A stretch of 64,000 bases of DNA from an uncultured virus (IMG/VR IMGVR_UViG_3300021958_000021). Its lineage: Duplodnaviria > Heunggongvirae > Uroviricota > Caudoviricetes. Positions 1 through 64,000 of this stretch are shown here, in pieces. Both the position numbers and the translations under genes were made by a program. The stretch covers positions 62,001-126,000 of IMG/VR virus record IMGVR_UViG_3300021958_000021; one strand, written 5' to 3'. Within the stretch, counting starts at the first letter, position 1, and every line of letters starts with the position of its first letter. The notes under the pieces are model-generated. The model did not search any database and was not told where the DNA came from. It was given only the letters and a program-made list of their open reading frames with translations.

Positions 1-67
1 TACTTGCTCCGCTACCTAAAAATATATCGCTATTTACCATGCTAACTCCCCCTTCCTAACAAACTTA

Positions 68-580
68 CTAGGGAATACTTAATGCAAATCTTTTTGCTTC
101 TAATGATACTTTATATCCAAATAAACGCTTTGCTCTATCATTTGATTCGCTTCTTGAGCCAACAAATAACTGATTGAATCTTGAGCCATCACTTGCAGTA
201 TAGCCCTTGCGCTTACCCTCAAGAACCCTACGCAGAATCAAGTATATAGCCCTTAGCCTGTCTTTTCCGTAGTCGGCATCAGCCCCACCTCGCTCATCAT
301 GCAGGACACGAATATGAAGAGTAAATGAATAAGTTTCATTTCTTACATCATAATGAATTGTTGGGTATGTAATTGATTGAGAATCCTCAAAAACAACGAT
401 TGTTGCAGGTGTCCTGCTCAAATCAACACGAACACCTTTATTTGCAGATAATGTTCTAATGTCAATAAAATCAGGAGTAACTGCATGAGAAGCATCAATT
501 GTTCCATCGCTAACAAGGGCAGTAGCGTTAGATGCCCAATTGTTTGATAATAAATCTAAGAGAAGAGAGACTTCATCCAA
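68..580 (-). CDS. Putative virion head-tail joining/tail-completion protein
   Basis: 170 aa ORF downstream of the head genes in the morphogenesis arm; function inferred from position and size only. Confidence 0.4.
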   Translation of the reverse strand: MDEVSLLLDLLSNNWASNATALVSDGTIDASHAVTPDFIDIRTLSANKGVRVDLSRTPATIVVFEDSQSITYPTIHYDVRNETYSFTLHIRVLHDERGGADADYGKDRLRAIYLILRRVLEGKRKGYTASDGSRFNQLFVGSRSESNDRAKRLFGYKVSLEAKRFALSIP

Positions 581-780
581 TTTTCCACCTCCGTATTAAT
601 TTGTTTTTCAATTAATTTCTGATATTCTTCTAAAGCAAACTTCATTACTTCATCATCACTAAAACCAATATCAATCCCTAATGATTCTGAAACGGCTTGC
701 ATGGTTAATTGTCTTTCTTTTTGAATCTCAAGTAATTGGTTAAACTTGGAAAGGTCAATTTCAATTGCCATAAAAATCAA
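556..780 (-). CDS. Hypothetical protein
   Basis: 74 aa ORF overlapping both neighbours, co-oriented. Confidence 0.55.
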   Translation of the reverse strand: MIFMAIEIDLSKFNQLLEIQKERQLTMQAVSESLGIDIGFSDDEVMKFALEEYQKLIEKQINTEVENWMKSLFS

Positions 781-2084
781 TCCAAGAAATAAACAAGGTC
801 AGCCTTACCTTTAAGAATATCCATAGCCTCTTTACGAAGAATATCATATTTTTCCTTTGTAGAAATATTTCCACCAGATTCAGTAATCAACACGCTTTGG
901 TCATCATGTCGGATAATTTCTGATGCGGCTAACTTCGTGGTGGCTTCGTGAATTGCAGAAGGAACTCTATTATTTCCAGCAATATAAGTCACAATAACAG
1001 AATTATTTCTATGATAAGGATAATCCTTTAGAAAGAAAATACGGCCTTCTTCATTAATTGTCCAGTAATCTCCAAGACGGCGCATATCTTCTTTGTCAGT
1101 AAATGCAGTTAGTGTGCAAACTGTTGGTATTTGGTCTGTTGTAATAAATGTCGCTGTTCCCGACCCTGTATTTGTAGTGGCGGCAGACATAGTAACATTT
1201 GTTGAATCCACAATAGCAGTAATTGTTGTTCCACTAGGAATGTGATTGTTATTATCTTCAACTTCCATACCTACAACTAATTTAGACGAATCAGCCACAA
1301 TGAGGTTAGTATCTCCGTTTGTATGTGTGATTGACTGTTTTATGGTGGCCTTTAGCACACAATCTGCCCCATCGTCTCCCGAAAGTAGGGATGAGAAGAG
1401 AATCTCCTTGCCGTTTGACTTGTTCTTTCCAGCATAGAAAAAGTCAGAAATTGATAATTGCGAAGAAGTGAGGCTCTTTGGTGCAGTTGCTCCTGTAAAT
1501 TGAGACATAGTAGGAAAGGTTTCATTTACTAAAGAAAGGATTTCTTCATTGGTTGTCTTGATACCAAAGGTATTACAAAATTCATCGTTTCCTAAATTAT
1601 TCAATGTGTTTTCTGCAGCCATTTCAAAAGATACTCCACTATTCGGTAATTGAAGAATAATAGAATTTAAGTCTCTAAAATTATCTAGAAGAGTTAATTT
1701 TGCTTGAGCCGATGCAATTTCAATATATTGACTTCCCTGCCAGAGTTGTAGAGAAACAATCTTTCTTACTTTCATTTTTGATAATTGCACAAAACCAACA
1801 TGACCGCCATAATATGCCTTGTGTGGGAGATGAGAAAATTCAAAGTTATGATACTCGTCCTTCGTAATAATTGGACGGTATGAACGCTTTACCTTGTCGT
1901 CCACGATACCCTCCACCCGTTTGATAATTGACCCGATTTGAGCCAATGTGGGGTAGGTAGATACCGAAAAAGCGGGAACCTGTAATAGATTAGCAACCTC
2001 GGTAGCATTAGTATAATAGCCTCTCCCTTCGCTATAATCTGGATTAATTTCCGTAAAGTCGCTAGGCGAGATTGTTTGACTCAT
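777..2084 (-). CDS. Putative head-tail adaptor with inserted beta-rich domains
   Basis: N-terminal YYTNATEVANLL and C-terminal VTYIAG..VPSAIHEATTKLAA resemble gp6/gp15-type connector ends; Thr-rich insert. Confidence 0.5.
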   Translation of the reverse strand: MSQTISPSDFTEINPDYSEGRGYYTNATEVANLLQVPAFSVSTYPTLAQIGSIIKRVEGIVDDKVKRSYRPIITKDEYHNFEFSHLPHKAYYGGHVGFVQLSKMKVRKIVSLQLWQGSQYIEIASAQAKLTLLDNFRDLNSIILQLPNSGVSFEMAAENTLNNLGNDEFCNTFGIKTTNEEILSLVNETFPTMSQFTGATAPKSLTSSQLSISDFFYAGKNKSNGKEILFSSLLSGDDGADCVLKATIKQSITHTNGDTNLIVADSSKLVVGMEVEDNNNHIPSGTTITAIVDSTNVTMSAATTNTGSGTATFITTDQIPTVCTLTAFTDKEDMRRLGDYWTINEEGRIFFLKDYPYHRNNSVIVTYIAGNNRVPSAIHEATTKLAASEIIRHDDQSVLITESGGNISTKEKYDILRKEAMDILKGKADLVYFLD

Positions 2085-2086
2085 TT

Positions 2087-3829
2087 TCAAACACCAACGA
2101 TTTTCTTTAATCTTCTAATGTTTTTCTTAAGTTTGTTAGTATGGGTCGCCATTTTTCTATTTTGTTTCATTCTAGCACCACTTAAGTTAAATTCACCATG
2201 TTTAATTAATTCAATGGTTAATTCAACAATAGCACCAGCAAATGCGTCTTGAATATCATCAACATAAATATTGTCTGATTTATATTTAATACCACCAAAA
2301 TCAGTTGATTCTCTTGTTGAAAGACTTGGTTTAATTTTAGGATTTTCACGGTCGCCTTCTTTAATGTCATAAATTCTAATTTCTGATTTATAGTCTTTTT
2401 TATCTTTAGAAGAAAGTGCATTATAGGCATTTTCAGAAATAAATACTTTATTAGAATAATTTTTCTTTTCATCATTTCCTAACTCAAAATATTCCGAAGC
2501 ACTAATTTTATTTCCTGTTTTAAGATTAGTATATTCTTGTTCTTTTTCTGTTTTGTGACTATAAGCCCTCTTAGATTGATTCTTAATATCTTTAACTGAT
2601 AATTCCTTACCCGATTCTGCATCAACTAATTTATCATCTTCTTCGCTTTGAACACCTAAAGCATATGTTTGATAAGACTGAAGTTTAGTAGCCTTAGTGT
2701 TAATTTTACCATATAACTTAACACTATAAACATTTTCAGGATTTTCTAAATGAGGTTTAACAATTCTCATAATTAATGCTTTATTATCTTCAATAAATTG
2801 TTCGGGACTACCTGCACCTTTAGGGAAAGTAACTCTTGCTTGTTTTAAATCATCAACATCTGTAAATTTAACATAATAGTATTTATCATTCAACCTAATA
2901 ATGCTTTCTTCTCTCATAGTATCTGTCCTATCTAAAGCAGATAAGGCATTTGCTACATTAAATGAGTTAATCTCATCTTCAGGATTAGAAGTAAAAGAAA
3001 TTCTTTTACCTACCTCAGTAAAAACCTCTTCTCCATCTTCTCCTTCACTAAGTTCTTGTTCAATAACATAATCATCTTTACCTTTACCTTTTAATTGAGA
3101 AATGACAGAATCAGGTATTTTAAAACTAAAATCAATATTTTCTGTTGCGATTTTATATTTGCCCGAAGAAGGACTAAATCTAGTTTCTTGACCAGTCTGT
3201 TCTAAAATATAATCAGCCTTAGCATTTGCTAAACTGTCGGGGTCATAAACAGGAAATCTTGCTTCAATATGAGTGTCAAGACCGCTTTTATATTGCTTAT
3301 GTCCATAAGTATAAACATCTGGTAATTTAGAGTGTTCTGTTAATATTAAATCGTATTCAACTTCAATTTCTTTTTCTTCATCTGCAAATGAGTCATCCCA
3401 ATCGTCAAAATCAAATGGCGGTAAAGTGATTTTTCCTCCACGAATAAAAGAAACATCAGTTCCTTTTAATCTGCTTAGAACTTCAGAGTCTAAAAGGTCA
3501 GAAAGTTTTTTTCCTTCAATAAATTTCAAATTTATTTCATTATCTGTTTTTCTGTCTCTTAGTTTAGAAAACATCTTCCAAGCATCTGAGTCTTTTTGTA
3601 ATTCAGGAACAAGAGGTTCATTAAGAACTTTTTCAAGAACAGAGTTCATTTCTTCTTTAAACTTATTTAGATTCACTTCACTATCTTCCACGCTTTCTTT
3701 TGCGATTCTTACCTTTGTTCGGAAATTTTTATCTCCGCTACTAATATAATCACGCATCTGTGTTATAAGAAAATTTTCTGACTTAGGAAGAGAAAGAGTT
3801 TGATTTCCCCATCTAAAACTAACAGACAT
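2087..3829 (-). CDS. Hypothetical protein (possibly virion-associated)
   Basis: 580 aa ORF preceded by AGGTG RBS. Confidence 0.65.
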   Translation of the reverse strand: MSVSFRWGNQTLSLPKSENFLITQMRDYISSGDKNFRTKVRIAKESVEDSEVNLNKFKEEMNSVLEKVLNEPLVPELQKDSDAWKMFSKLRDRKTDNEINLKFIEGKKLSDLLDSEVLSRLKGTDVSFIRGGKITLPPFDFDDWDDSFADEEKEIEVEYDLILTEHSKLPDVYTYGHKQYKSGLDTHIEARFPVYDPDSLANAKADYILEQTGQETRFSPSSGKYKIATENIDFSFKIPDSVISQLKGKGKDDYVIEQELSEGEDGEEVFTEVGKRISFTSNPEDEINSFNVANALSALDRTDTMREESIIRLNDKYYYVKFTDVDDLKQARVTFPKGAGSPEQFIEDNKALIMRIVKPHLENPENVYSVKLYGKINTKATKLQSYQTYALGVQSEEDDKLVDAESGKELSVKDIKNQSKRAYSHKTEKEQEYTNLKTGNKISASEYFELGNDEKKNYSNKVFISENAYNALSSKDKKDYKSEIRIYDIKEGDRENPKIKPSLSTRESTDFGGIKYKSDNIYVDDIQDAFAGAIVELTIELIKHGEFNLSGARMKQNRKMATHTNKLKKNIRRLKKIVGV

Positions 3830-3839
3830 TAATTACACC

Positions 3840-4490
3840 TCACATGAGCCACTTAGCCCAAGCCGCCCCTTTTTGAATAGCCGAACCCAAATGTAATCCG
3901 CTTGAAGGTGGCTCATAACTCATTTGACCTTGAGCATCAATCCAATATGGGCGACCATATCCGTCTGTTCCCGAAGGAGGAATAGGATAACCTGAACCAT
4001 TATTCATAGCACCTTGCATTTGATTGTATTGCTGAGTATTTCCAGTAGCATTGGCTAAAGCCATACCTGCTGATGGTTGTTGCATACCTCCACCATTAAA
4101 GCCTTGCGATTCAAGATATTGTTGTTTAGCCATTTTTCTTTGCATAACAACTTCACTATTGATAGCAGACTGTAATAATTTTTGAATATCTAAGTCAATA
4201 TTTTCTTGAGTAATTCTCTCGTATTCACGAAGAGCATCCCTGTTGATAGTCATGCTTGTTCCGTTAGTCTCAAAACTTAACTTAGCCAACATTTGAGAAA
4301 CTACTCTTTCTACTACATCTTCCATCATTTTTTCAAAAGCAGTTAAAAACATTTCACCATGATATTGGAAAAATTCTTCAACATGATTTTCTTGTAATGA
4401 AAGAAGATTATTAACTGTTTTAAAGTTATTATCATTTTGTGCCTGAACTGCACCTAAAACTGTGTTATTGCTGGTTCCTAGTAGTCCCAT
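3840..4490 (-). CDS. Hypothetical protein, helical core with Q/G/P-rich tail and amphipathic C-terminus
   Basis: 216 aa ORF ending AIQKGAAWAKWLM. Confidence 0.65.
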   Translation of the reverse strand: MGLLGTSNNTVLGAVQAQNDNNFKTVNNLLSLQENHVEEFFQYHGEMFLTAFEKMMEDVVERVVSQMLAKLSFETNGTSMTINRDALREYERITQENIDLDIQKLLQSAINSEVVMQRKMAKQQYLESQGFNGGGMQQPSAGMALANATGNTQQYNQMQGAMNNGSGYPIPPSGTDGYGRPYWIDAQGQMSYEPPSSGLHLGSAIQKGAAWAKWLM

Positions 4491-4492
4491 AT

Positions 4493-5152
4493 TTATTCCT
4501 CCTTACTTTTTTCTTCTTCGTTTTGGGCCTGAACATTGTTCTTAAGCATCAAATGATTTAATCTTTCGGTCATAAGGCTGATTTCAGTAATCAAACGAAT
4601 TACTTCTTCGGTGGCCGTCTTTGTATCTGCTAGTGCGGGTGGGGTTATAAACCATCCTGCCGCAGTAAGGGTCATAACATCTTCTTTAGTTAAAGTCTTA
4701 ATTGGGCCACTTTTAAGCACTTTAGGCATTCGTGGCTTAAAAGCACTAAACTCAAGACCGTGTTTATCAGCCAGTATTTGTTGTTGAAGCATTTCCATTT
4801 GCATATAGATTGAAGCGTGTTTAGGACAATAAGTTCCCATTAATGGCCTTCCTTTAGTAACTCCATCTAAAGGCATAGGAGGACGCATATAATCTCCTTG
4901 TTCCCAAATGTGATGAAAACCACAGACAACGCAACGGTCTTTAAGATTAAACTTTTTTCCATATTTGATGCCTAAAAACTTCTTAGGTTCTGCCTTTAAA
5001 ACCAATTTAAGTTCCTTTAATTGTGCCTTTGGTTTAAATGAAATAAACTTGTATTCTTGCACAACACCGCTTGCTCTCGCCTGTTGTAGCGGAGATAGCG
5101 CAGGGTTAAATTGTGCTGGTGCGTTTTGTCCTATAATTTGTTGTTGATACAT
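4493..5152 (-). CDS. Zn-finger-containing hypothetical protein
   Basis: CVVC...CPKH motif; C-terminal coiled-coil-like segment. Confidence 0.6.
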   Translation of the reverse strand: MYQQQIIGQNAPAQFNPALSPLQQARASGVVQEYKFISFKPKAQLKELKLVLKAEPKKFLGIKYGKKFNLKDRCVVCGFHHIWEQGDYMRPPMPLDGVTKGRPLMGTYCPKHASIYMQMEMLQQQILADKHGLEFSAFKPRMPKVLKSGPIKTLTKEDVMTLTAAGWFITPPALADTKTATEEVIRLITEISLMTERLNHLMLKNNVQAQNEEEKSKEE

Positions 5153-5178
5153 CTTTTATTCCTCTCTTCCACACAATA

Positions 5179-5847
5179 TCAATAATCCTTTATCATTGTA
5201 GTAATTCCTCTATAAACCATTTCAGGGTCAGACTTTGCGGAAACAATATACTTGAAACAAGGTATTCCTTTATCATTTAACTTTCTCATTCCGTATTTAA
5301 ATGGTTCAAAAATTTGGTGTTTATCAATAGATTGTCCTTCTTCTAATGGATATTTTTTTGCCCATATATCATATTTATTTGCCCAAATACCTACCGCCAT
5401 TGGATAATCCGAGTCTCTTTTCTTTTTTCCGTTTGACCATGTGCTTGAAATAATTGAATCTACTAAAAATTTCCATGCTAATTGGTGGTCTAAGTTTGCT
5501 TCACTATCTAAATGCCTGTGGTCAATCATAAAAATAACATATTTAACTCGTCTATTTTGCATATCTTTTTCCCATTCTTTCCAGTAAATTGCTTCTCCAC
5601 CAATATCTGCGCTTCTTACTGTATGTGAGTCTCCATCAATTTTGACATTCTTTCTCGTTGCTCTATGTCTCCCAACGGTTCTTTGTTGTATTTGTGGAAC
5701 TTCTCCTCTCGTTCTTAATTGATGACTAAGTGTTGTTTTACCGACCATTGTTGCCCCATAAACTCCAAAGTTAATAGCGTGAACCTTTTTGTAAAAACCT
5801 AATAGTGCTTCTCCCACTAAAATAGCAAAGCCTGTCATTAGGGACAT
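5179..5847 (-). CDS. Ras-superfamily (Arf/Sar-like) small GTPase
   Basis: G1 GATMVGKT, G2 RTVG, G3 DIGG, G4 NKYD and G5 SAK in order; hydrophobic N-terminal helix. Confidence 0.88.
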   Translation of the reverse strand: MSLMTGFAILVGEALLGFYKKVHAINFGVYGATMVGKTTLSHQLRTRGEVPQIQQRTVGRHRATRKNVKIDGDSHTVRSADIGGEAIYWKEWEKDMQNRRVKYVIFMIDHRHLDSEANLDHQLAWKFLVDSIISSTWSNGKKKRDSDYPMAVGIWANKYDIWAKKYPLEEGQSIDKHQIFEPFKYGMRKLNDKGIPCFKYIVSAKSDPEMVYRGITTMIKDY

Positions 5848-5848
5848 T

Positions 5849-6142
5849 TTATTCACCTATAAATACATCTAATCCAATAAATTCTCCTTCTATTTTCTTT
5901 TCGTAGTTCCAAAAAAGTTCTCCGTTAAATTCATCTTCATCGGCATATCTCATTTTCCAACCTAAATTGTTCAGTTTTCTATTTAATTCATCCCAATTCA
6001 CATCTAATGGAAACAGTAAATCAATATCTTTTGGATTATCCTTTTTTCCGACAGAACCAACAATTTTTGGTTTAAATTCCTTTAAATCATCAAGCAAAGA
6101 ATTAGCAATAGAAACATAGTTTTTGAGTATGCTAAACCACAT
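5849..6142 (-). CDS. Minimal Pol-beta-like nucleotidyltransferase with WxxILK tag
   Basis: IVGSVG...KDIDLL and a distal LDVF; N-terminus MWFSILK. Confidence 0.6.
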   Translation of the reverse strand: MWFSILKNYVSIANSLLDDLKEFKPKIVGSVGKKDNPKDIDLLFPLDVNWDELNRKLNNLGWKMRYADEDEFNGELFWNYEKKIEGEFIGLDVFIGE

Positions 6143-6156
6143 ATCAATGCCCCCAC

Positions 6157-6792
6157 CTAAAAATATTTATTTAACATCATTTCTAAATGTTTTATAGCAT
6201 CTTCCATCTCATATTCTGTAATTCCTGCACTTCTTCTAAGATTTTCTTCATCTTTACTCGTTAAAGAATTATTTTTCATTCTTTGTAATAATTGTTTTCC
6301 TAATTCTGCTACTTTTGAATCTGGTAAATATTTATATTTGGGGGTATCAGGCATTCTTCTATCTATTTTGGAAGGGAATTCTTTCCCTCTTGGGGTAATG
6401 TTTCTTCTAGTGTCAATAAACATCCAATAAATCTTATCTTCCGTATCTTTATAATTAGCGTAGCCTTCATCCATTCGCATTGAAAAATCTTGGTCTGTTT
6501 TAAGAGCCTGTTTAATTGTGGGTTTTGCTTCATTTTTATATGAGGATTTTTGTTCAGGAACGACCTGTGAACCGAAGAAAGCATAACATAAGGCTTCATC
6601 TAATCTAGGAGTCCAATGTAAAGTGCTATCTTCATACCTTCTATTTTCTGGTAAATTTGAAGTTTTTCCTTGTGCGCCTTGAAATAATTTATTAAATTTA
6701 AATCTCATGTCATACGGTTCGCTGTCAGTTTCTCCGGGATTTACAATTTCTCCATGTATAACATATGGCTTTTTTAAAATATCCCACCACAT
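6157..6792 (-). CDS. WxxILK-tagged protein, possible ADP-ribosyltransferase-like fold; paralog of 30746..31231
   Basis: MWWDILKK; LFQG...HWTP..EALCYAFFGS...KPTIKQA shared with 30746..31231. Confidence 0.5.
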   Translation of the reverse strand: MWWDILKKPYVIHGEIVNPGETDSEPYDMRFKFNKLFQGAQGKTSNLPENRRYEDSTLHWTPRLDEALCYAFFGSQVVPEQKSSYKNEAKPTIKQALKTDQDFSMRMDEGYANYKDTEDKIYWMFIDTRRNITPRGKEFPSKIDRRMPDTPKYKYLPDSKVAELGKQLLQRMKNNSLTSKDEENLRRSAGITEYEMEDAIKHLEMMLNKYF

Positions 6793-6793
6793 A

Positions 6794-7012
6794 TTAATGC
6801 CCCCACCCGTTTAACAAAGTGTCAAACAAGAAACCCATGATGTTGATGTCAAAAACACCAAGGATGTTTCCAATAAGGAAACCCGAAAGACAAGCGCAAC
6901 TGCCCCAAAACCATGCTCGCATTTTCAAAAAGAAAATATCAGCAGAATGCGCTCTTTGTTGATTATAAGCATAATCCGAATCGGAAAAGCCCATCAAATC
7001 TCCAAAGACCAC
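6794..7012 (-). CDS. Small membrane protein
   Basis: Hydrophobic stretch AWFWGSCACLSGFLIGNILGVF. Confidence 0.65.
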   Translation of the reverse strand: MVFGDLMGFSDSDYAYNQQRAHSADIFFLKMRAWFWGSCACLSGFLIGNILGVFDINIMGFLFDTLLNGWGH

Positions 7013-7024
7013 TCAACCACCGCC

Positions 7025-7408
7025 TTATTGAAGGGCGGCTAAGAACTCATTTCCAACGCTATTTTCTTCTTCCTGTTGAATAGGTTGATAAAAAGTAGTA
7101 TTGTATTGCTTTGCGCTTTCACGCATCTTTTGTCTTTGTTGTTCGTCCCTAGCCTTTCTTTCCCAGTATGCCGCAATTTTACGGTCTAAGAGCCAAAGTT
7201 CAATTTTGTCGTTAAGGGATAGGTCAAAAATAGCCTTCATAACCATAATCGCACCAATCGTCCCTAAGCCAAATAGAACTGAATGCGCTAATGGGCCATA
7301 TGGGAAACTCATGCCGAAAGCGGCATATGCCCAAACATTTGTTCCGCTTAATGCACCAACAAATAAAATGGTCATAATTAGACGAGTATCTTGACTTAAT
7401 GCAACCAT
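7025..7408 (-). CDS. Two-TM membrane protein with charged C-terminal tail (holin-like topology)
   Basis: Two hydrophobic segments followed by a charged helical tail. Confidence 0.6.
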   Translation of the reverse strand: MVALSQDTRLIMTILFVGALSGTNVWAYAAFGMSFPYGPLAHSVLFGLGTIGAIMVMKAIFDLSLNDKIELWLLDRKIAAYWERKARDEQQRQKMRESAKQYNTTFYQPIQQEEENSVGNEFLAALQ

Positions 7409-7432
7409 TTCACTTAGCCTCCTTATCTCACC

Positions 7433-7723
7433 TTAAGCAAAGTGAATGAACACATTTGCATTACCAGAGGTTTCCTCATAATAAAGTCCTTCAGAACAAA
7501 GAACGCTGTGCATATCAAATTCAATATTTTGAACAGCCGCACCATCCAGACTTAAACGGGCTAATTCTTTACCCGTATTATCGGTTCCATCAAATATCTT
7601 AACTTGACAAGCAGACCCGCTATCATTATTAACATGAATAGAAACTAATTTGCATTTACCAGTAAAAATTTGTCCACTAGCCGTCAAAAGGCCACTACTT
7701 CTACAACTCGTCATTTTAAACAA
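7433..7723 (-). CDS. Putative virion structural protein (beta-rich)
   Basis: 96 aa ORF in the capsid operon. Confidence 0.5.
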   Translation of the reverse strand: MFKMTSCRSSGLLTASGQIFTGKCKLVSIHVNNDSGSACQVKIFDGTDNTGKELARLSLDGAAVQNIEFDMHSVLCSEGLYYEETSGNANVFIHFA

Positions 7724-7774
7724 CTCCGTTCAACCTGTCTATGAGGTATCACCCTCTTAACCCTATCGCTAGGA

Positions 7775-8095
7775 TTATTCGGTCAAAGACGATTTTTTGC
7801 TCTTAGAAGAGGTTTTTTTCGTCTTTGGTTTAGCGGGGAGAAGATATTCACACAATTTATCATGTGTGTCAAAATCTCTTCCTAATGCTCTTCCTAAGCG
7901 AGTTAAGTGGGAAGGCTCTAATTGCTTTAATTCATTTCTTTCACTTTCTGCAAAAGAAATATCAAGACAATTATCACCTAAATATCGCAAAGCGTCTTGA
8001 GTAGGAATATCTAAAGTAATGTTCCTACTTAAGACCTCTCCATTAACCAATAGGGTTTTTGACCGAGAGCCTTGAGAAAGTTTAATTGTAGCCAA
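7775..8095 (-). CDS. Hypothetical protein with basic tail
   Basis: 106 aa ORF with GAGGTGG RBS, downstream of the capsid genes. Confidence 0.55.
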   Translation of the reverse strand: MATIKLSQGSRSKTLLVNGEVLSRNITLDIPTQDALRYLGDNCLDISFAESERNELKQLEPSHLTRLGRALGRDFDTHDKLCEYLLPAKPKTKKTSSKSKKSSLTE

Positions 8096-8105
8096 TTAAA
8101 CCACC

Positions 8106-8441
8106 TCAAAGGAGGCCAAAGGCTCTAACTCTTACTGTTCCAGCATTTCCTGCTACTTCTGCGCCAGTAGCCAAAATATACGCTGTTACGGTAAAGGAGG
8201 AATTAGAGGTATAAGCCCCATTTGCTGCACAAAGAAGTTTAAATCCATTCAATGCACCTTCACTTCCAGTAATAACAACTGAAGAAATAGATGACAAACC
8301 CAAAGAAGAAGCAGTAATCACTTCTCCAGTAGGAGTAAGGGAAGTAATATCCAATGCTGCATCAACCATATATTCGTCGCCATTGGCTCTTGGCTTGGTA
8401 AAACCTTTATGGTCAGCCAGTAAAGTTACGGTATGCGTCAT
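8106..8441 (-). CDS. Putative capsid decoration/cement protein
   Basis: Small Ser/Thr/Gly-rich ORF directly after the major capsid gene; GAGGTGA RBS. Confidence 0.5.
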   Translation of the reverse strand: MTHTVTLLADHKGFTKPRANGDEYMVDAALDITSLTPTGEVITASSLGLSSISSVVITGSEGALNGFKLLCAANGAYTSNSSFTVTAYILATGAEVAGNAGTVRVRAFGLL

Positions 8442-8450
8442 TTAATCACC

Positions 8451-9803
8451 TCAAAGGAGATTGGTAATCTTTCCTTGGCCCTTGAAGTAAGAACAACCAG
8501 TTTCAGCCATTGTGCGGTAAAGAGCCTTGTTTCCAAGAGAACCGACACCGAATGGGTTTCCGTTGCTGATACCATCTTCAAAGTATTGTGTAGGCTTCAT
8601 CACAGATAGCCACAAATGGTCAGTATCAAGGAAAAGCATATCACTAATCAAAGAACTGTTTGTTCCAGTAGAAGGCATAGCCGCAACAGGAATCAAAGGA
8701 ATGTCGTAGTAAGTAGAAACACGGAAACCGACTTCTGCACCCTTAACACCACGAACACCGTTCACAGTAGGAACGATTTCCTTTCTATCCATGAAACGCT
8801 CTTGAGCCTGAAGCAAGTCAGAAAGCGTTTGAAGAGTATCATATCCCGTAAGAATGACCTTTGGCGAACCACCAGCAACACGGAGTCTGCGAACCATGTC
8901 GTTAATCACAGTAAGCGTCAATTGTCGTGCTTCTGCGGAAAGGTAGCCATCACCGAAAGAAATCTCGGAGTCTAAATACTCATTACCAGCCGCACTTCGG
9001 AGTTTTCCGTAAAGAGTGTCAATTTGTTGGTCAGTAGCCGTTCCAACAAGGTTTCCTCCAGCATTGTCAGCCAATTCATCAATTTCAGCAGAACTGCTCA
9101 CAATCTTGTAAAGAGAAGTGTATGCTCTATCAATGGCGTTTGCCGTAGCATATGCCGTAGTCGGAGAATAGTTCTCCAAAGGCATAACAAGCATTTGATT
9201 CTGCACTTCAGCGTGATGCTTACCCATATCCTCTCTCAATTGCGCTCTAATATCACCGATACCATCGTCAATTTGAGCCATTTCCATAGCCAATTCGCTG
9301 AAAGCAAATTGATGAGCGATGATTTTTGGACTGGTAAAGAGCGTATCATACTCAGGAGCAATTGAAATCAAACCATCCGTATTTGAATCAAGGCTGGCGT
9401 TTTCGGGAACACCACCAATTCGGTCAGCACGAAGGGCATCAGCACCATAAAGTGAATCAGCGAGAGCCGTGTTAGAAGCGGCAGAAATGTCCAAAAAGTT
9501 TCCAGCACCACCAGCAGGTCGCTTTCTGAGGATTCTCCAACCACTTGACGAATAAGGACGCTTTGCGATAACAGACAATGCGTTGCATTCTCGGTTTAGC
9601 ATAGACCAGACCTTTTGGCCGTAAATCTTGTTGTAAAGGTTTGCATTAATACCCGTTGGGTCGCTTAACGAACCATCGTGAGCGACATGAATACCGCTAA
9701 CGGTTCCTGCCGCTTTAAGCAATTGGTTGCTAATATGACCAGTTGCGCCCGTTCCGTAAGTTTGTGCTTCTAAATCTGCAATAGTGTTAATATATCCTAC
9801 CAT
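8451..9803 (-). CDS. Major capsid protein (HK97 fold)
   Basis: 450 aa directly downstream of the protease-scaffold; GAGGTGA RBS; composition typical of archaeal tailed-virus capsids. Confidence 0.8.
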   Translation of the reverse strand: MVGYINTIADLEAQTYGTGATGHISNQLLKAAGTVSGIHVAHDGSLSDPTGINANLYNKIYGQKVWSMLNRECNALSVIAKRPYSSSGWRILRKRPAGGAGNFLDISAASNTALADSLYGADALRADRIGGVPENASLDSNTDGLISIAPEYDTLFTSPKIIAHQFAFSELAMEMAQIDDGIGDIRAQLREDMGKHHAEVQNQMLVMPLENYSPTTAYATANAIDRAYTSLYKIVSSSAEIDELADNAGGNLVGTATDQQIDTLYGKLRSAAGNEYLDSEISFGDGYLSAEARQLTLTVINDMVRRLRVAGGSPKVILTGYDTLQTLSDLLQAQERFMDRKEIVPTVNGVRGVKGAEVGFRVSTYYDIPLIPVAAMPSTGTNSSLISDMLFLDTDHLWLSVMKPTQYFEDGISNGNPFGVGSLGNKALYRTMAETGCSYFKGQGKITNLL

Positions 9804-9814
9804 CTTAAATCACC

Positions 9815-10984
9815 TCAAAGGTTTCCTCCAACCATTTTATGAATGTCAGCCCAATCCATTTCGGCTAATTCTTCCATAGTAGGGAGTTTGATTTGGGCTT
9901 CTTCTTGAGCCTTAATGATGCTATCTCTTTCAGTCGTCAAAGACTTTCGGAGAGCAGTAAATTCCTGCTTAAGAGAAGCAATTTCGCTTTGTGCATCATA
10001 TTGCGACTTAGCGAGAATGTGTTCTCTTGAAGAGGTTTCAGCATTGAAACGAGCCTCAAATTGCTTTTGGAGGTTATCGTAAGCCAATTTCTCCAATTGT
10101 TCTTGACGGAAAGCCTCGTAAGCCTTCTCAATGTTTCCAACGGACAAATCAAGAGTTTCTAATTCTTGGTTGTCAAATGCCTTAACAACGGGCAAATCCG
10201 ATGCTCTTGGCTTTCCGTTGTCAATAACGACTCTATCGGCAGGTTCACCGATTTCAACGCCAGCACCGTCAAGGGTAGAAACATAAGCCTTTGCTTCGGA
10301 ATCACCGTAGCCCATGCTTTCTTCATCTTCTTCCATCGGCATACCCTTTTCATCTGCGGGCATATCCATACTTTCCTCTTCTTCTTCTTTACGGAGCATA
10401 TTCACTTCTTCCATCAAAGCGTCTAGTTCCGCTAATGCTTTTTCAATTTTGGTCATATTTTTCACCTTTTTATCTTGCTTTAAAATGTCAAATTTTGCTT
10501 CTGGATTAATTCCTTTTTCACAAATAGTGACTTCGTGTAATTCTAACTTTGAAATTTCATTGTATTGTCCAAATTCATCATTGGTTTTCTTTACTTTTTC
10601 TAAAGCCTGTCCTCCAATACTGAAACTTCTTAATGAACCTTTTCTAATGCCTCGGTTAATTTCTTTGGCTTTTTCAATATCATCTCTTAACTTAATAACA
10701 ACAAAGAATCCAACATCATCAACTTCAGTTTTCCATATTCGTCCTGTTTTATCTCGGTATGATTCAACAACTTCCCCAACTTGAACATTTGAATGATTAG
10801 TCATTACATTTCTAAACTTGGGGTTCTCCATATATTTTTTAACAGCATCATTGAGTGCTTTAAGTGTAATTAAGTCATTTTGCTTATCAACGATTTCAAT
10901 GCTTGCATATCCACCAATCATTAATTCGTCGCTTTTTAGAATCCTGAAATCTTGAGTTGTGTTTCTCATCACAGCAGAAGTCAT
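9815..10984 (-). CDS. Prohead protease (HK97-type) fused to a C-terminal scaffold
   Basis: IGGYASIEIVDKQND, NH, SFSIGG and LHEVTICEKGINPEA motifs; acidic coiled-coil C-terminal half. Confidence 0.88.
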   Translation of the reverse strand: MTSAVMRNTTQDFRILKSDELMIGGYASIEIVDKQNDLITLKALNDAVKKYMENPKFRNVMTNHSNVQVGEVVESYRDKTGRIWKTEVDDVGFFVVIKLRDDIEKAKEINRGIRKGSLRSFSIGGQALEKVKKTNDEFGQYNEISKLELHEVTICEKGINPEAKFDILKQDKKVKNMTKIEKALAELDALMEEVNMLRKEEEEESMDMPADEKGMPMEEDEESMGYGDSEAKAYVSTLDGAGVEIGEPADRVVIDNGKPRASDLPVVKAFDNQELETLDLSVGNIEKAYEAFRQEQLEKLAYDNLQKQFEARFNAETSSREHILAKSQYDAQSEIASLKQEFTALRKSLTTERDSIIKAQEEAQIKLPTMEELAEMDWADIHKMVGGNL

Positions 10985-11014
10985 TCTTCCTCACCCCTAC
11001 TAACCAATATCCAG

Positions 11015-11022
11015 TATATAAA
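11015..11022 (-). promoter_or_regulatory. Archaeal TATA box upstream of the protease/capsid operon
   Basis: TTTATATA on the minus strand about 30 nt upstream of the protease ATG, with a GGGGTGAGG RBS between them. Confidence 0.5.
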
Positions 11023-11028
11023 GAACAC

Positions 11029-14010
11029 CTAATCCTCAACAGGAAGGGGCAATTTGTTATACCTATCCTCATAAATATTCCACTTTCCTTCATCCCCGTC
11101 TTTATCAGCAGGTTTTTGTTTGAATCCTGTCCATGCTAACCACATAGACTGTCCATCAACTTCAATGACTCTATAATGCATTTTAGTTTCAAATTTATTG
11201 CCTTCTAAGAAATATTCATGGTAGCCGTCCCTTTGAATACCTAGACGAATTTTACCAGAATCTATAAGTTTTCCCTTAGAAACAGTCTTTGCTACTTCTG
11301 CTGGATATTTACCAGCCGCACCGAATAAGTCAAACATCTCTTCTTCATTTTCAATGTTAATTGTCCAGAACATATTTTCTGTTTTAAGTTTAATTGCTAG
11401 AGTTAAATTATCATCTTCTCTAGCATAAATTTTAAATTCTCCTTCTCTTAATTCAGGAGGTGTTTTATATTCTCCTTCTACTGCTTTAATATCCTCTTTT
11501 AGCATAGCATATTTATCACTAAAACCAGAGTCTCCGTGAACGCATTTTTGATATTCTTCTAAGGCTCGTTTTAGTTCACCTATATCTACCCCATCTACGG
11601 TAGTATCAAAAAATTCTTCAACTACTTCCACTAATATTTCACATTTTAAAGTATCTACTGCATTATTCATGGCTTGCACTTCTGCCTCATAATTGTTTTC
11701 CCAATTATCCTCTTCAAATTCTTCTGGTCTTGACAAAACATCTTCATATAGTTTTTCATAACTGCCATAATATCTAATATGAGCGTCTAGGGTTTGTTTT
11801 CTGTTTTGTTTAATGGCTTCCTTTAAATTGCGACAACATTCATCATCTTCGTTTGTATCAATTTGAACTGCATCATCTTCTTCTGCTTCTTCAATGATTT
11901 CTTTAGTGCGAACCAATTCAGCCATTTTAGTTAAACTTTTTTTAATTTCCTCTTCCTGCATAATTTTATCATCATCAGCAGCAATTTTATTATCTTTTTC
12001 ACTAATACCGTCTCTAAGGACAGCCCATTGTTTTAATTTCTTTTCACTAGAATCAAGAACTTCTTCATATAAGTCCTTATGTTTTTCTTTCAAAAAATTA
12101 TGTAATTGTCTCGGAGTCTGTTCTCCATTTAATTTTAGGTGCTGAAACATAGCAACAGTTAATTCACTTTGTTTAGTTTTCATAATGTCCAATGCCTGTT
12201 GCTTCCACATATCTAAATCCATAGTAGCGTTCTTAGACATTAAATTATTTTCTTCATATCCATAAATAGTAAATCCATCTAAATCATATTTTATGATTAC
12301 ATTTGCTTCTCCGTGAATATGGTCTGTAATTTTAATACCTTTCTTAAATGCTTCAACATTATAGTTTAAAGATTTTTTGGTGTCTTGAGACAATAATTCC
12401 AAAGTGACTAATTTATCGGGATGTTCAACTTCAGGAACTTCAATTACTTTAGCAGAAAATAAACTATACCCTTCTCCTTTCTTTTTAACTTCATCCACTT
12501 TAACTCGGATAATATCTCCAATATCAACAGAAATTTTAGTATTTAAAGCCCTACCTACATTTAAGTATTGTCTTTTATTAACATCAACTGTTCCTTCCAT
12601 TTCTTCTGTGATTGGCCCAACACCAACACTATAAGAATAAAGATTACTCTTGGTCTTTTTCTTGTCAAGAACAATAACATCTAAATCAACAAACTTTTTC
12701 CATTTAATCCACTTAGGATTTTTCTTTGTTCCGATATAATAAGTTGAAGTAGAGTCTTTAATAACTACTCCCTCAGAAGCAGGGTTTTCCATAATTTCTT
12801 TTGAATACTTTTCAATATCCTTTAAGTTATCTGCTTGTCTTGTATCTTTCTTTGATGGGAAAGCAATCACTTCATTTGTTTTTGAAGAATAATTGTTGAA
12901 TAATATAGTCATTCTATTTTCTAATTCCTCATCAGCGAGAGTTTGAGATTCATGTCGTATAATATCAAAGACATGACAACGCAGTTTTGCATCTTTGTAT
13001 TTTCCTTTGAAAACATGAGCGATAGTATCTGCTCTATGCAAGGGTTCACCTTCATCATCAAATAGAACTAATTCACCATCTAAAATACAATCACCATATT
13101 CTTTCTTTTTAAGTTCCTCAACTTGTTCTTTACATTTCTTAGTAATGTCTTTTTCATTATAAGAATATATTGTAACTTTGTCATCAATTTTATGTAATTG
13201 AACTCTCATACCATCATATTTTTCTTGAACATACCAATTTCCACTAAAGCCTTTTAATTCATTAATGTCATCTATTTCAAATATTCTATACATGGGTTTA
13301 TTGGGAACAATAAATTGTGAAATTGATTTTTTCTCATCACTTGGAACAGACTTAGAAAGACCTTCAATATCAATTAATTCTTCCCATTCTTTTTGTTCTT
13401 TCTTAGAAAAGAAAATTAGTTCTAACATATCCATAGCAGCCTTTACTTTAGATTCAACTTTCTTTGAGTCTTTTCCATCCCCGTAATGCTCAATAATATA
13501 GAGGGCTACATCGTCTGATTCTAGGTCAAGTCCGATAAGACCCTCCGTAATTGTGTCGGGGGTCATGCCTTTAACCTCATAAATGTCATCAGATAGTGCT
13601 TTATTGTTGTCTCTTATTGCATAATGCACAAACTTAACCATAGATTCGGGATTATCTAACAATTCTTCAAGAACACCATCCTTGAACATGGAGGCGAAGG
13701 GGTCGTCCACAATGGACGAAGAATAACGAAGAAGTTTAATATTTTCAAACAGTTCTTTAGCCTGTCTTGAAGTAGGGTCTTTAGTGTCCTTATCTTCTAA
13801 ATTTTTTTCATCAATAAAGTTCCGCATTTCTTTTCCTGCGGCATCTGTTTCATTATATGATTCAATGATAGTATCAACTGCTTTACGCCAACGACCACTA
13901 TACTCATTAGGGTCTTGCTTTGCAGATAAATAGGCTACTCTTGTCTTTTCAAATAGACGAAGAATTTCTTGAGAAGGTTGTTTATCCTTCTCAATAGAAG
14001 CCAACTTCAT
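11029..14010 (-). CDS. Multidomain ATP-dependent DNA ligase-like protein in the head module
   Basis: QEKYDGMR, ILDGEL, VFDII, EGVVIK and KWIKWKK followed by an OB domain; C-terminus resembles a degenerate LigD phosphoesterase module (LIDSGK...EYFLEG). Confidence 0.8.
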   Translation of the reverse strand: MKLASIEKDKQPSQEILRLFEKTRVAYLSAKQDPNEYSGRWRKAVDTIIESYNETDAAGKEMRNFIDEKNLEDKDTKDPTSRQAKELFENIKLLRYSSSIVDDPFASMFKDGVLEELLDNPESMVKFVHYAIRDNNKALSDDIYEVKGMTPDTITEGLIGLDLESDDVALYIIEHYGDGKDSKKVESKVKAAMDMLELIFFSKKEQKEWEELIDIEGLSKSVPSDEKKSISQFIVPNKPMYRIFEIDDINELKGFSGNWYVQEKYDGMRVQLHKIDDKVTIYSYNEKDITKKCKEQVEELKKKEYGDCILDGELVLFDDEGEPLHRADTIAHVFKGKYKDAKLRCHVFDIIRHESQTLADEELENRMTILFNNYSSKTNEVIAFPSKKDTRQADNLKDIEKYSKEIMENPASEGVVIKDSTSTYYIGTKKNPKWIKWKKFVDLDVIVLDKKKTKSNLYSYSVGVGPITEEMEGTVDVNKRQYLNVGRALNTKISVDIGDIIRVKVDEVKKKGEGYSLFSAKVIEVPEVEHPDKLVTLELLSQDTKKSLNYNVEAFKKGIKITDHIHGEANVIIKYDLDGFTIYGYEENNLMSKNATMDLDMWKQQALDIMKTKQSELTVAMFQHLKLNGEQTPRQLHNFLKEKHKDLYEEVLDSSEKKLKQWAVLRDGISEKDNKIAADDDKIMQEEEIKKSLTKMAELVRTKEIIEEAEEDDAVQIDTNEDDECCRNLKEAIKQNRKQTLDAHIRYYGSYEKLYEDVLSRPEEFEEDNWENNYEAEVQAMNNAVDTLKCEILVEVVEEFFDTTVDGVDIGELKRALEEYQKCVHGDSGFSDKYAMLKEDIKAVEGEYKTPPELREGEFKIYAREDDNLTLAIKLKTENMFWTINIENEEEMFDLFGAAGKYPAEVAKTVSKGKLIDSGKIRLGIQRDGYHEYFLEGNKFETKMHYRVIEVDGQSMWLAWTGFKQKPADKDGDEGKWNIYEDRYNKLPLPVED

Positions 14011-14015
14011 ACTAA

Positions 14016-14561
14016 TCATCTATTTTTTTGGTATTCGGAGTCTAAAGTTTCTCCTGAATATTCCGAATCATAAGCAATCGTTTGTTCAGGAATTTGAGAT
14101 AATTCGCTTTCAAGTTCCATTAATTTCTTATTAACTTCAACAATTCTATTCATCATCTCATTCTGTTCATCGGGTTTAGCATCCTTGATTTGTTTAGATA
14201 ACCCAGTAAGCATAGCAGATAAACCATCAATTTGTCCAATCAATCTCATTCTTTGTTCATGGTCTAACATAGGATTAGTTTCATAATCTTCAGGTAAAAT
14301 GTTCTTTAGAATCTTAACCATTTTAGTTACTTCACCAGCATAAGCATGAAGAGTAGTCGGGCCATCATTTGATTCTGCCTTGTAGTTGTAATTTTCAGCC
14401 TTTGGTCGCTTCAATTTAACTGCTTCTGAATCATCATCTTCTGGACTACGGTTGTTGTCCATTAAGGATTGATAAAGCATTTCTTTTGCTTCTCTTGCTT
14501 TTTGAATCATAATACTGATTTTTCTTTCTTCTCTAGTAACTCTTTGAGGCATTTTAATCAC
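14016..14561 (-). CDS. Hypothetical coiled-coil protein
   Basis: 181 aa ORF in the operon. Confidence 0.6.
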   Translation of the reverse strand: MIKMPQRVTREERKISIMIQKAREAKEMLYQSLMDNNRSPEDDDSEAVKLKRPKAENYNYKAESNDGPTTLHAYAGEVTKMVKILKNILPEDYETNPMLDHEQRMRLIGQIDGLSAMLTGLSKQIKDAKPDEQNEMMNRIVEVNKKLMELESELSQIPEQTIAYDSEYSGETLDSEYQKNR

Positions 14562-14803
14562 TCCATCTTTGAAACCATTTTATGAATATCAGACCAATCC
14601 ATGCTAGAAACATCGGTAGTGGGTAATGAATCAAAACCACCAACAGTATTATCCATAGCAGGTGTTGGACTTTGTGAAACAACAAGACCCGCCTTCATCA
14701 AAAGACTGTCTTTTGCGTAGATTGTCTTTTCTAATGCTTCAACCTTTGCGGTCAAAGCCTTGATAATTTCTAAAACATCTTTGTTAATACTTTCTTCTGT
14801 CAT
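14558..14803 (-). CDS. Small scaffold-like protein
   Basis: Probable start MTEES; C-terminus LPT..SMDWSDIHKMV nearly identical to the protease-scaffold C-terminus. Confidence 0.6.
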   Translation of the reverse strand: MTEESINKDVLEIIKALTAKVEALEKTIYAKDSLLMKAGLVVSQSPTPAMDNTVGGFDSLPTTDVSSMDWSDIHKMVSKME

Positions 14804-14807
14804 AATA

Positions 14808-15062
14808 TCACATTCCAAATTTAGCCTTGCACCTGTCTCTTTCTTCCATATATTCTTTTTCAGACATTCCGCCCATTCCAAATTTCTTATTCAAACGGTC
14901 TATACAGGCAAGATAACTTTGAGAATCTAAAGTGCTTCCCCTCATGGGCTTTCTTCTACTTCCGCCTCTAAATCCTGCTGAACTCAGTCCTCTTCCTTTT
15001 GATACTTCATTACAGTCATCACAACCGCAACCATGTGCCTTTAATATATTTTTCCAACTCAT
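14808..15062 (-). CDS. WxxILK-tagged small Cys-containing protein
   Basis: N-terminus MSWKNILKAHGCGCDDC. Confidence 0.6.
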   Translation of the reverse strand: MSWKNILKAHGCGCDDCNEVSKGRGLSSAGFRGGSRRKPMRGSTLDSQSYLACIDRLNKKFGMGGMSEKEYMEERDRCKAKFGM

Positions 15063-15424
15063 TTCTTTTCCTCTCCTTTTCCACTAGGATAAACTAAATC
15101 TCTTAATTGCCGATAGAGTAACTCATACTCCTTACGCAACTTCGTAGCAGTAGCCACAATATCAATGTTGCGCTCATCCATAGACTTCATTTTTTTGTTT
15201 AATTTCTTATCTGACTTAGTTAAATCTAATTCTCTAAGAACCTCAATAAGTTCACCTAATTTAGTAAAGTCTTGACCGAAAAACTCAGTTGGTTCTGCGG
15301 CTTGAAGAGTTTTCTTTAACTTTTTTCTTCCTTTAGCATCTAAAGAATCAAGAAGTTTTTTAGGTTCTTGTTTTTTCTCTTTGAGAATAAAATTATCACC
15401 ATCACCATAATAGTCCCAAGTCAT
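15059..15424 (-). CDS. Hypothetical protein
   Basis: 121 aa ORF overlapping its neighbours. Confidence 0.6.
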   Translation of the reverse strand: MTWDYYGDGDNFILKEKKQEPKKLLDSLDAKGRKKLKKTLQAAEPTEFFGQDFTKLGELIEVLRELDLTKSDKKLNKKMKSMDERNIDIVATATKLRKEYELLYRQLRDLVYPSGKGEEKK

Positions 15425-17079
15425 TACTCTTCCTCCTGTGGTGAATCTTTGCCTTCAACTAAACTATCTAATTGCTTAACAATATCAAATAGTTGATTTT
15501 CTTTTTCTTTAAATTTATCAGAAACTTCTTCAAATTCCATTAATTCATTAACTGGAATTGTAGGGAATCCTTCAAAGAAGCCATCAACAATAGTTGTTGC
15601 AGTTGGATTTTCTTCCATAAACTCTTTAAAACCCATGTTTATTTGTCCTTCAGATTTTCTTGAAATTTTAGACATAGCAGTAGTGTGTTTCCTCATATAA
15701 GGTAACAAAGTAATTCCTTTTGTTAAAAGTCTTTTAACTTCAGCAATAGGTTCCATTTGTCTAAAACGATTTAAATAACTATTGAATTTAGAAATAGTTT
15801 CATTACTATCAAAAATATCAACATCTGCAATAACTCTATGGAGTTTTCTTTTTTCTGCTTTAATTTCTTTTTCTAATTCTTCAGTTGCTTCTTGAACATA
15901 TTTTTCTTTGTTATTTTTAATATCATTCATCATATCCATTAATTGTTTAATATTTTTGTCTCTTTTCTTTTTATTATCTCTTTTGTTTTTTGATTTACCA
16001 GAAGAGGCAATAACCGTTCTTAATGAAGTATTTAGTTTTTGAATTTTCCTAGCAATAAGTTTATCTTTATCTGCAAGTATTTTTTCTAATTCTGCAATTT
16101 TTTCTTCATAAAATATTTTAGATTGTTGAATTTCTCTTTTATCTTTTTTAATTCTATCAATTCTTCTTAATGCCCTTTCATATTCTGCATTTGTAGAGCC
16201 TTCTGTTCTTCTTCTCGCTCTTTGTAGCATTCTTAATCGTTCTGCTTTAACCTTGCCTCTAGGAACAAGATTCCTTGGTTGCCTTTTATATTTTTGAACA
16301 TGAAGTAATCTAAACATTTCTAAGAAATCAATACTATCAACAACTGTTCCAGATTCTTCAACAGCCATTTCAAAATCAAGAATAGTATTAATATTAGATA
16401 TTAGTCTATTAACATCAATATCTTCTCCTCTTTTAGTTTCTTCTCTTTCTTTTCTTGAAATAGTATAGGACTTACCTGTTAATATACCATCAACTAAGTA
16501 TTCTCCATATTGTTCTTCTAAGTAGTCGGGATTATTCTTAATTGTTTGAAGTAAAGTAAGTAATTTAGAAGATTCACCTGAAGTTGCACCTAATCTTAAG
16601 TAATCTTGCATGGCTCCTCTAACAGTTAGTTTATTTTCTTCTTTAACTACTTTAATTTTATCAGAATTTCTAACCATATCAATTAAAATATCAACTTGAA
16701 ATTCAAGTTGTGAAAGAAACTTATATGCAGAATCTTCTTTATTTTTTCTATCAACTGCTTCTCCTAATCTTCTTTCAGAAAGAACTCTTTTCCTAGCATC
16801 TTCTTCTTCAACTACACTATCATAAACTTCATCAGCATCTTCTTCTTCACTTAATCTTTCATCAGCCCTTCTTGCGGCTTCATCATCTTCTTCTTCTTTA
16901 GCAATACGAATGTATTTACGATAGGAAATCATATTTTCCGAAGTGATATTATCCATCAATGATTTTTTAAGAATAGAAATACTTGCCCCTTCTTTAACTA
17001 AAGCAGCAGTAGTGTCATCTAAATCAGCCTTTCTCAAGACATTTATCAAAGATTTGTCTTTGGCTAATTCGTAGAACAT
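15424..17079 (-). CDS. Large charged coiled-coil protein (putative internal head protein)
   Basis: 551 aa, E/K-rich; GAGGTGG RBS. Confidence 0.6.
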   Translation of the reverse strand: MFYELAKDKSLINVLRKADLDDTTAALVKEGASISILKKSLMDNITSENMISYRKYIRIAKEEEDDEAARRADERLSEEEDADEVYDSVVEEEDARKRVLSERRLGEAVDRKNKEDSAYKFLSQLEFQVDILIDMVRNSDKIKVVKEENKLTVRGAMQDYLRLGATSGESSKLLTLLQTIKNNPDYLEEQYGEYLVDGILTGKSYTISRKEREETKRGEDIDVNRLISNINTILDFEMAVEESGTVVDSIDFLEMFRLLHVQKYKRQPRNLVPRGKVKAERLRMLQRARRRTEGSTNAEYERALRRIDRIKKDKREIQQSKIFYEEKIAELEKILADKDKLIARKIQKLNTSLRTVIASSGKSKNKRDNKKKRDKNIKQLMDMMNDIKNNKEKYVQEATEELEKEIKAEKRKLHRVIADVDIFDSNETISKFNSYLNRFRQMEPIAEVKRLLTKGITLLPYMRKHTTAMSKISRKSEGQINMGFKEFMEENPTATTIVDGFFEGFPTIPVNELMEFEEVSDKFKEKENQLFDIVKQLDSLVEGKDSPQEEE

Positions 17080-17088
17080 TTAACCACC

Positions 17089-17313
17089 TCAAAAGGGAAT
17101 GTTTTCTTTCTTTCCTCTTTTCCTAGAAGGAAGGAGAATAACATCAGGATTATCAGCAGAAGAAGGTAAAGATTTATGAGAGGAATCTGGAGGAAGTCCA
17201 ACAGACATATCTTTATTCTTTTGAACCTTATTATTTTCTTGAGCCGTCATAGCCTTAACTTTGGCTAACTCTTGAGTCAATCTTCTTTGCTTTTGGTGTA
17301 AATCTTCGCTCAT
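17089..17313 (-). CDS. Hypothetical protein
   Basis: 74 aa ORF in the operon. Confidence 0.55.
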   Translation of the reverse strand: MSEDLHQKQRRLTQELAKVKAMTAQENNKVQKNKDMSVGLPPDSSHKSLPSSADNPDVILLPSRKRGKKENIPF

Positions 17314-17639
17314 AGTTTTTCCTCCAATGTTCCCTGTGTTCTTTCTAAAATAGCAATGATTTGTTCTTTGGAAAGGCTTTTAATATAATTAGTAGCCCTA
17401 TCAATTAAATCTTCTCTTGTCATTTCAGCAAGATTAGACATATCTTCTTCAAAAACCATATCTAAACTATCCACTCTTCCTCTTGGATTTAGGTCAGCAA
17501 TAGGATTTCCTCCCTTCATTCTTGTTTGAGTGGGTCTTTTGACCTTATTACTCAAAACCTTTTCAGGGATTTCTTTACCCCCTCCAAGTTTGCCTTTTCT
17601 ATCTCTTACTGCTTTTAAAATATTTTCCCAATTATTCAT
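17310..17639 (-). CDS. WxxILK-tagged protein
   Basis: Probable start MNNWENILKA immediately after the portal stop. Confidence 0.6.
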   Translation of the reverse strand: MNNWENILKAVRDRKGKLGGGKEIPEKVLSNKVKRPTQTRMKGGNPIADLNPRGRVDSLDMVFEEDMSNLAEMTREDLIDRATNYIKSLSKEQIIAILERTQGTLEEKL

Positions 17640-17640
17640 C

Positions 17641-19281
17641 TTAATCAACTCTCCTTTCGGTTCTGTTGTCATTGTTTTGATTACCTGCATCTAATGGTAA
17701 TCCCGAAAGTCTCTTATCGGGTGCTACGCTCATCCTGCTTTTATTCCTTGTGGCGGGTGGGTTCTCTTGAGGTTTCCCTCCGCCTTCCATAGCCTGTTCT
17801 TGCATCTGCCCTAGTTGTGAAGCATCAATATTTGTTCCTGCATAGGGGTCAGGAGCCGCTTGTTCTCCTTCACCTTCTGCTGGCGGTTTTTCTTCGGGTT
17901 CAGGTTTCTTAAAAGTAAAGTTACCATCTTCATCCATATCAACATCAAATCCTAAATTTTTAGTTGATGCTGCGATATTAACTTCTATTTCACGCTTACG
18001 AAGAACAGCAATTTCATCTTCTTCTTCGCTCGGTGGTAATTTCAAATCCCAATCTGTAATTCCAAATTGTTTAACAAGGAACGGAAATACATAATTATTA
18101 TACACAGTTTGTGCTTTTTGAACTGCACGATTTGTTACGAGGATTTGCATACCTTCATTGTTTAATCCACCGCTTGTAGTGTTATCAGCCATGAATACTT
18201 TACTTACACCATAGAACGCTGAAATTCTATCTCGCAAATCATCTTTAACAGAAACATAATCCATTTCCTTAAGACTATCCATGAACTTAATCCATTCAAC
18301 TGCTCCCTTACCACTTTCTGCTTCAATTCCCATAACTGGGATAAAATGAGGGTCAGCCTCCATTTTTTCTTTTACTGAACGCCAAAAAGAACGCATTGAG
18401 TCCATATTTCTAGTTTGAACTGCAAGTAATCCTCTCGGCATTCTGCTCTTAGTATAAGATTGATTAACATAGTTTTCCATAGCAATAAGAGTCATAATAT
18501 TATTAAATAAAGTAATAACAGGAGACATACCATAAAGACGAGAAGGACTATATTTACTAAAATGTAATACTTCTCCCTTTAAAAAGTGCTGGTCTTCCCC
18601 ATTTACTCTATTAACATAATGAATAGGAAATAAATTACTATCACAGACTTCACATCTTTCGTGAGGGTCAGGATGAATGACTCCACGATGATTTACACAA
18701 GTGAAACCTTTAGTTCCTCTTTGTCCATTTTCATCACTATAAATAAACATAGTAACTGGGTCGCCACGATAAATTTCTTTAATTCTATGCATTCTAATTT
18801 TACCATTACCATCAATAAAATATTCTTTAACCAAAACAATGTAAGCATCGTCCATGATATTTAAATCATCTTCAAGTTCTTGAAGAACATCAATAAATAG
18901 TTGTTCAGATTTATTAACATATCCTTCAATGAATCTTTCAGCATATTCTAATTGTTTAACATCAGGAATTTTTAAATCAGGACTTTTACAACGAGAACAT
19001 TCTTGAACAGGTCTTTTATGTTCTTTTCCACAAGAATTACATAGTGCTTCATAAGACTTTTCCCAAACATATCCTCTTCTAAAAACTTCTTGTTTTAGTT
19101 GAGTAATACAAGTTCTAGCAATAACAGATTGATTAACAATATTATAGATAATTGGGCCAGTCATCATGTGATTGGTTTCCCTTTCTTGGATGCCCATATT
19201 GAAAACTTTTCTATCAGCAGGTTTAGGAGTTTGCCTCCTAAAGAGGTTACTAAAACTAAATCTTCTGCTATCTTCAGCCAT
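17641..19281 (-). CDS. Portal protein with Zn-ribbon insertions
   Basis: EVLHFSKYSPSRLYGMSPV and RISAFYGVS portal-like motifs; inserted CNSC/CSRC and CVNH/CEVC pairs. Confidence 0.85.
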   Translation of the reverse strand: MAEDSRRFSFSNLFRRQTPKPADRKVFNMGIQERETNHMMTGPIIYNIVNQSVIARTCITQLKQEVFRRGYVWEKSYEALCNSCGKEHKRPVQECSRCKSPDLKIPDVKQLEYAERFIEGYVNKSEQLFIDVLQELEDDLNIMDDAYIVLVKEYFIDGNGKIRMHRIKEIYRGDPVTMFIYSDENGQRGTKGFTCVNHRGVIHPDPHERCEVCDSNLFPIHYVNRVNGEDQHFLKGEVLHFSKYSPSRLYGMSPVITLFNNIMTLIAMENYVNQSYTKSRMPRGLLAVQTRNMDSMRSFWRSVKEKMEADPHFIPVMGIEAESGKGAVEWIKFMDSLKEMDYVSVKDDLRDRISAFYGVSKVFMADNTTSGGLNNEGMQILVTNRAVQKAQTVYNNYVFPFLVKQFGITDWDLKLPPSEEEDEIAVLRKREIEVNIAASTKNLGFDVDMDEDGNFTFKKPEPEEKPPAEGEGEQAAPDPYAGTNIDASQLGQMQEQAMEGGGKPQENPPATRNKSRMSVAPDKRLSGLPLDAGNQNNDNRTERRVD

Positions 19282-19334
19282 TGATTACACCCCCTGTTTA
19301 AAGCCTACGCTATTCCTGCCTATCAACGCTTCGG

Positions 19335-19586
19335 TTAGGGTCGTCCACTATCCTCAACATCATACCTTTCATTACTTGAACGAAGCATTTCTTCAAGAAT
19401 ACCCTTTAAACACATAACTTGCTTTTCAGGGCGTTTATATCCAAGTTTAAGATAGTAGATGACCATTCTTTTATTAATATCAGATAAATTACTAAAGCGA
19501 ACATATTTAGTTCTATCTTTTGGTAATTTATCAGAAACAATTCCTTCTTTTAATTCTTTCCAAGTCATTGACATTAATATCACCAC
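19335..19586 (-). CDS. Hypothetical protein
   Basis: 83 aa ORF; MTWKELK near the N-terminus. Confidence 0.5.
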   Translation of the reverse strand: MVILMSMTWKELKEGIVSDKLPKDRTKYVRFSNLSDINKRMVIYYLKLGYKRPEKQVMCLKGILEEMLRSSNERYDVEDSGRP

Positions 19587-19867
19587 AATTTTTTACAGGC
19601 TAAACATTTAGGAGTAGTAATTCTTCCTTTACATTGGTCACAGTTATGTCGTGCTTTGAAATTAGCACGACGCTTTTTGTTAGTATGTGTTCCGCCACCA
19701 CGATTCTTTCCTTTTCCTTTGTAATTACCATAACCCTTCGCACCAGCATGAATTTTCTTTCCTTCGTGAGTAAGCATCATAATTTTCTTACCTTCCCTAT
19801 CAGAAGCATAAACACGACCAACTCTCATATCTTTTTTGTCTTTCTTTAAAATTTCTTCCCATACCAT
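19580..19867 (-). CDS. WxxILK-tagged basic protein (RR..F.ARH.C family)
   Basis: MVWEEILKK; HAGAKGYGNY...KRRANFKARHNC resembles small basic proteins of large dsDNA viruses. Confidence 0.6.
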   Translation of the reverse strand: MVWEEILKKDKKDMRVGRVYASDREGKKIMMLTHEGKKIHAGAKGYGNYKGKGKNRGGGTHTNKKRRANFKARHNCDQCKGRITTPKCLACKKLW

Positions 19868-19878
19868 AATATCATCTC

Positions 19879-20043
19879 CTAATAAGGCTTTGTCCATAAT
19901 TTTGCTTCATCAATTTTACAAGTCCAACAGCGTTTGGAAATAGTTTCTTTTTTACATTTTCTACAAACGGTTGCGTATCTAATTTTTTTAGGCAGTTTTG
20001 TTCTTACTCTATGCTTAAAAACATCATAATGTCTGCGAGGCAT
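19879..20043 (-). CDS. Small basic Zn-ribbon protein (54 aa, not in the ORF track)
   Basis: Hand-translated MPRRHYDVFKHRV...CRKC...CWTC; fills the gap between neighbours. Confidence 0.55.
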   Translation of the reverse strand: MPRRHYDVFKHRVRTKLPKKIRYATVCRKCKKETISKRCWTCKIDEAKLWTKPY

Positions 20044-20418
20044 TCAACCTTTCCTCCTTTTATAAGTTTTACAAGCGGCACAGGTTGGTCGGCATCTTTG
20101 CTTTGTTCCTTTAGAAGCATCCTTTCTTCCGCAAGGTTTTGTTCCTTCCTTATCATCTTCGCAAGATTGACAAGAAACCCAACCTTTCTGTCCATCTCCA
20201 CCTCTTCTTGAAAACCAACCGTGAAGTCCTTCCTCTTTTTCTCTTTTGAAATTATCTCCGCCTTTTTTTACAGAATTACCCCAATTCTTTGCACCGACCT
20301 TTCGGCATTGAACCAAAGCACCTGAAGCATAAGCAGAAGGCCATTTCTTATAACGACTCCGCACCTTATGATAACAGGCATCTTTTTCCTTTATGAGTTC
20401 TTCAAACCATAAGGACAT
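20044..20418 (-). CDS. Tagged basic Cys-rich protein
   Basis: MSLWFEELIK; KDACYHKV..RYKKWPSAYASGALVQCRK resembles a conserved marine phage protein family. Confidence 0.65.
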   Translation of the reverse strand: MSLWFEELIKEKDACYHKVRSRYKKWPSAYASGALVQCRKVGAKNWGNSVKKGGDNFKREKEEGLHGWFSRRGGDGQKGWVSCQSCEDDKEGTKPCGRKDASKGTKQRCRPTCAACKTYKRRKG

Positions 20419-22042
20419 TTAAATCACCCTTCCAAACGCTTCCTTTTTCTTCCACATATAACTTAATATATGTATGCATTCTTCCTATCGCATAATTGTA
20501 ATTATTTCCTGATTCATACATATAATCTGCTATTTTTAATTCATGTAAAATTTTATTAAGTCTTTCATTGTCGTGTGATTTTCCTCTATTTAAAGATAAA
20601 ATGTTTTTTGCTGTTTTAATAATATGTTCTACTGCGCTATCATCTAATCCTTTCTTTTGTCTTAAATAAGGCGTGGAACTTTTAATAACTGTTCCGATTT
20701 GTTCAAGCGAATCCATCACAGAAATTTTACAATTATCTTTATATTTTTGAATATCGTCAAGATTAATATTTTCTTTTGTCCAATCAAATCCTACATGGTC
20801 TTTATGATTTTCCCACTTCATTAATTTAAAAATTTCATCACATCTATTTTTATACCAGTCTGCTTTCTTGTATGATTTCTTCATACGAATCAATTCAAGA
20901 AGCAATTCAGCATTACCTTTCTTTAATCTAAAATGAGGTAAGCATTTTGTTAAAAGATTAGAAACATCTGCCTGTGAATAAAAATTTAAACGATTAATAA
21001 GACGAGTATCTTGTGGTGATTTTTGGTCTAAGTGCATACGGCCAAAACCAATTGATTTGTGCATTTCTTGCATAAAAGCCTTACCTCTTTCACCAGTAGC
21101 AACTAAACCTACTCTTGGGTTCATATTACGGTCAAGAGTAATATAACCATCAGAGTCAATAAACGCAGCAGTATAAGCCCAAATATTTTTCTTTATCATT
21201 GAAGGAACTTTATAGTAAGAACCCTTCACAGAAACAATATCTAGTTTTTTAATTGCCTTTGAGATAGAATTAGGGCTTGCCGCTTTATGTAAAGTAGAAG
21301 GCATTCTTTCGTGAATACTTGACGCATTAATTCCTGGATTTTCACAAACCATTTTGAGAATAAAATCATTTTGTCTTTCATTTTTTGATTTAGTAAGTGA
21401 TTGGTCAGTAATTTTGTTAATTGCTCCTCTAAAATCTTTTTTAGCAGAACTCATAGTTTTATGTAAATCAGAATATTTTTTTCCATAAGCCATTCCTGTT
21501 TGCTCAATTTCTGCCTCCCAAAACTTACAAAGAGCATCAATAGTCTCTCTTCTTAATTCAGCACTTTTCATCTTATGGAGTTTTGACAAATCTTTTTCGT
21601 TATAGCGCATCTTTCTAAGTGGAATCTGATAATCATTTAACCAAGTTATAGAATCAATACACTTATTTAAATGGTCAGTATAAGCATCAATCATTGTATC
21701 AATTGCTTTTGACATTCGTGTTCGGTGTTCTCCTTTTAATGCACGACGAGCCTTTCTCATCTTTCTAACTAAATCGGGAATAGTATGTTCTTGAACAATG
21801 TATTCATTAGGAAATTCAGTTAATCTTTTTCTTGCATCACTAGCATTAATGTTAAAAGAATTAGATAATTTAACGATTTCTTCATGCTCAGACATTACAT
21901 AAGAATTACTAAAAACACTCTTTAATTCAGTATCTAATTGTTCCTCTATGGTATCTTTGACACTCTCTTCTTCTTCGTCTAAATCGGCCAAACGGTTCAT
22001 TTGTTCAGCCGCTTGTCGGTATTTATCTGCCTGTTCTGTCAT
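20402..22042 (-). CDS. Multidomain protein with HTH and LAGLIDADG endonuclease domain
   Basis: YTAAFIDSDGYI LAGLIDADG helix and LPHFRLKK, preceded by a winged-HTH-like segment (ENPGINASSI). Confidence 0.75.
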   Translation of the reverse strand: MTEQADKYRQAAEQMNRLADLDEEEESVKDTIEEQLDTELKSVFSNSYVMSEHEEIVKLSNSFNINASDARKRLTEFPNEYIVQEHTIPDLVRKMRKARRALKGEHRTRMSKAIDTMIDAYTDHLNKCIDSITWLNDYQIPLRKMRYNEKDLSKLHKMKSAELRRETIDALCKFWEAEIEQTGMAYGKKYSDLHKTMSSAKKDFRGAINKITDQSLTKSKNERQNDFILKMVCENPGINASSIHERMPSTLHKAASPNSISKAIKKLDIVSVKGSYYKVPSMIKKNIWAYTAAFIDSDGYITLDRNMNPRVGLVATGERGKAFMQEMHKSIGFGRMHLDQKSPQDTRLINRLNFYSQADVSNLLTKCLPHFRLKKGNAELLLELIRMKKSYKKADWYKNRCDEIFKLMKWENHKDHVGFDWTKENINLDDIQKYKDNCKISVMDSLEQIGTVIKSSTPYLRQKKGLDDSAVEHIIKTAKNILSLNRGKSHDNERLNKILHELKIADYMYESGNNYNYAIGRMHTYIKLYVEEKGSVWKGDLNVLMV

Positions 22043-22051
22043 ATAAATACC

Positions 22052-23482
22052 TCAAAAGTTCAAGCCTATGGTGGACGAAAAGCCCTGTTGTGGTCGTTGT
22101 GGCTCATCACCAAACAGTCCTAAATCATCAAGGAGTATGAAGTTATCCGAGGCTTGGTATGTGGCCGCATTTGCTAAAGCAAGGCTCATCACCATGTCGT
22201 CATGCGCCCCAATTCCCTCAAACTTTCCTCGTTCAGTAATCGCAAACATTGACATTTCTTCAATCAATAATGAAGAAACTTTTCTACTCTCTTCGTTGCC
22301 GTATGGAAAGTTAATCTTTCCATTTTCAAGAGTCATCTGTAAATTAAGAATAATCTCCTGTTTCTTTCTTCGGGTTGTATCAAAATCATGAACATTTACA
22401 TCAGCAACTTGCCGAAGTTCTTGAGTAAAGGATTTAGCAAATGTGTTTGTTTCAAACAGAATAACTTCTGGTCTAAAGACCTGATTTAGTAATTTTACCT
22501 TTTGAATGTTTTCACGAAACTGAACATTTTTTGCTCTATCAACATAGACAATAGATTTATTTTCATTAGCGTCCATTTCAATGACAGTAATAACATTATA
22601 GTCGCCATCTGTTGAAATAGCAGGGTCTACGCCAATAAAATACTTATATCCTTCACGCTTCAAAGGCTTCAATACTAAGTCTTTATTCTTAGCATTCTCT
22701 AAATGTTCTGGACTAAACAAAGAAGTTCCTGTTGAAATCGGAACACACATATATTCTCTTGTGAACATCAATGAACCAACTTCCGCCTTACGAGCCATTA
22801 ATGCTTCATAGTTCCAACGCTCAGGCCATAGCGGTTCGTTTAGTGCGTTTAAACAGGGGTAAGTTCTAACAGTATAAGCAGTATTTTCTGCTAATTGTTG
22901 GTAAATATCTGTATAACTGAAAGGAGTTCCAATGACACGCAAAGAAGCGGTGTGGTGAAGAGTAGGAATCATATCACCATAAAACCAATCAGTCACTTTT
23001 TGAATACCTGTCATACTAAACTCTTTCAAAGGGTCGTCAATAATAATTTCTTGAGGGTGAAGCCCACGAATCTGCGAACCAACCGACCTCTCAAGGATTT
23101 GGTTTCCATTGGTTAATGTAATGTTTCCAATAGCCCAACCTCTTGCGGGTTTAAACTTCTTAAGCATTGGATGGGTGAACATTTTATCAATGTCTCTCAT
23201 GTGAACGAGAGTCTGCTTTTGGTTAGAAGAAATATAAAGCATTTGATATGGTGGCTCTTCAAAAATTAACTTCCATACAACCCAACTGTGCATAAATACA
23301 GATTTACCGTGGTCACGGGAACAAATAATAACTGTTCTTTGGGTAGTGTTCATTAATTCGTGCCATTCTTGAATATAGGAAGGAAAGTCAAAACCTAATA
23401 CATTTTGAAAGAAATACGGAAATGAATTGCGGGACAATTGCATATCCATTTCGTGTTCAAAATTGAAGGCTTCTAATTCCAT
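22052..23482 (-). CDS. terL: Terminase large subunit
   Basis: Walker A SRDHGKS, Walker B IIIDD, GTP coupling motif, nuclease GVDPA...HDDMVMSLALA. Confidence 0.93.
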   Translation of the reverse strand: MELEAFNFEHEMDMQLSRNSFPYFFQNVLGFDFPSYIQEWHELMNTTQRTVIICSRDHGKSVFMHSWVVWKLIFEEPPYQMLYISSNQKQTLVHMRDIDKMFTHPMLKKFKPARGWAIGNITLTNGNQILERSVGSQIRGLHPQEIIIDDPLKEFSMTGIQKVTDWFYGDMIPTLHHTASLRVIGTPFSYTDIYQQLAENTAYTVRTYPCLNALNEPLWPERWNYEALMARKAEVGSLMFTREYMCVPISTGTSLFSPEHLENAKNKDLVLKPLKREGYKYFIGVDPAISTDGDYNVITVIEMDANENKSIVYVDRAKNVQFRENIQKVKLLNQVFRPEVILFETNTFAKSFTQELRQVADVNVHDFDTTRRKKQEIILNLQMTLENGKINFPYGNEESRKVSSLLIEEMSMFAITERGKFEGIGAHDDMVMSLALANAATYQASDNFILLDDLGLFGDEPQRPQQGFSSTIGLNF

Positions 23483-25563
23483 TAATACGCCTCCTCAAGT
23501 AATTTATCTACTTCTTCTTTTTGTTTTTTACCGATAAAAATGTTTTTCTTTCTATTATCTAAAATAGTCTTGTCAATCATCGGTCTTACATGGCCTATGG
23601 GTAATCGCCAGTTAAGTTTTGTTTGTAATATTTTATCTATTCTGTCTCTTGCATTTTGCTTTCTCTCAGCAGGAGATAGTGTTGAAGAAACGGCTGGTTT
23701 AGTTTCAGGCTTTTCTTCTTTTGGTTGTGTTTCAGGCTTAACTTTACCTTGCTTAAATGCTTCTAGGCTTGTTAAAAGTTTATTTTTCTCTTCTTCTGTC
23801 ATTTTTTTATTACGGACTTCTTCTAATAATGCTGCCCCTAACTGCTGAATTGCTAATTGTGGGCCTAAACTACTCATAGTGACTCCATATTTATCTAATA
23901 CTTCTTTTACTTCTGCAAAGGTTTTTTGAGGAATAACTTCTTCTTCCCACATAGGGTATTCATCTTTTACATCTCCCCTTTTATATCCAGCATCTTCATC
24001 AGAATATTGATGTTTAGGTTTTCCATAATCACCGTCATAAATTGTAGTGAAAACTACTGCTAAATCATAAGGATTTGTTGCTTTACCTGCACGAGAACTA
24101 GTTTTTGCCTGTTGTGGTAGGGTATCTCCTTTACCAAGCATTTCAAAAACAATTATTTCATTTCTGTTAGGTTTAATATAAAACCAACCATGTTTAGAAG
24201 AAGGAGGATTACTTAAAATCTTTTTTGCGAACATATCTAAATCTTCTTCTGTATATATGTCAGTATTTTTAAGATATTGTTCACCCCTATAAATGTAATG
24301 CCCACTAACATAAACTCTTTCGTTTGTTGGAACATCTTCGTCCTTTTTAGCATCTCTCATAGAAACAGGTGCTTTACTTTTATATCCGCCAGCATCATGT
24401 GGCTTATAAAAGTCAAAATCAACATAACTACTATCTGGCCTCCACTTAAGAATATCTTTCCAAGACTTCTCAAAAGTTGGGAAAATATTCTTTGGTTCTT
24501 TTGGTAGTCTCCTATTATTTGGTTTTCTTCCCAATCCTCTCACCCCATATTTTCCATGAATGTTAAGAAATTTTCTTCCTTTTGGAATACCTTGTCCTCT
24601 TTTGACTTTACCGACCATTTCTTTGCTAACGCCTGTAAAAACAATAGCAGTTTCAAATCCTTCCAAATTAAGTTTCTTATCTGCGGTTGCTGTGTAAGGC
24701 TCTCCTTGTTTGATAACATCAATCATAACATAAGTATTGTCTTGCTTTACATTTGTTCCAAAGAACCAGTATTTTCCTTTCTTTAGATTCATCTCAGTTA
24801 ATTTTTCTAACCAACCTTTCATTAAAGTAGTCCCTGCATTTGGTATTCTGTCGCTAACCTGTCTTAAATATTGCTGAGAGACAAATGCCTTATATTCTGC
24901 TTTACCCTTTGACTTAATATTTTTGTCTTTAAATCTGTCTCTTGTTCCTAAGTCGGGTGCAGGTTCTCCCAACTCAAAATCATCCCAAGTGTTATCGGGT
25001 AAGTATTTGAGAAGATTAAACCAAGCAGGAGCAGGGTCGTCAAGATAGATACACTTAGCAAACTCACCCTTACCACGAATAGAACGAATAGCCCAATTAC
25101 CATTAGGATATGCACTATTCCATTCATTAACTACTGATTCGGGAAGCATTTGTTTTGCTTGTTCCCAATTCTCGCTATCTGGAAAAATCCATCCATTCTG
25201 TTTTGCAGTAGAAATCCAACGAGCATTATTACCATCCCTATGTCCAAAAGCAGCAACTAAAGGTTTAGATTGATTTAACTGTGGCTCTCTCGCATCCTGT
25301 AATGCACGATTATTTCCACCTATTTCTCTTCCTTTAGCACTAGCATACATTCCACCAACAACAGTATGTGATGGGTGTTCTTTGAAGCCGACTGTTGATA
25401 TTGCTTTATTATCATCATCAACACGAATAAGCCAGTTATCTAAAGCATAAAGACCAGTTTCTAAATCCTTTCTGCGAGTATAAGGGTCGTCAGGGTTATC
25501 CTGAGCAAACCTTCTTTTCATATCTTCATATGAAAATATCGCAGGAAGAACCTTAACCATCAA
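23482..25563 (-). CDS. Modular protein with an N-terminal GNAT-like domain and internal WxxILK motifs
   Basis: VGGMYASAKGREIGG (GNAT-like); internal AWFNLLK and SWKDILK. Confidence 0.55.
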   Translation of the reverse strand: MMVKVLPAIFSYEDMKRRFAQDNPDDPYTRRKDLETGLYALDNWLIRVDDDNKAISTVGFKEHPSHTVVGGMYASAKGREIGGNNRALQDAREPQLNQSKPLVAAFGHRDGNNARWISTAKQNGWIFPDSENWEQAKQMLPESVVNEWNSAYPNGNWAIRSIRGKGEFAKCIYLDDPAPAWFNLLKYLPDNTWDDFELGEPAPDLGTRDRFKDKNIKSKGKAEYKAFVSQQYLRQVSDRIPNAGTTLMKGWLEKLTEMNLKKGKYWFFGTNVKQDNTYVMIDVIKQGEPYTATADKKLNLEGFETAIVFTGVSKEMVGKVKRGQGIPKGRKFLNIHGKYGVRGLGRKPNNRRLPKEPKNIFPTFEKSWKDILKWRPDSSYVDFDFYKPHDAGGYKSKAPVSMRDAKKDEDVPTNERVYVSGHYIYRGEQYLKNTDIYTEEDLDMFAKKILSNPPSSKHGWFYIKPNRNEIIVFEMLGKGDTLPQQAKTSSRAGKATNPYDLAVVFTTIYDGDYGKPKHQYSDEDAGYKRGDVKDEYPMWEEEVIPQKTFAEVKEVLDKYGVTMSSLGPQLAIQQLGAALLEEVRNKKMTEEEKNKLLTSLEAFKQGKVKPETQPKEEKPETKPAVSSTLSPAERKQNARDRIDKILQTKLNWRLPIGHVRPMIDKTILDNRKKNIFIGKKQKEEVDKLLEEAY

Positions 25564-25566
25564 ACA

Positions 25567-28023
25567 TCACCTAAACGATGCTTTGATTAGATAAACCTGT
25601 TCACTACTAATACCATATTCTCTTGAAATATTTTCGTGAGAATCAACAGCCTTAATAATCTGTTCCACCTCAAATGAAGTCAAGTCAATATTATCATCAA
25701 CTTGAAGTTTAGTAATCATCTTATTAATACCGTAATCATTAAGAGGAATTTGTCCGTAAATAACTTGCTTTCCTAATTGTTCTCTAATTGCATCGTGAGC
25801 CTTTAATAATTTGTGAAGAAGAACAGGTAAGTCCACTTGAGCCGACTCAAAGATAGCCTTCAAATTGTTATATGCTTTCTTAGAAGCAGGAGATTTTTTC
25901 GTAAGAATACCTTGATTCATGTCTAACCAATGAGGCAAAGCAAAAACAGGGAAAGGTTTTCGTGCTTTGAAGTCTTTGTAAAATTGCTCGGCTCTTTTCT
26001 TAATAGACTTACCATCAAAGTCTTTCTTTTCTTTTTCCATGCTTCCAGTTTCTCGCATATAATGATGCAATAGTGCGGCAGCATAATTATTGTTTTTCTC
26101 TTGAGTGCCTTGACCAAAAATTTCAGTTAATGCGTCAGCAAACTCTTCACCATCAGTAATCAAACCAGAATCAATTTTAACTTCGGGCATAAAGATAACA
26201 TTGAGAAAATCAGCAATAGCATTCATATCCCCAACATCAATTTCTTCTCTTGAACCCTCAAAAAGAGTATCATACGCACCAGACATAACAGTATCTAAGC
26301 CCAAATCAAGACTTAAGGTTTGCATAACCTTTGAACCAATACTAGAAGCAAAATTAGGCATTTCAATAGGTAGCATACCACTATAAATCGGGTCAAAGAA
26401 ATAAGCAATAGCAGAATCCATCATCTTCTGCAAGTCACTTTTAAAACCTTCTAATTCTCCTCTTAGTTGGCCTTTTTGATTTAAAGACAAGGGAACCTTT
26501 GCTCCACCAATTAAACCAACGGTTGAACCTTGTGCTTCTCTTGCTTCAAAATCACTACCTCTTCCTCTTCCTTTGGAACTTCGGGCTTCAACCTCCATTC
26601 GGAAATCGTCATCACTTAAAATTTCATATAAGTCATTAAAGAAATTTTTAATGTTATCAATATTTTGAACACTAATTTTTTCTCCATCAACAAAAGAAGG
26701 GAATGAATCTTCTTCATAAATTTGATTAAACTTAGCATTATTAAGAACAGAAATAGGCAAGGCCATAACATCAACTTCGCCTTCATCAAGAATCTGAGTA
26801 TCTTCAACTTGTTCTAACCATTCTTCAACATCTCTAGTAGTTTCTAAAGTAACTCCTTCTCCCTCATCTAAACTATCTAAAATATCATCAAGAACTTCAA
26901 GAATTTCTCTTTCCATATCTTGAGTAATAGCAATTAACTTTTCTCCTCTATTATATTCATAAACCAATAAAGGGTCAGTTGATTCTAAAATATGTCCTAA
27001 TTCATCTTTCCAAGTGTATTCTTCTCCTAATTCAGATAAATCAACAGTATCGCCTTCATTACTACCTCTAGAAAGAGAACTACTCATATCCTGTAATAGT
27101 TCTTGGTTCACATCTGCGGCATCAAATTCATCTTTGTAATTTCCTGCATTAGTTTCTTTAGTAAGCATTCTATCCATAGCCAGTTTATAAGAAACAGCGT
27201 TAAAGAAACGATGATAACCAGACTCAAATTTTCTATCAACATTATCAAACTTAGCAATATATTCTAAGTTTAAATCATTAAACCGACGAGACAAATCATC
27301 AAACTTAGATTGAGTAGTCTCATCCCATTCAATTTCTCTAACTTCAATAAAGAAGTTAGCCATATCTTCTTCAAACTGTTCATATAGGCCACCAATTTTT
27401 GCCCAGTAATTATATACTTCAATACGATTGCTTTTCTTAGAAACATCAATCGCTCCTAGAACACTATTAATATCAATAGTAAAAGAACTATATTGAGTAG
27501 TTTCTAATCTATCTTCAAGAACTTCTTTTACCTTTTCAAGATTATATCTTAATTCTTCATTAATTAAAGATGTAGGGCCAAGCATCATATTTAGTTCTTT
27601 CATCACTTCTGCTTTGGGACTCCTAACATCAATGCTTCCTTTAATTTTTTGATTTAGTAATTGATTAGAAGAAACTCTTGCTCCTTGATTATATAGATTT
27701 AAAGACATAATGTTTGAAACCATTCCAGAAGACTGTTGTTGCGAAGCCCGTTCCTGTTTCATAGGCTTGGTTTTCAATTGTTCTGTAATATATTTTCTTG
27801 CTGCTTTTCCTTTCTCAGCAATACCCGATAGTGCTTTTTCTCTTTCGGAAGCATCTTCAATTAGCCGAGCCTTATCTCTAAGAGAATCGGTAAAGCGATT
27901 TAAAATAGAACGCATCTCGGTTCTTTTCTCGGCGGTTTCTGCTCTCGCTAATCCTTCAAGCCTTTCACGGCTAAGGTCTAGCATTTCTTTTTCTTCCTTT
28001 GTTAATTCAACCATCCTAATCAC
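25567..28023 (-). CDS. Large acidic protein (putative internal virion protein)
   Basis: 818 aa ORF with a C-terminal HTH-like end (ISREYGISSEQVYLIK). Confidence 0.6.
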   Translation of the reverse strand: MIRMVELTKEEKEMLDLSRERLEGLARAETAEKRTEMRSILNRFTDSLRDKARLIEDASEREKALSGIAEKGKAARKYITEQLKTKPMKQERASQQQSSGMVSNIMSLNLYNQGARVSSNQLLNQKIKGSIDVRSPKAEVMKELNMMLGPTSLINEELRYNLEKVKEVLEDRLETTQYSSFTIDINSVLGAIDVSKKSNRIEVYNYWAKIGGLYEQFEEDMANFFIEVREIEWDETTQSKFDDLSRRFNDLNLEYIAKFDNVDRKFESGYHRFFNAVSYKLAMDRMLTKETNAGNYKDEFDAADVNQELLQDMSSSLSRGSNEGDTVDLSELGEEYTWKDELGHILESTDPLLVYEYNRGEKLIAITQDMEREILEVLDDILDSLDEGEGVTLETTRDVEEWLEQVEDTQILDEGEVDVMALPISVLNNAKFNQIYEEDSFPSFVDGEKISVQNIDNIKNFFNDLYEILSDDDFRMEVEARSSKGRGRGSDFEAREAQGSTVGLIGGAKVPLSLNQKGQLRGELEGFKSDLQKMMDSAIAYFFDPIYSGMLPIEMPNFASSIGSKVMQTLSLDLGLDTVMSGAYDTLFEGSREEIDVGDMNAIADFLNVIFMPEVKIDSGLITDGEEFADALTEIFGQGTQEKNNNYAAALLHHYMRETGSMEKEKKDFDGKSIKKRAEQFYKDFKARKPFPVFALPHWLDMNQGILTKKSPASKKAYNNLKAIFESAQVDLPVLLHKLLKAHDAIREQLGKQVIYGQIPLNDYGINKMITKLQVDDNIDLTSFEVEQIIKAVDSHENISREYGISSEQVYLIKASFR

Positions 28024-30295
28024 TCACTTGTTGTCTAATGATGTTTGCCTCAAGGAACCTTTTATTAGCAAGAATAACTTGGTTGTCTGGGAATGAGGCT
28101 GGATTTTTAACAAATTTCTCAAGATGTAATTTAAACCCTTCAATAATCTGTTTTTTGATATTTTCTATAATGTTAGGCATATTGTCATTTAATTTCTTAG
28201 CCGCCTCTTGCGCTTCTGCTGAATCGGGGTTAGCGTCTATGGTCTTAAAGGATTCCCTTACTTCCTCGTCGCCAACCAACTCATCAACTTGAGCAAAGAA
28301 ACTTAAACTTCTTTCGGGAGTAATTGTCTCTAAAGCAGATGCTTTATTTTCTAAAGTGTCAGCGAGTTTTATTAAGCCCCCACTATCCTTTAATTTTTTA
28401 CCCATCATAATAATATATGCTTCAAAATCTTCCATGTTTAAAACTTCTTGACGAAGGGTTTCAGTTTGAGCAGAAATATCTATTTCTTTTTTACCTTCTA
28501 ATCTTTTCTCAGTTTGAGCAATATCTCTTTTGAGATTCTTAATTTTTTCTTCTTGTCTTGAAATAGATTCAAGTTTATCCTTCGGTAATTTTGCTTTTCT
28601 TCGCATGGCTGTTTCTAATTTTTGTTTAAGATTAGAAAGTGTTTCCTCAGTCTTTGTTTTTGCACTTTCGGATAACTCAGCAGTTTTACCTCTAACTCCT
28701 TCCTTATATGCAGTTTTGGGAGAAACTTGTTTTAATTCTCCTGTTTCATCATCAATAACTTTAATTACTGCATAATTTGCTTTTTCTTTACCTGAATACC
28801 ATCTCATTATTTTTTGTCCAGATTCATCATATTGTTCGTTTCCATTTTCATCAAGGTCAGGCCCAAGAAACTTTGTGTCATATCCGTCTCTAAAATATTC
28901 AACAGTAAAATCTTCACCTTCTTCATAAAATAGTTCATCTTCTAAAGAGTTAATATAAGCAGTAGCCTCTTTAATAGTAAAATTACCTTCAAGGAATGTC
29001 AATTGTTCTTTTTGTCTATTTAGTGCTTCTGTGGAAATTATGTTCTGGATTCTCTCACTATCAGAAATAATTTTTCTAATTTCAGAAGTAATTTGTTTTC
29101 TAGACTTTGAGCCAAGTCCATCAATACTAGTAAAAGCACGAATATTAAACTTTCTATCAGTAGATGTTTTACCAGCAATTAATGCTTGATAAATCTCTTC
29201 AATAATTGTTTCAGTTGCCTGTTCTTCTGTAAGTAACTGCTGGACTCTTATAGAATTAAAGAAAGGTTTAGCCCAATCATTAGGAAAGTCGTTTGTAAGA
29301 ATAATTTTAACAAAAGGATTAACATTTAAAGATTTAGGACTAGATTTATCCAAGAAAATAACAGAAGCAAAGTCAGAACCGTTTGGAAATTTTTTAGGCC
29401 TAAATGCTCTTACACTTCCAGCAATATTATCAACCGCACTAATGTATTTCATAACAGAAGCACCAGTAAAAGGCTCAACGATTTCCATTTTTTCGCCTGT
29501 TGCTACAAAAATCTTCTTTTGACGAACTAAATCATCAACTTCAACAGATTCGCTGCCTGAAACAAATAACATTTTCGTATTTGTCTTGCTTCCATCGGGA
29601 TTTCTCATAATTTTGTTGTAAGTTTGCTTAACCCTGTCTTTTTGCGTAATAGTCGCATCATCGTCAATGATTTCCTTTGTCTTTTTGCTTCTTTTTGGAA
29701 CCATTAGAGCAACTAATTCACCATTATCTTTTAAATCTGTCAAAATTGAGCCTTCTTTTAGTTCTCCGCCGATTGCTTCGGCAAAATCAGCCAAAAGTTG
29801 CTCATTTGATGGTGGATTTTCAAACATAATTACAGATTTTCCTGATTTTTCACGCAAAATGTCCAAAGCATCTCTAATATCTCGGTTGGATTGGAGGGTT
29901 CTCTTACCTAAATTAGCATTTTGCTCAATTTCTTCCAAAATTTCATCAACTTTTTGTTGATTTGATTGACTTTTGGCCTCCATAGCCTCATTGAGTAGCC
30001 TTCTTACATCATCAATTGTCATAAAACTAGCGGCTTCCTTCAATTTTTGAATATTTTCTTGCATTTGCTCAATGGTTTGGTCGCCAAACGGAGGTTGACC
30101 GTATAAATCTTTCAGTTTTTGCAGGTCAATTGTCCCTGCATCCACTTGACGAAGCACATCTTTCAATTTTTGGGGCTCAGTTTTAAGATTTTTAATGTCT
30201 TCAACTGCTTTTGCTGTTTGAGCAGCATTAACAATTACAAAGGCCAAAGTATTTTTGTTCGATGGAATCATTTTTAACTGCTCAAACCAACTCAT
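28016..30295 (-). CDS. Large tagged protein (putative internal virion protein)
   Basis: Probable start MSWFEQLK within the junction repeat, after an AGGAG RBS. Confidence 0.65.
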   Translation of the reverse strand: MSWFEQLKMIPSNKNTLAFVIVNAAQTAKAVEDIKNLKTEPQKLKDVLRQVDAGTIDLQKLKDLYGQPPFGDQTIEQMQENIQKLKEAASFMTIDDVRRLLNEAMEAKSQSNQQKVDEILEEIEQNANLGKRTLQSNRDIRDALDILREKSGKSVIMFENPPSNEQLLADFAEAIGGELKEGSILTDLKDNGELVALMVPKRSKKTKEIIDDDATITQKDRVKQTYNKIMRNPDGSKTNTKMLFVSGSESVEVDDLVRQKKIFVATGEKMEIVEPFTGASVMKYISAVDNIAGSVRAFRPKKFPNGSDFASVIFLDKSSPKSLNVNPFVKIILTNDFPNDWAKPFFNSIRVQQLLTEEQATETIIEEIYQALIAGKTSTDRKFNIRAFTSIDGLGSKSRKQITSEIRKIISDSERIQNIISTEALNRQKEQLTFLEGNFTIKEATAYINSLEDELFYEEGEDFTVEYFRDGYDTKFLGPDLDENGNEQYDESGQKIMRWYSGKEKANYAVIKVIDDETGELKQVSPKTAYKEGVRGKTAELSESAKTKTEETLSNLKQKLETAMRRKAKLPKDKLESISRQEEKIKNLKRDIAQTEKRLEGKKEIDISAQTETLRQEVLNMEDFEAYIIMMGKKLKDSGGLIKLADTLENKASALETITPERSLSFFAQVDELVGDEEVRESFKTIDANPDSAEAQEAAKKLNDNMPNIIENIKKQIIEGFKLHLEKFVKNPASFPDNQVILANKRFLEANIIRQQVSD

Positions 30296-30311
30296 TGTAA
30301 TTTCTCCTGAA

Positions 30312-30749
30312 TTATCTTTTCCATGAAGGAATGTTCTTTTCATCAGTAGTCCAGCCTTCTCCGCCTGTTCTTTCCCATGATTGGGGATTAGAAAAATATT
30401 CTTGAATTAATTCCCATAATGCTTTTCTTTGGGGCAAGTTATCTTCTTGTTGCATAATTTCCATAAGAACGCCCGAAATAGTATTAGAAACACCATATCT
30501 ACCTCTATTGAATTTATTTTTACCTGAAACTTTTTTAAAGGCCGTTATAAATTTATCAACACCAACATAAGTTTTATCCTTTAATTCATATTGAATACCG
30601 CTTCCCATTTGGTCTTTAGTCATAAAATCTTTCATTTCTTTTGGGTTTTCCATATCTTCCCAAGCATTAGATTCTTCTAAATAACTAGGGCCAGCAACGC
30701 CCTTTCTATCATGTTCAAATCTTGATTTGATTATATCTTTCCAACTCAT
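30312..30749 (-). CDS. WxxIIK-tagged hypothetical protein
   Basis: N-terminus MSWKDIIKS. Confidence 0.65.
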   Translation of the reverse strand: MSWKDIIKSRFEHDRKGVAGPSYLEESNAWEDMENPKEMKDFMTKDQMGSGIQYELKDKTYVGVDKFITAFKKVSGKNKFNRGRYGVSNTISGVLMEIMQQEDNLPQRKALWELIQEYFSNPQSWERTGGEGWTTDEKNIPSWKR

Positions 30750-31231
30750 TGTAATCTCTCCTGCATTTTTTTAGCGTGTTGTATTCTTTCTTCATTTGAG
30801 TAAAACTGAGCAGTAGTTTCCATCAATTGATTGAATTGTTCGGGTGAAGCATAATTGACCCCATTACTCTCAAAGTCATCATAACCGACAAACTCTAGTT
30901 CTCCAATCAATTCATCTATTGCTTCCTTAACTTCTTTATCAGAAACCAAAGTATAGTCTAACTTACCCATACCCGCCATTGTGTATTCGGGGTCATCTTC
31001 CAAATCAATGTTTTCTTTAGTTTCTTTTGCTTGTTTTATTGTAGGTTTTCCTATATTTTTCATAGGTCTTTTTGTATTGGCTTCGGAACCATAGACAGAA
31101 TAAACTACGGCTTGATTAAAATAAGGAGTCCAATAGTTCGTATCTTCTTCTGATTGACTTCCTTGATATAAAAAGGGAGTTTCTGTCCCCCCAATAGAAT
31201 ATGGAGATTTCAAAACAGTTTTCCAACCCAT
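30746..31231 (-). CDS. Tagged protein, paralog of 6157..6792 (possible ART-like)
   Basis: MGWKTVLKS; FLYQG..YWTP..QAVVYSVYGS..KPTIKQA. Confidence 0.6.
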   Translation of the reverse strand: MGWKTVLKSPYSIGGTETPFLYQGSQSEEDTNYWTPYFNQAVVYSVYGSEANTKRPMKNIGKPTIKQAKETKENIDLEDDPEYTMAGMGKLDYTLVSDKEVKEAIDELIGELEFVGYDDFESNGVNYASPEQFNQLMETTAQFYSNEERIQHAKKMQERLQ

Positions 31232-31232
31232 T

Positions 31233-31487
31233 TTAATCCCTCATCGCTTCTTCCTGCTTTTTCTCATAACATGACCTGCATCCTGAAATCCAATTGTCAT
31301 TGGGTTTTCTTGGGTCTATTGGGCCACTTACTTCTTGAACTCCTTCGCAACCTCTCAATGCAATTCTGCATGGTTTCAATGGGGTTCTAAACTCTCCTTC
31401 GTCGGAAAAGTCCACATCGTTCAAAGTGGGAAGAAGGTAAATCTCTCTATGGTCTATCCTTTTAAGAATTTTTTCTTTCCAACTCAT
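31233..31487 (-). CDS. Tagged small Cys-containing protein
   Basis: Probable start MSWKEKILKR; C..C...CRSC. Confidence 0.6.
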   Translation of the reverse strand: MSWKEKILKRIDHREIYLLPTLNDVDFSDEGEFRTPLKPCRIALRGCEGVQEVSGPIDPRKPNDNWISGCRSCYEKKQEEAMRD

Positions 31488-31503
31488 TGTAATCTTTCCT
31501 GCA

Positions 31504-31710
31504 TTAAAATCTTCCTTTAGCATGAAGTAAATCCTTTTTCTTTAATTCAAACCTTAGTGCTTCAAATGTATCTTTATCATATTTATCTTCTAAGGACTTG
31601 ATATAAAATCTAATTAATTTTTTTTCTTCTTCGTCAAACTTATCCATATTATCCTGTGCTAATCTAATAAAATTAGATGCGTCATTTTTTACTATATCTT
31701 TCCAACTCAT
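31504..31710 (-). CDS. Tagged small protein
   Basis: N-terminus MSWKDIVKN. Confidence 0.6.
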   Translation of the reverse strand: MSWKDIVKNDASNFIRLAQDNMDKFDEEEKKLIRFYIKSLEDKYDKDTFEALRFELKKKDLLHAKGRF

Positions 31711-32384
31711 TGTAATCTCTCCTGCATTTTACTTTTAATGTCCAACCAAATCTCAGGATTGTTCTGTGCAAGCACTTCTTGAACAATCTGCATTTGTGCG
31801 ACAATAATGGTGTCCTGTCTCTTGTGAATCAATTTACCCTTAAACTCCATAAGATACTTCAAAGATTCTCTAATCTCTCTTGCTAACTTAGTAAGAGCAT
31901 CAATCATCTTAGGGTCTAACTCATTCCCCAATTCATCAAAGACTTGCTCTAATCTTAATTCTAACTTAGCAACATTGTTTGAGAGAGAATCAATCTCATT
32001 TACTTCTTTTTTGGCTATCATCATGGCCGCAGATTCTTGCACGATTGGCGTTAAGTGGTGCTTCATGTGGCGTTGCACCTGTGCTTTTGTAATGTTCAAG
32101 GCCGAAGAAACCCCCTCACTTGAAACATTTCCTTCGGAAAGCGCACTTTCATAATGTTTTCTCATAGGGTCGGTGCATAAAGCACACTTAGGATTTGACG
32201 ACATTTCATATTCTCCCATGTGGTTTCTTTGATGTTGAGCGGAAGTCCCACTTCGCCAACCATGAACAATATCCATTTCATCACAAGACATTGTGCGGTT
32301 TTCAAGAGAGGCTTCAAGTGCTTCCCTTTGTTCACTTTGACACAACCCACAACGCTTTCTAGTTGTCATAGTATCACAAACCAC
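31707..32384 (-). CDS. Putative terminase small subunit / Zn-binding HTH protein
   Basis: Two CxxC...HxxxH repeats with HTH-like segments and a helical C-terminus; lies upstream of terL. Confidence 0.45.
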   Translation of the reverse strand: MVCDTMTTRKRCGLCQSEQREALEASLENRTMSCDEMDIVHGWRSGTSAQHQRNHMGEYEMSSNPKCALCTDPMRKHYESALSEGNVSSEGVSSALNITKAQVQRHMKHHLTPIVQESAAMMIAKKEVNEIDSLSNNVAKLELRLEQVFDELGNELDPKMIDALTKLAREIRESLKYLMEFKGKLIHKRQDTIIVAQMQIVQEVLAQNNPEIWLDIKSKMQERLQ

Positions 32385-33454
32385 TTTTTAACTTCATCCT
32401 TTTTAGTGTCGGGTGCTTTTGCTCTAGGGCTTCTAATATAACTATTTTTAATTAAATTAGCCATAGCACCATTAGTTAATAATTCTATTCTAAAGTTAGG
32501 AACAGGGTGAGACAAAACATTGTTGCCTTTAATTGAAGAAAGTTTCTTTCCAGTAATTGCCGCAGTAATTAATCGCTTAAACTGAGTATTTTCCGAACCT
32601 GTAAAGTTTTGCGAATTTAATTCATTTCTAAAGCCAGTTAAGTTATACTTACCATTTTTGTAAAATCGCTTAGCGTTTTTAATGACCCACGATTTAACTT
32701 GAGGTATTTGGGCTAAGGAATCAGAAGAGACTTTTCTTAAAGTAGGAATAGCAGGGGCTTTCATTTTTTCTAAGCCATCTTTTAGCACTTCAAGCAAACC
32801 GCCTTTAGGAAACATATCGCCTCCATAGATTGCTTGATATAGCGGAGGTTCCGCAGTATTGGGTTCTGTGCTACTCCATTTCTCATATCCCGCCATAAGT
32901 TTAACTTTAGGATAGCGAGCCTTAAAATAATCATCAAGATAGTGTCCGTAGATAGTTTCTTTTTCTTTTGTAGGAATCCGTAATTTACCTTTAACCATTC
33001 TAAATTTTTTGGGTCGCTTAAATTTAATATTTTGTGGATTTAGGGTGTCATCGTCTAAAAAATCTTCTAATAGCGTGATAAACTTTTCAACAATTTTCTT
33101 ATCTAATTCAGTAAAAATTTGCTTATTTACGATTTCCTTTTCAATTTCATTGAGAACAGTATAAATACCAGTAGAGCCTTTATTTGGAGAATTTGCTCTA
33201 GCAACCGAAGAAGTAACATGGTTACTTACTTGCCCTAAAAGGTCTTTAGGTATCACTTTTTGTTTTGGATTTTTAGTGCCTCCTTCTCCTTGAGGGGGTT
33301 TTGGGCTAATGTCACTAGTTTTATATTTTCGGGCAGTTTCTTTCCATTTTGCAAAGGCCGCGCCTAAATCAAAAGAGCCGCCAATTTCAACGGGATTACC
33401 ATTAACTACTTCAATGCTCTTCTTCTCTTTCTTCGGAATCGTCTTCACCCCCAT
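32366..33454 (-). CDS. Basic hypothetical protein
   Basis: K-rich ORF; start codon uncertain; ends KKWFVIL. Confidence 0.6.
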   Translation of the reverse strand: MGVKTIPKKEKKSIEVVNGNPVEIGGSFDLGAAFAKWKETARKYKTSDISPKPPQGEGGTKNPKQKVIPKDLLGQVSNHVTSSVARANSPNKGSTGIYTVLNEIEKEIVNKQIFTELDKKIVEKFITLLEDFLDDDTLNPQNIKFKRPKKFRMVKGKLRIPTKEKETIYGHYLDDYFKARYPKVKLMAGYEKWSSTEPNTAEPPLYQAIYGGDMFPKGGLLEVLKDGLEKMKAPAIPTLRKVSSDSLAQIPQVKSWVIKNAKRFYKNGKYNLTGFRNELNSQNFTGSENTQFKRLITAAITGKKLSSIKGNNVLSHPVPNFRIELLTNGAMANLIKNSYIRSPRAKAPDTKKDEVKKWFVIL

Positions 33455-34262
33455 ATTTAATGTGATAAATGTTTGAATTAGAGCCACCGTTAAAGGCTAC
33501 TCCCCCTGCTTCCTTGAGGGTGTCCTCCGTATATATCCTTTCTGCTTTGTTAATATCAGAGATTAGGTTCCTAATCTTCCTAAGTGGTATTTTAATTCTG
33601 TCTCTCGGTTCATCTTCAATGGCTTGATTCAAAGCACCAATAATATCATCATAGTTATCAAATGAAGTTAGGCGACTCACTAATTTATTTAAATCAACTT
33701 CATAGTGCTTAAGAGAAGGGTCGCCCATGATTACTTCTTCTACCTTAGAAGCACTATATTCTTTTTCTTTTACGGGTTTTTCAATTTTTCTTGCAGCAAT
33801 TAATTCTTCTCGGCTTCTTGCTAATTCTGGCCCATCACTATCTACAAAGCCAAGGTCAAATAATTTCTTATTGCTTTTTATATTATCTTTATTACCAATA
33901 TAACTAACTATAGAATAATTATCCTCCGAATCTTTTTGAACCGCCCAAACATAACCATTAGCAATAAGACTAAATTGATATCCGACTTTCATTCCGGCAA
34001 AAGGAGTATATTTCATATTTAATGTATTTTCAAATTTTACTAGCATATTTTTGAAATAGAATCCGCCGTCTAATGGCCTTGGGTCATTACTTTCGTCAAA
34101 GCCCATCATTCGTTTCATAGCATGACCAAAGACCCTAAAGCCTTCAATTTCAACAGAATCACTTTCTTCCATGTCTGCATATTCTTCAAGCCATTTAGGA
34201 ACTTCTCCCTCAAAAATTTTACGCTTGAGAATTTCCTCCCATTTAAGAATATCAAACCACAT
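33411..34262 (-). CDS. Doubly tagged hypothetical protein
   Basis: Probable start MWFDILKWEEILKRK (tandem tag). Confidence 0.65.
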   Translation of the reverse strand: MWFDILKWEEILKRKIFEGEVPKWLEEYADMEESDSVEIEGFRVFGHAMKRMMGFDESNDPRPLDGGFYFKNMLVKFENTLNMKYTPFAGMKVGYQFSLIANGYVWAVQKDSEDNYSIVSYIGNKDNIKSNKKLFDLGFVDSDGPELARSREELIAARKIEKPVKEKEYSASKVEEVIMGDPSLKHYEVDLNKLVSRLTSFDNYDDIIGALNQAIEDEPRDRIKIPLRKIRNLISDINKAERIYTEDTLKEAGGVAFNGGSNSNIYHIKYGGEDDSEEREEEH

Positions 34263-34798
34263 TATGATAACTCCCAATGTTTTTTAACGGCTTGCATAAG
34301 TGAGGGGTCTTCGCTTTCAATAATAATTCTAGTAAAATATCCCCCTACAGGAGTTTCAGGGTCGGTCTTACAATAAATAACCAAAACTATTTCACCCACA
34401 TACTCTGCTGAATCGTCAGAAGAACGCCTAAGAACATCGTTAGAATAATACATAAGAACATATTCTACACCGTTGCTTAATTCTCCGCCTTTATCAATTT
34501 CTGCCTCTACGGGATAAGAAAAAGATGTTATTGAATTAAACATTTCATCAACCTTTTCTACAAGTTCACAAGCAATATGTTCAGGCATATTTGACATTGT
34601 TGATTCATCATTAAAATAAACTCCTTTATTTCTTCTTGACAGCCTCATTAATCGTTTTTGAAAATTAATCAACTTTTTCCTACATTTATCGTCTACTTTA
34701 ATGTTGATATTCCTTCCATCGGCATCGCCTTGAAATTGGCCTTGCGATTGGCGACTTAATGAAGATAAGTCTAACTTAAGTAAATTAAACCACATCAT
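34262..34798 (-). CDS. Tagged protein, paralog of 34795..35310
   Basis: MWFNLLKLDLS...QGDADGRNINI. Confidence 0.65.
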   Translation of the reverse strand: MMWFNLLKLDLSSLSRQSQGQFQGDADGRNINIKVDDKCRKKLINFQKRLMRLSRRNKGVYFNDESTMSNMPEHIACELVEKVDEMFNSITSFSYPVEAEIDKGGELSNGVEYVLMYYSNDVLRRSSDDSAEYVGEIVLVIYCKTDPETPVGGYFTRIIIESEDPSLMQAVKKHWELS

Positions 34799-35310
34799 GC
34801 TCTCTCCCAACAAGATTGGATTTTGTCGTATCTTTCTTTTGCTAATTTTTCACTATAAACTTTCTCAAATCCAACCTTTATCTTGTGGTCTTTCTTAAAG
34901 CCATAATTCGTTTCTATTGGGCCTATTAATGTGATAACAAAAGGTGAATACCCTTCTGCTAAAACGCCATGAATATCAAGGCTATAATGGCCCCCACTAT
35001 AGCCTCTATTACGCCAATTATTTAGAGAAGCGGATTGGGGCGTTGGTTTAGGCCCACTAAAAAACTTATCTAAATTCTCTACAAGCAAACAAAAAAGTTC
35101 TTCTGGAATCCCACGGTCAATGTGTTCGTTTGATATGGAATAATTAAACCACGGGTCTTGACCAAATTCATCATATAAGTTTCTAATAAATCTGTAATAT
35201 TTCTCTTCACATGATTTATCTTCTGAGATATTGATATTCCTACCTTCTGCATCACCTTGTATTTGAGAAGACACTTGGGAAAGGTCTAACTTAACAATAT
35301 CAAACCACAT
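34795..35310 (-). CDS. Tagged protein, paralog of 34262..34798
   Basis: MWFDIVKLDLS...QGDAEGRNINI. Confidence 0.65.
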   Translation of the reverse strand: MWFDIVKLDLSQVSSQIQGDAEGRNINISEDKSCEEKYYRFIRNLYDEFGQDPWFNYSISNEHIDRGIPEELFCLLVENLDKFFSGPKPTPQSASLNNWRNRGYSGGHYSLDIHGVLAEGYSPFVITLIGPIETNYGFKKDHKIKVGFEKVYSEKLAKERYDKIQSCWERA

Positions 35311-36066
35311 TCAATCATCTCTTTTCAAGATATTAAACCATTCGCTCTTACCAAAATAGCCCATTCCTCTTTTTTTAGAACGACCTGTTCTTTCCGACAT
35401 TCTTCTTCTACTTGCTTCGGCGGCTTCTTCATCAAAAACAATTTCTGGGCGATTTTCCCTTTCCATATCTTTCATATACAAAGAAGTAGGCGATTCGTCA
35501 TCGGTTTTTGCTTGTTCACGAATAGCATTAGGTTCTACAACATCTAAATATAATACGGCAGAAACAATAGTATGTTTAATAAAATTAGTGTAGTCGGGGA
35601 CATCAATAACTTCAGTTAATGTAGAAGTCAAAGATTTTCCATTATCCATAAATTTTTGCTTGATGTTTTTTAACAAGTCTTGCTTTTCAGCAGAATCGGG
35701 ATGACCTGCCACAATTTCACTAATATGGCCCTGTCCAATTATTTTAGCAAGGGATAAAACATCAAGTTCTCCTATTTTGTCTGGAATGCCGTCTTCTTTA
35801 TTAAAATCACTATTTTCTTTAATTTTTTGTTTATTTTTTCTTTCTGAGGGCTGGTCGTTTATAACCTCTAACAATGGACTAAGCCAGCCACCCATAAATT
35901 GTTCACAGATAAAATATGCCTCTTCTTCATTAAGAGGAGGCATAGTTTCTTCATAAGTTAATTTAACTGTTTTGTAGGCCAATGATTTAAGTGCAGAGCC
36001 TTGAGCCAACTTAGATATAACATTTCCTTGAAAAACACCTTCTACGATTTCTTTCAAATCAACCAT
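35311..36066 (-). CDS. Hypothetical protein with C-terminal WFNILK
   Basis: 251 aa; AGGTGA RBS; ends SEWFNILKRDD. Confidence 0.65.
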   Translation of the reverse strand: MVDLKEIVEGVFQGNVISKLAQGSALKSLAYKTVKLTYEETMPPLNEEEAYFICEQFMGGWLSPLLEVINDQPSERKNKQKIKENSDFNKEDGIPDKIGELDVLSLAKIIGQGHISEIVAGHPDSAEKQDLLKNIKQKFMDNGKSLTSTLTEVIDVPDYTNFIKHTIVSAVLYLDVVEPNAIREQAKTDDESPTSLYMKDMERENRPEIVFDEEAAEASRRRMSERTGRSKKRGMGYFGKSEWFNILKRDD

Positions 36067-36079
36067 AATATCACCTTTC

Positions 36080-36220
36080 TCAAAAAATAGTCACAATAGA
36101 CAAACTAAACACAACCAACAGAACCGCATAAACGCTATTCCAACCCTTAGTAAAAATACCGTTGCGGTATTCCAAGTTATCCAACATATTGTCAATAAAT
36201 CTCTCTAGGTATGCGTCCAT
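36080..36220 (-). CDS. Small single-TM protein (46 aa, not in the ORF track)
   Basis: Hand-translated MDAYLERF...VYAVLLVVFSLSIVTIF; GAGGAG RBS. Confidence 0.55.
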   Translation of the reverse strand: MDAYLERFIDNMLDNLEYRNGIFTKGWNSVYAVLLVVFSLSIVTIF

Positions 36221-36287
36221 GCTATCTCCTCAAAAAATTCTCAAAAAATTTCCGGCGGAATTTTTCAAGTTAGGAATCAGAATTTTT

Positions 36288-36503
36288 TTACTCACCAAAG
36301 TCTTGTAGAATTTCAAAAGCCGCTTCTAAGTGTTTGACCACTTCTCTAATATCGTCAGCAGAATCTTTTGGGAATCCCGCCATAAACTCAGGAGAAAACA
36401 ACATTCCTATCTTTTCTCCCAAATCCTTTTTAATTCTACGAAGAGTTTGAACTCTTCTTTCTACATCTTCTTTTTCGTCTTGTTTTATAATATCTTCCCA
36501 CAT
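36288..36503 (-). CDS. Tagged small helical protein
   Basis: Probable start MWEDIIKQD. Confidence 0.6.
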   Translation of the reverse strand: MWEDIIKQDEKEDVERRVQTLRRIKKDLGEKIGMLFSPEFMAGFPKDSADDIREVVKHLEAAFEILQDFGE

Positions 36504-36521
36504 AACAATCACTTTTTCAGT

Positions 36522-36785
36522 TCAAGAAAAGTTCAATATTTCTACTAATTTTTCGTATTCGCTATCTATTCTTTCAACGGCTTTTTCAGCACCTTTAACT
36601 TTCTCAACTGCGAACTTAGCCATGTCTAAAATATAATCGGCTTTTAAATCTGCTTCATCTTCTTCTTCGCTGTCTCTCAAAACCCCTTCCATTTCATGAA
36701 TCCTATTTTTCAATCGTATCAGCAATTTTTCTAAAACAGGAAGTAGGTCTTCTTCGTCTTGTTTGATAATATTTTCCCAATTCAT
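36522..36785 (-). CDS. Tagged small helical protein
   Basis: Probable start MNWENIIKQD. Confidence 0.6.
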   Translation of the reverse strand: MNWENIIKQDEEDLLPVLEKLLIRLKNRIHEMEGVLRDSEEEDEADLKADYILDMAKFAVEKVKGAEKAVERIDSEYEKLVEILNFS

Positions 36786-36786
36786 C

Positions 36787-36999
36787 TTAATCATCTCTAT
36801 CAGATTTTTTTCCTGCTTCTTGCTTATGTTCTCTTAAAGCGGCCACATATTTGTCAAGAGCATTTTTAACTTCTGTATATTCTGCCCCACCTACATAAAA
36901 TCGTGTCATTTCCGTTTTTACCCGCAAAGCCCTTGCTATCATATCATCTACATTTTGCCTATAATTTTTGTTGTATTTGACAATATTTTCCCAATTCAT
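36787..36999 (-). CDS. Tagged small helical protein
   Basis: Probable start MNWENIVKY; AGGTGA RBS; 26-bp repeat 36768-36793 = 36982-37007. Confidence 0.6.
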   Translation of the reverse strand: MNWENIVKYNKNYRQNVDDMIARALRVKTEMTRFYVGGAEYTEVKNALDKYVAALREHKQEAGKKSDRDD

Positions 37000-37120
37000 C
37001 TTAATCACCTTAATTTCTCAAAATTTGGCTCGGAATTTTTTTACGACTAGCGTTTTTTTTTATGAATTTTTTTATGTATTTCCAGAATAAAAAATATTTT
37101 TTTAATTAATTGTTTATTGT

Positions 37121-37462
37121 TTATTTTTTTTCTTTTTCCAATTCATCTAATCTTATTTGTATTGTTTTCTTTTTATGATAAAATGGAATAAGACTTTCTT
37201 TCAATTCTCGTAGTTTTCTTGCAATTTGTTTTAATTTAACCTTATTCTCAGGTAAAGTTTGAGTATTCTTTTTAGATGTATTTGATTTGATGTCTGCCAA
37301 AATATCATTAATAGATTCATTAATAGCAGTAATCTGAGGTAAGACTTCATCCAAACTATTCAATGGATTGCCCCCGTTATACGGAACGAGCCTCACGGTA
37401 TAAAAATGCCGATGCGAGGGGCAATATGTGGGTTCAAAAGGGGCAAAATAACCCATTTTCAA
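37121..37462 (-). CDS. Possible hypothetical protein
   Basis: 113 aa ORF in the AT-rich strand-switch region; no clear RBS. Confidence 0.3.
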   Translation of the reverse strand: MKMGYFAPFEPTYCPSHRHFYTVRLVPYNGGNPLNSLDEVLPQITAINESINDILADIKSNTSKKNTQTLPENKVKLKQIARKLRELKESLIPFYHKKKTIQIRLDELEKEKK

Positions 37463-37705
37463 TCAAAGAATATTAATGAATTAACGATTAATTCAGAAAA
37501 AAATCGGAAACAAAGCCATATGGTTGTAGATACTTCTATTATAACTATATATATCTATTTAAAACTATTTATTTTATTTATGTCATTTCAATCTATTTAT
37601 CCTACCATATGGTTTTCTTTGCTACAACCCGCCTTTTGAATGCAAATTGCGCTTAGTGTCGGCTATGGTGGCCTCAACCGAAAAAACACAAAAGAAGGTG
37701 AAAAA

Positions 37706-38203
37706 ATGGATATGAACAATCAAAAATTCAACGAAAGAACTTCCGACATTCTAATTTGGATGCAGGAAAACGATATTGGCGCACTAGAGCCAATGATTCA
37801 AGGTCAAATTAATTATGGCCGTGGATTGACTGACGAAAAGCAAATCGGTAAGATTTGGAACGCTATTCGTGAAATGTTGGGGACTCTTCCCGAATCCCCA
37901 ATTAAGCGAGGTAAGCAGAGCAGCCTCCCAACCGAGGTTTCTGTTCTTGTTGATTCTTTGGCTAATGATGCGCTTTCTGCACATTTGACGCTAATCAACA
38001 CCGGCGACATGAATCTTTTGCTTTGCCGATTGGGCAAGAAAGCAAACGGTTTGTGGGATGATGAAGAATACGGTGATGCTATGGCTAACCGTGTGAAACA
38101 ATCGCTCATTAAGCGTTATAATCTTGGAATTTGGGACGGAACCCGTGAAGGTCTGTCTTCTCAAGACTTTAGCGTAATTGTGGAGGACTCCGAAGAGGAG
38201 TAA
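37706..38203 (+). CDS. Paralog family member 1 (WxAIRE...SPIKRG...GxWDG)
   Basis: AGGTGA RBS then MDMNNQK; WNAIREMLGTLPESPIKRG; GIWDGT. Confidence 0.8.
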   Translation: MDMNNQKFNERTSDILIWMQENDIGALEPMIQGQINYGRGLTDEKQIGKIWNAIREMLGTLPESPIKRGKQSSLPTEVSVLVDSLANDALSAHLTLINTGDMNLLLCRLGKKANGLWDDEEYGDAMANRVKQSLIKRYNLGIWDGTREGLSSQDFSVIVEDSEEE

Positions 38204-38241
38204 CCTCCACTTTTGTAAATAAATCGGGAAAGGCCACCATA

Positions 38242-38540
38242 TGCCCCCTTTTCCTATTCTCGCTGGATATACCGGTTAAGCCAGCATAGAACCAAAGCCC
38301 TGAACACTCACAAAGTAGTCAAATGTGGGCGAAGTATTGTAATACCCAATAGACCGACGGTGAGGGGTTTCTGACGCTTCCGATATTTTGATGAAATGCA
38401 AACGATAAGTAGGGGTGGCGGTTTTCTTCTCCTTTTGGGGGAAAGCGCACAAAAGAACGATAACCCACATGGCGGCATTTTTATGCCCTGTGTTGAAATT
38501 GGGAGTTATTTAGTAATTGTGCGCTTTCTCCCAGTCTCCG
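38242..38540 (+). ncRNA. Candidate structured RNA in the intergenic region
   Basis: GGGGAAAGCGCACAA (~38438-38452) pairs with TTGTGCGCTTTCTCC (~38517-38531); further GCTGG/CCAGC and GGCAT/ATGCC stems; no credible ORF. Confidence 0.45.
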
Positions 38541-38629
38541 AGGTTGTTTTTAGTGAAACTAAGCAAAGTGAGACACAACCATATGGTTTTCTTTTGTAAA
38601 CTCGGTTTATTATGACATTATTCCCAAAA

Positions 38630-38884
38630 TAACATGAAGAAACATCTTTCTTTCAAACCCATAGGTGAAATAAACCCAAACATCATTGAAAAACACCAAG
38701 CCCTCTTTATACGCTCGGTGAACAATCAAATAAGATATGCTAGCATTGTCACAAAAAACGAATGAGGCTCCGCCCGTTTTGATGTCGCCTGTTCGGGCAT
38801 CATGTATTTTTCCCGAAAAAATGGGATTGTGCAGGGAATGATAGAAAGAGGGGAAAACAGGCTCTTTCCCCTCTTTCGCCCTGC
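38630..38884 (+). ncRNA. Candidate ORF-less ncRNA unit of the array
   Basis: Same palindrome and TTTATTAT upstream as the coding units; ends in a 13-bp hairpin (38844-38877); no ORF of 60 aa or more. Confidence 0.45.
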
Positions 38885-39014
38885 GAGGTAGTTTTAGTTA
38901 ATTTACGAAAGATTTACTACCATATGGTTTGCTTTGCAAACTTGGTTTATTATCCCAAATACTCCCAAACAATGCCGTAAGGTGTGTAATCAAAAAACAA
39001 AGGAGATGAAAAAC

Positions 39015-39530
39015 ATGGACGAAAAAACAGCACATGAACGGGCTAACGAGATTCTCGCATGGCTCAAGGTAAATGGAGAAACCGCAGGGGCTTTGGCTCC
39101 TATGGTTGAGGGCCAATGTAATTATTTGCTTGCCCTTGAAGACGACAAAAACCGAGGAAAGGTTTGGGCGGCTATTCGTGAGATGCTCGGCACTTTGGAG
39201 GAATCCCCAATTAAGCGAGGGACTCGCTCAAACCTCACGGCAGAACAAGACGCAGTTATCGCAAATATCGGCAACCGCATCATGCAAGCCTTTGCTCAAA
39301 TTGGAGAATGGACTTTGATTCAACAGGTTTTCCCCGAATCCACCCGAAAGGGTCAATATGGGGATGTGGAGGCATACGCCGACCACATGCGCCGAAAGGC
39401 CGAAACCAACATGAAAACGGCAATTCGTGAAGAACGCTTTACGGGTCTATTTGATGGTGATTCGCAAAATATCACCATCACGCCAGCAGAACCCCCACAA
39501 AACGCTGAAAGCGGGGAGGCTCAAGAGTAA
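39015..39530 (+). CDS. Paralog family member 2
   Basis: AGGAGATGAAAAACATG start; WAAIREMLGTLEESPIKRG. Confidence 0.8.
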   Translation: MDEKTAHERANEILAWLKVNGETAGALAPMVEGQCNYLLALEDDKNRGKVWAAIREMLGTLEESPIKRGTRSNLTAEQDAVIANIGNRIMQAFAQIGEWTLIQQVFPESTRKGQYGDVEAYADHMRRKAETNMKTAIREERFTGLFDGDSQNITITPAEPPQNAESGEAQE

Positions 39531-39788
39531 TCTTGAGTCCTGCGTTGAGATTTACACACACCAAAAAGGCGCAAACGGCTCCCTCCCCTCAAAATCGCAC
39601 TAATACCCATCTAATGCGGGTCACTTAGTTTAAGCGAGAGGGGGGGGATGCCCCCTTTGGGGTTATTTTCTACGAAAACTTGCAAAGTAAGATGCAACCA
39701 TATGGTTTGCTTTGCAAAACCAACTTATGTATTTTTATGCAAATATTTATTGCATCAACCGCACAAACCGCAAAAGGAGATGAAAAAC

Positions 39789-40325
39789 ATGAAAATGAAA
39801 CATACACGAATAGAACAAATCTATGGAGGCATCAATAACAAAGCATTCGGGGATAATACCCCAATGGTTGAAATGTTGCTTGAGCAGGCGCTTTACGAAG
39901 CAAACGGAGATTATCAAAGCCGAAAGGCGAAACCGTTCTGGGATGCCGTTATTGCACTTGTTAAAGCCTTGAAACCCGAAATGTTTTCACCAAACCGCAT
40001 ACCTCGCCAAATTATGAGCGTAATTGACGACATTTATTCAATTGTTCTCGAAAAGGAAGGAATGCACCTTTACAGGATGAAAGAAGAATTGGGATTCTTG
40101 CCTTTCTTGCCTCGTGGCCGCAGTTGGCTCTATGACCGAGACTGTGAAGGATTGAACGCTCAAGCCCATGTAGACCATATCGCTTTAACACGGGCAAACC
40201 ACACCCGAAACATGCTAATCAAGGCATTTAGGTCGGGTGCTTGGGATGGTTCCCACGATACGATAAATACGGTGTTTTCTACCGGAATTATGCGTGGGTG
40301 CTATGGGCCGGAGGATTGCCGTTAA
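39789..40325 (+). CDS. Paralog family member 3
   Basis: Same AGGAGATGAAAAACATG start; FWDAV..., LGFLPF, GAWDGS. Confidence 0.75.
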   Translation: MKMKHTRIEQIYGGINNKAFGDNTPMVEMLLEQALYEANGDYQSRKAKPFWDAVIALVKALKPEMFSPNRIPRQIMSVIDDIYSIVLEKEGMHLYRMKEELGFLPFLPRGRSWLYDRDCEGLNAQAHVDHIALTRANHTRNMLIKAFRSGAWDGSHDTINTVFSTGIMRGCYGPEDCR

Positions 40326-40354
40326 GCGGTTTAACGGTGGTTGATGCAACAACG

Positions 40355-40387
40355 GGGGGAAAGGGGTCTTTCGACCCCTTTCTCTCC
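40355..40387 (+). terminator. Strong hairpin closing the unit
   Basis: GGGGGAAAGGGGTC-TTTC-GACCCCTTTCTCTCC. Confidence 0.55.
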
Positions 40388-40522
40388 ACTTGTGGTTTTC
40401 AATCATTATTCACAAAGAAAGTCTCAAACCATATGGTTTGCTTTGGAAACCCGACTCTTTAACCAAAAAATGCCTGTTTAATGTCCAAAGGGCAACAAAC
40501 CTAAACAAAGGAGAGAAAAACC

Positions 40523-41041
40523 ATGAGACTGAAAAGAGAACATCAAATCATTCGGCTTGAAAACGCCATCGCAAAAGGGATGGTAACAGACGACCATGTG
40601 CTAAATGCCTTAGAATTGACTTTAGGCCTTTATCATAGTGCGTCGGAAAACAATGCAAGGCAAAGCGTGTATTGGACGGCTATTCGCCACATCGTGAAAA
40701 TGCACGATTATGGGGTTGATGCCTACATGAAGGGAAGAATCCCCCATACCGTTAAACTCAAAATCCATGAAATTGCCCGTGTTGCCCGTGAAGAAGTGTA
40801 TGAGGCATACCTCAACATTCACGACAAACTCGGCTTTTTGCCCATAAAGGTAGATTCTGAGGAATTGCACCGAGCCGATTCAATCGCCCATTCTGCATCC
40901 ATGAAGGTCATGCGCTCAATTGAGCGAAGGCTGACAAACGCCTATAAAGCGGGCGGTTGGGACGGAAGCGTAGAAAGTGCGCCAAATCACTTTGGACAGC
41001 GTTCTTTAGACGCACCAAATTTCAACGGAGGTTTTGAATAG
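40523..41041 (+). CDS. Paralog family member 4
   Basis: YWTAIRHIVK, LGFLPI, GGWDGS; AGGAG RBS. Confidence 0.8.
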   Translation: MRLKREHQIIRLENAIAKGMVTDDHVLNALELTLGLYHSASENNARQSVYWTAIRHIVKMHDYGVDAYMKGRIPHTVKLKIHEIARVAREEVYEAYLNIHDKLGFLPIKVDSEELHRADSIAHSASMKVMRSIERRLTNAYKAGGWDGSVESAPNHFGQRSLDAPNFNGGFE

Positions 41042-41199
41042 GTTTGACCTCCCCTTTGGACATGCACTCCGATTTTGGCTAAATCGGAGCATCACGCATT
41101 AGCCCCAAAGCCCGAATTAGCCCGTAAAACGGCTTTTTCGGGTGGCGGGGTTCTTAATATATATTTTTAACGAAAGTAGCAACGAACCATATGGTATGG

Positions 41200-41850
41200 T
41201 GAATTAATGCCTTCAAGCGCAGGTCTATGTAATACAGTATCTCTTTCTGCAACATTATTTGGGTCTAATTAAACCTACACAGAATTAACAGGGGTTTGAA
41301 TGTAGTAAATTCAATTGGACATATACCCATATGAATAATAATACTATATTATATTCAAGTCGCCAGAAGTTTGTCATGTTTTTAACATGGGTGTGACAAA
41401 TATCAGAGAAGATATGAGAGGGTTATGACCCATAAGCATATTACTATTATATATTTAACATTATTATCATTATTAACATACCATACCATACCATACCATA
41501 CCATATATCACCATCTTATATCCCTCTCATTTCTTAGGGGTTATACAAAATAATACCTTTATGAAAATGAAAAACATGTTAAACATGACAACAATGTTAA
41601 ACATATCATAGTGCTTAGGTTATGTATCACAACCTACCCCAAAACAAATTATCACGGATGTTAAACTTGCGGCTCTTTATCAAGGGTGACGGTTTCGTTT
41701 CTTTTCACTTTTCTATTTTGAAGATAAAAATGAAAATGATGTAAAAATAAAACGAGGATTGCAAAAATAACATGCCGATTATGACAAGGTTATGAAGCAC
41801 AAGTTATGCCTAAAATAGAAAGTTAGAGACATTTGAGTTATTGTTGCGCC
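41200..41850. other. AT-rich non-coding region with short iterated motifs (candidate origin or terminus)
   Basis: (CATAC)x5 at 41477-41501; recurrent GGTTAT and AACATG/TGTTAAAC; no ORF. Confidence 0.5.
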
Positions 41851-41901
41851 TTATATACTAATAACAGGTAGGAAGTTTGCCTACGGGCAGGATATGATAA
41901 C

Positions 41902-42369
41902 ATGGATAATGTGAAATGGGAAAGTCTCGTTATTGAGATTACCGAATACCTTGAAGCCGATGACAGTTTGGATGCCGCACTTCGCCAAGTGGTTGAATTG
42001 CACCTCCAAGTTGGACAAGAAAACGAGAATGAGCGAGAAGCCGCTAGTAACGCACTAAAGGCTCTTTTGCGAGGCCGTGACGGAACTCCGTTCCGCCGTG
42101 GACAAAAATCTGCCGTTCCTGCGGCGGTAAGAGTCGCAATTGACCGTATTTGTGGCGTTGTTGAAGAAGCCGCCCTTGGTTTCTTTAACCACGACCCAAT
42201 TATGAGTCAAATTCTCACACAACACGCAAAATCCGGTGGCGGTCTTTTTGAGAACGATGCCGCATATGCCGCTTCTGTTGTGAAGAGAATGCGAAACTCG
42301 CTTTCGTCCCAATATAAGGACGGTTCGTGGGACGGTAGCGTTAATTCTCTACTCGGCAACGAAGAGTGA
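41902..42369 (+). CDS. Paralog family member 5
   Basis: TPFRRGQKSAVP and GSWDGS; upstream TTATATA box at ~41851. Confidence 0.75.
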   Translation: MDNVKWESLVIEITEYLEADDSLDAALRQVVELHLQVGQENENEREAASNALKALLRGRDGTPFRRGQKSAVPAAVRVAIDRICGVVEEAALGFFNHDPIMSQILTQHAKSGGGLFENDAAYAASVVKRMRNSLSSQYKDGSWDGSVNSLLGNEE

Positions 42370-42417
42370 TTTTTCTCTTTTTGGGAAACACCCCTTTAGA
42401 ATAAATTAGATTTTTCT

Positions 42418-42462
42418 CCCCCTGCGGCTTTCTCTTCGGAGATTGCCGTAGGGGGTTTTTTC
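42418..42462 (+). terminator. Hairpin plus T-tract terminator
   Basis: CCCCCTGCGGC...TTCG...GCCGTAGGGGG followed by TTTTTT. Confidence 0.6.
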
Positions 42463-42627
42463 ATTTTTAGAATCAATTGATTCGTTTTGCAGATATGTTT
42501 TGAAGGTTGCGGGTGAGGTCAGGGAGCCTTTAAGAAGGCGGCGACCCCCAAGTGATGAGGAAGGCAATAAATTGCTTTTCTCGCAAACTTCGGTATTTTT
42601 CATCAACCGAAAAATATTCTAATTCAC

Positions 42628-42711
42628 GCTAAGGTGGCTGAGTATGGTTAAAAGCGCAGGGCTTAAACTCCTGTCCGTAACGGTTCGTAGGTTCAAATCC
42701 TACCCTTAGCA
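42628..42711 (+). tRNA. tRNA-Leu (TAA)
   Basis: Acceptor GCTAAGG/CCTTAGC; anticodon stem CAGGG/TCCTG with loop CTTAAAC; long variable arm; GTAGG-TTCAAAT-CCTAC T-arm. Confidence 0.88.
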
Positions 42712-42825
42712 CTATTCACGGTCGGGTGAGACATAGGGGGCATAATTAGCATGGCTTCTTAATTGAGGCTTTTTGTCTCCCCGACCTCCTATTCACACAA
42801 TAGCAAAAACACAGGAGAAATAAAA

Positions 42826-43014
42826 ATGAACAACGAAGAAAAAGAAATGGTTTCAGTTTTGGCTGAACACATTAAGCAAGAAGCACGAAATAAGCAAAGA
42901 GAATCATTGATGGAAATGCGTAAAGTATTCTACGATTATATGACTTCTCAAGGAATGGAGATGCCCGAACTTTTTAAGCAAGGGGATTTTATTGACTTTT
43001 TCGTGAACAACTGA
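42826..43014 (+). CDS. Hypothetical protein
   Basis: AGGAG RBS before MNNEEKE. Confidence 0.6.
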   Translation: MNNEEKEMVSVLAEHIKQEARNKQRESLMEMRKVFYDYMTSQGMEMPELFKQGDFIDFFVNN

Positions 43015-43024
43015 GGTAATAAAA

Positions 43025-44458
43025 ATGATAACAGGAACAAACCAACAAGAAGAAATATGGGACGAAATGGAAAACGGTGATAACCACATGGTTATCAAAG
43101 CGGGTGCAGGTGTAGGGAAAACCTTTACAATTGTAGAAGGTTCTAACCGCATTAATGCAGAAAAGATGGCATTTTTGTGCTTTAACAAATCCATCCAGAC
43201 CGAATTAGCAGACCGACTTCCTCAAAATGTAGAGGCAAAGACCTTTCATGCGCTCGGTTTTGCGGCCATTCGTGCGGCAGGTATTCGCACAAAAGTGAAC
43301 AATTACAAGGTAAAGAACATCATTGATGATTACCACGGAAAGGACTTCAATGCTTATCCTCTCGTTAAATTGATTGGGCTTATCAAGGGTTCTTTGATTG
43401 ACGGTAGCGATATTCGTAGTATTCGGGGCTTGATTGACAAATATAACATTGAGTTTGAGTCCACAAGAGAAGAACAATTAGCAATCACTTCAATTCCAGA
43501 CATTCTTTCAGAATGCTTGAGGATTACTCATCAAATTGACTTTGACGACATGATTTGGCTTCCGCTTAAAAAGAACCTTCCTTTCCCACGATTTGATGTA
43601 TTGTTTGTTGATGAGGCACAAGACTTCAATGAAATGCAACGAGAGTTAATTTTCCGTTGTGTTCAAAACGGACGATGTATTGTTGTTGGCGACCCAAATC
43701 AAGCAATTTACGGCTTCCGTGGTGCTGATAGCGATTCAATGGATATTTTCAAAGAACAACTTGTGAAAACTAACCGAGGTGTTCAGGAATTTCCTTTGAG
43801 TCTCACTTGGCGTTGTCCAAAATCCGTTGTTGCCGAAGCAAACCGATATGTCCAAAATTTCAACTGTCGTGAAGATGCTGAAAATGGGACGGTGCGTGTA
43901 AATGCACCATTCAATCCTATTGAGGGGGATATGGTTCTTTGTCGGTATAATGCCCCATTGGTTTCCGCTTTCTATGAATTGATTCTTCAAGGAAAGTCAG
44001 CGTATGTTTTGGGTCGTGACATGACAAAAGGCCTAATTGCTTATACGGGCAAAATTACCAAGAACGGCAACATGGGAACAGATGAGTTTATTCAATTGCT
44101 TGATACTGACTTTAATACTACTTACAACCGATTGATGAAGGCTGATAAGATTAACCAAGCAAATACGCTTGAGGATAAATATAATTGCCTAAAAATCTTT
44201 TCTGCTAGGGCTACGACTGTTCGGGGCATCATTGAGGAAATCAAAAATGTCTTTGACAACAGCGAAAAAGGAGAAATTATGTTGTCCACCGTTCACAAGG
44301 CAAAGGGACTTGAAGCAGACAATGTTTATATTCTTGCTACTGAGAGAATGCCTCATCCAAAGGCAACCAATCCAAGGGAAGAACGAAACATCTGTTATGT
44401 GGCTATTACTAGAGCAAAAAAGAATTTGTTCTATGTTGGGCCAAAACCGGGAAATTGA
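43025..44458 (+). CDS. UvrD/Rep-like superfamily 1 helicase
   Basis: AGAGVGKT, TFHA, VDEAQD, VGDPNQAIYGFRGA, STVHKAKGLE and YVAITRAK. Confidence 0.93.
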   Translation: MITGTNQQEEIWDEMENGDNHMVIKAGAGVGKTFTIVEGSNRINAEKMAFLCFNKSIQTELADRLPQNVEAKTFHALGFAAIRAAGIRTKVNNYKVKNIIDDYHGKDFNAYPLVKLIGLIKGSLIDGSDIRSIRGLIDKYNIEFESTREEQLAITSIPDILSECLRITHQIDFDDMIWLPLKKNLPFPRFDVLFVDEAQDFNEMQRELIFRCVQNGRCIVVGDPNQAIYGFRGADSDSMDIFKEQLVKTNRGVQEFPLSLTWRCPKSVVAEANRYVQNFNCREDAENGTVRVNAPFNPIEGDMVLCRYNAPLVSAFYELILQGKSAYVLGRDMTKGLIAYTGKITKNGNMGTDEFIQLLDTDFNTTYNRLMKADKINQANTLEDKYNCLKIFSARATTVRGIIEEIKNVFDNSEKGEIMLSTVHKAKGLEADNVYILATERMPHPKATNPREERNICYVAITRAKKNLFYVGPKPGN

Positions 44459-44560
44459 TTATACTCCACCAACTCCTGTGATAGAAGGTAAGTGTGACTT
44501 CTGGAGAAATTGACGCTCAAATGGGTGCAAAGCCCTAAAGAAAACATAGGAGAAATAAGA

Positions 44561-45298
44561 ATGAAAGAATTATTGAAAATATCTGGGTCTGAACTGGCCC
44601 TTCTTTGCTACATTAAAGAAGTAGCGAGGGAAAGAGAACAAAATATTGACCTACGACCTCATGTTGTTGTAGAAGTGATAAACGAACTACTTGAAGCATA
44701 TACGGAGGATTAAATATGAAATATGAAGAATTTATGAAAATTACAGATAAATGGTCGGACAACGATAAGTTGCGATTTTTGATGGAATACCCTGTGTATC
44801 ACAAACTGATTATGCAATTTCTTTTGCACAATTGGCGAGATAGTGTTGTTGTTGATTTTGAAGAAATCAGGGCCTTTGCTAAGACTAATGACATTTTGAC
44901 AATTACTGATTTAACGGAGGAAGAATAATGGATGAAGGATGGAGAGAACACATAGATGAATTAAAATCCCGAACAAAAAAGTCAAAAATTCATGATTTTC
45001 TTGAAAATTTAGCAGATTGGGGAATAAACAATCAACACCATGTCATTTTATGGGAAGCGATGGTGGCTATTATTGAAGCAGACGAAAAAGGAGATTTTGA
45101 TGGACTATTGGGGGATGAGGAATGAATTGCTCACATGATAATTACGAATTAACATCAGAAGACTTATTTGTTGAAGAACCATTTAATGTGATTTATCAAC
45201 ACTTTATCTGTCTAGATTGTGGCGTTAAAGGGGAACGCACATATAAAATGCCCATTGAAATTACATGGGAAGACCCTAATCAAACTAAATTAATTTGA
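44561..45298 (+). CDS. Run of four small hypothetical genes (44561-44713, 44716-44928, 44928-45125, 45122-45298)
   Basis: Coupled small ORFs with GGAG RBSs; the last (58 aa, hand-translated) carries CSH...CLDC. Confidence 0.55.
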
Positions 45299-45317
45299 AA
45301 AAACAGGAGGAATAAAA

Positions 45318-46403
45318 ATGGAAATTGAAATTGAAGCACGAAGAGAATTAGGAACAGGTCATTGGGATAAGAAATTAATGCAAAATCTTACTTCTCTTTC
45401 TATTGCAGATAATTATAACGAAGCGAAAGATGAATGGATTGCTACCGGAAATATTTGGTGGGAAGGAATGGGTGGAGAATATCCACAATGGATGAAACAC
45501 CATGGAAAGTGTCTATGTGGGCATACGGTCAAATACCACTTTCATATTCAGAACACGGAAAATGGCGTTGAAGAAGTTGTTGGTAGCGACCACATTAATA
45601 CTTATATGATTAAGCGTGAAATTTCGCTTTCTACTGGAATTAGTGAAGAATTTATTACTGAACAACAAATCAAAGAATGGCTCAATGTTCGCATTGAATC
45701 TATGAAAGCCGCCGCTTGGTGGCTAGCCAATGGTGAGCGTTTTACTGAATTGTTTGAAGAAGTCCGTGAATATGATTTAAGAATCAATGTTCGGGAAAAG
45801 AACATTGTTTGGAGTCATTCCGAAGGAAAGTATGTCTATGATACTGTTCTTCGTAAAAAAGGAAGTGGTTCACCGATGGATGGCGATTATGAAATGGCTT
45901 CCGTTGTTTGGCGTTGGAATCATCCCGATAATTCAAGAAATCAGCGTGATGGGAGAGGCTATCCAAACGAGCGTCTTATGCAAGATTTGTATATTTTGCA
46001 ATTTCAAATCATGCAAATGAAAGAAAAATTAGATGAAGAAGATAACGAACTTCAAACTTTGACTCAACAAATGCTTGAAAAACAATCAAATAATGTTCAA
46101 GAAAAACAGCAGTTATCCTTTGAAGAACGGTGCAGTTATTTTGGTATTCCTGCGTTTGATTCGTCTTGGGGCTATAACGATTGGACACGGACATTCCTTG
46201 CCGATATGAAGCGTTTGATGACGGCTGGAAGAGATTTGACTCAATCCCAACAGGATAATTTGTTGAAGATTATTCGGGGCAATCAAGCCACCGATAAACA
46301 GATGGCTTATTTGCGAGATTTGGGATATGATGGTGTTCATCACCTCTCTAAATCGGAGGCATCTAATCTTATCAGCAAGTATTTGTTGCAGGAGAACATC
46401 TGA
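45318..46403 (+). CDS. Hypothetical protein with CxCGH motif and C-terminal AT-x-KQ..L helical motif
   Basis: KCLCGH...VGSDHI; C-terminal ATDKQMAYLRDLG...LSKSEASNLI. Confidence 0.65.
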   Translation: MEIEIEARRELGTGHWDKKLMQNLTSLSIADNYNEAKDEWIATGNIWWEGMGGEYPQWMKHHGKCLCGHTVKYHFHIQNTENGVEEVVGSDHINTYMIKREISLSTGISEEFITEQQIKEWLNVRIESMKAAAWWLANGERFTELFEEVREYDLRINVREKNIVWSHSEGKYVYDTVLRKKGSGSPMDGDYEMASVVWRWNHPDNSRNQRDGRGYPNERLMQDLYILQFQIMQMKEKLDEEDNELQTLTQQMLEKQSNNVQEKQQLSFEERCSYFGIPAFDSSWGYNDWTRTFLADMKRLMTAGRDLTQSQQDNLLKIIRGNQATDKQMAYLRDLGYDGVHHLSKSEASNLISKYLLQENI

Positions 46404-46621
46404 TTCCTTGTTGGAGGCAGTTTTGCGTCTTCACAGGAAAAGTAGGTTTAAAAAATAAAAATGCAAGTCTTCAGGTATGGTGCATTTTCCTACAACGGGG
46501 TTTGTCAAGTAAAAAAGAACAAAGTTGTTTACCTCACGACATATAGGGTATTTGGTTGGTCTTCTGTCCTGTTCTTTTTTGGAACCAATATGGTTCCTTC
46601 CCCACCCTTTAAGGTGATACT

Positions 46622-46864
46622 ATGTTTAAAAGATGGTTTAGCAAATATAAAGTAAAAGAAAAACCTATCATTAGATGCGGAGACTGTTTTCTTAAGGCAC
46701 ACTACTATATACAAATTAGATTCCAGCCAATCGGAGAAAGACCGCTAGATGAAAAAATAATAATTCCAATATGTAATGATTGTTATGAGCAAATATATGA
46801 AAGATATAACCCGCAAAGACTCCCTGCGCCTGTTCAAGTCGGAGTATTTGAACAGACGCATTAA
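46622..46864 (+). CDS. Small Zn-ribbon protein
   Basis: CGDC...CNDC; AGGTGA RBS. Confidence 0.6.
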   Translation: MFKRWFSKYKVKEKPIIRCGDCFLKAHYYIQIRFQPIGERPLDEKIIIPICNDCYEQIYERYNPQRLPAPVQVGVFEQTH

Positions 46865-46963
46865 ACACGAAATGCGGAGAAGAGAAATTTATAAAGAATT
46901 AAGAGGATTAGGTATGCCCTCTTGGAAAGCATACCAAATATCAATAAAAAAAATGGTGATAAA

Positions 46964-47200
46964 ATGAAAGAAGAAATATTAGTTAGAAAACTACAAGAAG
47001 AACAATATGGCCCTATTAGCCAACCCACCGATGAAAACACGGTGCGAATAAAAATTAGGGGTTTCAGGGAAGTGCTTGAAAACGACTTAAAAGCCTTTTT
47101 GGAAAATCCGTCTGCTAAAAACTTTTCAGGACTGAAAATGAGTATGTATTGGTATCAATATTGGATGAAGAAGGCCGTTTATGAAGAGGTAGAAGAATGA
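46964..47200 (+). CDS. Hypothetical protein
   Basis: GGTGA RBS before MKEEIL. Confidence 0.55.
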   Translation: MKEEILVRKLQEEQYGPISQPTDENTVRIKIRGFREVLENDLKAFLENPSAKNFSGLKMSMYWYQYWMKKAVYEEVEE

Positions 47201-47844
47201 ATATCTTTGCGCTATCCAGTAATCCCGTTGAAGCCGCACAACAGATGATAGACAAACATGTTGTGAAAATGCCTACGGAAAGTTGTCAAATGTTGCATAC
47301 AAATCACTTGTATTTCCATTACAAAGGCATTTATGGTGTAGAACCTTCTCTCAAAGATTTGAAGAAGTTTCATGCTCACATCAATTCTAAGTTAATGAAA
47401 CCGGCCATGCTTAATCATCCTAGCACTATTTGGGCAAGAGAAACCAAGGCTAACTTCATGTGGTTGTATGAACACGCACTTGCGCTTTGTGAAGAATATA
47501 CTTTCCGTTACGGAAAAGAGCATGGAACGCAAAAGCGCATTTTAGATAGCATAACATTTGATGCTAGTCCTTTTAACAAAACACCATTAACTATTGCGAT
47601 GGCTGATGAATACAGGCTAGACCGTGATGCTTACTTTGCCGAAAATCCCAACTTAGGTGATTGGGACTTTGTAATAGAATCTTATCGTCATTATTATCTT
47701 GAAGGCAAATGGAGATTTGCTTCATGGCGTAAAGACCGCAGACCAAAATGGTTCCCAAAAAACTGGTATGCAAAAAAATACAATCAAGAAATACGAAACT
47801 TTAATGAAAGAAACAATGCAAATTTGAAACTTATGGAGGAATAA
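47197..47844 (+). CDS. Pyrimidine-dimer DNA glycosylase-like protein (endonuclease V/DenV-like family)
   Basis: MNIF.L...P..AA...DKHVVKM..E..QML, NHPSTIWAR, EYTFRYGKEH and YRHYY. Confidence 0.8.
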   Translation: MNIFALSSNPVEAAQQMIDKHVVKMPTESCQMLHTNHLYFHYKGIYGVEPSLKDLKKFHAHINSKLMKPAMLNHPSTIWARETKANFMWLYEHALALCEEYTFRYGKEHGTQKRILDSITFDASPFNKTPLTIAMADEYRLDRDAYFAENPNLGDWDFVIESYRHYYLEGKWRFASWRKDRRPKWFPKNWYAKKYNQEIRNFNERNNANLKLMEE

Positions 47845-47846
47845 AA

Positions 47847-48418
47847 ATGATAGAATGTAACAAATGTAAAAGTTTAGTTTGGAAGCGTAAGATTCGCATG
47901 GGAGAATATGATTGTCATTGTCCCAAATGCGACCATAACTTTACTTATATTGATTATCTGGGGGAATAAAAATGAAAATTACTTGTATTAATTGTCAGAA
48001 ACAATTTGTAACGACAACAAATATATTTGGTGTTCCAAACCACTACTATTGTGAAGGATATTGTCGCAACAACGCACGATATGGCATAATTTCATACGGG
48101 TGCTTGTAAATGGTGATTAAAATGAAAACATGCAATATGTGTGATGGGTCAGGATATGTTGTTCGTGAAGACCATATTCATGATGTTTTGGTAAAAGAAC
48201 GATGTGATTCTTGCCTTCAAGAAGATAGGCAAAAGGAAGAAATATATAATAACATGCGAGTATTGCTGGCCTCTGTGAGTCCTCAACTTCTTGCTCAGTA
48301 TTTGTCGCAAGTTATTATTCATGTTGGTGCAAATAAACATAGTTTAGATGCACTAGAGCAGCAAATTCTTGCAAAAAACAAAACTGGACTTCTAAGTTGG
48401 ATTTCCCTCTTAGAATGA
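47847..48418 (+). CDS. Three small Zn-finger genes (47847-47969, 47972-48109, ~48122-48418)
   Basis: CNKC..CPKC and CINC..CEGYC (hand-translated); CNMC..CDSC (ORF track). Confidence 0.55.
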
Positions 48419-48425
48419 AAACAAT

Positions 48426-48497
48426 GGGCGTATGGTGTAACGGATAGCATTCTGGCCTTCTAAGCCGGAGATGGGGGTTCAATTCCTCCTACGCCCG
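48426..48497 (+). tRNA. tRNA-Arg (TCT)
   Basis: Acceptor GGGCGTA/TACGCCC; anticodon stem CTGGC/GCCGG with loop CTTCTAA; GGGGG-TTCAATT-CCTCC T-arm. Confidence 0.92.
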
Positions 48498-48572
48498 CTA
48501 TTTCAAATAAAGTGTATAGGTGGCTTTTTAAATGACCTACGGATGGGTGCGATGCCTAAAGGAGAAATAATT

Positions 48573-48830
48573 ATGTATCTGAAAGAAAAAAGAAAAGAAG
48601 TAGAGTTTAGAATTGTAGATGACGAAGAGTTACCTCCAATTATTTTCTCTCAAAATGAGAATGATGAAGTTAAGGTAGTGATTAATACTTATCACAGGAC
48701 TTGGATAATGCTACACCGTAGGACTATTCTGGGTGCTTTAGATGCTTTGGGAGAGAAAATTGATACTATTCTAACTGCATATTTGACGGAACAAAGACTT
48801 TTTGAAAAACAAGACAGGGAGATGATTTAA
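48573..48830 (+). CDS. Hypothetical protein
   Basis: AGGAG RBS before MYLKEK. Confidence 0.6.
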   Translation: MYLKEKRKEVEFRIVDDEELPPIIFSQNENDEVKVVINTYHRTWIMLHRRTILGALDALGEKIDTILTAYLTEQRLFEKQDREMI

Positions 48831-48912
48831 TGTTTAAGGGACTATTGAAAGGAATTTTTATCTTTAGTATTTTTGGGCCACTATTTTTCTTAATTCACGG
48901 AGATGATTGGGA

Positions 48913-49068
48913 ATGAAGCAAACATGCTTTTGCGGCTATACCGGCCAAATGACGAATTGTGACGCTTGTAAAAAAGCAGTTTGTCGCAGTTGTTCTAAAC
49001 TAAAAGTCATCAAAGGCGATGTTCATGTGATGCATGACATTTGTCTTGTTAAAAAACAAAGGAAGTGA
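48913..49068 (+). CDS. Small 8-ligand Zn finger (AN1/B-box-like spacing; 51 aa, not in the ORF track)
   Basis: MKQTCFCGYTGQMTNCDACKKAVCRSC...HDIC. Confidence 0.6.
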   Translation: MKQTCFCGYTGQMTNCDACKKAVCRSCSKLKVIKGDVHVMHDICLVKKQRK

Positions 49069-49160
49069 AAAAACATGAAAGGAAGAAACATGAAAGGAAA
49101 GACAGAAAATGATGCCCTTTATATGGGTGAAGAACATGGAAAGAACAAGGAGGAAGCACA

Positions 49161-49364
49161 ATGATTACGATGCGGATTTTGAACGAGACTGGACACACCG
49201 AACTAACCTTGGAATCAACCGAGGTTATTGAACAAATTGAAACTCACCCTACTCATTGGGTGTTTATCAATGGTGAATTGATGGCTAGAGAGTCAATTCA
49301 AGAAATTGACTGGAACACCGTTCAAAATGTGGATTTGACCCCTGCTATTGTTGGCGGGCAATAA
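49161..49364 (+). CDS. Ubiquitin-like (beta-grasp, SAMP/MoaD/ThiS-like) protein with GG-Q terminus
   Basis: 67 aa; WVFING...VDLTPAIVGGQ; own TATA-like TTTATAT upstream and a GC hairpin downstream. Confidence 0.75.
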   Translation: MITMRILNETGHTELTLESTEVIEQIETHPTHWVFINGELMARESIQEIDWNTVQNVDLTPAIVGGQ

Positions 49365-49421
49365 AACCTCATTGGTTCATTTTTGGGGGGAGGGCGACCT
49401 CCCCCGTAAGGAGGGGTATAG

Positions 49422-49796
49422 ATGGATTTAAAAAATTTTATTTCAACAGACGCTCTCTGCCTCCTTTTCAAATTGAATGGTTGGTCTGCTCCAAAAACAA
49501 TAGAAATTGAGAACCTAGGAATTTTTAAACCGGATTTTTATGAAACAGGTCATGTTTTGGTTGCTTCTAATAAAGCAATAATACAAGCAAAAGGTCACAC
49601 AATTGTCAAATATAAAAATAAGACTTACGAAGATGTTGCTTCTTTATTAAAAGAACATGGTAATGTTGCAGTATTTGATTTCAAAAACTGGGCCTTTGAA
49701 GTAGAAAAGGAATGGGTTCTTTTTAAAGACGGAGAATGGATGACTTCTTTCACAACTTTAGATAAATTACCAAAAAGAACAAAGTTTCGCTGTTGA
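49422..49796 (+). CDS. Hypothetical protein
   Basis: 124 aa ORF with GGAGG RBS. Confidence 0.6.
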   Translation: MDLKNFISTDALCLLFKLNGWSAPKTIEIENLGIFKPDFYETGHVLVASNKAIIQAKGHTIVKYKNKTYEDVASLLKEHGNVAVFDFKNWAFEVEKEWVLFKDGEWMTSFTTLDKLPKRTKFRC

Positions 49797-50113
49797 TTAT
49801 TATGTTGTCTTTTCAAGACATGAAACTAGTTTGTAATTCATATCTTGGGTCATTTAGTGCAATAAATCAAAAAAGACTTTTGATGGCCTTAGCCTCATGT
49901 GAAGAAATGAAAACTGAGCGTGAGAAAAAATTTAGACTGTATAGAATCCTGCATCTTATTCTTTGGGATTTTGAAGAAGCAATTGAAATTGGTTTTGTCA
50001 ATTTCATAAACTATAAATTCCCAGAAAGACTAGAAGCAATTAAATACCATACTCTCAACAAAGAAATGGATTGTTCTTGTAATATCTGTAAATTAATGGA
50101 GATACCAGCATGA
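49793..50113 (+). CDS. Hypothetical protein
   Basis: 106 aa ORF with C-terminal H...CSCNIC. Confidence 0.5.
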   Translation: MIIMLSFQDMKLVCNSYLGSFSAINQKRLLMALASCEEMKTEREKKFRLYRILHLILWDFEEAIEIGFVNFINYKFPERLEAIKYHTLNKEMDCSCNICKLMEIPA

Positions 50114-50281
50114 AAGAAAAAGACCCAGAATATACCAAAAGTCCTTGGTCTTACAAAAAAAGAGTCGCCACCAAATGTAGGATTTGTGGGGGACAATTAC
50201 TTTTACCAGAAGAAAACAAATTAGAAATGCACAAAGAATGCAAAAATAACATAAATGATAATATATATATGATGTGATATA

Positions 50282-51490
50282 ATGATAGACTATGATTTTG
50301 ATTTTAATATTAAAAAACCCGATGACTCACAAACCAGTTGGACAGTCAATTGTTCAGTTGTTGTTGAAAATCCTGATAATTTAGAAAATACTCTGTTTAG
50401 AAAAATCTTTCCTAGGCATAGTGTTTATCATATTACAGAACGAAAGTCGTCAAAAATAACCTCTTATCCAAACAGACAAGCAAAAGACCCTGTTCATGGC
50501 GGAATTGTTCAACAAATTAAAACTATGATTCAAGTCCCACGAAAACGAAGAAGGCAATATGTTGAAAGAATGGCTGAATATAGCGGCATCCTTAAAATTG
50601 AAGGTCTGCCTATTCTCCTTGCTAAAAATGATATTCGCTATTCTATCAATGGGAGAGCAGAGTCTCTAGAAAGAATTTCTGATATTCTAGCAAGATTGAT
50701 GTTCAAAGCGATTAATACGAAAGATACGAATAAACTAATGGCTTCTCTTTACTCTTTTCTAGATATGCCTGAAAATGTTAGATATGCCCTTGAAAACAAC
50801 ACTCCCTATACTTTTTATCAAGACTTTGAAAAGTATGATGTTAGGCTAAAAACCCAACAAATTGGAGATGATGAATATGCGCTTGAAGTAAGTGATGGAA
50901 TTTGGGGAACAATGTCTTCTAAGGATTTGGTGGTGTTTGTTAATACTTATCTTCACGGCAAAAAAAGAGGGTCTTGGTATCAGATTTCGCCCAAAAATCT
51001 TTACCTGCGAACAGTAGGAAAAGAACCCTCTCAATCTGATATTAAAGTCATGCGAGAGTTTTTGAAACAAAACCGAACTTCGGATATTGTTGAAAAAAGG
51101 GCTAGAGATTTGGTTAGAGAATTAGAATCCCAATATTCCGATAGGATTACTGTCCGTTGGAATGAAAAAGACATGCCGGAAAAAATCTTCGTTAGAGGAA
51201 AAGGTTACGATTGGTTGTTAGAAGCACGAAACTACAAACGGTCATATCAAGATGTATCTACATTTGTCTATCAGCCTCAAGACGGTGAAGGAAATTGGGT
51301 TGGCCCAATTTGTATTGACAATATGAATAATGATTCTTCAATTGGCGACCAATTCGCCGCTAGAGTATTAGCATTTATTAATGATAATGTCACAGTTAAA
51401 TTGGTAAGCACACTTAACCATAGAATAAAAACAGAACCAAATGAATATAGAGTTGATAAAAATGAAGTGTCTAGAATGTGGAATGAATGA
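50282..51490 (+). CDS. Hypothetical protein with Cys-containing C-terminal domain (E2 candidate)
   Basis: 402 aa; GPICID...GDQFAARVLA; lies between the Ubl and E1 genes. Confidence 0.55.
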   Translation: MIDYDFDFNIKKPDDSQTSWTVNCSVVVENPDNLENTLFRKIFPRHSVYHITERKSSKITSYPNRQAKDPVHGGIVQQIKTMIQVPRKRRRQYVERMAEYSGILKIEGLPILLAKNDIRYSINGRAESLERISDILARLMFKAINTKDTNKLMASLYSFLDMPENVRYALENNTPYTFYQDFEKYDVRLKTQQIGDDEYALEVSDGIWGTMSSKDLVVFVNTYLHGKKRGSWYQISPKNLYLRTVGKEPSQSDIKVMREFLKQNRTSDIVEKRARDLVRELESQYSDRITVRWNEKDMPEKIFVRGKGYDWLLEARNYKRSYQDVSTFVYQPQDGEGNWVGPICIDNMNNDSSIGDQFAARVLAFINDNVTVKLVSTLNHRIKTEPNEYRVDKNEVSRMWNE

Positions 51491-52310
51491 ATTTAATTTT
51501 AATGAAGGCCTAGGAGAAACAGAATGCGTCAATTGCGGTTTAGTGGTTCAAAGTGAACCATTTGAACAGAGCGTTAGAATGGTGAATGATGGCGTTTCTG
51601 TTCATTCAGCAGACAGAAATAGGCTAGGGTCTGTTATTACGGGCAAGGGGTCTTATAAATACAATAAGCGGGGAATGAATACTGATATTCCTACGCATAT
51701 TACGAGAGGACTTTCTCTTTGTAAAATGGTTCTTGCTTCTATTCAAGAAAATAGCAATCTTAGAGATAGAGTAGAAGAAGTATATCTTGAATTATATGCA
51801 AAGGGTATTTTTGGAACACACAGTCTTGAAAATAGAGCAGTTTCAGTTACTTATTATGTATTGCTTGAAAACAAGACTCCAACCCCTCTAAAAGATATTG
51901 CTAAAGAATTTGATTGTAAAATTAAATCTACTGGGAAATTAGTTAGAAAAATACTGTCTTTTTATAGGCATAAGAAACCTGACTTAATTCCAGACTCTAA
52001 TTTTTTGTTGTCACAAACGGTAGCAAAAATCACAAACGATGGTTTTTTCTTAACTCTGTGTCAAGAAACTATGCAAGCCTTAGAACCAATTTTAGAAAAA
52101 GCCGACTACAATAAAACTCCGAGTTATTTTGCCTGTATTGCTTGGATTACCAAAAACATTAATCTGTATTCCACAATTACGATTTCTAAGATTTCTAAAA
52201 CAACTGGAATACATCGGGCAACAATATACAAAAACACAAAAAATATTATATCATTGTTAGGATATACAGAAGTTAAAGAAATGAAAGGAAGAAAAATTAA
52301 GGAGGAATAA
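51462..52310 (+). CDS. tfb: Transcription initiation factor B (TFIIB/TFB-like)
   Basis: N-terminal Zn ribbon CLECG...GETECVNCGLV, LGSVI linker, two cyclin-like repeats. Confidence 0.85.
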   Translation: MKCLECGMNEFNFNEGLGETECVNCGLVVQSEPFEQSVRMVNDGVSVHSADRNRLGSVITGKGSYKYNKRGMNTDIPTHITRGLSLCKMVLASIQENSNLRDRVEEVYLELYAKGIFGTHSLENRAVSVTYYVLLENKTPTPLKDIAKEFDCKIKSTGKLVRKILSFYRHKKPDLIPDSNFLLSQTVAKITNDGFFLTLCQETMQALEPILEKADYNKTPSYFACIAWITKNINLYSTITISKISKTTGIHRATIYKNTKNIISLLGYTEVKEMKGRKIKEE

Positions 52311-52312
52311 AA

Positions 52313-52735
52313 ATGAATGAATCAGAAACCATTGATGCGATTGAAACTGGAGTCATTGAGACTCTTAAGAACTTAAGAACAGATTGTCCCTTTTGTAAGG
52401 AACAAACCGAGTTGTATTTGAGGAAACAAAATAATACATTTTTGGCACTCACTAACCCGTTTGACGACTTACAATTCATGCTCAATTTTAATTGGGATTG
52501 TCCTGTTTGCGAAAAAAATGTAAAACCTAAAGATGTTCTTCCTCTTTCTCCCGAAGAACAAGAGGTTGAAAAATATGAAAATATGGGACACAAGGTTGTA
52601 TTCCACATGGAATACGACGCATACTTGAATTATACTCTTAAGGAGAAAATTGGCTCACAAGATTGTGAGGATAAAAATTGTGAATTTTGCAATAAAGAAA
52701 TTGATTGGAAGAAAATTAAGGAGGAATACGAATGA
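52313..52735 (+). CDS. Zn-ribbon protein
   Basis: CPFC...CPVC and a C-terminal CEDKNCEFC. Confidence 0.6.
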   Translation: MNESETIDAIETGVIETLKNLRTDCPFCKEQTELYLRKQNNTFLALTNPFDDLQFMLNFNWDCPVCEKNVKPKDVLPLSPEEQEVEKYENMGHKVVFHMEYDAYLNYTLKEKIGSQDCEDKNCEFCNKEIDWKKIKEEYE

Positions 52736-53289
52736 GAAAAGTATTAATTATTGGAGCAGGAGGAATTGGAAGTTTTCTAATTCCTATATTGGATAAAGTG
52801 GGACTTTACCGCATTCATGTGGCTGACCCCGATAGTGTAGAAACAAAGAACCTACCATATCAAAACTTTAAGAAAGGTCATGTTGGACAGAATAAGGCTC
52901 AAGTAATGATGGATTCTTATGAATCTGTCGCTACTTATAGTAAATATCCCATTTTGACCGAAAAACAAATGCAGGGATATGACCTTGTAATTTGTTGTGT
53001 GGATAACATTTCAGTAAGGCGAACCTTATACAACACAAGTATTAAATGGCTTGACTTACGAGCGCAGGGCAGAAATGCCGCTCTTGTGTCACATAAGGCC
53101 GACCCCAAAATGTATGATATGCTTTTGGCTGGTGAAGAGGGTTCTTTCAGTTGTCAAGGGGATTCATGGGATGGAACAAATAATGGTGTTCATTATATGC
53201 AAGTCGCAATTGCAGGATTAGGCGCACAATGGGCGCAAAGATATTTTAATAAAGAAGAAGTAAAAGAATACATGGTATTAAACGCATAA
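52732..53289 (+). CDS. ThiF/MoeB/E1-like adenylating enzyme
   Basis: IIGAGGIGS, DPDSVETKNL.YQ, GQNKA, CVDN..RR and a C-terminal SCQ. Confidence 0.9.
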   Translation: MRKVLIIGAGGIGSFLIPILDKVGLYRIHVADPDSVETKNLPYQNFKKGHVGQNKAQVMMDSYESVATYSKYPILTEKQMQGYDLVICCVDNISVRRTLYNTSIKWLDLRAQGRNAALVSHKADPKMYDMLLAGEEGSFSCQGDSWDGTNNGVHYMQVAIAGLGAQWAQRYFNKEEVKEYMVLNA

Positions 53290-53301
53290 GGAGAGAGAAA
53301 C

Positions 53302-53895
53302 ATGAAAAAACAAAGAAAACAATATAAGTGGACAGAAGCGCAACTTGAGTTTATTAGAAATAAACCCGATGATATTTCATGGGAAAAATATACTCAAATG
53401 ATGAACGCAACTTTTAATGTGCAGAGGAAAACTAATTCGGTATATCAGAAATATTTCCTCTTTCAAAAACAGGAAAAGGAAAAAGAAACGAAGGAAGAAG
53501 AAATTGTTCCTGAAATTGTAGAAACACAGCCTGTAGAAGAGAAAAAGAAAAAGAGATTTTCTCGGACTCGTTGCCGTTGGACACCTCAAGAAGAATTGGA
53601 GATTTTAGTAGATTTTTACAGTCTTTCTGTTGATGAAGCAAGAGAACGCTGGCAACGACCATATCATGCAATTGCTAACCGATTGGAGTTAATTTGTGAT
53701 GAAACAGAACCCCATCATAATGCGTTGCTTGTAGAGGCGACTAACATCATTCGTTTGCGAAAGAACATGATGCAAAAGCCGACCCGAAAAGACCGAAAGG
53801 CGGCGAAAAGAGCGGCTAAATTGGCTAAGAAACAGGCTCGCCTTGCTCGGAAAATGGACAAAATAGGTAGTGAAAATAATGGAAATAAGTTTTGA
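53302..53895 (+). CDS. Myb/SANT-like HTH repeat protein with basic tail
   Basis: YKWTEAQLEFI and RWTPQEELEI repeats; RKAAKRAAKLAKK tail. Confidence 0.6.
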   Translation: MKKQRKQYKWTEAQLEFIRNKPDDISWEKYTQMMNATFNVQRKTNSVYQKYFLFQKQEKEKETKEEEIVPEIVETQPVEEKKKKRFSRTRCRWTPQEELEILVDFYSLSVDEARERWQRPYHAIANRLELICDETEPHHNALLVEATNIIRLRKNMMQKPTRKDRKAAKRAAKLAKKQARLARKMDKIGSENNGNKF

Positions 53896-54409
53896 TGATG
53901 ACAGAAAAGAAGCAATTGCTCATGTTGAGCAGGTCTGGCAGAAGGTTCTTTTAGAACTTTCTTCAACTGCTGGATATGATTATGAAAATCTTGTTGATGC
54001 AGAACATAGCCTTGAATTACAAGATGCTATTTGGTATGCTTCAACTAGCATTTTGCCTCATTTAGAAGTCCAAGCAGTTATTGATGCAAAGAACAATATT
54101 TTTGTTTCAACTGGAACGGCAGGATATGTGGATTATTTGACTATTGACCCATCTAATCTTGTCGGAATGAAATTGCCTATTAAGTGTTGGATTCACACTC
54201 ATCCTTTTGGGGCGGCATATTTCTCTGGAACTGATTGGAAAACCATTTCTATCTGGAAAAGTGTGATGCAAAGTGCCTATGTTTTAGGAAGCGAAATGTC
54301 TTCTGCTGGACACTATGGCTTTTGGAATCAAAACGCTCCCGATATTTTAGAAGTGTATTATAATGGGGAACATACCCAAACTCAAGAATTAAAGGAGGAA
54401 GAAGAATGA
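53879..54409 (+). CDS. JAB/MPN+ (JAMM) metalloprotease
   Basis: LEVQ...WIHTHPFGAAYFSGTD matches E...HxH-x7-S-x2-D. Confidence 0.88.
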   Translation: MEISFDDDRKEAIAHVEQVWQKVLLELSSTAGYDYENLVDAEHSLELQDAIWYASTSILPHLEVQAVIDAKNNIFVSTGTAGYVDYLTIDPSNLVGMKLPIKCWIHTHPFGAAYFSGTDWKTISIWKSVMQSAYVLGSEMSSAGHYGFWNQNAPDILEVYYNGEHTQTQELKEEEE

Positions 54410-54693
54410 CGAAGTTTAGAACAATTAAAAGTGGATTAAGCACCGCAAAGAAATATGGAGACAGACCAATGCGCCGACATGATGAAGAACCATTGGAACC
54501 CCATCATATTCGTCATCCCAATGACAAAAATGAGCGAAGAACCGATAAAGGCGTTCAATGGGTTAAAAAAGGTGCAAAAAAGACTGAGAGAGAAAAACGC
54601 CTTGAACAGTTTTACAAAACTCATGTTTATACTTGGGTTACACCACAAAGAAAGGCTTGGGTGGCTATCCCTGTAAAGGAGGAAGAAGAATGA
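54406..54693 (+). CDS. Basic hypothetical protein
   Basis: 95 aa ORF overlapping its neighbours. Confidence 0.55.
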   Translation: MTKFRTIKSGLSTAKKYGDRPMRRHDEEPLEPHHIRHPNDKNERRTDKGVQWVKKGAKKTEREKRLEQFYKTHVYTWVTPQRKAWVAIPVKEEEE

Positions 54694-54911
54694 CATGGAA
54701 GGCAGTAGGAAATTGGATTGTTGTTGAAAAGATTCAATCAAAAGGTAAAACTGGAATTATACAAGTCAAAGATAACATTGGTGAAGTAGTATCTAGTAAC
54801 TATGCAGAATTAAAAGGAAAGACGATTATTTACAATAATTATAATCGTATCAATAGCCACAATGGATTTGCATTTGTTAAATATGACGATATTATGGGGG
54901 TGCAAGAGTAA
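54690..54911 (+). CDS. groS: Co-chaperonin GroES-like
   Basis: KAVGNWIVVE..KTGII..GEVVS...FVKYDDIMGV; just upstream of GroEL. Confidence 0.7.
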   Translation: MTWKAVGNWIVVEKIQSKGKTGIIQVKDNIGEVVSSNYAELKGKTIIYNNYNRINSHNGFAFVKYDDIMGVQE

Positions 54912-55169
54912 TGTGCGGTGCAATTTCAACACCATGCGAAACAGAAAATTGTGAAAATTTCACAAAAACTGTTTATTGTTTTCAATGCGAAACAAACATG
55001 ATGCATCTTACGGGGGTCTAATTATGTGCGATATGTGCGGAAAAAAAGCAATTCGCTACAAATCATTTGGCTCAACAGGTATGCGATATTTTTGTAGTGA
55101 AAAATGTTGGGCTGAGTATAATCTTATGCCTATTAAAGAAGAAGGATATTACGGACTGGAGAAATTAGA

Positions 55170-56684
55170 ATGATTATTCATGGAGAAGAAGTAAAAGAAA
55201 AACTACTACAAGGGATTAATCTTGTAGCGGCCACAGTAAGCCCGACTTTAGGCCCACAAGCAAAAACAGTTATTTTGCAGGGAGAACCCCCAATTATTAT
55301 TAATGACGGAGTTACTATTGCTAAATATGTTTCACATGCTGACCCGTATGTTCAAATGGGAATCCAAATGGTTCAGAATCTTTCTTCAAAGGCTCAAGAA
55401 TTAAATGGAGATGGGACTACAACTTCTTGTATTATTGCTGAGGCTCTTTGCGAATCTATTAATTCTCAGAACTTTTACAACCTGCATACTTTGCGGCAAG
55501 AATTAGAAGAAGCACAACACATCGTTGTTAATGCGCTGGAATCTAATGCTTTGGAAGTTACAGATGAAGATATTGTTTCTGTCGCTACTATTGCATCTAA
55601 TAATGACGAATATCTTGGTAACTTGATTCATCAAGCAATTGCAAAGGTTGGGCGTGATGGAATCATTACTGTTGAAGAATCGCCAAACTACAAAACTAAT
55701 TTGTTGGTAAGAGAAGGTCTTGAAATTGATGAAGGTTTCCTAAGTCATTTAATGGCGAATGGGGAAGATGGGAAGGCCACTTATGACAATCCTTTGATTT
55801 TTTCATCTAATTTGAATATCCGGAATTTTGATATGATTTTGCCGATGTTGGAATATGCTTCGTCAAATAACCGACCTTTAATTATTTTCTGTAAAGGCAT
55901 GGAAGGTTCAGCCATGAACAATTTAGTTATGAACCTTTTGCAGAAGACGGTTCAAGTCTGTGCGATTGGCGCACCTAATTTTGGTGACGCTCAAATTGAC
56001 GAATTAGGAGATATTGTTGCTACTGTTGGAGGTCGCCTATTTACAGATGAAAGCCACGATGAACCCGAAAGAATTATGCCGCATGAGTTTGGGACTTGTG
56101 ATAGAATTATTGTCACGAAAGAAAAAACAATTATTGTAGGCGGGAACGGAGATGTATCTTCTAGGATTAATACTCTTAAGCAAACTTTTGCTGATACTGA
56201 GGATAATTATGTAAAGGCTCGTCTGAAGAAAAGAATTTCAATTTTGAACGGCGGAGTCGCCACAATTCAGATTGGGGCTTCTTCTCAAATTCAAATGCGA
56301 GAAACTAAAGAAAGACTAGATGATGCCCTTAACGCTACAAAAGCGGCTCTTTCGGAAGGAATTATTGTTGGTGGAGGATTAGGCCTATTGCAAGCAAGAG
56401 AATCCCTTGAATTGCTGAAGACAGGCCATAAGATTGTATATGACGCATTAGAAGCCCCTATGGGGGCTTTATTAGCAAATAGCGGAATTGAGCAAACTAC
56501 TGCATTTGATAAGTTTCGGCCTGACGAAAACTTTGGATTTAACGCTTTGACGGGACAGTATGGAAATCTTTTTGAAGAAGGAGTCATTGACCCAGTTAAG
56601 GTAGTCAAGGGAAGTTTCAATTGTGCAATTTCAATTGCTCAATTGTTCTTGACAACTGAAGTAGCAGTATTGTTGGAGGAATAA
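55170..56684 (+). CDS. groL: Group I chaperonin GroEL-like
   Basis: TLGPQ, INDGVTIAK, GDGTTT, APNFGD, ERLDDALNATKAA..EGII.GGG and GVIDPVKV. Confidence 0.93.
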   Translation: MIIHGEEVKEKLLQGINLVAATVSPTLGPQAKTVILQGEPPIIINDGVTIAKYVSHADPYVQMGIQMVQNLSSKAQELNGDGTTTSCIIAEALCESINSQNFYNLHTLRQELEEAQHIVVNALESNALEVTDEDIVSVATIASNNDEYLGNLIHQAIAKVGRDGIITVEESPNYKTNLLVREGLEIDEGFLSHLMANGEDGKATYDNPLIFSSNLNIRNFDMILPMLEYASSNNRPLIIFCKGMEGSAMNNLVMNLLQKTVQVCAIGAPNFGDAQIDELGDIVATVGGRLFTDESHDEPERIMPHEFGTCDRIIVTKEKTIIVGGNGDVSSRINTLKQTFADTEDNYVKARLKKRISILNGGVATIQIGASSQIQMRETKERLDDALNATKAALSEGIIVGGGLGLLQARESLELLKTGHKIVYDALEAPMGALLANSGIEQTTAFDKFRPDENFGFNALTGQYGNLFEEGVIDPVKVVKGSFNCAISIAQLFLTTEVAVLLEE

Positions 56685-56686
56685 AT

Positions 56687-57148
56687 ATGGAAAATAGTAA
56701 GAGCAGAACAAGAAAACGCGTGGGCTTTTGGAATAATTGGAAAAATGATTTTCCCCAATATCCTATGCCTGAAGAAAATGCCGCTAATTATGATATTGAA
56801 AGAATGGCGGATTATCTAAAAAGTGCGCCAGCCTTCTCACATTTTAGAGGTTCTTCTACTTGTAGGATTTGTCAGAAACCCAATGGCTCTACCACAAAAA
56901 TAGACGGAGTTTATACCTTCCCAAGTGGTTTAGAACACTATGTTCGTGAACACCACATCAAATTGGATGAAGACTTTGTTGAGCATGTAGAAAAAAATCA
57001 ATATAGTTTTAAAAATACTTTTGATTCTTTATCAGACGAAAAGCAAAGGGCATTAGCAGTATTTTGGAGAAGAGAAATGCCGCAAGCCGCTCTTAATTCG
57101 TTAGCCGCTTATTATGCGGAAGAATTTCCCGAATGGACAGAGGATTGA
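56687..57148 (+). CDS. Conserved-looking Zn-binding hypothetical protein
   Basis: RGSSTCRIC...PSGLEHYVREH. Confidence 0.6.
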   Translation: MENSKSRTRKRVGFWNNWKNDFPQYPMPEENAANYDIERMADYLKSAPAFSHFRGSSTCRICQKPNGSTTKIDGVYTFPSGLEHYVREHHIKLDEDFVEHVEKNQYSFKNTFDSLSDEKQRALAVFWRREMPQAALNSLAAYYAEEFPEWTED

Positions 57149-57247
57149 TAAAATGGAATGTAAGAAATGCCGTAGAAGCATGTTGTCCCAACATTTGAGT
57201 ATTTTGTATATTTGCTATGATTGCTTGAAAAAATTGAGGGAAGAAGA

Positions 57248-57646
57248 ATGACAGAAAGAGCAGTAACGGTGACTTTACCTGCCCCACATAAGGCAGAAAT
57301 TAAATGTCCTATTTGTTCTGGAAACCGATGTAAAGTTTGTGAAAATAGTGGGTCGCTAAAAATTGCAGTTGCTCCCAAAATCCCTATTCAAAGAGCGCAC
57401 ATTGTTAAATATGTGGTTGATAATATTCACGAAATTGCCGGAGAAATTACTAGAATGTATGGCCTAGTCCCCAAAGTTAATACCGAAGAAGTTACTAGCA
57501 TAAATGGTGGACAATATGAAATAGTTAAGGTTTCTAGTCTTGGCGGGGTCTGTTGGGTTGTTAATCGTATAGATGAGTTAGACACCCCTAGATATTTTAC
57601 TTCATTACAAGAATTGGATAAGTTTAAGCAGGGGTGGATGAATTGA
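57248..57646 (+). CDS. Zn-finger protein (CxxCxG..CxxC)
   Basis: CPICSGNRCKVC. Confidence 0.6.
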   Translation: MTERAVTVTLPAPHKAEIKCPICSGNRCKVCENSGSLKIAVAPKIPIQRAHIVKYVVDNIHEIAGEITRMYGLVPKVNTEEVTSINGGQYEIVKVSSLGGVCWVVNRIDELDTPRYFTSLQELDKFKQGWMN

Positions 57647-57840
57647 GCGAATTAGAAACAGTCGGAATTATAGCGAGAACCGCTACTGACACTATTCTCA
57701 TTAAGAGAGGAAAATATTGGAATGTTGAAGTCTTGGACATTCGGTGGTATAATAACGATAAACCATCAAGAAAAGGTATTCGTATGAATATGGAAGAAGC
57801 AAAAGAATTACTAGAAATATTAAGGAGAGAAATAGAATGA
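57634..57840 (+). CDS. PC4/Sub1-like ssDNA-binding protein
   Basis: VLDIRWY...PSRKGIRM...KELLE, a PC4 signature. Confidence 0.78.
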   Translation: MDELSELETVGIIARTATDTILIKRGKYWNVEVLDIRWYNNDKPSRKGIRMNMEEAKELLEILRREIE

Positions 57841-58109
57841 CTAGAATTAGTGAATTACAGGCAAAAAAGGCTTTGAGAAAAGCAAACCCTAAACGACAAT
57901 ATGGTTATGGGGCAGTTTCAAAGTTTAAAGTAAGTGCAGGAAAAATGGTAGATTTCATGGCGTTGTATATTGAACAAAGAATGCCCCTTCCCCCGAATAG
58001 TGGAAAAGGATGCAGGGTTCAGCCACATCACATTGAAAATTATTTCAATGAGATTGAAAATGCCCTACTAAAACTATTTCTTTCCTCAAGTGGGGAGGAA
58101 GAAGAATGA
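57837..58109 (+). CDS. Possible divergent histone-fold protein
   Basis: RISE..AKKALR...GAV...long helix...RVQPHHI. Confidence 0.4.
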   Translation: MTRISELQAKKALRKANPKRQYGYGAVSKFKVSAGKMVDFMALYIEQRMPLPPNSGKGCRVQPHHIENYFNEIENALLKLFLSSSGEEEE

Positions 58110-58603
58110 TGATGAAATTGGGGGATGCGATGCTTGAGTTAGCAACCATCGCCGCCGATTCTAAGGCATTTGATAAATGGGTTCTTGAAAAGAGGGCGTG
58201 TTTAGATAAATCTTTGATTCCTAGATTTACAAAAGAATTGACTGGAATTAAAAAAATTCGCAAAAATAAAAAGTTTGCAGACCAATATAGGTTGCATTTA
58301 AGTCTCGTATTTATTTTCTTTTGGGAAGCAAGGGACGATTGGAGAGTTGAAAACTTTTGTTTTCAAGTCGCTCATGCAACAATTATGTTTATGCAACAAA
58401 CTTCATTTCGTATGCCCGAAGAATTGAAGACAACACTAAATGACTTCAACTTCCTTGAAGTTTATTTAAATTGGGCAAACTCAGTATTAGAAGGAAATGA
58501 TGAAAATGACATGGAAATTGATGACAAACTTATTGGAAGCGACGGATGGACGAACACCGACGATTCAGACAAAAATGATTTTAAGGGAAATGGAGAATTT
58601 TGA
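58106..58603 (+). CDS. Hypothetical protein
   Basis: 165 aa ORF; 3' end overlaps the ligase start. Confidence 0.55.
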   Translation: MMMKLGDAMLELATIAADSKAFDKWVLEKRACLDKSLIPRFTKELTGIKKIRKNKKFADQYRLHLSLVFIFFWEARDDWRVENFCFQVAHATIMFMQQTSFRMPEELKTTLNDFNFLEVYLNWANSVLEGNDENDMEIDDKLIGSDGWTNTDDSDKNDFKGNGEF

Positions 58604-60032
58604 TTCTCCCTATTTCTTTAAAATTCTAGCATTAGAATTGGACGCAAATAATATTGCAGAAAAGAAAGCAGAAAAGTGGATGGCTAATATTTTGGGTGTC
58701 CATGACGAAGAAATGGAAACTTCGGCCTACATTTCAGACGATTTGGGAGAAGCAGTATTTAATATGCACATGGGGAAAGAAACTCTTCAAGAACATTCTC
58801 TTGAAGAAGTTTCTAATCTATTGCAAATAAATTGTGCAAAAATGGATTCGCCTGAATTTAGAGCGATACGACTAGCCATAGGAAATATGTCTGCGCTTGA
58901 AAGAAAGTGGTTTATCAGATATTGGCTTAGGACTCCAAGAAACGGCATTTCAAAAGGAAATGTTATTAAGATGGTTTCTAAGACATACAAGAAAAACCTT
59001 GCCGTGGTTAAGAAGCACACCAATTTTAATTCTATACAATCAACAGTAAGCCACTACGATGCAAATAGTGAACCTCCTTGCAATTTAACATTTGGTAAGT
59101 TTATTGCTCCAATGTTAGCAAAAGAAGTGCCTATTTCTAGTTGGCCTAAAAAGTATATTGTTGATTATAAATACGATGGAAACCGCTACCAAATCCATAA
59201 GAAAGAAGAAGCAGTTATGATTTTTAATAGAAAGGGGAAAGAAGTCACCGAAAAGTTTCCAGATGTAGTAGAATTAATTTCCAGATATAATGTAACTACG
59301 GCTATTTTTGATGGTGAAATCTATCCCGTAAATCCAGATGGTTCTCCGGCAGAACACAAAAAAATGGGGACGAGGGTTCATTCTAAGAATGTCATAGAAG
59401 CCGTTGAGCGTGTTCCTGTTGCGTGGGTCATGTTTGACTGTCTTCTATGGGAGAATGTAACTCTCATGGATTTGAGGTTCTCACAACGCTTAGAATATTT
59501 CAAGCATATGCCTAACCAAGCACATCGCTTAGAAGGTGGCGACATCATGGCTTTTTATGATAAGGCCATTAAAGAGGGCTTTGAGGGTATTATTATCAAA
59601 AACACTACTCTTCCTTATCACGCCGGAAAAAGAAGTATAGGTTGGGTAAAGTATAAGCCGCCACTAATTGAATTAGATGTGGTAATTTTATCCGCAACCT
59701 ATGGGACAGGAAAGAGAGCCAATGTTTTTGGCCGATTTGAAATTGGAGTTAAATCGGATAATGGCTATGTATCTGTAGGATATGTAGGTAATGGATTAGC
59801 CGACTATCAGTTTGATTTGTTAACCAAAACATTGAAAACAAAGGTAAAGCACTACAAGGATAGAATTTATACTTTTATTCCTGAGATTGTTTTAGAAGTC
59901 CGAGCAGACTTAATTAGCCAAGATGCACAGGGAAACATTGGTCTACGGTTTCCCAGAATTAAACGAATTAGAGATGATAAATTCGTTGAAGATATAGACA
60001 CAATAAAAACAGTAATGGAGAAATTAGCATGA
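58506..60032 (+). CDS. lig: ATP-dependent DNA ligase
   Basis: PMLA, DYKYDGNR, FDGE, FDCL, EGIIIK, WVKYK and LRFPRIKRIRDDK. Confidence 0.93.
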   Translation: MTWKLMTNLLEATDGRTPTIQTKMILREMENFDSPYFFKILALELDANNIAEKKAEKWMANILGVHDEEMETSAYISDDLGEAVFNMHMGKETLQEHSLEEVSNLLQINCAKMDSPEFRAIRLAIGNMSALERKWFIRYWLRTPRNGISKGNVIKMVSKTYKKNLAVVKKHTNFNSIQSTVSHYDANSEPPCNLTFGKFIAPMLAKEVPISSWPKKYIVDYKYDGNRYQIHKKEEAVMIFNRKGKEVTEKFPDVVELISRYNVTTAIFDGEIYPVNPDGSPAEHKKMGTRVHSKNVIEAVERVPVAWVMFDCLLWENVTLMDLRFSQRLEYFKHMPNQAHRLEGGDIMAFYDKAIKEGFEGIIIKNTTLPYHAGKRSIGWVKYKPPLIELDVVILSATYGTGKRANVFGRFEIGVKSDNGYVSVGYVGNGLADYQFDLLTKTLKTKVKHYKDRIYTFIPEIVLEVRADLISQDAQGNIGLRFPRIKRIRDDKFVEDIDTIKTVMEKLA

Positions 60033-60406
60033 CATGGAAACCACATTATATTGCAGACTCAGCAGGGAAAGTTAGAAGAATATCTGAATTGAGTCTTAAA
60101 CAAACAGGAACGGCTATCGGACATATTTACAAAGAATTTCATTGTCGGCATCGGCAACTTATTTTTCTACATGACCGATTGTGGACTCTTAGGAAAGAGG
60201 AAGACCCCCATGTTCTTAAAACAAACACGGAATTGAAAATTGCTGAACAGTTTAAACTTAAAGAAAATCAAGAGATTATCAGAAATATGTCAGACGAAAA
60301 CATTCGGCTCAAGACAATTATTTCTTTTTGTTTGCAAAATTTAGATAACATTCCTGTCGTGGAAGCCATGTTGAAAAATGCGTTTGGAGAGGTTAAAAAT
60401 GATTAA
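60029..60406 (+). CDS. Hypothetical protein
   Basis: 125 aa ORF overlapping its neighbours. Confidence 0.55.
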   Translation: MTWKPHYIADSAGKVRRISELSLKQTGTAIGHIYKEFHCRHRQLIFLHDRLWTLRKEEDPHVLKTNTELKIAEQFKLKENQEIIRNMSDENIRLKTIISFCLQNLDNIPVVEAMLKNAFGEVKND

Positions 60407-60866
60407 AAAAGGAGAATTAACAGTTATTGACTTTGTGACATATACTTGCTTAAAGGTTGAAGATGGTAAAGCATATCTTAAAGATATTACTTCTACACAA
60501 GGAAGGCCAAAAATCATGGATGCGAGATATGTTCCTTATTTTACCGTAGATGGTCTAGTTACACCAGAAAAGCCCGAACCTAAGCAAGTGAAAATTTCTA
60601 CCAAACTTAACTTGAGAAAACTTATTAAGGGAGAGATTGACCTACCTGTTACGAATGACGCTATTCGCTTCTTATCTGAATGGGCGGAAACAGCCATTTG
60701 TCAAATGATTTCATGGGCGGAAGAAAATGCTACAAGGCTAGGCCACGACAAAATTACTGCGGCTCATATTTATTGGTGGAGTTTGCATCCAAATCAAACA
60801 ACTGAAGGTTTTTGGTCTGAACAAAAAAATTATTCAAGCAGGGTTCGTTATGAAAGAAATGACTGA
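60399..60866 (+). CDS. Histone-fold protein with an N-terminal extra domain
   Basis: LRKLIK...VTNDAIRFLSEWAE.AICQMISWAEENA...HDKITAAHI follows the archaeal histone pattern. Confidence 0.7.
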   Translation: MIKKGELTVIDFVTYTCLKVEDGKAYLKDITSTQGRPKIMDARYVPYFTVDGLVTPEKPEPKQVKISTKLNLRKLIKGEIDLPVTNDAIRFLSEWAETAICQMISWAEENATRLGHDKITAAHIYWWSLHPNQTTEGFWSEQKNYSSRVRYERND

Positions 60867-61200
60867 CTTCTTAGAAAAACATGGTGATTCTACCATTCTT
60901 TCTTGTAAGACCTTTTCTAACATAGGGGATGCCGACCTACTGATTCTTAAAACTGGAATTTCCCTACAACTTACTGCGCTTACGAGTAAAAAAGAATTTC
61001 TATTTATTGTTGAAGAAGTGGACGAAGAAATGGCTGAATTAATGCAAGATTATAAGGGCTTTATTATTAATGTGGTTATTCCTTGCATATTAGACGATGA
61101 AGATGCTTTGGCTATGCTAAGGGAGTTTTCTTACGGTTTAAACTTTTTAAAATTAAAACATGATGTTATAGGGTATAAGGTTGTGGAAAATAATGTATAG
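60850..61200 (+). CDS. Hypothetical protein
   Basis: 116 aa ORF. Confidence 0.55.
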   Translation: MKEMTDFLEKHGDSTILSCKTFSNIGDADLLILKTGISLQLTALTSKKEFLFIVEEVDEEMAELMQDYKGFIINVVIPCILDDEDALAMLREFSYGLNFLKLKHDVIGYKVVENNV

Positions 61201-61591
61201 TGAAGACATGTTGGTAGGGATTTTAATTTCTCTTGGTAGGACAGATGTTTTAATTGAAAGGAAGGAAAGTGCTTCTCTTGGGTATAGAGTTAGATTGAGA
61301 TTATCTATACGAGGAGAAATGGATTTTTTAGAAGCAATTCATAGAACTTTATTTCAGCATGAGATTAAGTCTTCAATTTCTGATAAGGAGTCGGGAGGTA
61401 GGCCTAAGCCTATTCTTCGCATTGGTGGTAATCTTAACTTATACAAAACTATGGCTTTGATTCCACCATTCCTTCCGGACTGTAAAAATAACTTGAGTCT
61501 CTTCAGACAAATTGTAGAATTAGTAGCAAATAAAGAACATCTTCAACTTGAAGGCTTCAATAAAATATTAGAATTAAAGGGGCTAATTTAA
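61193..61591 (+). CDS. LAGLIDADG-like domain protein, probably degenerate
   Basis: MLVGILISLG lacks the catalytic acid; YRVRLRLSI and KEHLQLEGFNKILELK are typical of single-domain LAGLIDADG proteins. Confidence 0.6.
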   Translation: MYSEDMLVGILISLGRTDVLIERKESASLGYRVRLRLSIRGEMDFLEAIHRTLFQHEIKSSISDKESGGRPKPILRIGGNLNLYKTMALIPPFLPDCKNNLSLFRQIVELVANKEHLQLEGFNKILELKGLI

Positions 61592-62442
61592 TGGGATTTA
61601 CAAATCTAAATAAAACAAGACCAATATTGATAACAGGAAAATCGGGAACAGGAAAAAGCACAAAGGCACTTACATTTGTAAATGACCCTGTTATCACATA
61701 TGCTAACGAAATGGACATTGATGATTGGCGTTCTGTTCCTATTGATAGTGGGATTATTATTGAGGATGTTCACTTCAAACCTAAAAAAGAAACTATTCTA
61801 ACTATTCTTAGAAGGTATAGGGGTCAAGTGGTCTTGACTTCTATTAATGAAAAGAGCGTCCCCAAAGAAATTAAATCAATGTGTCAAATAAAGAGAGCAG
61901 GGTCTAAACAATGGACTCAGTTACAGATAAAAGAAATTGCTCCCCGTTCAGATAGCCCGCTAAATACTGAAATAGATACATATTCTTTAGTGATGCAGTT
62001 TCTCAAAGAAACTGATAGAGAACTAATGGTAGAATTATTGAAGGTAAATAAACCAGCAGATGTCCAAATTTTAACTTGGTTGAATGAAAACATGCACCCC
62101 AACAAATTAATTTTTGTTGATGGCGTGGTAAAGAGAAGATGGGGACAAGATTATTTTTATGAGATGCTAGCATATTCTCATTCCGGTAATTCTTATGGAA
62201 GATTGAATATGCCCAAACGGGGAACCTATTCTAAAATTCCTTCTCTATTGAGAAGGCTAGGTATCAAGAATGCTGATTTGCGTATTTTTAAACAAATGAA
62301 AAAAGACGAAGCGTTTGTCAAATATGCTAAAACAAAATTAAATAACAGCGATTGCAGGATTCTTGGTTTAGGCGAAAAGAAACGCCGTAAGAAAACAGAC
62401 CCAATCGTTGTGAAACAAAATTCGCTGGAGGAATACATTTGA
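61591..62442 (+). CDS. Clamp-loader (RFC large subunit-like) AAA+ ATPase
   Basis: ITGKSGTGKS and IIIEDVH; close to the RFC small subunit. Confidence 0.6.
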   Translation: MGFTNLNKTRPILITGKSGTGKSTKALTFVNDPVITYANEMDIDDWRSVPIDSGIIIEDVHFKPKKETILTILRRYRGQVVLTSINEKSVPKEIKSMCQIKRAGSKQWTQLQIKEIAPRSDSPLNTEIDTYSLVMQFLKETDRELMVELLKVNKPADVQILTWLNENMHPNKLIFVDGVVKRRWGQDYFYEMLAYSHSGNSYGRLNMPKRGTYSKIPSLLRRLGIKNADLRIFKQMKKDEAFVKYAKTKLNNSDCRILGLGEKKRRKKTDPIVVKQNSLEEYI

Positions 62443-62899
62443 GAAATGTTAGAATTATTGAAAAAATAGAAGAAATTTTAAACGGGGAAACTATGACGAC
62501 GGCTCGTATTTATGATAAACTTCAAGATGCAAAAGCCAAGGTTAAGGGAACAAGAGAGAAAAGATGGAAACATACGCCGTCAAAAGGGCAGGTCAAAAAT
62601 ATATTGTCTTCCTATTCTCAGTTTAAAAGAGTAAATGATGGCTCTCCTGCTATTTGGACTTATGAAAATGAAGAGGAATAACTATGGGAATAAGATTAAA
62701 AAACAAACTAAAAACTGTTTTGAACGGTAAAGAATTAACTGTTCAAGATATAATGATAGAATTGAAAAAGGAAGACAGAAGAAAATATTCCTTTACAAGT
62801 AATTCTATTGCTCAGACTCTTACCAAAAAGAAAGAGTTTGTAAAATGCGGCTTTGATTCTAAGAGACAAGTTGCAATATGGACTATAAGTGGTGAATAA
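62439..62899 (+). CDS. Two small winged-helix proteins (62439-62681, 62684-62899)
   Basis: Both show ..LNG..(M/L)T...I...L...(Q/S).I..L....F......W pattern. Confidence 0.55.
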
Positions 62900-62901
62900 A
62901 A

Positions 62902-63816
62902 ATGCTATGGACAGAAAAATACAGACCTAAACAATTGAGCCAAATTGTCGGACAAGAACACTTTACAATGGATGCAGTTAATTGGGTAGAAGAAAATAAT
63001 ATGCCTAATATTTTATTGTATGGTAATGCTGGCTTAGGTAAAACTGCGGCGGCAATCGCTTTAGCAAAATCAATGTTAGGAGAATCTTTTGAAGATAACT
63101 TCTATGAATTGAATGCTTCTGATGATAGACGATTAGAAACGGTGAGGACTACAATTAAAGAAATTGCTCAAGCAAAAACTTTGGGAGGAATGCCGTTTAG
63201 GATTCTTCTTCTTGATGAAATGGGCGGCATGACAAAGGATGCTCAAAATTCTTTGAAGCGCATTATGGAAAGATATGCAGGTAATATTAGATTTATTATT
63301 ACTTGCAACGATAGGAATAAAATTATTTTTCCTCTCCAAAGCCGGTGTGCTAATTATCGTTTCAAGCCTTTGGCTAATGAAGTCATTTTAGAAGTATTGC
63401 AATCAATCATTCAAAAAGAAGGTTTGAGAACATTTGACGATGATGAATTGTCGTCTTTTATATATGACTTAAACGGTGACTTGCGTAGGGCGATTACTGA
63501 ATTACAGGCGGCGAAAGCCTCTAACTTCACATTGTCTAAGCAAATAGAAGAATCAAATAAAGAATACATAGAAATACTAAACCACCTACAAGAACGCAAT
63601 TCCAACAAAGCCTTAACTATCCTCCATCAAATGATTTATGATGGCCGTTCAGTTAAGGAGATATGTAACGGATTGCACAATTCTTTGCTTAATATGCAAG
63701 GATTAGAAGTGGGAATCAAATTTAAATATCTTAGAGTTATAGGAGAAACAGAATGGCGTTCCCCAACAATGACACCAAGAATTATTTTATCTTGGATGGT
63801 CGGTCAATTAATTTGA
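62902..63816 (+). CDS. rfcS: Replication factor C small subunit
   Basis: WTEKYRP, GNAGLGKT, ELNASD, LLDE, LQSRC and GDLRRAI. Confidence 0.93.
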   Translation: MLWTEKYRPKQLSQIVGQEHFTMDAVNWVEENNMPNILLYGNAGLGKTAAAIALAKSMLGESFEDNFYELNASDDRRLETVRTTIKEIAQAKTLGGMPFRILLLDEMGGMTKDAQNSLKRIMERYAGNIRFIITCNDRNKIIFPLQSRCANYRFKPLANEVILEVLQSIIQKEGLRTFDDDELSSFIYDLNGDLRRAITELQAAKASNFTLSKQIEESNKEYIEILNHLQERNSNKALTILHQMIYDGRSVKEICNGLHNSLLNMQGLEVGIKFKYLRVIGETEWRSPTMTPRIILSWMVGQLI

Positions 63817-63861
63817 CGGGAAAAACAAAAAACAAAAAACAAAAAAAAGGAAGTGTAATAC

Positions 63862-64000
63862 ATGGACGAAAAAATTAAGAACGAAATTGAAAAGAGTTTG
63901 CAATACTTGGGAATTGCTTTTGATGATGCTTATCAAAAGTTTTTGAGTATTTGTGAAGAAAACAATGTGGAAGAAACTGACCCATCAGCAATCGGTTGTT
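63862..64000 (+). CDS. Partial CDS running off the window
   Basis: MDEKIKNEIEKSLQYLG...; open to the window end. Confidence 0.55.
   Translation, partial: MDEKIKNEIEKSLQYLGIAFDDAYQKFLSICEENNVEETDPSAIGC

Follow-up and report, generated by a model that had tools for sequence, protein, structure and literature searches.

The 64,000-nt window analysed here (positions 62,001 to 126,000 of the IMG/VR record IMGVR_UViG_3300021958_000021) carries five divergent genes close to a repeated palindrome, at a place where the coding strand switches. The locus raises the question of what the palindrome does and what kind of genes it accompanies. A preliminary description of the window had proposed an immediate-early or first-injected module of host-takeover or anti-defence proteins under a shared operator, perhaps bound by the paralogs themselves.

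The virus and its probable host

In the 184.7-kb record, two related genomes of ~92 kb each follow one another head to tail; as a consequence, it holds two orthologous islands. The virus of the window, an abundant and uncultured marine one, is a group-B-type magrovirus, i.e., an archaeal tailed virus. In agreement with descriptions of group B, it carries tRNA-Leu, tRNA-Arg and a split PolB; marine group II archaea are thought to be the hosts of magroviruses. The MCP has 11 matches, each of them to an archaeal tailed virus. Outside the island, at 51441–52310 on the plus strand, a TFB/TFIIB homologue was detected that may read the viral promoters, with a profile E-value of 4.9e-11 to TFIIB; a fold comparison gave it 29 matches at E ≤ 1e-3, every one a TFIIB, TFB or Brf. 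The MCP relatives and this homologue agree with the archaeal host suspected earlier. Related contigs are circularly permuted.

A bacterial host (e.g., a marine flavobacterium) with bacterial promoters or, in a variant, with N4-like hairpin promoters for a virus-encoded RNA polymerase, would fit the GC content of ~35%, the closest TerL matches, which are Bacteroides phages, several ORFs of 700–2050 aa without annotation and one related 14.7-kb contig that was binned in a flavobacterial (Altibacter) MAG. However, that contig contains viral genes only and is collinear with virus A, while the MCP relatives and the full TFB homologue point to archaea. Moreover, sigma-70-like sites are not enriched (14 versus 13.9 expected), the 25-nt distance from TATA to ATG in the leaderless genes described below is typical of archaea, and the strong Shine-Dalgarno use seen here is atypical of Bacteroidota. 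A bacterial host is hardly credible on these grounds.

Palindromes and genes of the island

Scanning of the window gave six exact copies of ACCATATGGT within 37.6–41.2 kb, at about 37604, 38578, 38919, 39697, 40428 and 41186, and, versus 1.21 expected, nine matches with at most one mismatch, a number that none of 100 shuffles reached; the recurrence noticed previously is thus real. In the whole record, CCATATGG occurs 20 times (~2 expected from base composition), and 17 of these copies fall inside the two orthologous islands. The 4–6 kb upstream of the ortholog of p5, the last gene of the array, contain 5–13 copies of the palindrome in 21 of 23 related loci; in the other two, the upstream DNA amounts to just 2.9 kb and 0.4 kb. 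Viral contigs hold the full symmetric site, in clusters, in no fewer than 175 stretches.

As had been described, the region is richer in GC (0.42–0.46 at 38–41 kb) than its flanks (0.33–0.36) and lies at the strand switch, at about 37.46–37.7 kb. Its left boundary is a variant palindrome, GCCATATGGT, at about 37515 (37516–37523), with a flank, gaaacaaagCCATATGGttgtagat, common to the window island and the left boundary copy of virus A. An AT-rich spacer (37524–37604; cassette GC 0.22), where the coding strand switches, separates it from the divergent palindrome 1. The first gene of the leftward arm (37121–37462, minus strand) encodes an orphan protein of 113 aa, for which searches of Pfam, NCBIfam and PADLOC gave no family above a meaningful threshold; upstream of it, on the minus strand, the order is CCATATGG-CTTTG, 67 nt, ATG.

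The remaining units are read from the plus strand. Palindrome 1 (37605–37621), followed by TTTT and CTTTG, heads the cassette of p1 (37706–38203; 165 aa, pI 4.6), whose ATG lies 101 nt past the core start and has the Shine-Dalgarno AGGTG upstream. Palindrome 2 (38579–38613) is followed by TTTTCTTTTG and a TTTATTAT box at 38606–38613. The unit behind it, previously taken to be devoid of ORFs, holds one of 43 aa (38634–38765) that had no match in a Pfam search; the distance to its ATG is 55 nt from the core start and ~24 nt from the TATA-like box centre, and with this leaderless geometry, lacking a Shine-Dalgarno, the ORF is putatively protein coding. Palindrome 3 (38920–38953), with the stem-loop GGTTTGC-TTT-GCAAACT (38926–38942) and a TTTATTAT box (38946–38953), precedes p2 (39015–39530; 171 aa, pI 4.9; Shine-Dalgarno GGAG at 38992–38995), whose cassette ends in a GC-rich hairpin and a T-rich stretch (39637–39663). 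Palindrome 4 (39698–39731), with a TTTG-CTTTG-CAAA stem-loop and a ACTTATGT box, precedes p3 (39789–40325; 178 aa, pI 7.8), closed by a GC-rich hairpin of 15 pairs (40354–40387). Finally, palindrome 5 (40429–40454), with the stem-loop GGTTT-gctttgg-AAACC, precedes p4 (40523–41041; 172 aa, pI 8.0), 3′ of which direct reading of the sequence gives the hairpin GCCCG-TAAAA-CGGC and TTTTT (41120–41138). The sequence ACCATATGGTTT(G/T)CTTT is present in all five units for which it had been claimed, and the right boundary palindrome (41187–41194) has no CTTTG after it.

Beyond this boundary lies an AT-rich region without ORFs (41195–41901; GC 0.32), with (ACCAT)x5 and ATGTTAAACAT iterons, both direct and inverted, and a CCTTATATA box at 41849–41857, ~48 nt before the ATG of p5. 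The latter gene (41902–42369, plus strand; 155 aa) is a conserved single-copy member of the family, with an ortholog in virus A as well as in each of the 23 related loci, and is followed by a hairpin and T-run at 42418–42461 (plus strand, direct sequence reading). The five ORFs were correctly placed in the preliminary description, and the notion of an array behind palindromes holds for p1–p4 but not for p5, whose nearest palindrome is 715 nt upstream.

The palindromes could also be read as iterons of a replication origin or as a packaging signal, the genes being incidental. They lie between divergent arms at a change of GC-skew sign, the first two are separated by an 80-nt AT-rich spacer, and the iteron-bearing region adjoins the island; yet the skew switch is confounded with the coding-strand switch, and 41195–41901, with its own lineage-specific repeats, is the better candidate for an origin. 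The palindromes extend over 4 kb, each gene having its own at a set distance from the start codon, whichever the strand, and they travel with the cassettes, which makes them highly improbable as origin or packaging elements.

Cassette anatomy and shuffling among relatives

Cassette anatomy was compared over 25 loci. Read toward the gene, a cassette starts with (C/G)AAAG, 4–10 nt and the palindrome CCATATGG, continues with a short stem, whose arms covary, around a (G)CTTTG loop, and then shows an (A)ACC(T/C)TA(A/T)AT box (ACCYTAWAT) resembling BRE/TATA. The palindrome is upstream of the TATA-like box, not over it. Of 240 sides, 71 have at least five contiguous pairs flanking the CTTTG loop, compared with 22 of 240 when the 3′ flank is shuffled, and the arms comprise 46 distinct sequences; a simple protein-site model does not account for stem covariation. 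Two gene forms follow the box: in one the ATG is leaderless and ~25 nt away, in the other it comes after a leader that holds a Shine-Dalgarno. Judging from the start positions, the leader of the p family would measure ~35–60 nt and include the Shine-Dalgarno; in many relatives it has two hairpins, one at the 5′ end and one in which the Shine-Dalgarno is paired, the leader hairpins of the window being weak (−2.3 to −7.9 kcal/mol). The unit ends in a GC-rich hairpin with a T-rich tail, and the closing hairpins reported earlier were recovered as 15 terminator-like sites, compared with 6.2 ± 2.9 in shuffles.

Spacing is regular in both gene forms. The core lies 69–124 nt upstream of the ATG, on either strand, in 42 of 47 family genes other than p5, each of the 42 with a Shine-Dalgarno. 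Among the small-ORF cassettes (72 unique), 45 begin 53–61 nt past the core, and an SD-like tetramer is absent at 56 of 73 small-ORF starts; from box centre to ATG the median is 25 nt (24–28 nt in 27 of 51). A regular expression matched the box in just 154 of 306 unique palindrome sides, the window boxes of p1 and p4 fitting the consensus poorly. Starts of ORFs are modestly enriched in the 40–82 nt window (73/306 versus 41/264 in a control window), while 105 of 171 palindromes have an ORF of at least 40 aa with Shine-Dalgarno and ATG on neither side, in a test blind to leaderless genes. With their constant palindrome-to-ATG spacing, TATA-like box distance, closing hairpins and independent shuffling, the units behave as the separate transcription-unit-like blocks proposed earlier, a reading that the comparison with relatives strongly supports; promoters and transcription starts are predicted here from geometry alone.

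The shuffling can be followed across 166 cassettes, which fall into 80 clusters. Clusters 0 and 1 are swapped in order in virus A and locus L018 relative to L020, L026 and L030, and each of clusters 4, 6, 7, 11 and 27 is found in either orientation. Of 512 HSP ends, 41% fall no farther than 20 nt from a core, versus 8% at random positions, the compared cassettes being mutually related and the counts accordingly non-independent events; between virus A and L020, four HSPs terminate −12 to +18 nt from a core. In 343 anchored pairs, identity is 0.88–0.97 at the core, drops from 0.57 to 0.35 on the shared side, and on the unrelated side amounts to 0.27–0.30 as far as position −15. These comparisons show cassettes that are reordered, inverted, gained and lost among relatives, with homology ending no more than ~15 nt from the palindrome. 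As judged from them, the palindrome additionally marks the junction at which cassettes recombine, a role not foreseen in the preliminary description. The element common to unrelated cassettes is just ~30 bp, with ~18 fixed positions, which is short for ordinary homologous recombination.

We favor, with a probability of roughly 60%, a hyperplastic accessory-gene island of a group-B-type magrovirus, made of autonomous mobile promoter cassettes similar to PeSLs, the promoter-early stem-loops of T4-type phages, for which promoter, terminator and mini-circle activities were shown experimentally (Arbiol et al., 2010, PMC2839356; Comeau et al., 2014, PMC4122927). As far as the relevant passages of these papers go, PeSLs are likewise repeated promoter and stem-loop motifs gathered in hyperplastic regions, directly upstream of orphan genes, that bound insertions, deletions and replacements between relatives; promoter and terminator travel with the gene in both systems, as predicted from sequence in ours. 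In contrast, the predicted host is here archaeal and the core BRE/TATA-like instead of sigma-70, the conserved stretch is ~30 bp instead of ~100 bp, inversions are common in the magrovirus island, and the same passages give no counterpart for an invariant 8-bp palindrome upstream of the promoter. Closer in host domain, the haloarchaeal myovirus HGTV-1 has a conserved motif, a TATA-like box with an inverted repeat, before most ORFs of one arm, which its authors likened to PeSLs, proposing roles in regulation and shuffling (Sencilo et al., 2013, via PMC3950731). It is likewise an archaeal tailed virus with a repeated upstream motif, although of another lineage and host and likened here by the description of the motif, not by sequence; breakpoints at an 8-bp core or paralogous cargo are not part of the PMC3950731 passage.

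The same shuffling could reflect an integron-like array, in which palindrome and covarying hairpin form a structure-specific, attC-like recombination site, recognized as folded or cruciform DNA by a putative viral or host enzyme, the promoter residing in the TATA-like box only. As in integrons, single-gene cassettes stand between sites that are imperfect inverted repeats, conserved at their ends and with variable stems kept in structure, not sequence (46 arms here), and their order and content differ among relatives. Homology between cassettes that stops no more than ~15 nt from the 8-bp core, the brevity of the shared element, the inversion and permutation expected for a palindromic crossover site, and virus-encoded structure-specific nucleases of the ERCC4/XPF-HhH and PD-(D/E)XK types would all suit such a site. 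However, Pfam revealed no integrase, transposase or HUH enzyme in the scanned ORFs of virus B, a set that excluded three ORFs spanning the locus borders and in which many ORFs are orphans. Furthermore, attC comes after the gene, whereas the site here keeps a fixed spacing upstream of a promoter-like box that each cassette owns, unlike integron cassettes, and magrovirus cassettes occur in both orientations. PeSL-type recombination yields the same pattern without a dedicated enzyme, and we regard the integron-like reading as possible but unlikely.

The paralogous proteins and their proposed regulation

Paralogy was assessed with phmmer against the 395 ORF translations of the window. The E-values (p1–p2, 7e-25; p1–p5, 7e-13; p4–p5, 1.4e-5; p3–p4, 1e-6) join the five ORFs into one family, as claimed, by chained links and not all-against-all, and no other window ORF matched the family. 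The motifs W.AIR, SPIKRG/TPFRRG/RIP and G.WDG(S/T) listed earlier are visible in the alignment. The family comprises 229 representative clusters, none with a name, and every library tried gave no identity, in line with its initial description as unrecognized. An AF2 model (pLDDT 92.5) is all-alpha; no PDB entry reached E ≤ 1e-3 with Foldseek, and in VIA generic three-helix bundles scored best (Z 8.5). The family is an orphan, acidic and all-alpha one without a known fold; its five members in the window are proteins of ~165 aa with an acidic C-terminal tail, a tail present in 61 of 84 family members.

These properties bear on the proposal that the paralogs bind the palindrome as their operator, for instance with proteins of the p5 type regulating the variable copies. 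The symmetry of the site implies that its binder is a dimer; p5 exists as one conserved copy next to the island, with no palindrome heading it, and eight of 84 members, including p4, are basic (pI above 8). Nevertheless, the family is acidic (median pI 4.91, below 6 in 66 of 84), the structure matches in PDB and VIA included no HTH, wHTH, RHH or other DNA-binding fold, and the same palindrome heads cassettes without family genes. Binding of the palindrome by the paralogs is accordingly improbable. From their context, a role in host takeover or anti-defence may be suggested, the paralogs most likely binding host proteins and not DNA, which is the weakest of our inferences.

A printed form of the idea in the preliminary description concerns crenarchaeal viruses, in which the early genes of one virus, several of them anti-defence genes, share a common regulatory sequence, SMV2 having inverted repeats at the BRE as a proposed regulator site (Bhoobalan-Chitty et al., 2024, PMC11065993). 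Single-gene units, small poorly conserved proteins and a shared sequence around a BRE/TATA core are found in both cases. In those viruses, however, hosts are Sulfolobales, early timing was measured and the core is TTTAWATA with a purine-rich BRE, whereas the magrovirus is read from its genome and has ACCYTAWAT after a variable stem arm; palindrome-bounded cassette shuffling does not figure in the relevant passages of PMC11065993.

Under the favored reading of mobile promoter cassettes, the box would serve as promoter for the RNA polymerase of the host, assisted by TBP and by a TFB that may be the host's own or the viral homologue, and transcription would start ~25 nt past it, right where the leaderless small genes begin. 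Palindrome and stem would together act as a common control element upstream, to which a putative dimeric factor would bind, co-regulating the whole island, whose cassette-borne accessory genes would most likely be an early class. The repeated element may at the same time offer a recombination substrate between co-infecting relatives, and the acidic paralogs carried as cargo would most likely target host proteins.

Genome make-up and host of the virus

The record that holds the window (its bases 62001–126000) is 184,733 bp long, and self-comparison resolved it into two collinear genomes of ~92–94 kb, arranged head to tail with 65–90% DNA identity. The junction between the first (virus A) and the second (virus B) falls at record ~93.6–93.9 kb (window ~31.6–31.9 kb); record 1–435 resembles 93923–94357 (77%), and 93460–93623 resembles the last 163 bases of the record (96%). 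Because the record consists of two joined genomes, window positions 1 to ~31.9 kb are the right part of virus A, and the rest, including the island of paralogs, belongs to virus B. The record containing this junction zone (window ~31,600–31,950; record 93,460–94,357) is carried as a 'complete' virus. Virus A was also found as a separate contig (locus L022) with 99.994% identity over 16,465 bp.

The viral genes include an HK97-type head module, a UvrD-like helicase, a chaperonin, two ATP-dependent ligases, an RFC-like clamp loader, a split family-B DNA polymerase, an ERCC4-HhH nuclease, tRNA-Leu and tRNA-Arg. Group B magroviruses are described by Philosof et al. (2017) as bearing tRNA-Leu and tRNA-Arg, a split polymerase and terminally redundant genomes of ~100 kb. 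The virus agrees with group B in both tRNAs, the split family-B polymerase and a genome size near 100 kb, and also in a chaperonin inside the replicative block and a major capsid protein (MCP) akin to that of haloarchaeal tailed viruses. The paper further notes a 'ligase within the structural module', and virus A fits this remark: in its structural arm (window 11029–14019, minus strand), a 996-aa protein bears an ATP-dependent DNA ligase domain (Pfam, 8.7e-32). Neither the island nor this 996-aa protein had a match in DNA and protein searches of a named phage collection.

A TFB/TFIIB homologue of 289 aa is encoded at window 51441–52310 on the plus strand, as supported by profile, model and fold matches. 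The TFIIB profile was matched across positions 16–258 (E-value = 4.9e-11) and the Pyrococcus TFB core at ~1.4e-7, while in Pfam and NCBIfam only the ribbon was matched, under the cut-offs. The model contains the N-terminal Zn ribbon, the linker and the two five-helix (cyclin-like) repeats that define TFB/TFIIB proteins, and all 29 fold matches at E ≤ 1e-3 were TFIIB, TFB or Brf. The term TFB did not occur in the portion of Philosof et al. (2017) covered by a term search. Such a protein may redirect the host RNA polymerase onto viral promoters. The host is almost certainly archaeal, since the MCP relatives are archaeal (11 of 11 matching records were archaeal tailed viruses) and the virus encodes a full TFB/TFIIB homologue. 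One related locus (L036, NZ_NZTP01000027.1), 14.7 kb long, is a contig that had been assigned to an 'Altibacter sp.' (flavobacterial) MAG. It carries seven palindromes, three family genes and a helicase, bears viral genes only, without cellular ones, and is collinear with virus A; its placement in that MAG is probably a binning error.

Palindrome-headed cassettes and their putative promoters

The preliminary description had placed five divergent paralogs (p1–p5) behind a palindrome in a GC-rich region at a strand switch, and this description was confirmed. The five ORFs were found at 37706, 39015, 39789, 40523 and 41902, GC content is 0.42–0.46 at 38–41 kb against ~0.34 in the flanks, and the coding strand changes at ~37.5 kb. 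ACCATATGGT occurs exactly at window 37604, 38578, 38919, 39697, 40428 and 41186, with GCCATATGGT at 37515. Allowing up to one mismatch, the window holds nine palindrome matches versus 1.21 expected, a number reached in none of 100 shuffles. The leftmost palindrome faces a minus-strand gene (37121–37462), which places the strand switch between two divergently oriented palindromes. All five units named as headed by the palindrome read ACCATATGGTTT(G/T)CTTT, and the closing hairpins are likewise borne out by 15 terminator-like hairpins versus 6.2 ± 2.9 expected. A 43-aa ORF begins at 38634 in the palindrome unit thought to lack one. The box of this unit, TTTATTAT, lies at 38606–38613 and an identical one precedes p2 (38946–38953); the p3 box is ACTTATGT, those of p1 and p4 are poor, and p5 has CCTTATATA at 41849–41857 and no palindrome. 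An Rfam scan of 36.5–43 kb returned a tRNA alone above threshold.

The p1 cassette measures 982 nt, ~280 nt above the typical length of a family cassette. Its 376-nt tail (38204–38578) starts with a degenerate palindrome (CCACCATATGCC, near 38235–38246), has no clear ORF and may be a decayed cassette. Upstream of p5, window 41195–41901 is an ORF-less, AT-rich stretch of ~710 nt with (ACCAT)x5, direct and inverted ATGTTAAACAT words and an imperfect inverted repeat of 59 nt; we consider it a candidate origin or regulatory hub. A non-coding counterpart is present in every relative, where the tandem repeats of 3–8 nt are particular to the lineage (GAGACAAC words in virus A). The leftward arm carries a second array of small paralogs, with three ORFs of 73–90 aa in virus B (window 36288–37008, minus strand) and four in virus A (record 3336–4538, minus strand); all start with M(I/W)KMNWE(N/D)I(I/V)K, and Pfam, NCBIfam and PADLOC gave no family match.

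The 8-base core of the palindrome, CCATATGG, is present in 20 copies in the record versus ~2 expected, and 17 of them lie inside the two islands: ten in that of virus A (record 5107–9021) and seven in that of virus B (window 37516–41187), with three elsewhere. Both islands have the same conserved flanks, and no DNA-level alignment was obtained between them except in the p5 gene. With p5 alone as bait, 23 related viral loci were fetched, of which 21 bear 5–13 palindromes in the 4–6 kb upstream of the p5 ortholog; the remaining two hold just 2.9 kb and 0.4 kb of DNA upstream of it. Viral contigs hold at least 175 stretches with the full symmetric site, CAAAG-N4-7-CCATATGG-N4-7-CTTTG, and the sites are mostly clustered, on contigs up to ~92–103 kb. 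Full-text literature searching for CCATATGG led to cloning primers or unrelated sequences among the matches listed, and the terms promoter, palindrome, paralog and hypervariable/variable region were absent from the main texts of three magrovirus papers (PMC5434244, PMC10160649, PMC11706807), to which the term search was confined.

Concerning the anatomy of the cassettes, 42 of the 47 non-p5 family genes have a core 69–124 nt upstream of the ATG on the gene's own strand. In these genes the ATG is preceded by GGAGG or GAGGTG, and a further core lies 54–190 nt past the stop. The five exceptions belong to L024 and L025 (no upstream core), L028 (two genes) and L032, while p5-type genes have no core within 715 nt (n = 24 with enough upstream DNA). 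Read towards the gene, the consensus runs CAAAG, 4–6 nt, CCATATGG, a stem arm, a (G)CTTTG loop, the complementary arm ending in ACC, a (T/C)TA(A/T)AT box and ~20–25 nt to the start region. A stem with at least five contiguous pairs around the CTTTG loop was formed by 71 of 240 sides, versus 22 of 240 with the 3' flank shuffled, and since the stem arms comprise 46 distinct sequences, it is the structure that is conserved and not the sequence. A second class of cassettes encodes small ORFs, which in 45 of 72 unique examples begin 53–61 nt past the core, against ~15 expected if starts were spread evenly over the 42 nt searched. Their starts mostly have no SD-like tetramer (56 of 73), and the ATG follows the box centre at a median of 25 nt (24–28 nt in 27 of 51). 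Archaeal leaderless promoters have a TATA box centred near −26, a geometry that these cassettes share. The regular expression for the box was matched by only 154 of 306 sides, and 105 of 171 palindromes have no SD-led ORF on either side in a test that is blind to leaderless genes. ORF starts within 40–82 nt (73 of 306 versus 41 of 264 in a control window) are only modestly enriched, and these anatomy counts are not independent because the cassettes are related to one another.

From this geometry we infer that the box serves as a promoter, and the palindrome with its stem as a shared control element. Lying ~30–45 nt upstream of the box, the palindrome is in our judgement, based on what is established for archaeal regulators, placed as an upstream activator site and not as a repressor site that blocks TBP/TFB. 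Promoters of the Bacteroidota type, which have the motif TTTG / TAnnTTTG, were ruled out at the units by inspecting the spacing. AACC(T/A)TATA was also rejected as a general genome motif, as its 20 copies in the record are mostly within genes and its combination with TGCTYC occurs only in the virus A island. Many relatives show a conserved TGCTTC in the leaders of family genes, ~24 nt past the box, which opens a 5' hairpin, and in a second leader hairpin the Shine-Dalgarno GGAGG is base-paired with a CCTTT lying upstream of it (L009:5882-6005, L018, L020, L021 and others). These leader hairpins, weaker in virus B, hint at translational control.

Cassette shuffling and comparison with known systems

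Cutting 25 loci at the palindromes yielded 166 cassettes in 80 sequence clusters. In-gene copies of CCATATGG in two family genes (L019:5681, L028:3610), where the Pro-His-Gly motif is Pro-Tyr-Gly, split a gene during the cutting; they were judged coincidental and not cassette borders. Cluster order varies among close relatives (virus A and L018 have clusters 0 and 1 in the opposite order to L020, L026 and L030), clusters 4, 6, 7, 11 and 27 are seen in both orientations, and many clusters are present in some loci and absent from others. BLAST HSP ends inside the islands fall within 20 nt of a core in 41% of 512 cases versus 8% of random positions (the short or duplicate loci L015, L017 and L022 were omitted, as were HSPs <150 nt and ends falling on region borders). 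For instance, virus A segments 5306–6016, 6328–6767, 6967–7691 and 8067–8698 recur reordered in L020, and each of these four HSPs ends −12 to +18 nt from a core. In 343 pairs sharing a cassette on one side of the palindrome and unrelated on the other, ungapped identity anchored on the core was 0.27–0.30 on the unrelated side up to −15, 0.42–0.45 at −14 to −3 and 0.88–0.97 at the core, dropping on the shared side from 0.57 to 0.35. The palindrome is the joint at which cassettes move, and both the conserved cis architecture and the shuffling are shown.

The closest described systems are the promoter-early stem-loops (PeSLs) of T4-type phages, the PeSL-like motif of the haloarchaeal virus HGTV-1 and crenarchaeal early/anti-defence regulatory sequences. 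Like PeSLs, the island has a composite repeat with a putative promoter just upstream of orphan ORFs, a stem-loop inside the motif, enriched GC-rich closing hairpins, clustering in hyperplastic regions and rearrangement breakpoints at the motifs. The sigma-70 early promoter consensus is however lacking, sigma-70-like sites numbering 14 versus 13.9 expected; given this and the archaeal machinery, the island is PeSL-like in its working and not a strict member. The single-gene units of the island share a regulatory sequence around BRE/TATA, as do those of the archaeal-virus early/anti-defence regulon of PMC11065993, which has a strong-promoter core of TTTAWATA with a purine-rich BRE. The island box reads ACCYTAWAT, taking the form TTTATTAT in two units of the window, with a variable, often A-rich stem arm at the BRE position.

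The island differs from PeSLs, HGTV-1 and the crenarchaeal systems in its invariant upstream palindrome, covarying stem and very tight breakpoints, and because of these three features an attC-like site-specific mechanism is conceivable. The palindrome and covarying hairpin would then be the crossover site of a dedicated, structure-specific cassette exchange, integron-like, with no recognisable integrase and with an archaeal promoter per cassette, a reading that we consider unlikely, at a probability of roughly 0.15. Integrons have an adjacent tyrosine recombinase (IntI), whereas Pfam detected no integrase, transposase or HUH enzyme in the virus B ORFs scanned (three locus-border ORFs excepted), among which orphans could conceal an integrase missed by a family scan. 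Furthermore, integron cassettes are promoterless and under a common Pc, whereas those of the island each have their own TATA-like box and lie on both strands.

The cargo family and what the island means for magroviruses

The paralogy proposed for the five proteins was substantiated by phmmer among 395 window ORF translations, which linked them in a chain (p1–p2 7e-25, p1–p5 7e-13, p3–p4 1e-6, p4–p5 1.4e-5) and matched no further window ORF. The record contains eight family members, all within the two islands. Besides p5, each locus has one to four copies, the four of virus B being the highest number, on either strand relative to p5. A profile of the eight matched 229 representative clusters at E ≤ 1e-3, 110 of them at ≤1e-10. 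Of the 150 profile matches listed, only two exceed 229 aa, namely P0157 (276 aa) and P0172, which has 757 aa and nine short stretches resembling repeats. In the 90% clusters the 46 matches are marine metagenome proteins without a name, and contigs of ~92–93 kb carry some of them. The AF2 model of p1 (84-sequence alignment) is all-alpha with a pLDDT of 92.5, and the best-conserved positions are W143 (94%), G145 (96%), D144, P65 and G69. Family members are mostly acidic (median pI 4.91; <6 in 66 of 84, >8 in 8 of 84), and an acidic C-terminal tail is present in 61 of 84.

No meaningful match to the family came from the sequence profiles of Pfam, PHROGs, NCBIfam, PADLOC and PDB; Foldseek against PDB found nothing at E ≤ 1e-3 for the p1 model, and ESM Atlas yielded no usable match. 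A VIA wide search reached at best Z 8.5 with nsp7-like three-helix bundles over residues 4–62 only, which is under the tool's noise level for helical bundles. In BFVD two unnamed viral proteins were matched, which are probably family members. Their context, that of diversified acidic orphans in a shuffling island with a shared control element, would fit proteins that act against the host, by takeover or anti-defence.

Magroviruses rank among the most abundant archaeal viruses in the surface ocean and, to our knowledge, neither they nor their hosts have been cultured. The island provides a first concrete cis-regulatory grammar for them, made up of units with and without leaders, an upstream element common to these units and, as their possible reader, the TFB homologue encoded by the virus. 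It also provides a precise and testable mechanism for the turnover of accessory gene content, while its context flags an orphan family of 229 clusters as a likely anti-host tool. The palindrome can serve as a search handle to collect accessory cassettes from marine metagenomes, and the PeSL idea, in which mobile promoter cassettes drive phage genome plasticity, becomes testable in the archaeal domain. If dedicated exchange proved true, magroviruses co-infecting one bloom would swap ready-to-express accessory genes with single-site precision.

Follow-up and report, generated by a model that had tools for sequence, protein, structure and literature searches.

Complementary flanks around paralogous genes of a group-B magrovirus suggest panhandle messages

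An array of diverged paralogous genes lies near one end of an uncultured viral genome, and a first-pass annotation had proposed that four of them are each enclosed by their own complementary 5' and 3' flanks. The question raised by this locus is whether such flanks pair beyond chance and, if so, at which level the pairing would act. The stretch of DNA analyzed, 64,000 nucleotides in length, is called the window here and its coordinates are used throughout. The window derives from the genome of a group-B magrovirus, one of the tailed viruses that infect Marine Group II archaea. Viruses of this group are described in PMC5434244 as carrying two ATP-dependent ligases (one of them amid structural genes), a bacterial-type GroEL, tRNA-Leu, and tRNA-Arg. 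ATP-dependent DNA ligase domains were found in two places, one on the plus strand at 58497-60032 and the other on the minus strand at 11029-14019, amid genes for portal, capsid, and protease. An HNH-containing gene is present in the structural block, the gene at 55170-56684 encodes a bacterial-type GroEL and not a thermosome subunit (matches to GroEL chains with E down to 5.6e-104), and both tRNAs are encoded (ARAGORN and Rfam). The capsid protein matched 11 records in a phage collection, all 11 from archaeal viruses, at 24-30% identity, as befits a capsid akin to those of tailed archaeal (halo)viruses. Since the ligases, HNH, GroEL, and tRNA genes match the published group-B features and the capsid matches are archaeal, the host is archaeal, as the first-pass annotation had supposed. 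The RFC-like ATPase at 62902-63816 is the only archaeal-type replisome gene seen in the parts scanned. The paralog family itself has no Pfam or PHROG match.

Layout of the units and pairing of their flanks

All units discussed are on the plus strand. In unit 1 the palindrome CCATATGG (37605-37612, palindrome family D1) is followed by CTTTG and, about 26 nt ahead of the 5' arm (37661-37681), by a weak TATA-like element. The arm is made of an outer helix strand (37661-37674), a 3-nt loop, and the strand of a 4-bp helix (37678-37681). An inner 5' helix strand (37688-37699) adjoins and touches the Shine-Dalgarno sequence, and this second helix shows compensatory changes in orthologs. The ORF, a family member of 165 aa (37706-38203), is followed by the inner 3' strand (38203-38216), whose first base is also the final base of the stop codon, and by the 3' arm (38224-38245), after which come CCC and a T-run. 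Unit 2 has its palindrome at 38920-38927, a weak 5' arm of about 8-10 bp (38981-38991), an ORF of 171 aa (39015-39530), and an equally weak 3' arm (39549-39562). In unit 3, the palindrome (39698-39705) and a TATA-like element at about 39724-39732 precede the 5' arm (39750-39771) and an ORF of 178 aa (39789-40325), and the 3' arm (40326-40349) starts at the first base past the stop codon. Unit 4 consists of the palindrome (40429-40436), the 5' arm (40481-40503), an ORF of 172 aa (40523-41041), and a 3' arm (41039-41063) that contains the TAG stop codon. Unit 5 (ORF of 155 aa, 41902-42369) encodes a protein of the same family without palindrome or panhandle and ends in an ordinary hairpin and T-run; it served as an internal negative case. 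Family members of the unit 5 type do without the panhandle.

The four arm pairs proposed for units 1 to 4 are all present where they had been placed, with duplex energies for the arms alone of -25.5, -10.6, -29.9, and -27.9 kcal/mol, respectively. Pairing was then measured between fixed windows, from -75 to -8 relative to the ATG for the 5' flank and from the stop codon to +50 for the 3' flank, with 12 dinucleotide-shuffled versions of the 3' flank as controls. The flank duplexes of unit 1 (-38.0 kcal/mol; shuffle mean -17.3, best -21.3), unit 3 (-33.8; mean -18.9, best -27.8), and unit 4 (-40.9; mean -19.1, best -23.0) lie far beyond the shuffled controls, but that of unit 2 (-17.9; mean -15.3, best -22.3) is, taken alone, within chance. 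The ortholog of unit 2 in L012 retains a helix of 10 bp built of different bases. Such pairing is absent from the flanks of unit 5 (-13.8 versus a shuffle mean of -14.3 kcal/mol). When the same measure was applied across the 184.7-kb record, to all 262 ORFs called greedily in it, the mean was -14.5 kcal/mol and the 5th percentile -23.5, and the two most extreme values were those of the family members p7 and unit 4. The arms of units 1, 3, and 4 belong to different flank families, in agreement with the earlier reading that arm sequences differ between units. The stem/internal loop/stem geometry described for these three units is present in them but is not general in relatives, where many helices are nearly continuous with single mismatches or bulges.

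A family profile search found 8 copies in the record and 81 ORF matches in the record together with 31 related loci; both flanks were available for 67 of these, and the non-redundant set comprised 58 units. Their cognate flank duplexes have a mean of -36.7 kcal/mol, compared with -22.8 for shuffled and -23.3 for non-cognate pairs. Cognate pairing was better than all 12 shuffles in 49/58 units and better than all 8 sampled non-cognates in 40/58. In the full 58x58 matrix, the own 3' flank outpaired the 3' flank of every other family in 46/58 units, which span 10 of the 16 unrelated arm families. When whole units were folded with fixed ends, the first 52 nt were joined to the last 63 nt by 12 or more pairs in the minimum-energy structure of 50/58.

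Covariation across relatives, the check that the first-pass annotation had proposed, gave a score of 0.211 in the orthologs of unit 1 against 0.137 in shuffles, a value reached by 0/500 shuffles. In the same alignment 86.2% of cells are paired, as against 41-51% when the partners are slid, and five pairs have changes on both sides. Column identity is 0.86 in the arms, 0.74 at third codon positions, and 0.61 just upstream of the arm. Within families, consensus pairs with at least two Watson-Crick types number 11/65 or 12/69, depending on the count. Pairing is thus kept in relatives with different arm sequences, as expected from the selection on structure suggested earlier, and we conclude from these sequence comparisons that the complementarity of the flanks is selected.

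Register of the arms with expression signals

The complementary flanks, conserved despite changed sequences, stand in register with the promoter, the stop codon, and the T-run. Units with clear arms, 37 in all, were used to measure this register. The 5' arm opens with a G in 31/37 and is preceded by a T in 26/37, and the best TATA-like 8-mer is centered 20-32 nt upstream of the arm in 32/37. The 5' arm ends 11-31 nt ahead of the ATG. On the other side of the ORF, the start of the 3' arm and the first base of the stop codon are 0-6 nt apart in 18/37, and a run of at least three T begins 0-8 nt past the arm in 25/37; these T-runs are short (3-5 T), and the remaining 12/37 units have none within 8 nt. 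The earlier proposal that the arms lie near the mRNA ends agrees with these positions, the 5' arm being at the start predicted from BRE/TATA and the 3' arm directly at the stop codon or shortly past it, ahead of the T-run. Because the sequence of the window was present in none of the RNA sequencing runs searched, we infer from these signals where the RNA starts and ends and even which strand it represents.

Proposed panhandle messages and other explanations

The reading that we consider best, with a probability of about 0.5, is that an RNA panhandle of 20-30 bp closes each early mRNA and most likely shields both of its ends. It is suggested by the selected complementarity, by the position of the arms at the predicted mRNA ends, and by the archaeal host. 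Each gene would be a self-contained expression unit, in which a palindromic control site (CCATATGG ... CTTTG) is followed by an archaeal BRE/TATA promoter and by the 5' arm at the predicted transcript start, then by a leader of 11-31 nt with a Shine-Dalgarno sequence, the ORF, the 3' arm, which begins on the stop codon or a few bases past it, and finally a short C-run and T-run, the expected stop of archaeal RNA polymerase. The arms would pair in RNA over about 15-30 bp and make the whole message a panhandle with both termini in one duplex. The single-stranded ends would be hidden from host 5'-to-3' and 3'-to-5' exoribonucleases, giving long-lived early messages, and as a side effect the stop codon and the ribosome-binding site would come to lie no more than about 20-30 nt apart. 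That the pairing acts in RNA, between transcript ends as predicted, and that it stabilizes the message is what we infer. If transcription begins a few bases inside the 5' arm, the outer pairs are lost. The panhandle would not be static on a translated message, because a terminating ribosome must melt the inner helix in every round. It is quite unlikely that the early messages are functionally or covalently circular, the panhandle bringing their termini together so that ribosomes are passed from stop to start or the ends are sealed by a host ligase; if true, an archaeal virus would have evolved a closed-loop mRNA that needs neither cap nor poly(A).

Could the same flanks serve the DNA instead? 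Pairing in duplex DNA is impossible for arms 560 bp apart, but inverted repeats of 15-30 bp around about 560 bp have the layout of invertible segments, and they might flank an invertible or recombining cassette, in which flipping of the ORF relative to its promoter is an on/off switch, or might fold in single-stranded DNA. In contigs from other samples, divergence sets in at unit boundaries, with loose ends at 38203, 38588, and 40526, and our strand-bias tests fall short of proving a constraint at the RNA level: G-U outnumber A-C mismatches 40 to 11 over the 58 related units, but the ratio is not significant with one representative per arm cluster (6 to 3, p=0.51) or in unbiased within-family pairs (20 to 13, p=0.30), and the sense duplex has only a small advantage in stability over its antisense counterpart (-41.7 versus -39.1; better in 28/45 units and 6/10 families, p=0.375). 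Against a role in DNA, the record contains no tyrosine or serine recombinase. The ORF stands in sense behind a directional promoter module in 52 of 57 distinct upstream regions, and the other five belong to units without a panhandle, so that no inverted copy is seen. Contigs of 4 runs, which do drop rare variants, contain no strand-changing or unit-skipping joints. No single site-specific enzyme would fit all units, because the arm sequences differ between them, and it would be left unexplained why the arms keep their register with TATA box, stop codon, and T-run. We therefore regard a DNA-level element as unlikely, and the suggestion of ssDNA stem-loops that define mobile cassettes found no support. 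Two specific candidates were likewise unsupported: an integron gene cassette, given the absence of a tyrosine recombinase and arms on both sides of the ORF in place of a local attC hairpin 3' of it, and an inverton, except perhaps as a rare variant, given no inverted copy among the 57 distinct units, no strand-changing joint in the contigs of the 4 runs, and no recombinase.

Other explanations accept the pairing in RNA and give it a different purpose. Control of translation is rather unlikely as its main role. The panhandle could place the stop codon beside the ribosome-binding site for a closed loop or re-initiation, or could gate initiation by partly masking the Shine-Dalgarno sequence, and the distances of the arms from start and stop codons given above would suit either. 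In units of the unit 1 type the inner helix extends to the first bases of the Shine-Dalgarno sequence, and a CCTCC stretch follows the stop codon of unit 1, with another within the 3' arm of unit 4. The Shine-Dalgarno sequence is nevertheless outside the helix in most units, and the short UTRs of a compact viral genome would alone put the arms near start and stop. Trimming of duplexes by a double-strand-specific RNase occurs in bacterial rRNA precursors and T7 early mRNAs, and the present helices, about two helical turns long and often with small internal loops, recall RNase III substrates. An RNase III-like enzyme might therefore cut leader and trailer to leave a stub-ended message. This is very unlikely: no RNase III is encoded in the virus record, the family was found in 8 bacterial genomes but in 0/4 archaeal ones of a control set drawn from outside Marine Group II (Poseidoniales), and little if any of the predicted transcript would extend beyond the helix to be trimmed. 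Precedents for both roles come from S. aureus icaR mRNA, whose 3'-UTR pairs with the Shine-Dalgarno region and represses translation while making an RNase III substrate (PMC3868564), and for the former also from haloarchaea, where translational regulation requires the 5' and 3' UTRs together (PMC2636863). An archaeal host would also allow the stems to be cut by splicing endonuclease and the excised message to be ligated into a circle, as in archaeal 16S and 23S precursors, whose flanking stems are cut at bulge-helix-bulge motifs and circularized (PMC7038931, PMC7714728). A bulge-helix-bulge, defined as two 3-nt bulges on opposite strands with a 4-bp helix between them (3-4-3), could be drawn in 13/58 cognate pairs but also in 11-13/58 non-cognate pairs over five rounds; it is neither enriched nor conserved, and those in cognate pairs are continuous helices drawn in a slipped register. 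The virus lacks EndA and RtcB, and the 996-aa ligase of its structural module matches DNA ligases only. This route is highly improbable. The panhandle mRNA of the first-pass annotation is thus retained for its complementarity, register, and archaeal host, but not its circularization by splicing endonuclease.

Comparison with known systems

T4-type promoter-early stem-loop cassettes and integron attC cassettes are hypervariable arrays of small ORFs in which the boundary structure is kept while its sequence varies. Their structures are local hairpins on one side of the ORF, whereas here the strands lie on opposite sides and there is no integrase. The 5' and 3' termini also pair and close the molecule in RNA-virus segment panhandles and in flavivirus genome cyclization; those are replication promoters of RNA genomes, while the present candidates are messages of a DNA virus. 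A literature search found no description of gene-enclosing panhandles in archaeal viruses. In two magrovirus papers searched by term, promoters are unmentioned, as are, in one of the two, inverted repeats, TATA, and paralogs.

In archaeal rRNA processing stems (PMC7038931, PMC7714728), as here, inverted repeats flank a functional RNA and form a long-range closing helix; the enclosed RNA is however an mRNA in our case, and their bulge-helix-bulge is not enriched. SIRV2 and other archaeal viruses share a regulatory sequence with a strong BRE/TATA promoter in what were read as early anti-defence genes (PMC11065993). The small, fast-diverging, single-gene units arrayed near the genome end with one conserved regulatory sequence resemble them, although the motif here (CCATATGG ... 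CTTTG) is different and the sections of that work consulted report promoters only, without 5'/3' flank pairing.

In prokaryotes, UTR-UTR pairing within an mRNA has been described for a few single genes. In the present viruses, which are marine, archaeal, abundant, and uncultivated, it would be built into a whole class of early genes and maintained there by evolution, and the helices would be long enough to clasp both ends of the RNA. Provided that it occurs in RNA, it would offer a simple route to nuclease-resistant or ribosome-recycling messages in archaea, would mark an early, possibly anti-defence, gene class in magroviruses, and could be copied to build stable mRNAs for expression systems in archaea. 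It bears as well on whether functional mRNA circularization predates eukaryotes, a question from PMC2636863. Known bacterial examples of UTR-UTR pairing are the hbs mRNA of B. subtilis, in which a 14-bp pairing of the 5'- and 3'-UTRs limits RNase access (PMC5737220), and icaR of S. aureus, in which UTR pairing governs translation and decay (PMC3868564). As in these messages, the leader pairs at long distance, and beyond chance, with the trailer of the same message. The predicted helices here are longer (about 15-30 bp), take in what should be the very 5' end of the RNA, and begin on the other side with the stop codon, and unlike hbs and icaR, which are single host genes, they belong to a viral gene family with at least 10 unrelated arm sequences in an archaeal host.

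Complementary flanks of the paralogous genes

The first-pass annotation had described the paralogous ORFs at 37661..41063 as enclosed by complementary 5' and 3' flanks (arms), through which each mRNA would close into a panhandle. The arm pairs were found where it placed them, around units u1 (37706-38203), u2 (39015-39530), u3 (39789-40325) and u4 (40523-41041), all on the + strand, and the arms alone gave duplex energies of -25.5, -10.6, -29.9 and -27.9 kcal/mol, respectively. With fixed flank windows (5' flank, -75..-8 from the ATG; 3' flank, stop to +50) and 12 dinucleotide shuffles per unit, the duplexes of u1, u3 and u4 were far beyond every shuffle and that of u2 was not beyond the shuffles; a fifth paralog, u5 (41902-42369, +), showed no flank pairing. 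For the record's full set of 262 ORFs the flank measure averaged -14.5 kcal/mol, and its two most extreme values belonged to family members. A long-range inverted-repeat scan of the whole record (dG <= -24) returned 116 hits vs 56 in the block-shuffled record, so that position-free scans are noisy, and many of its top hits were pairing among copies of a palindromic promoter motif. At window 46380-46720, a two-helix long-range pairing of -31.7 kcal/mol surrounds a 64-codon ORF that is without homolog in the record or loci and looks non-coding; this pairing may reflect a structured RNA or have arisen by chance.

To follow the pairing in relatives, a profile of the family was used; it matched 8 copies within the record, and public metagenomes contributed 47 related proteins. 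Pattern searches with the u1-ortholog alignment yielded 5 viral and 26 metagenome loci. In these 31 loci and the record a five-paralog HMM identified 81 ORFs, 67 with start, stop and both flanks and 58 of them non-redundant. The mean flank duplex of the 58 was -36.7 kcal/mol for cognate flanks (those of the same unit), vs -22.8 with shuffled 3' flanks and -23.3 with the 3' flanks of other loci. The cognate duplex was better than all 12 shuffles in 49/58 units and better than all 8 sampled non-cognates in 40/58. When the flanks were compared in a 58x58 matrix, with 16 flank families defined by common 8-mers, the unit's own 3' flank was a better partner than that of any other family in 46 of the 58 units, from 10 families. 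The exceptions were the non-pairing u5 type (4 units, 2 families), two other motif-less units, the weak u2 type (2 units), a family of three whose values were intermediate, and a single unit from a family of four. Whole units were also folded between ends fixed at -60 relative to the ATG and +60 past the stop: in 50/58, the minimum-energy fold joined the first 52 nt to the last 63 nt by at least 12 pairs, and ensemble expectations were similar. The pairing observation is confirmed and now extends to about 46 units with at least 10 arm families.

Covariation was examined in ten u1 orthologs with 65-92% protein identity. The 27-pair structure was paired in 86.2%, vs 41-51% when the partners were slid by 1-3 columns; five pairs had changes on both sides (14 cells), and the covariation score was above all 500 column shuffles. 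The inner helix, which adjoins the Shine-Dalgarno sequence, changes almost completely in sequence between subgroups of these orthologs with the pairing kept. Column identity was 0.86 in the arms, 0.74 at third codon positions and 0.61 just upstream of the arm. Within-family alignments gave at least two Watson-Crick types in 11/65 or 12/69 consensus pairs (two analyses).

An archaeal virus and its predicted transcript ends

The record is 184,733 bases long, and the window (its positions 62001-126000) holds portal, HK97-type capsid protein, prohead protease and terminase genes. Also present were two ATP-dependent ligases (one lies within the structural genes), a bacterial-type GroEL, tRNA-Leu, tRNA-Arg and an RFC-like clamp loader. 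The same gene combination is given for group-B magroviruses, assigned to Marine Group II archaea, in Philosof et al. 2017 (PMC5434244). Matches of the capsid protein in the phage collection were to archaeal tailed viruses only (11/11 records), and this, together with the group-B magrovirus gene set, leads us to expect archaeal signals. A TFIIB-type zinc ribbon protein (51441-52310; E 1.1e-5, under the Pfam cut-off), a PC4-like small protein (57634-57840) and a ThiF-family protein (52732-53289) are possible viral transcription or modification factors. The record consists of two genomes, collinear and each about 91-94 kb long, which are ~70% identical and placed head to tail: its position 1 aligns with 93,923, and the junction, at about window 31923, is spanned by the window. 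Rather than one genome, the record is probably a chimera assembled from two related magroviruses. Since two genomes are present, the array in the window lies near the start of the second; its counterpart in the first genome is at 5.1-10.2 kb.

The palindrome CCATATGG (repeat family D1) is conserved upstream of each of units 1-4 and occurs in 52/57 distinct upstream regions. Copies are at window 37516, 37605, 38579, 38920, 39698, 40429 and 41187, and others lie at 5107-9021 of the whole record (G000:C1:5107-9021); they have CAAAG upstream and CTTTG downstream. Of the 20 copies in the record, 17 belong to the two early-gene arrays, where each unit has one, adjoining a BRE/TATA-like element. Aligned on the palindrome, the upstream order is CCATATGG, CTTTG no more than a few bases later, an A/C-rich stretch with CC at its end, and a TATA-like box about 20-25 nt from the 5' arm. 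The palindromes are the likely operator for a common early-gene regulator. Just past CCATATGG, GGTTnnn is complementary to nnnAACC before the TATA box in most units (for example, window 39704-39722), with CTTTG in the loop of the resulting hairpin and apparent compensatory changes between units. This palindrome-TATA hairpin, recurrent by eye, was rejected: its energy was no better than shuffles (mean -4.0 vs -3.0 kcal/mol, DNA parameters), and it beat all 30 shuffles in 5/50.

Archaeal genes are expressed from BRE/TATA promoters, with the TATA box centred near -26, and end at oligo-T terminators. Among 37 units with clearly bounded arms, the best TATA-like word was centred 20-32 nt upstream of the 5' arm in 32/37, with the mode at -26, which sets the predicted transcript start at the first base of the arm. 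The 5' arm begins with G in 31/37 and is preceded by T in 26/37; 11-31 nt separate its end from the ATG. In 18/37 the 3' arm starts 0-6 nt from the stop codon's first base, and in 25/37 a run of at least 3 T starts 0-8 nt past the 3' arm, the predicted end being shortly past this arm. The panhandle would thus take in both predicted transcript termini.

Units 1-4 each have a strong Shine-Dalgarno sequence upstream. An anti-Shine-Dalgarno-like CCTCC occurs directly past the u1 stop (38204-38208) and again within the u4 3' arm, in its internal loop (41048-41052), and could pair with the ribosome-binding site of the same unit. The u5-type paralogs (window 41902-42369; G000:C1:9766-10239) lack both palindrome and panhandle, have a short ordinary leader and a terminator made of a hairpin and a T-run, and are a natural control inside the family. 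At G000:C1:8068-8690 (-) is a unit that shares the palindrome and the TATA spacing and has a GCTTCGGGGGG start, but is without an open reading frame; it could have decayed or could instead be a non-coding RNA.

RNA or DNA, and the role of the pairing

No RNA runs were listed as containing window 37500-41200, and the strand was examined through the pairs themselves. Across related units the G-U : A-C ratio was 40:11, falling to 6:3 after de-replication and standing at 20:13 when the definition of the pairs did not favour G-U; one count, 49 to 6, was biased toward G-U, since the fold from which its pairs were taken accepts G-U. Sense and antisense duplexes were about equal in stability, and none of the strand-specificity tests (G-U vs A-C; sense vs antisense) was significant. 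The RNA reading therefore draws on where the arms lie and on the inability of arms 560 bp from each other to pair in duplex DNA. Mobile cassettes defined by ssDNA stem-loops had also been suggested. Contigs of 4 DNA runs, which hide rare variants, contained no unit-skipping, strand-changing, inversion or excision joints; their cover was fragmented, and in a single run a skip of 82 nt fell inside u2. No ORF was inverted relative to its promoter in any unit (57 distinct upstream regions), and neither a tyrosine nor a serine recombinase was found in the record. Contigs of other samples diverge at 38203 (past the u1 stop), 38588 (past a palindrome) and 40526 (u4 start), which suggests mosaic unit exchange between related viruses. 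Of the interpretations considered, a panhandle mRNA fits best, though it is unproven.

The proposal that the panhandles are cut by the archaeal splicing endonuclease and circularised was unsupported. A canonical bulge-helix-bulge could be drawn in 13/58 cognate vs 11-13/58 non-cognate pairs; it is no commoner in the former, so that such cleavage is without sequence support. RNase III, EndA and RtcB were not found in the record, and a 996-aa ligase considered as an RNA ligase matched DNA ligases only. We prefer, by analogy, the reading that the panhandle would protect the mRNA ends against exonucleases: in the B. subtilis hbs mRNA, RNase cleavage is modulated by a 14-bp 5'/3'-UTR pairing (PMC5737220). 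The main rival is that the panhandle controls translation, for which speak the location of the helix by the stop codon, the interplay of UTRs in haloarchaea (PMC2636863) and the icaR precedent (PMC3868564).

The array and known systems

The five paralogs (window 37.4-42.7 kb) are diverged proteins of about 155-178 aa, with 16-36% identity to unit 1. They matched no Pfam or PHROG family, and the array had neither a DNA nor a protein match in named phage records. An AlphaFold model of u1 (33-row alignment; pLDDT 81.1, pTM 0.60) was all-helical and had zero Foldseek matches against the PDB at E<=0.001; a wide VIA structure search gave generic three-helix matches only, over residues 1-69 (best Z 8.7). 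As modelled, the array proteins are all-helical without an informative structural neighbour. Beside the array, three small tandem paralogs (73-90 aa, starting MI(K/V)M(N)WE(N/D)I) at window 36288-37008 (-) are transcribed away from it, and a 113-aa gene (37121-37462) lies behind the 37516 palindrome in opposite orientation. A local hairpin (38436-38533; 17-nt arms, 94% complementary, 64-nt loop) follows unit 1, ahead of the next palindrome, and an AT-rich imperfect inverted repeat (41421-41634; 59-nt arms, 76% complementary) lies between the array and unit 5, surrounding a short ACCAT tandem run at 41474-41513.

The magrovirus arrays, near a genome end, with one common regulatory module and fast divergence, resemble arrays of early, anti-defence genes in other archaeal viruses (PMC11065993). 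The finding bears on archaeal RNA biology; the proposed magrovirus panhandles would be a variant of known 5'/3'-UTR pairing.
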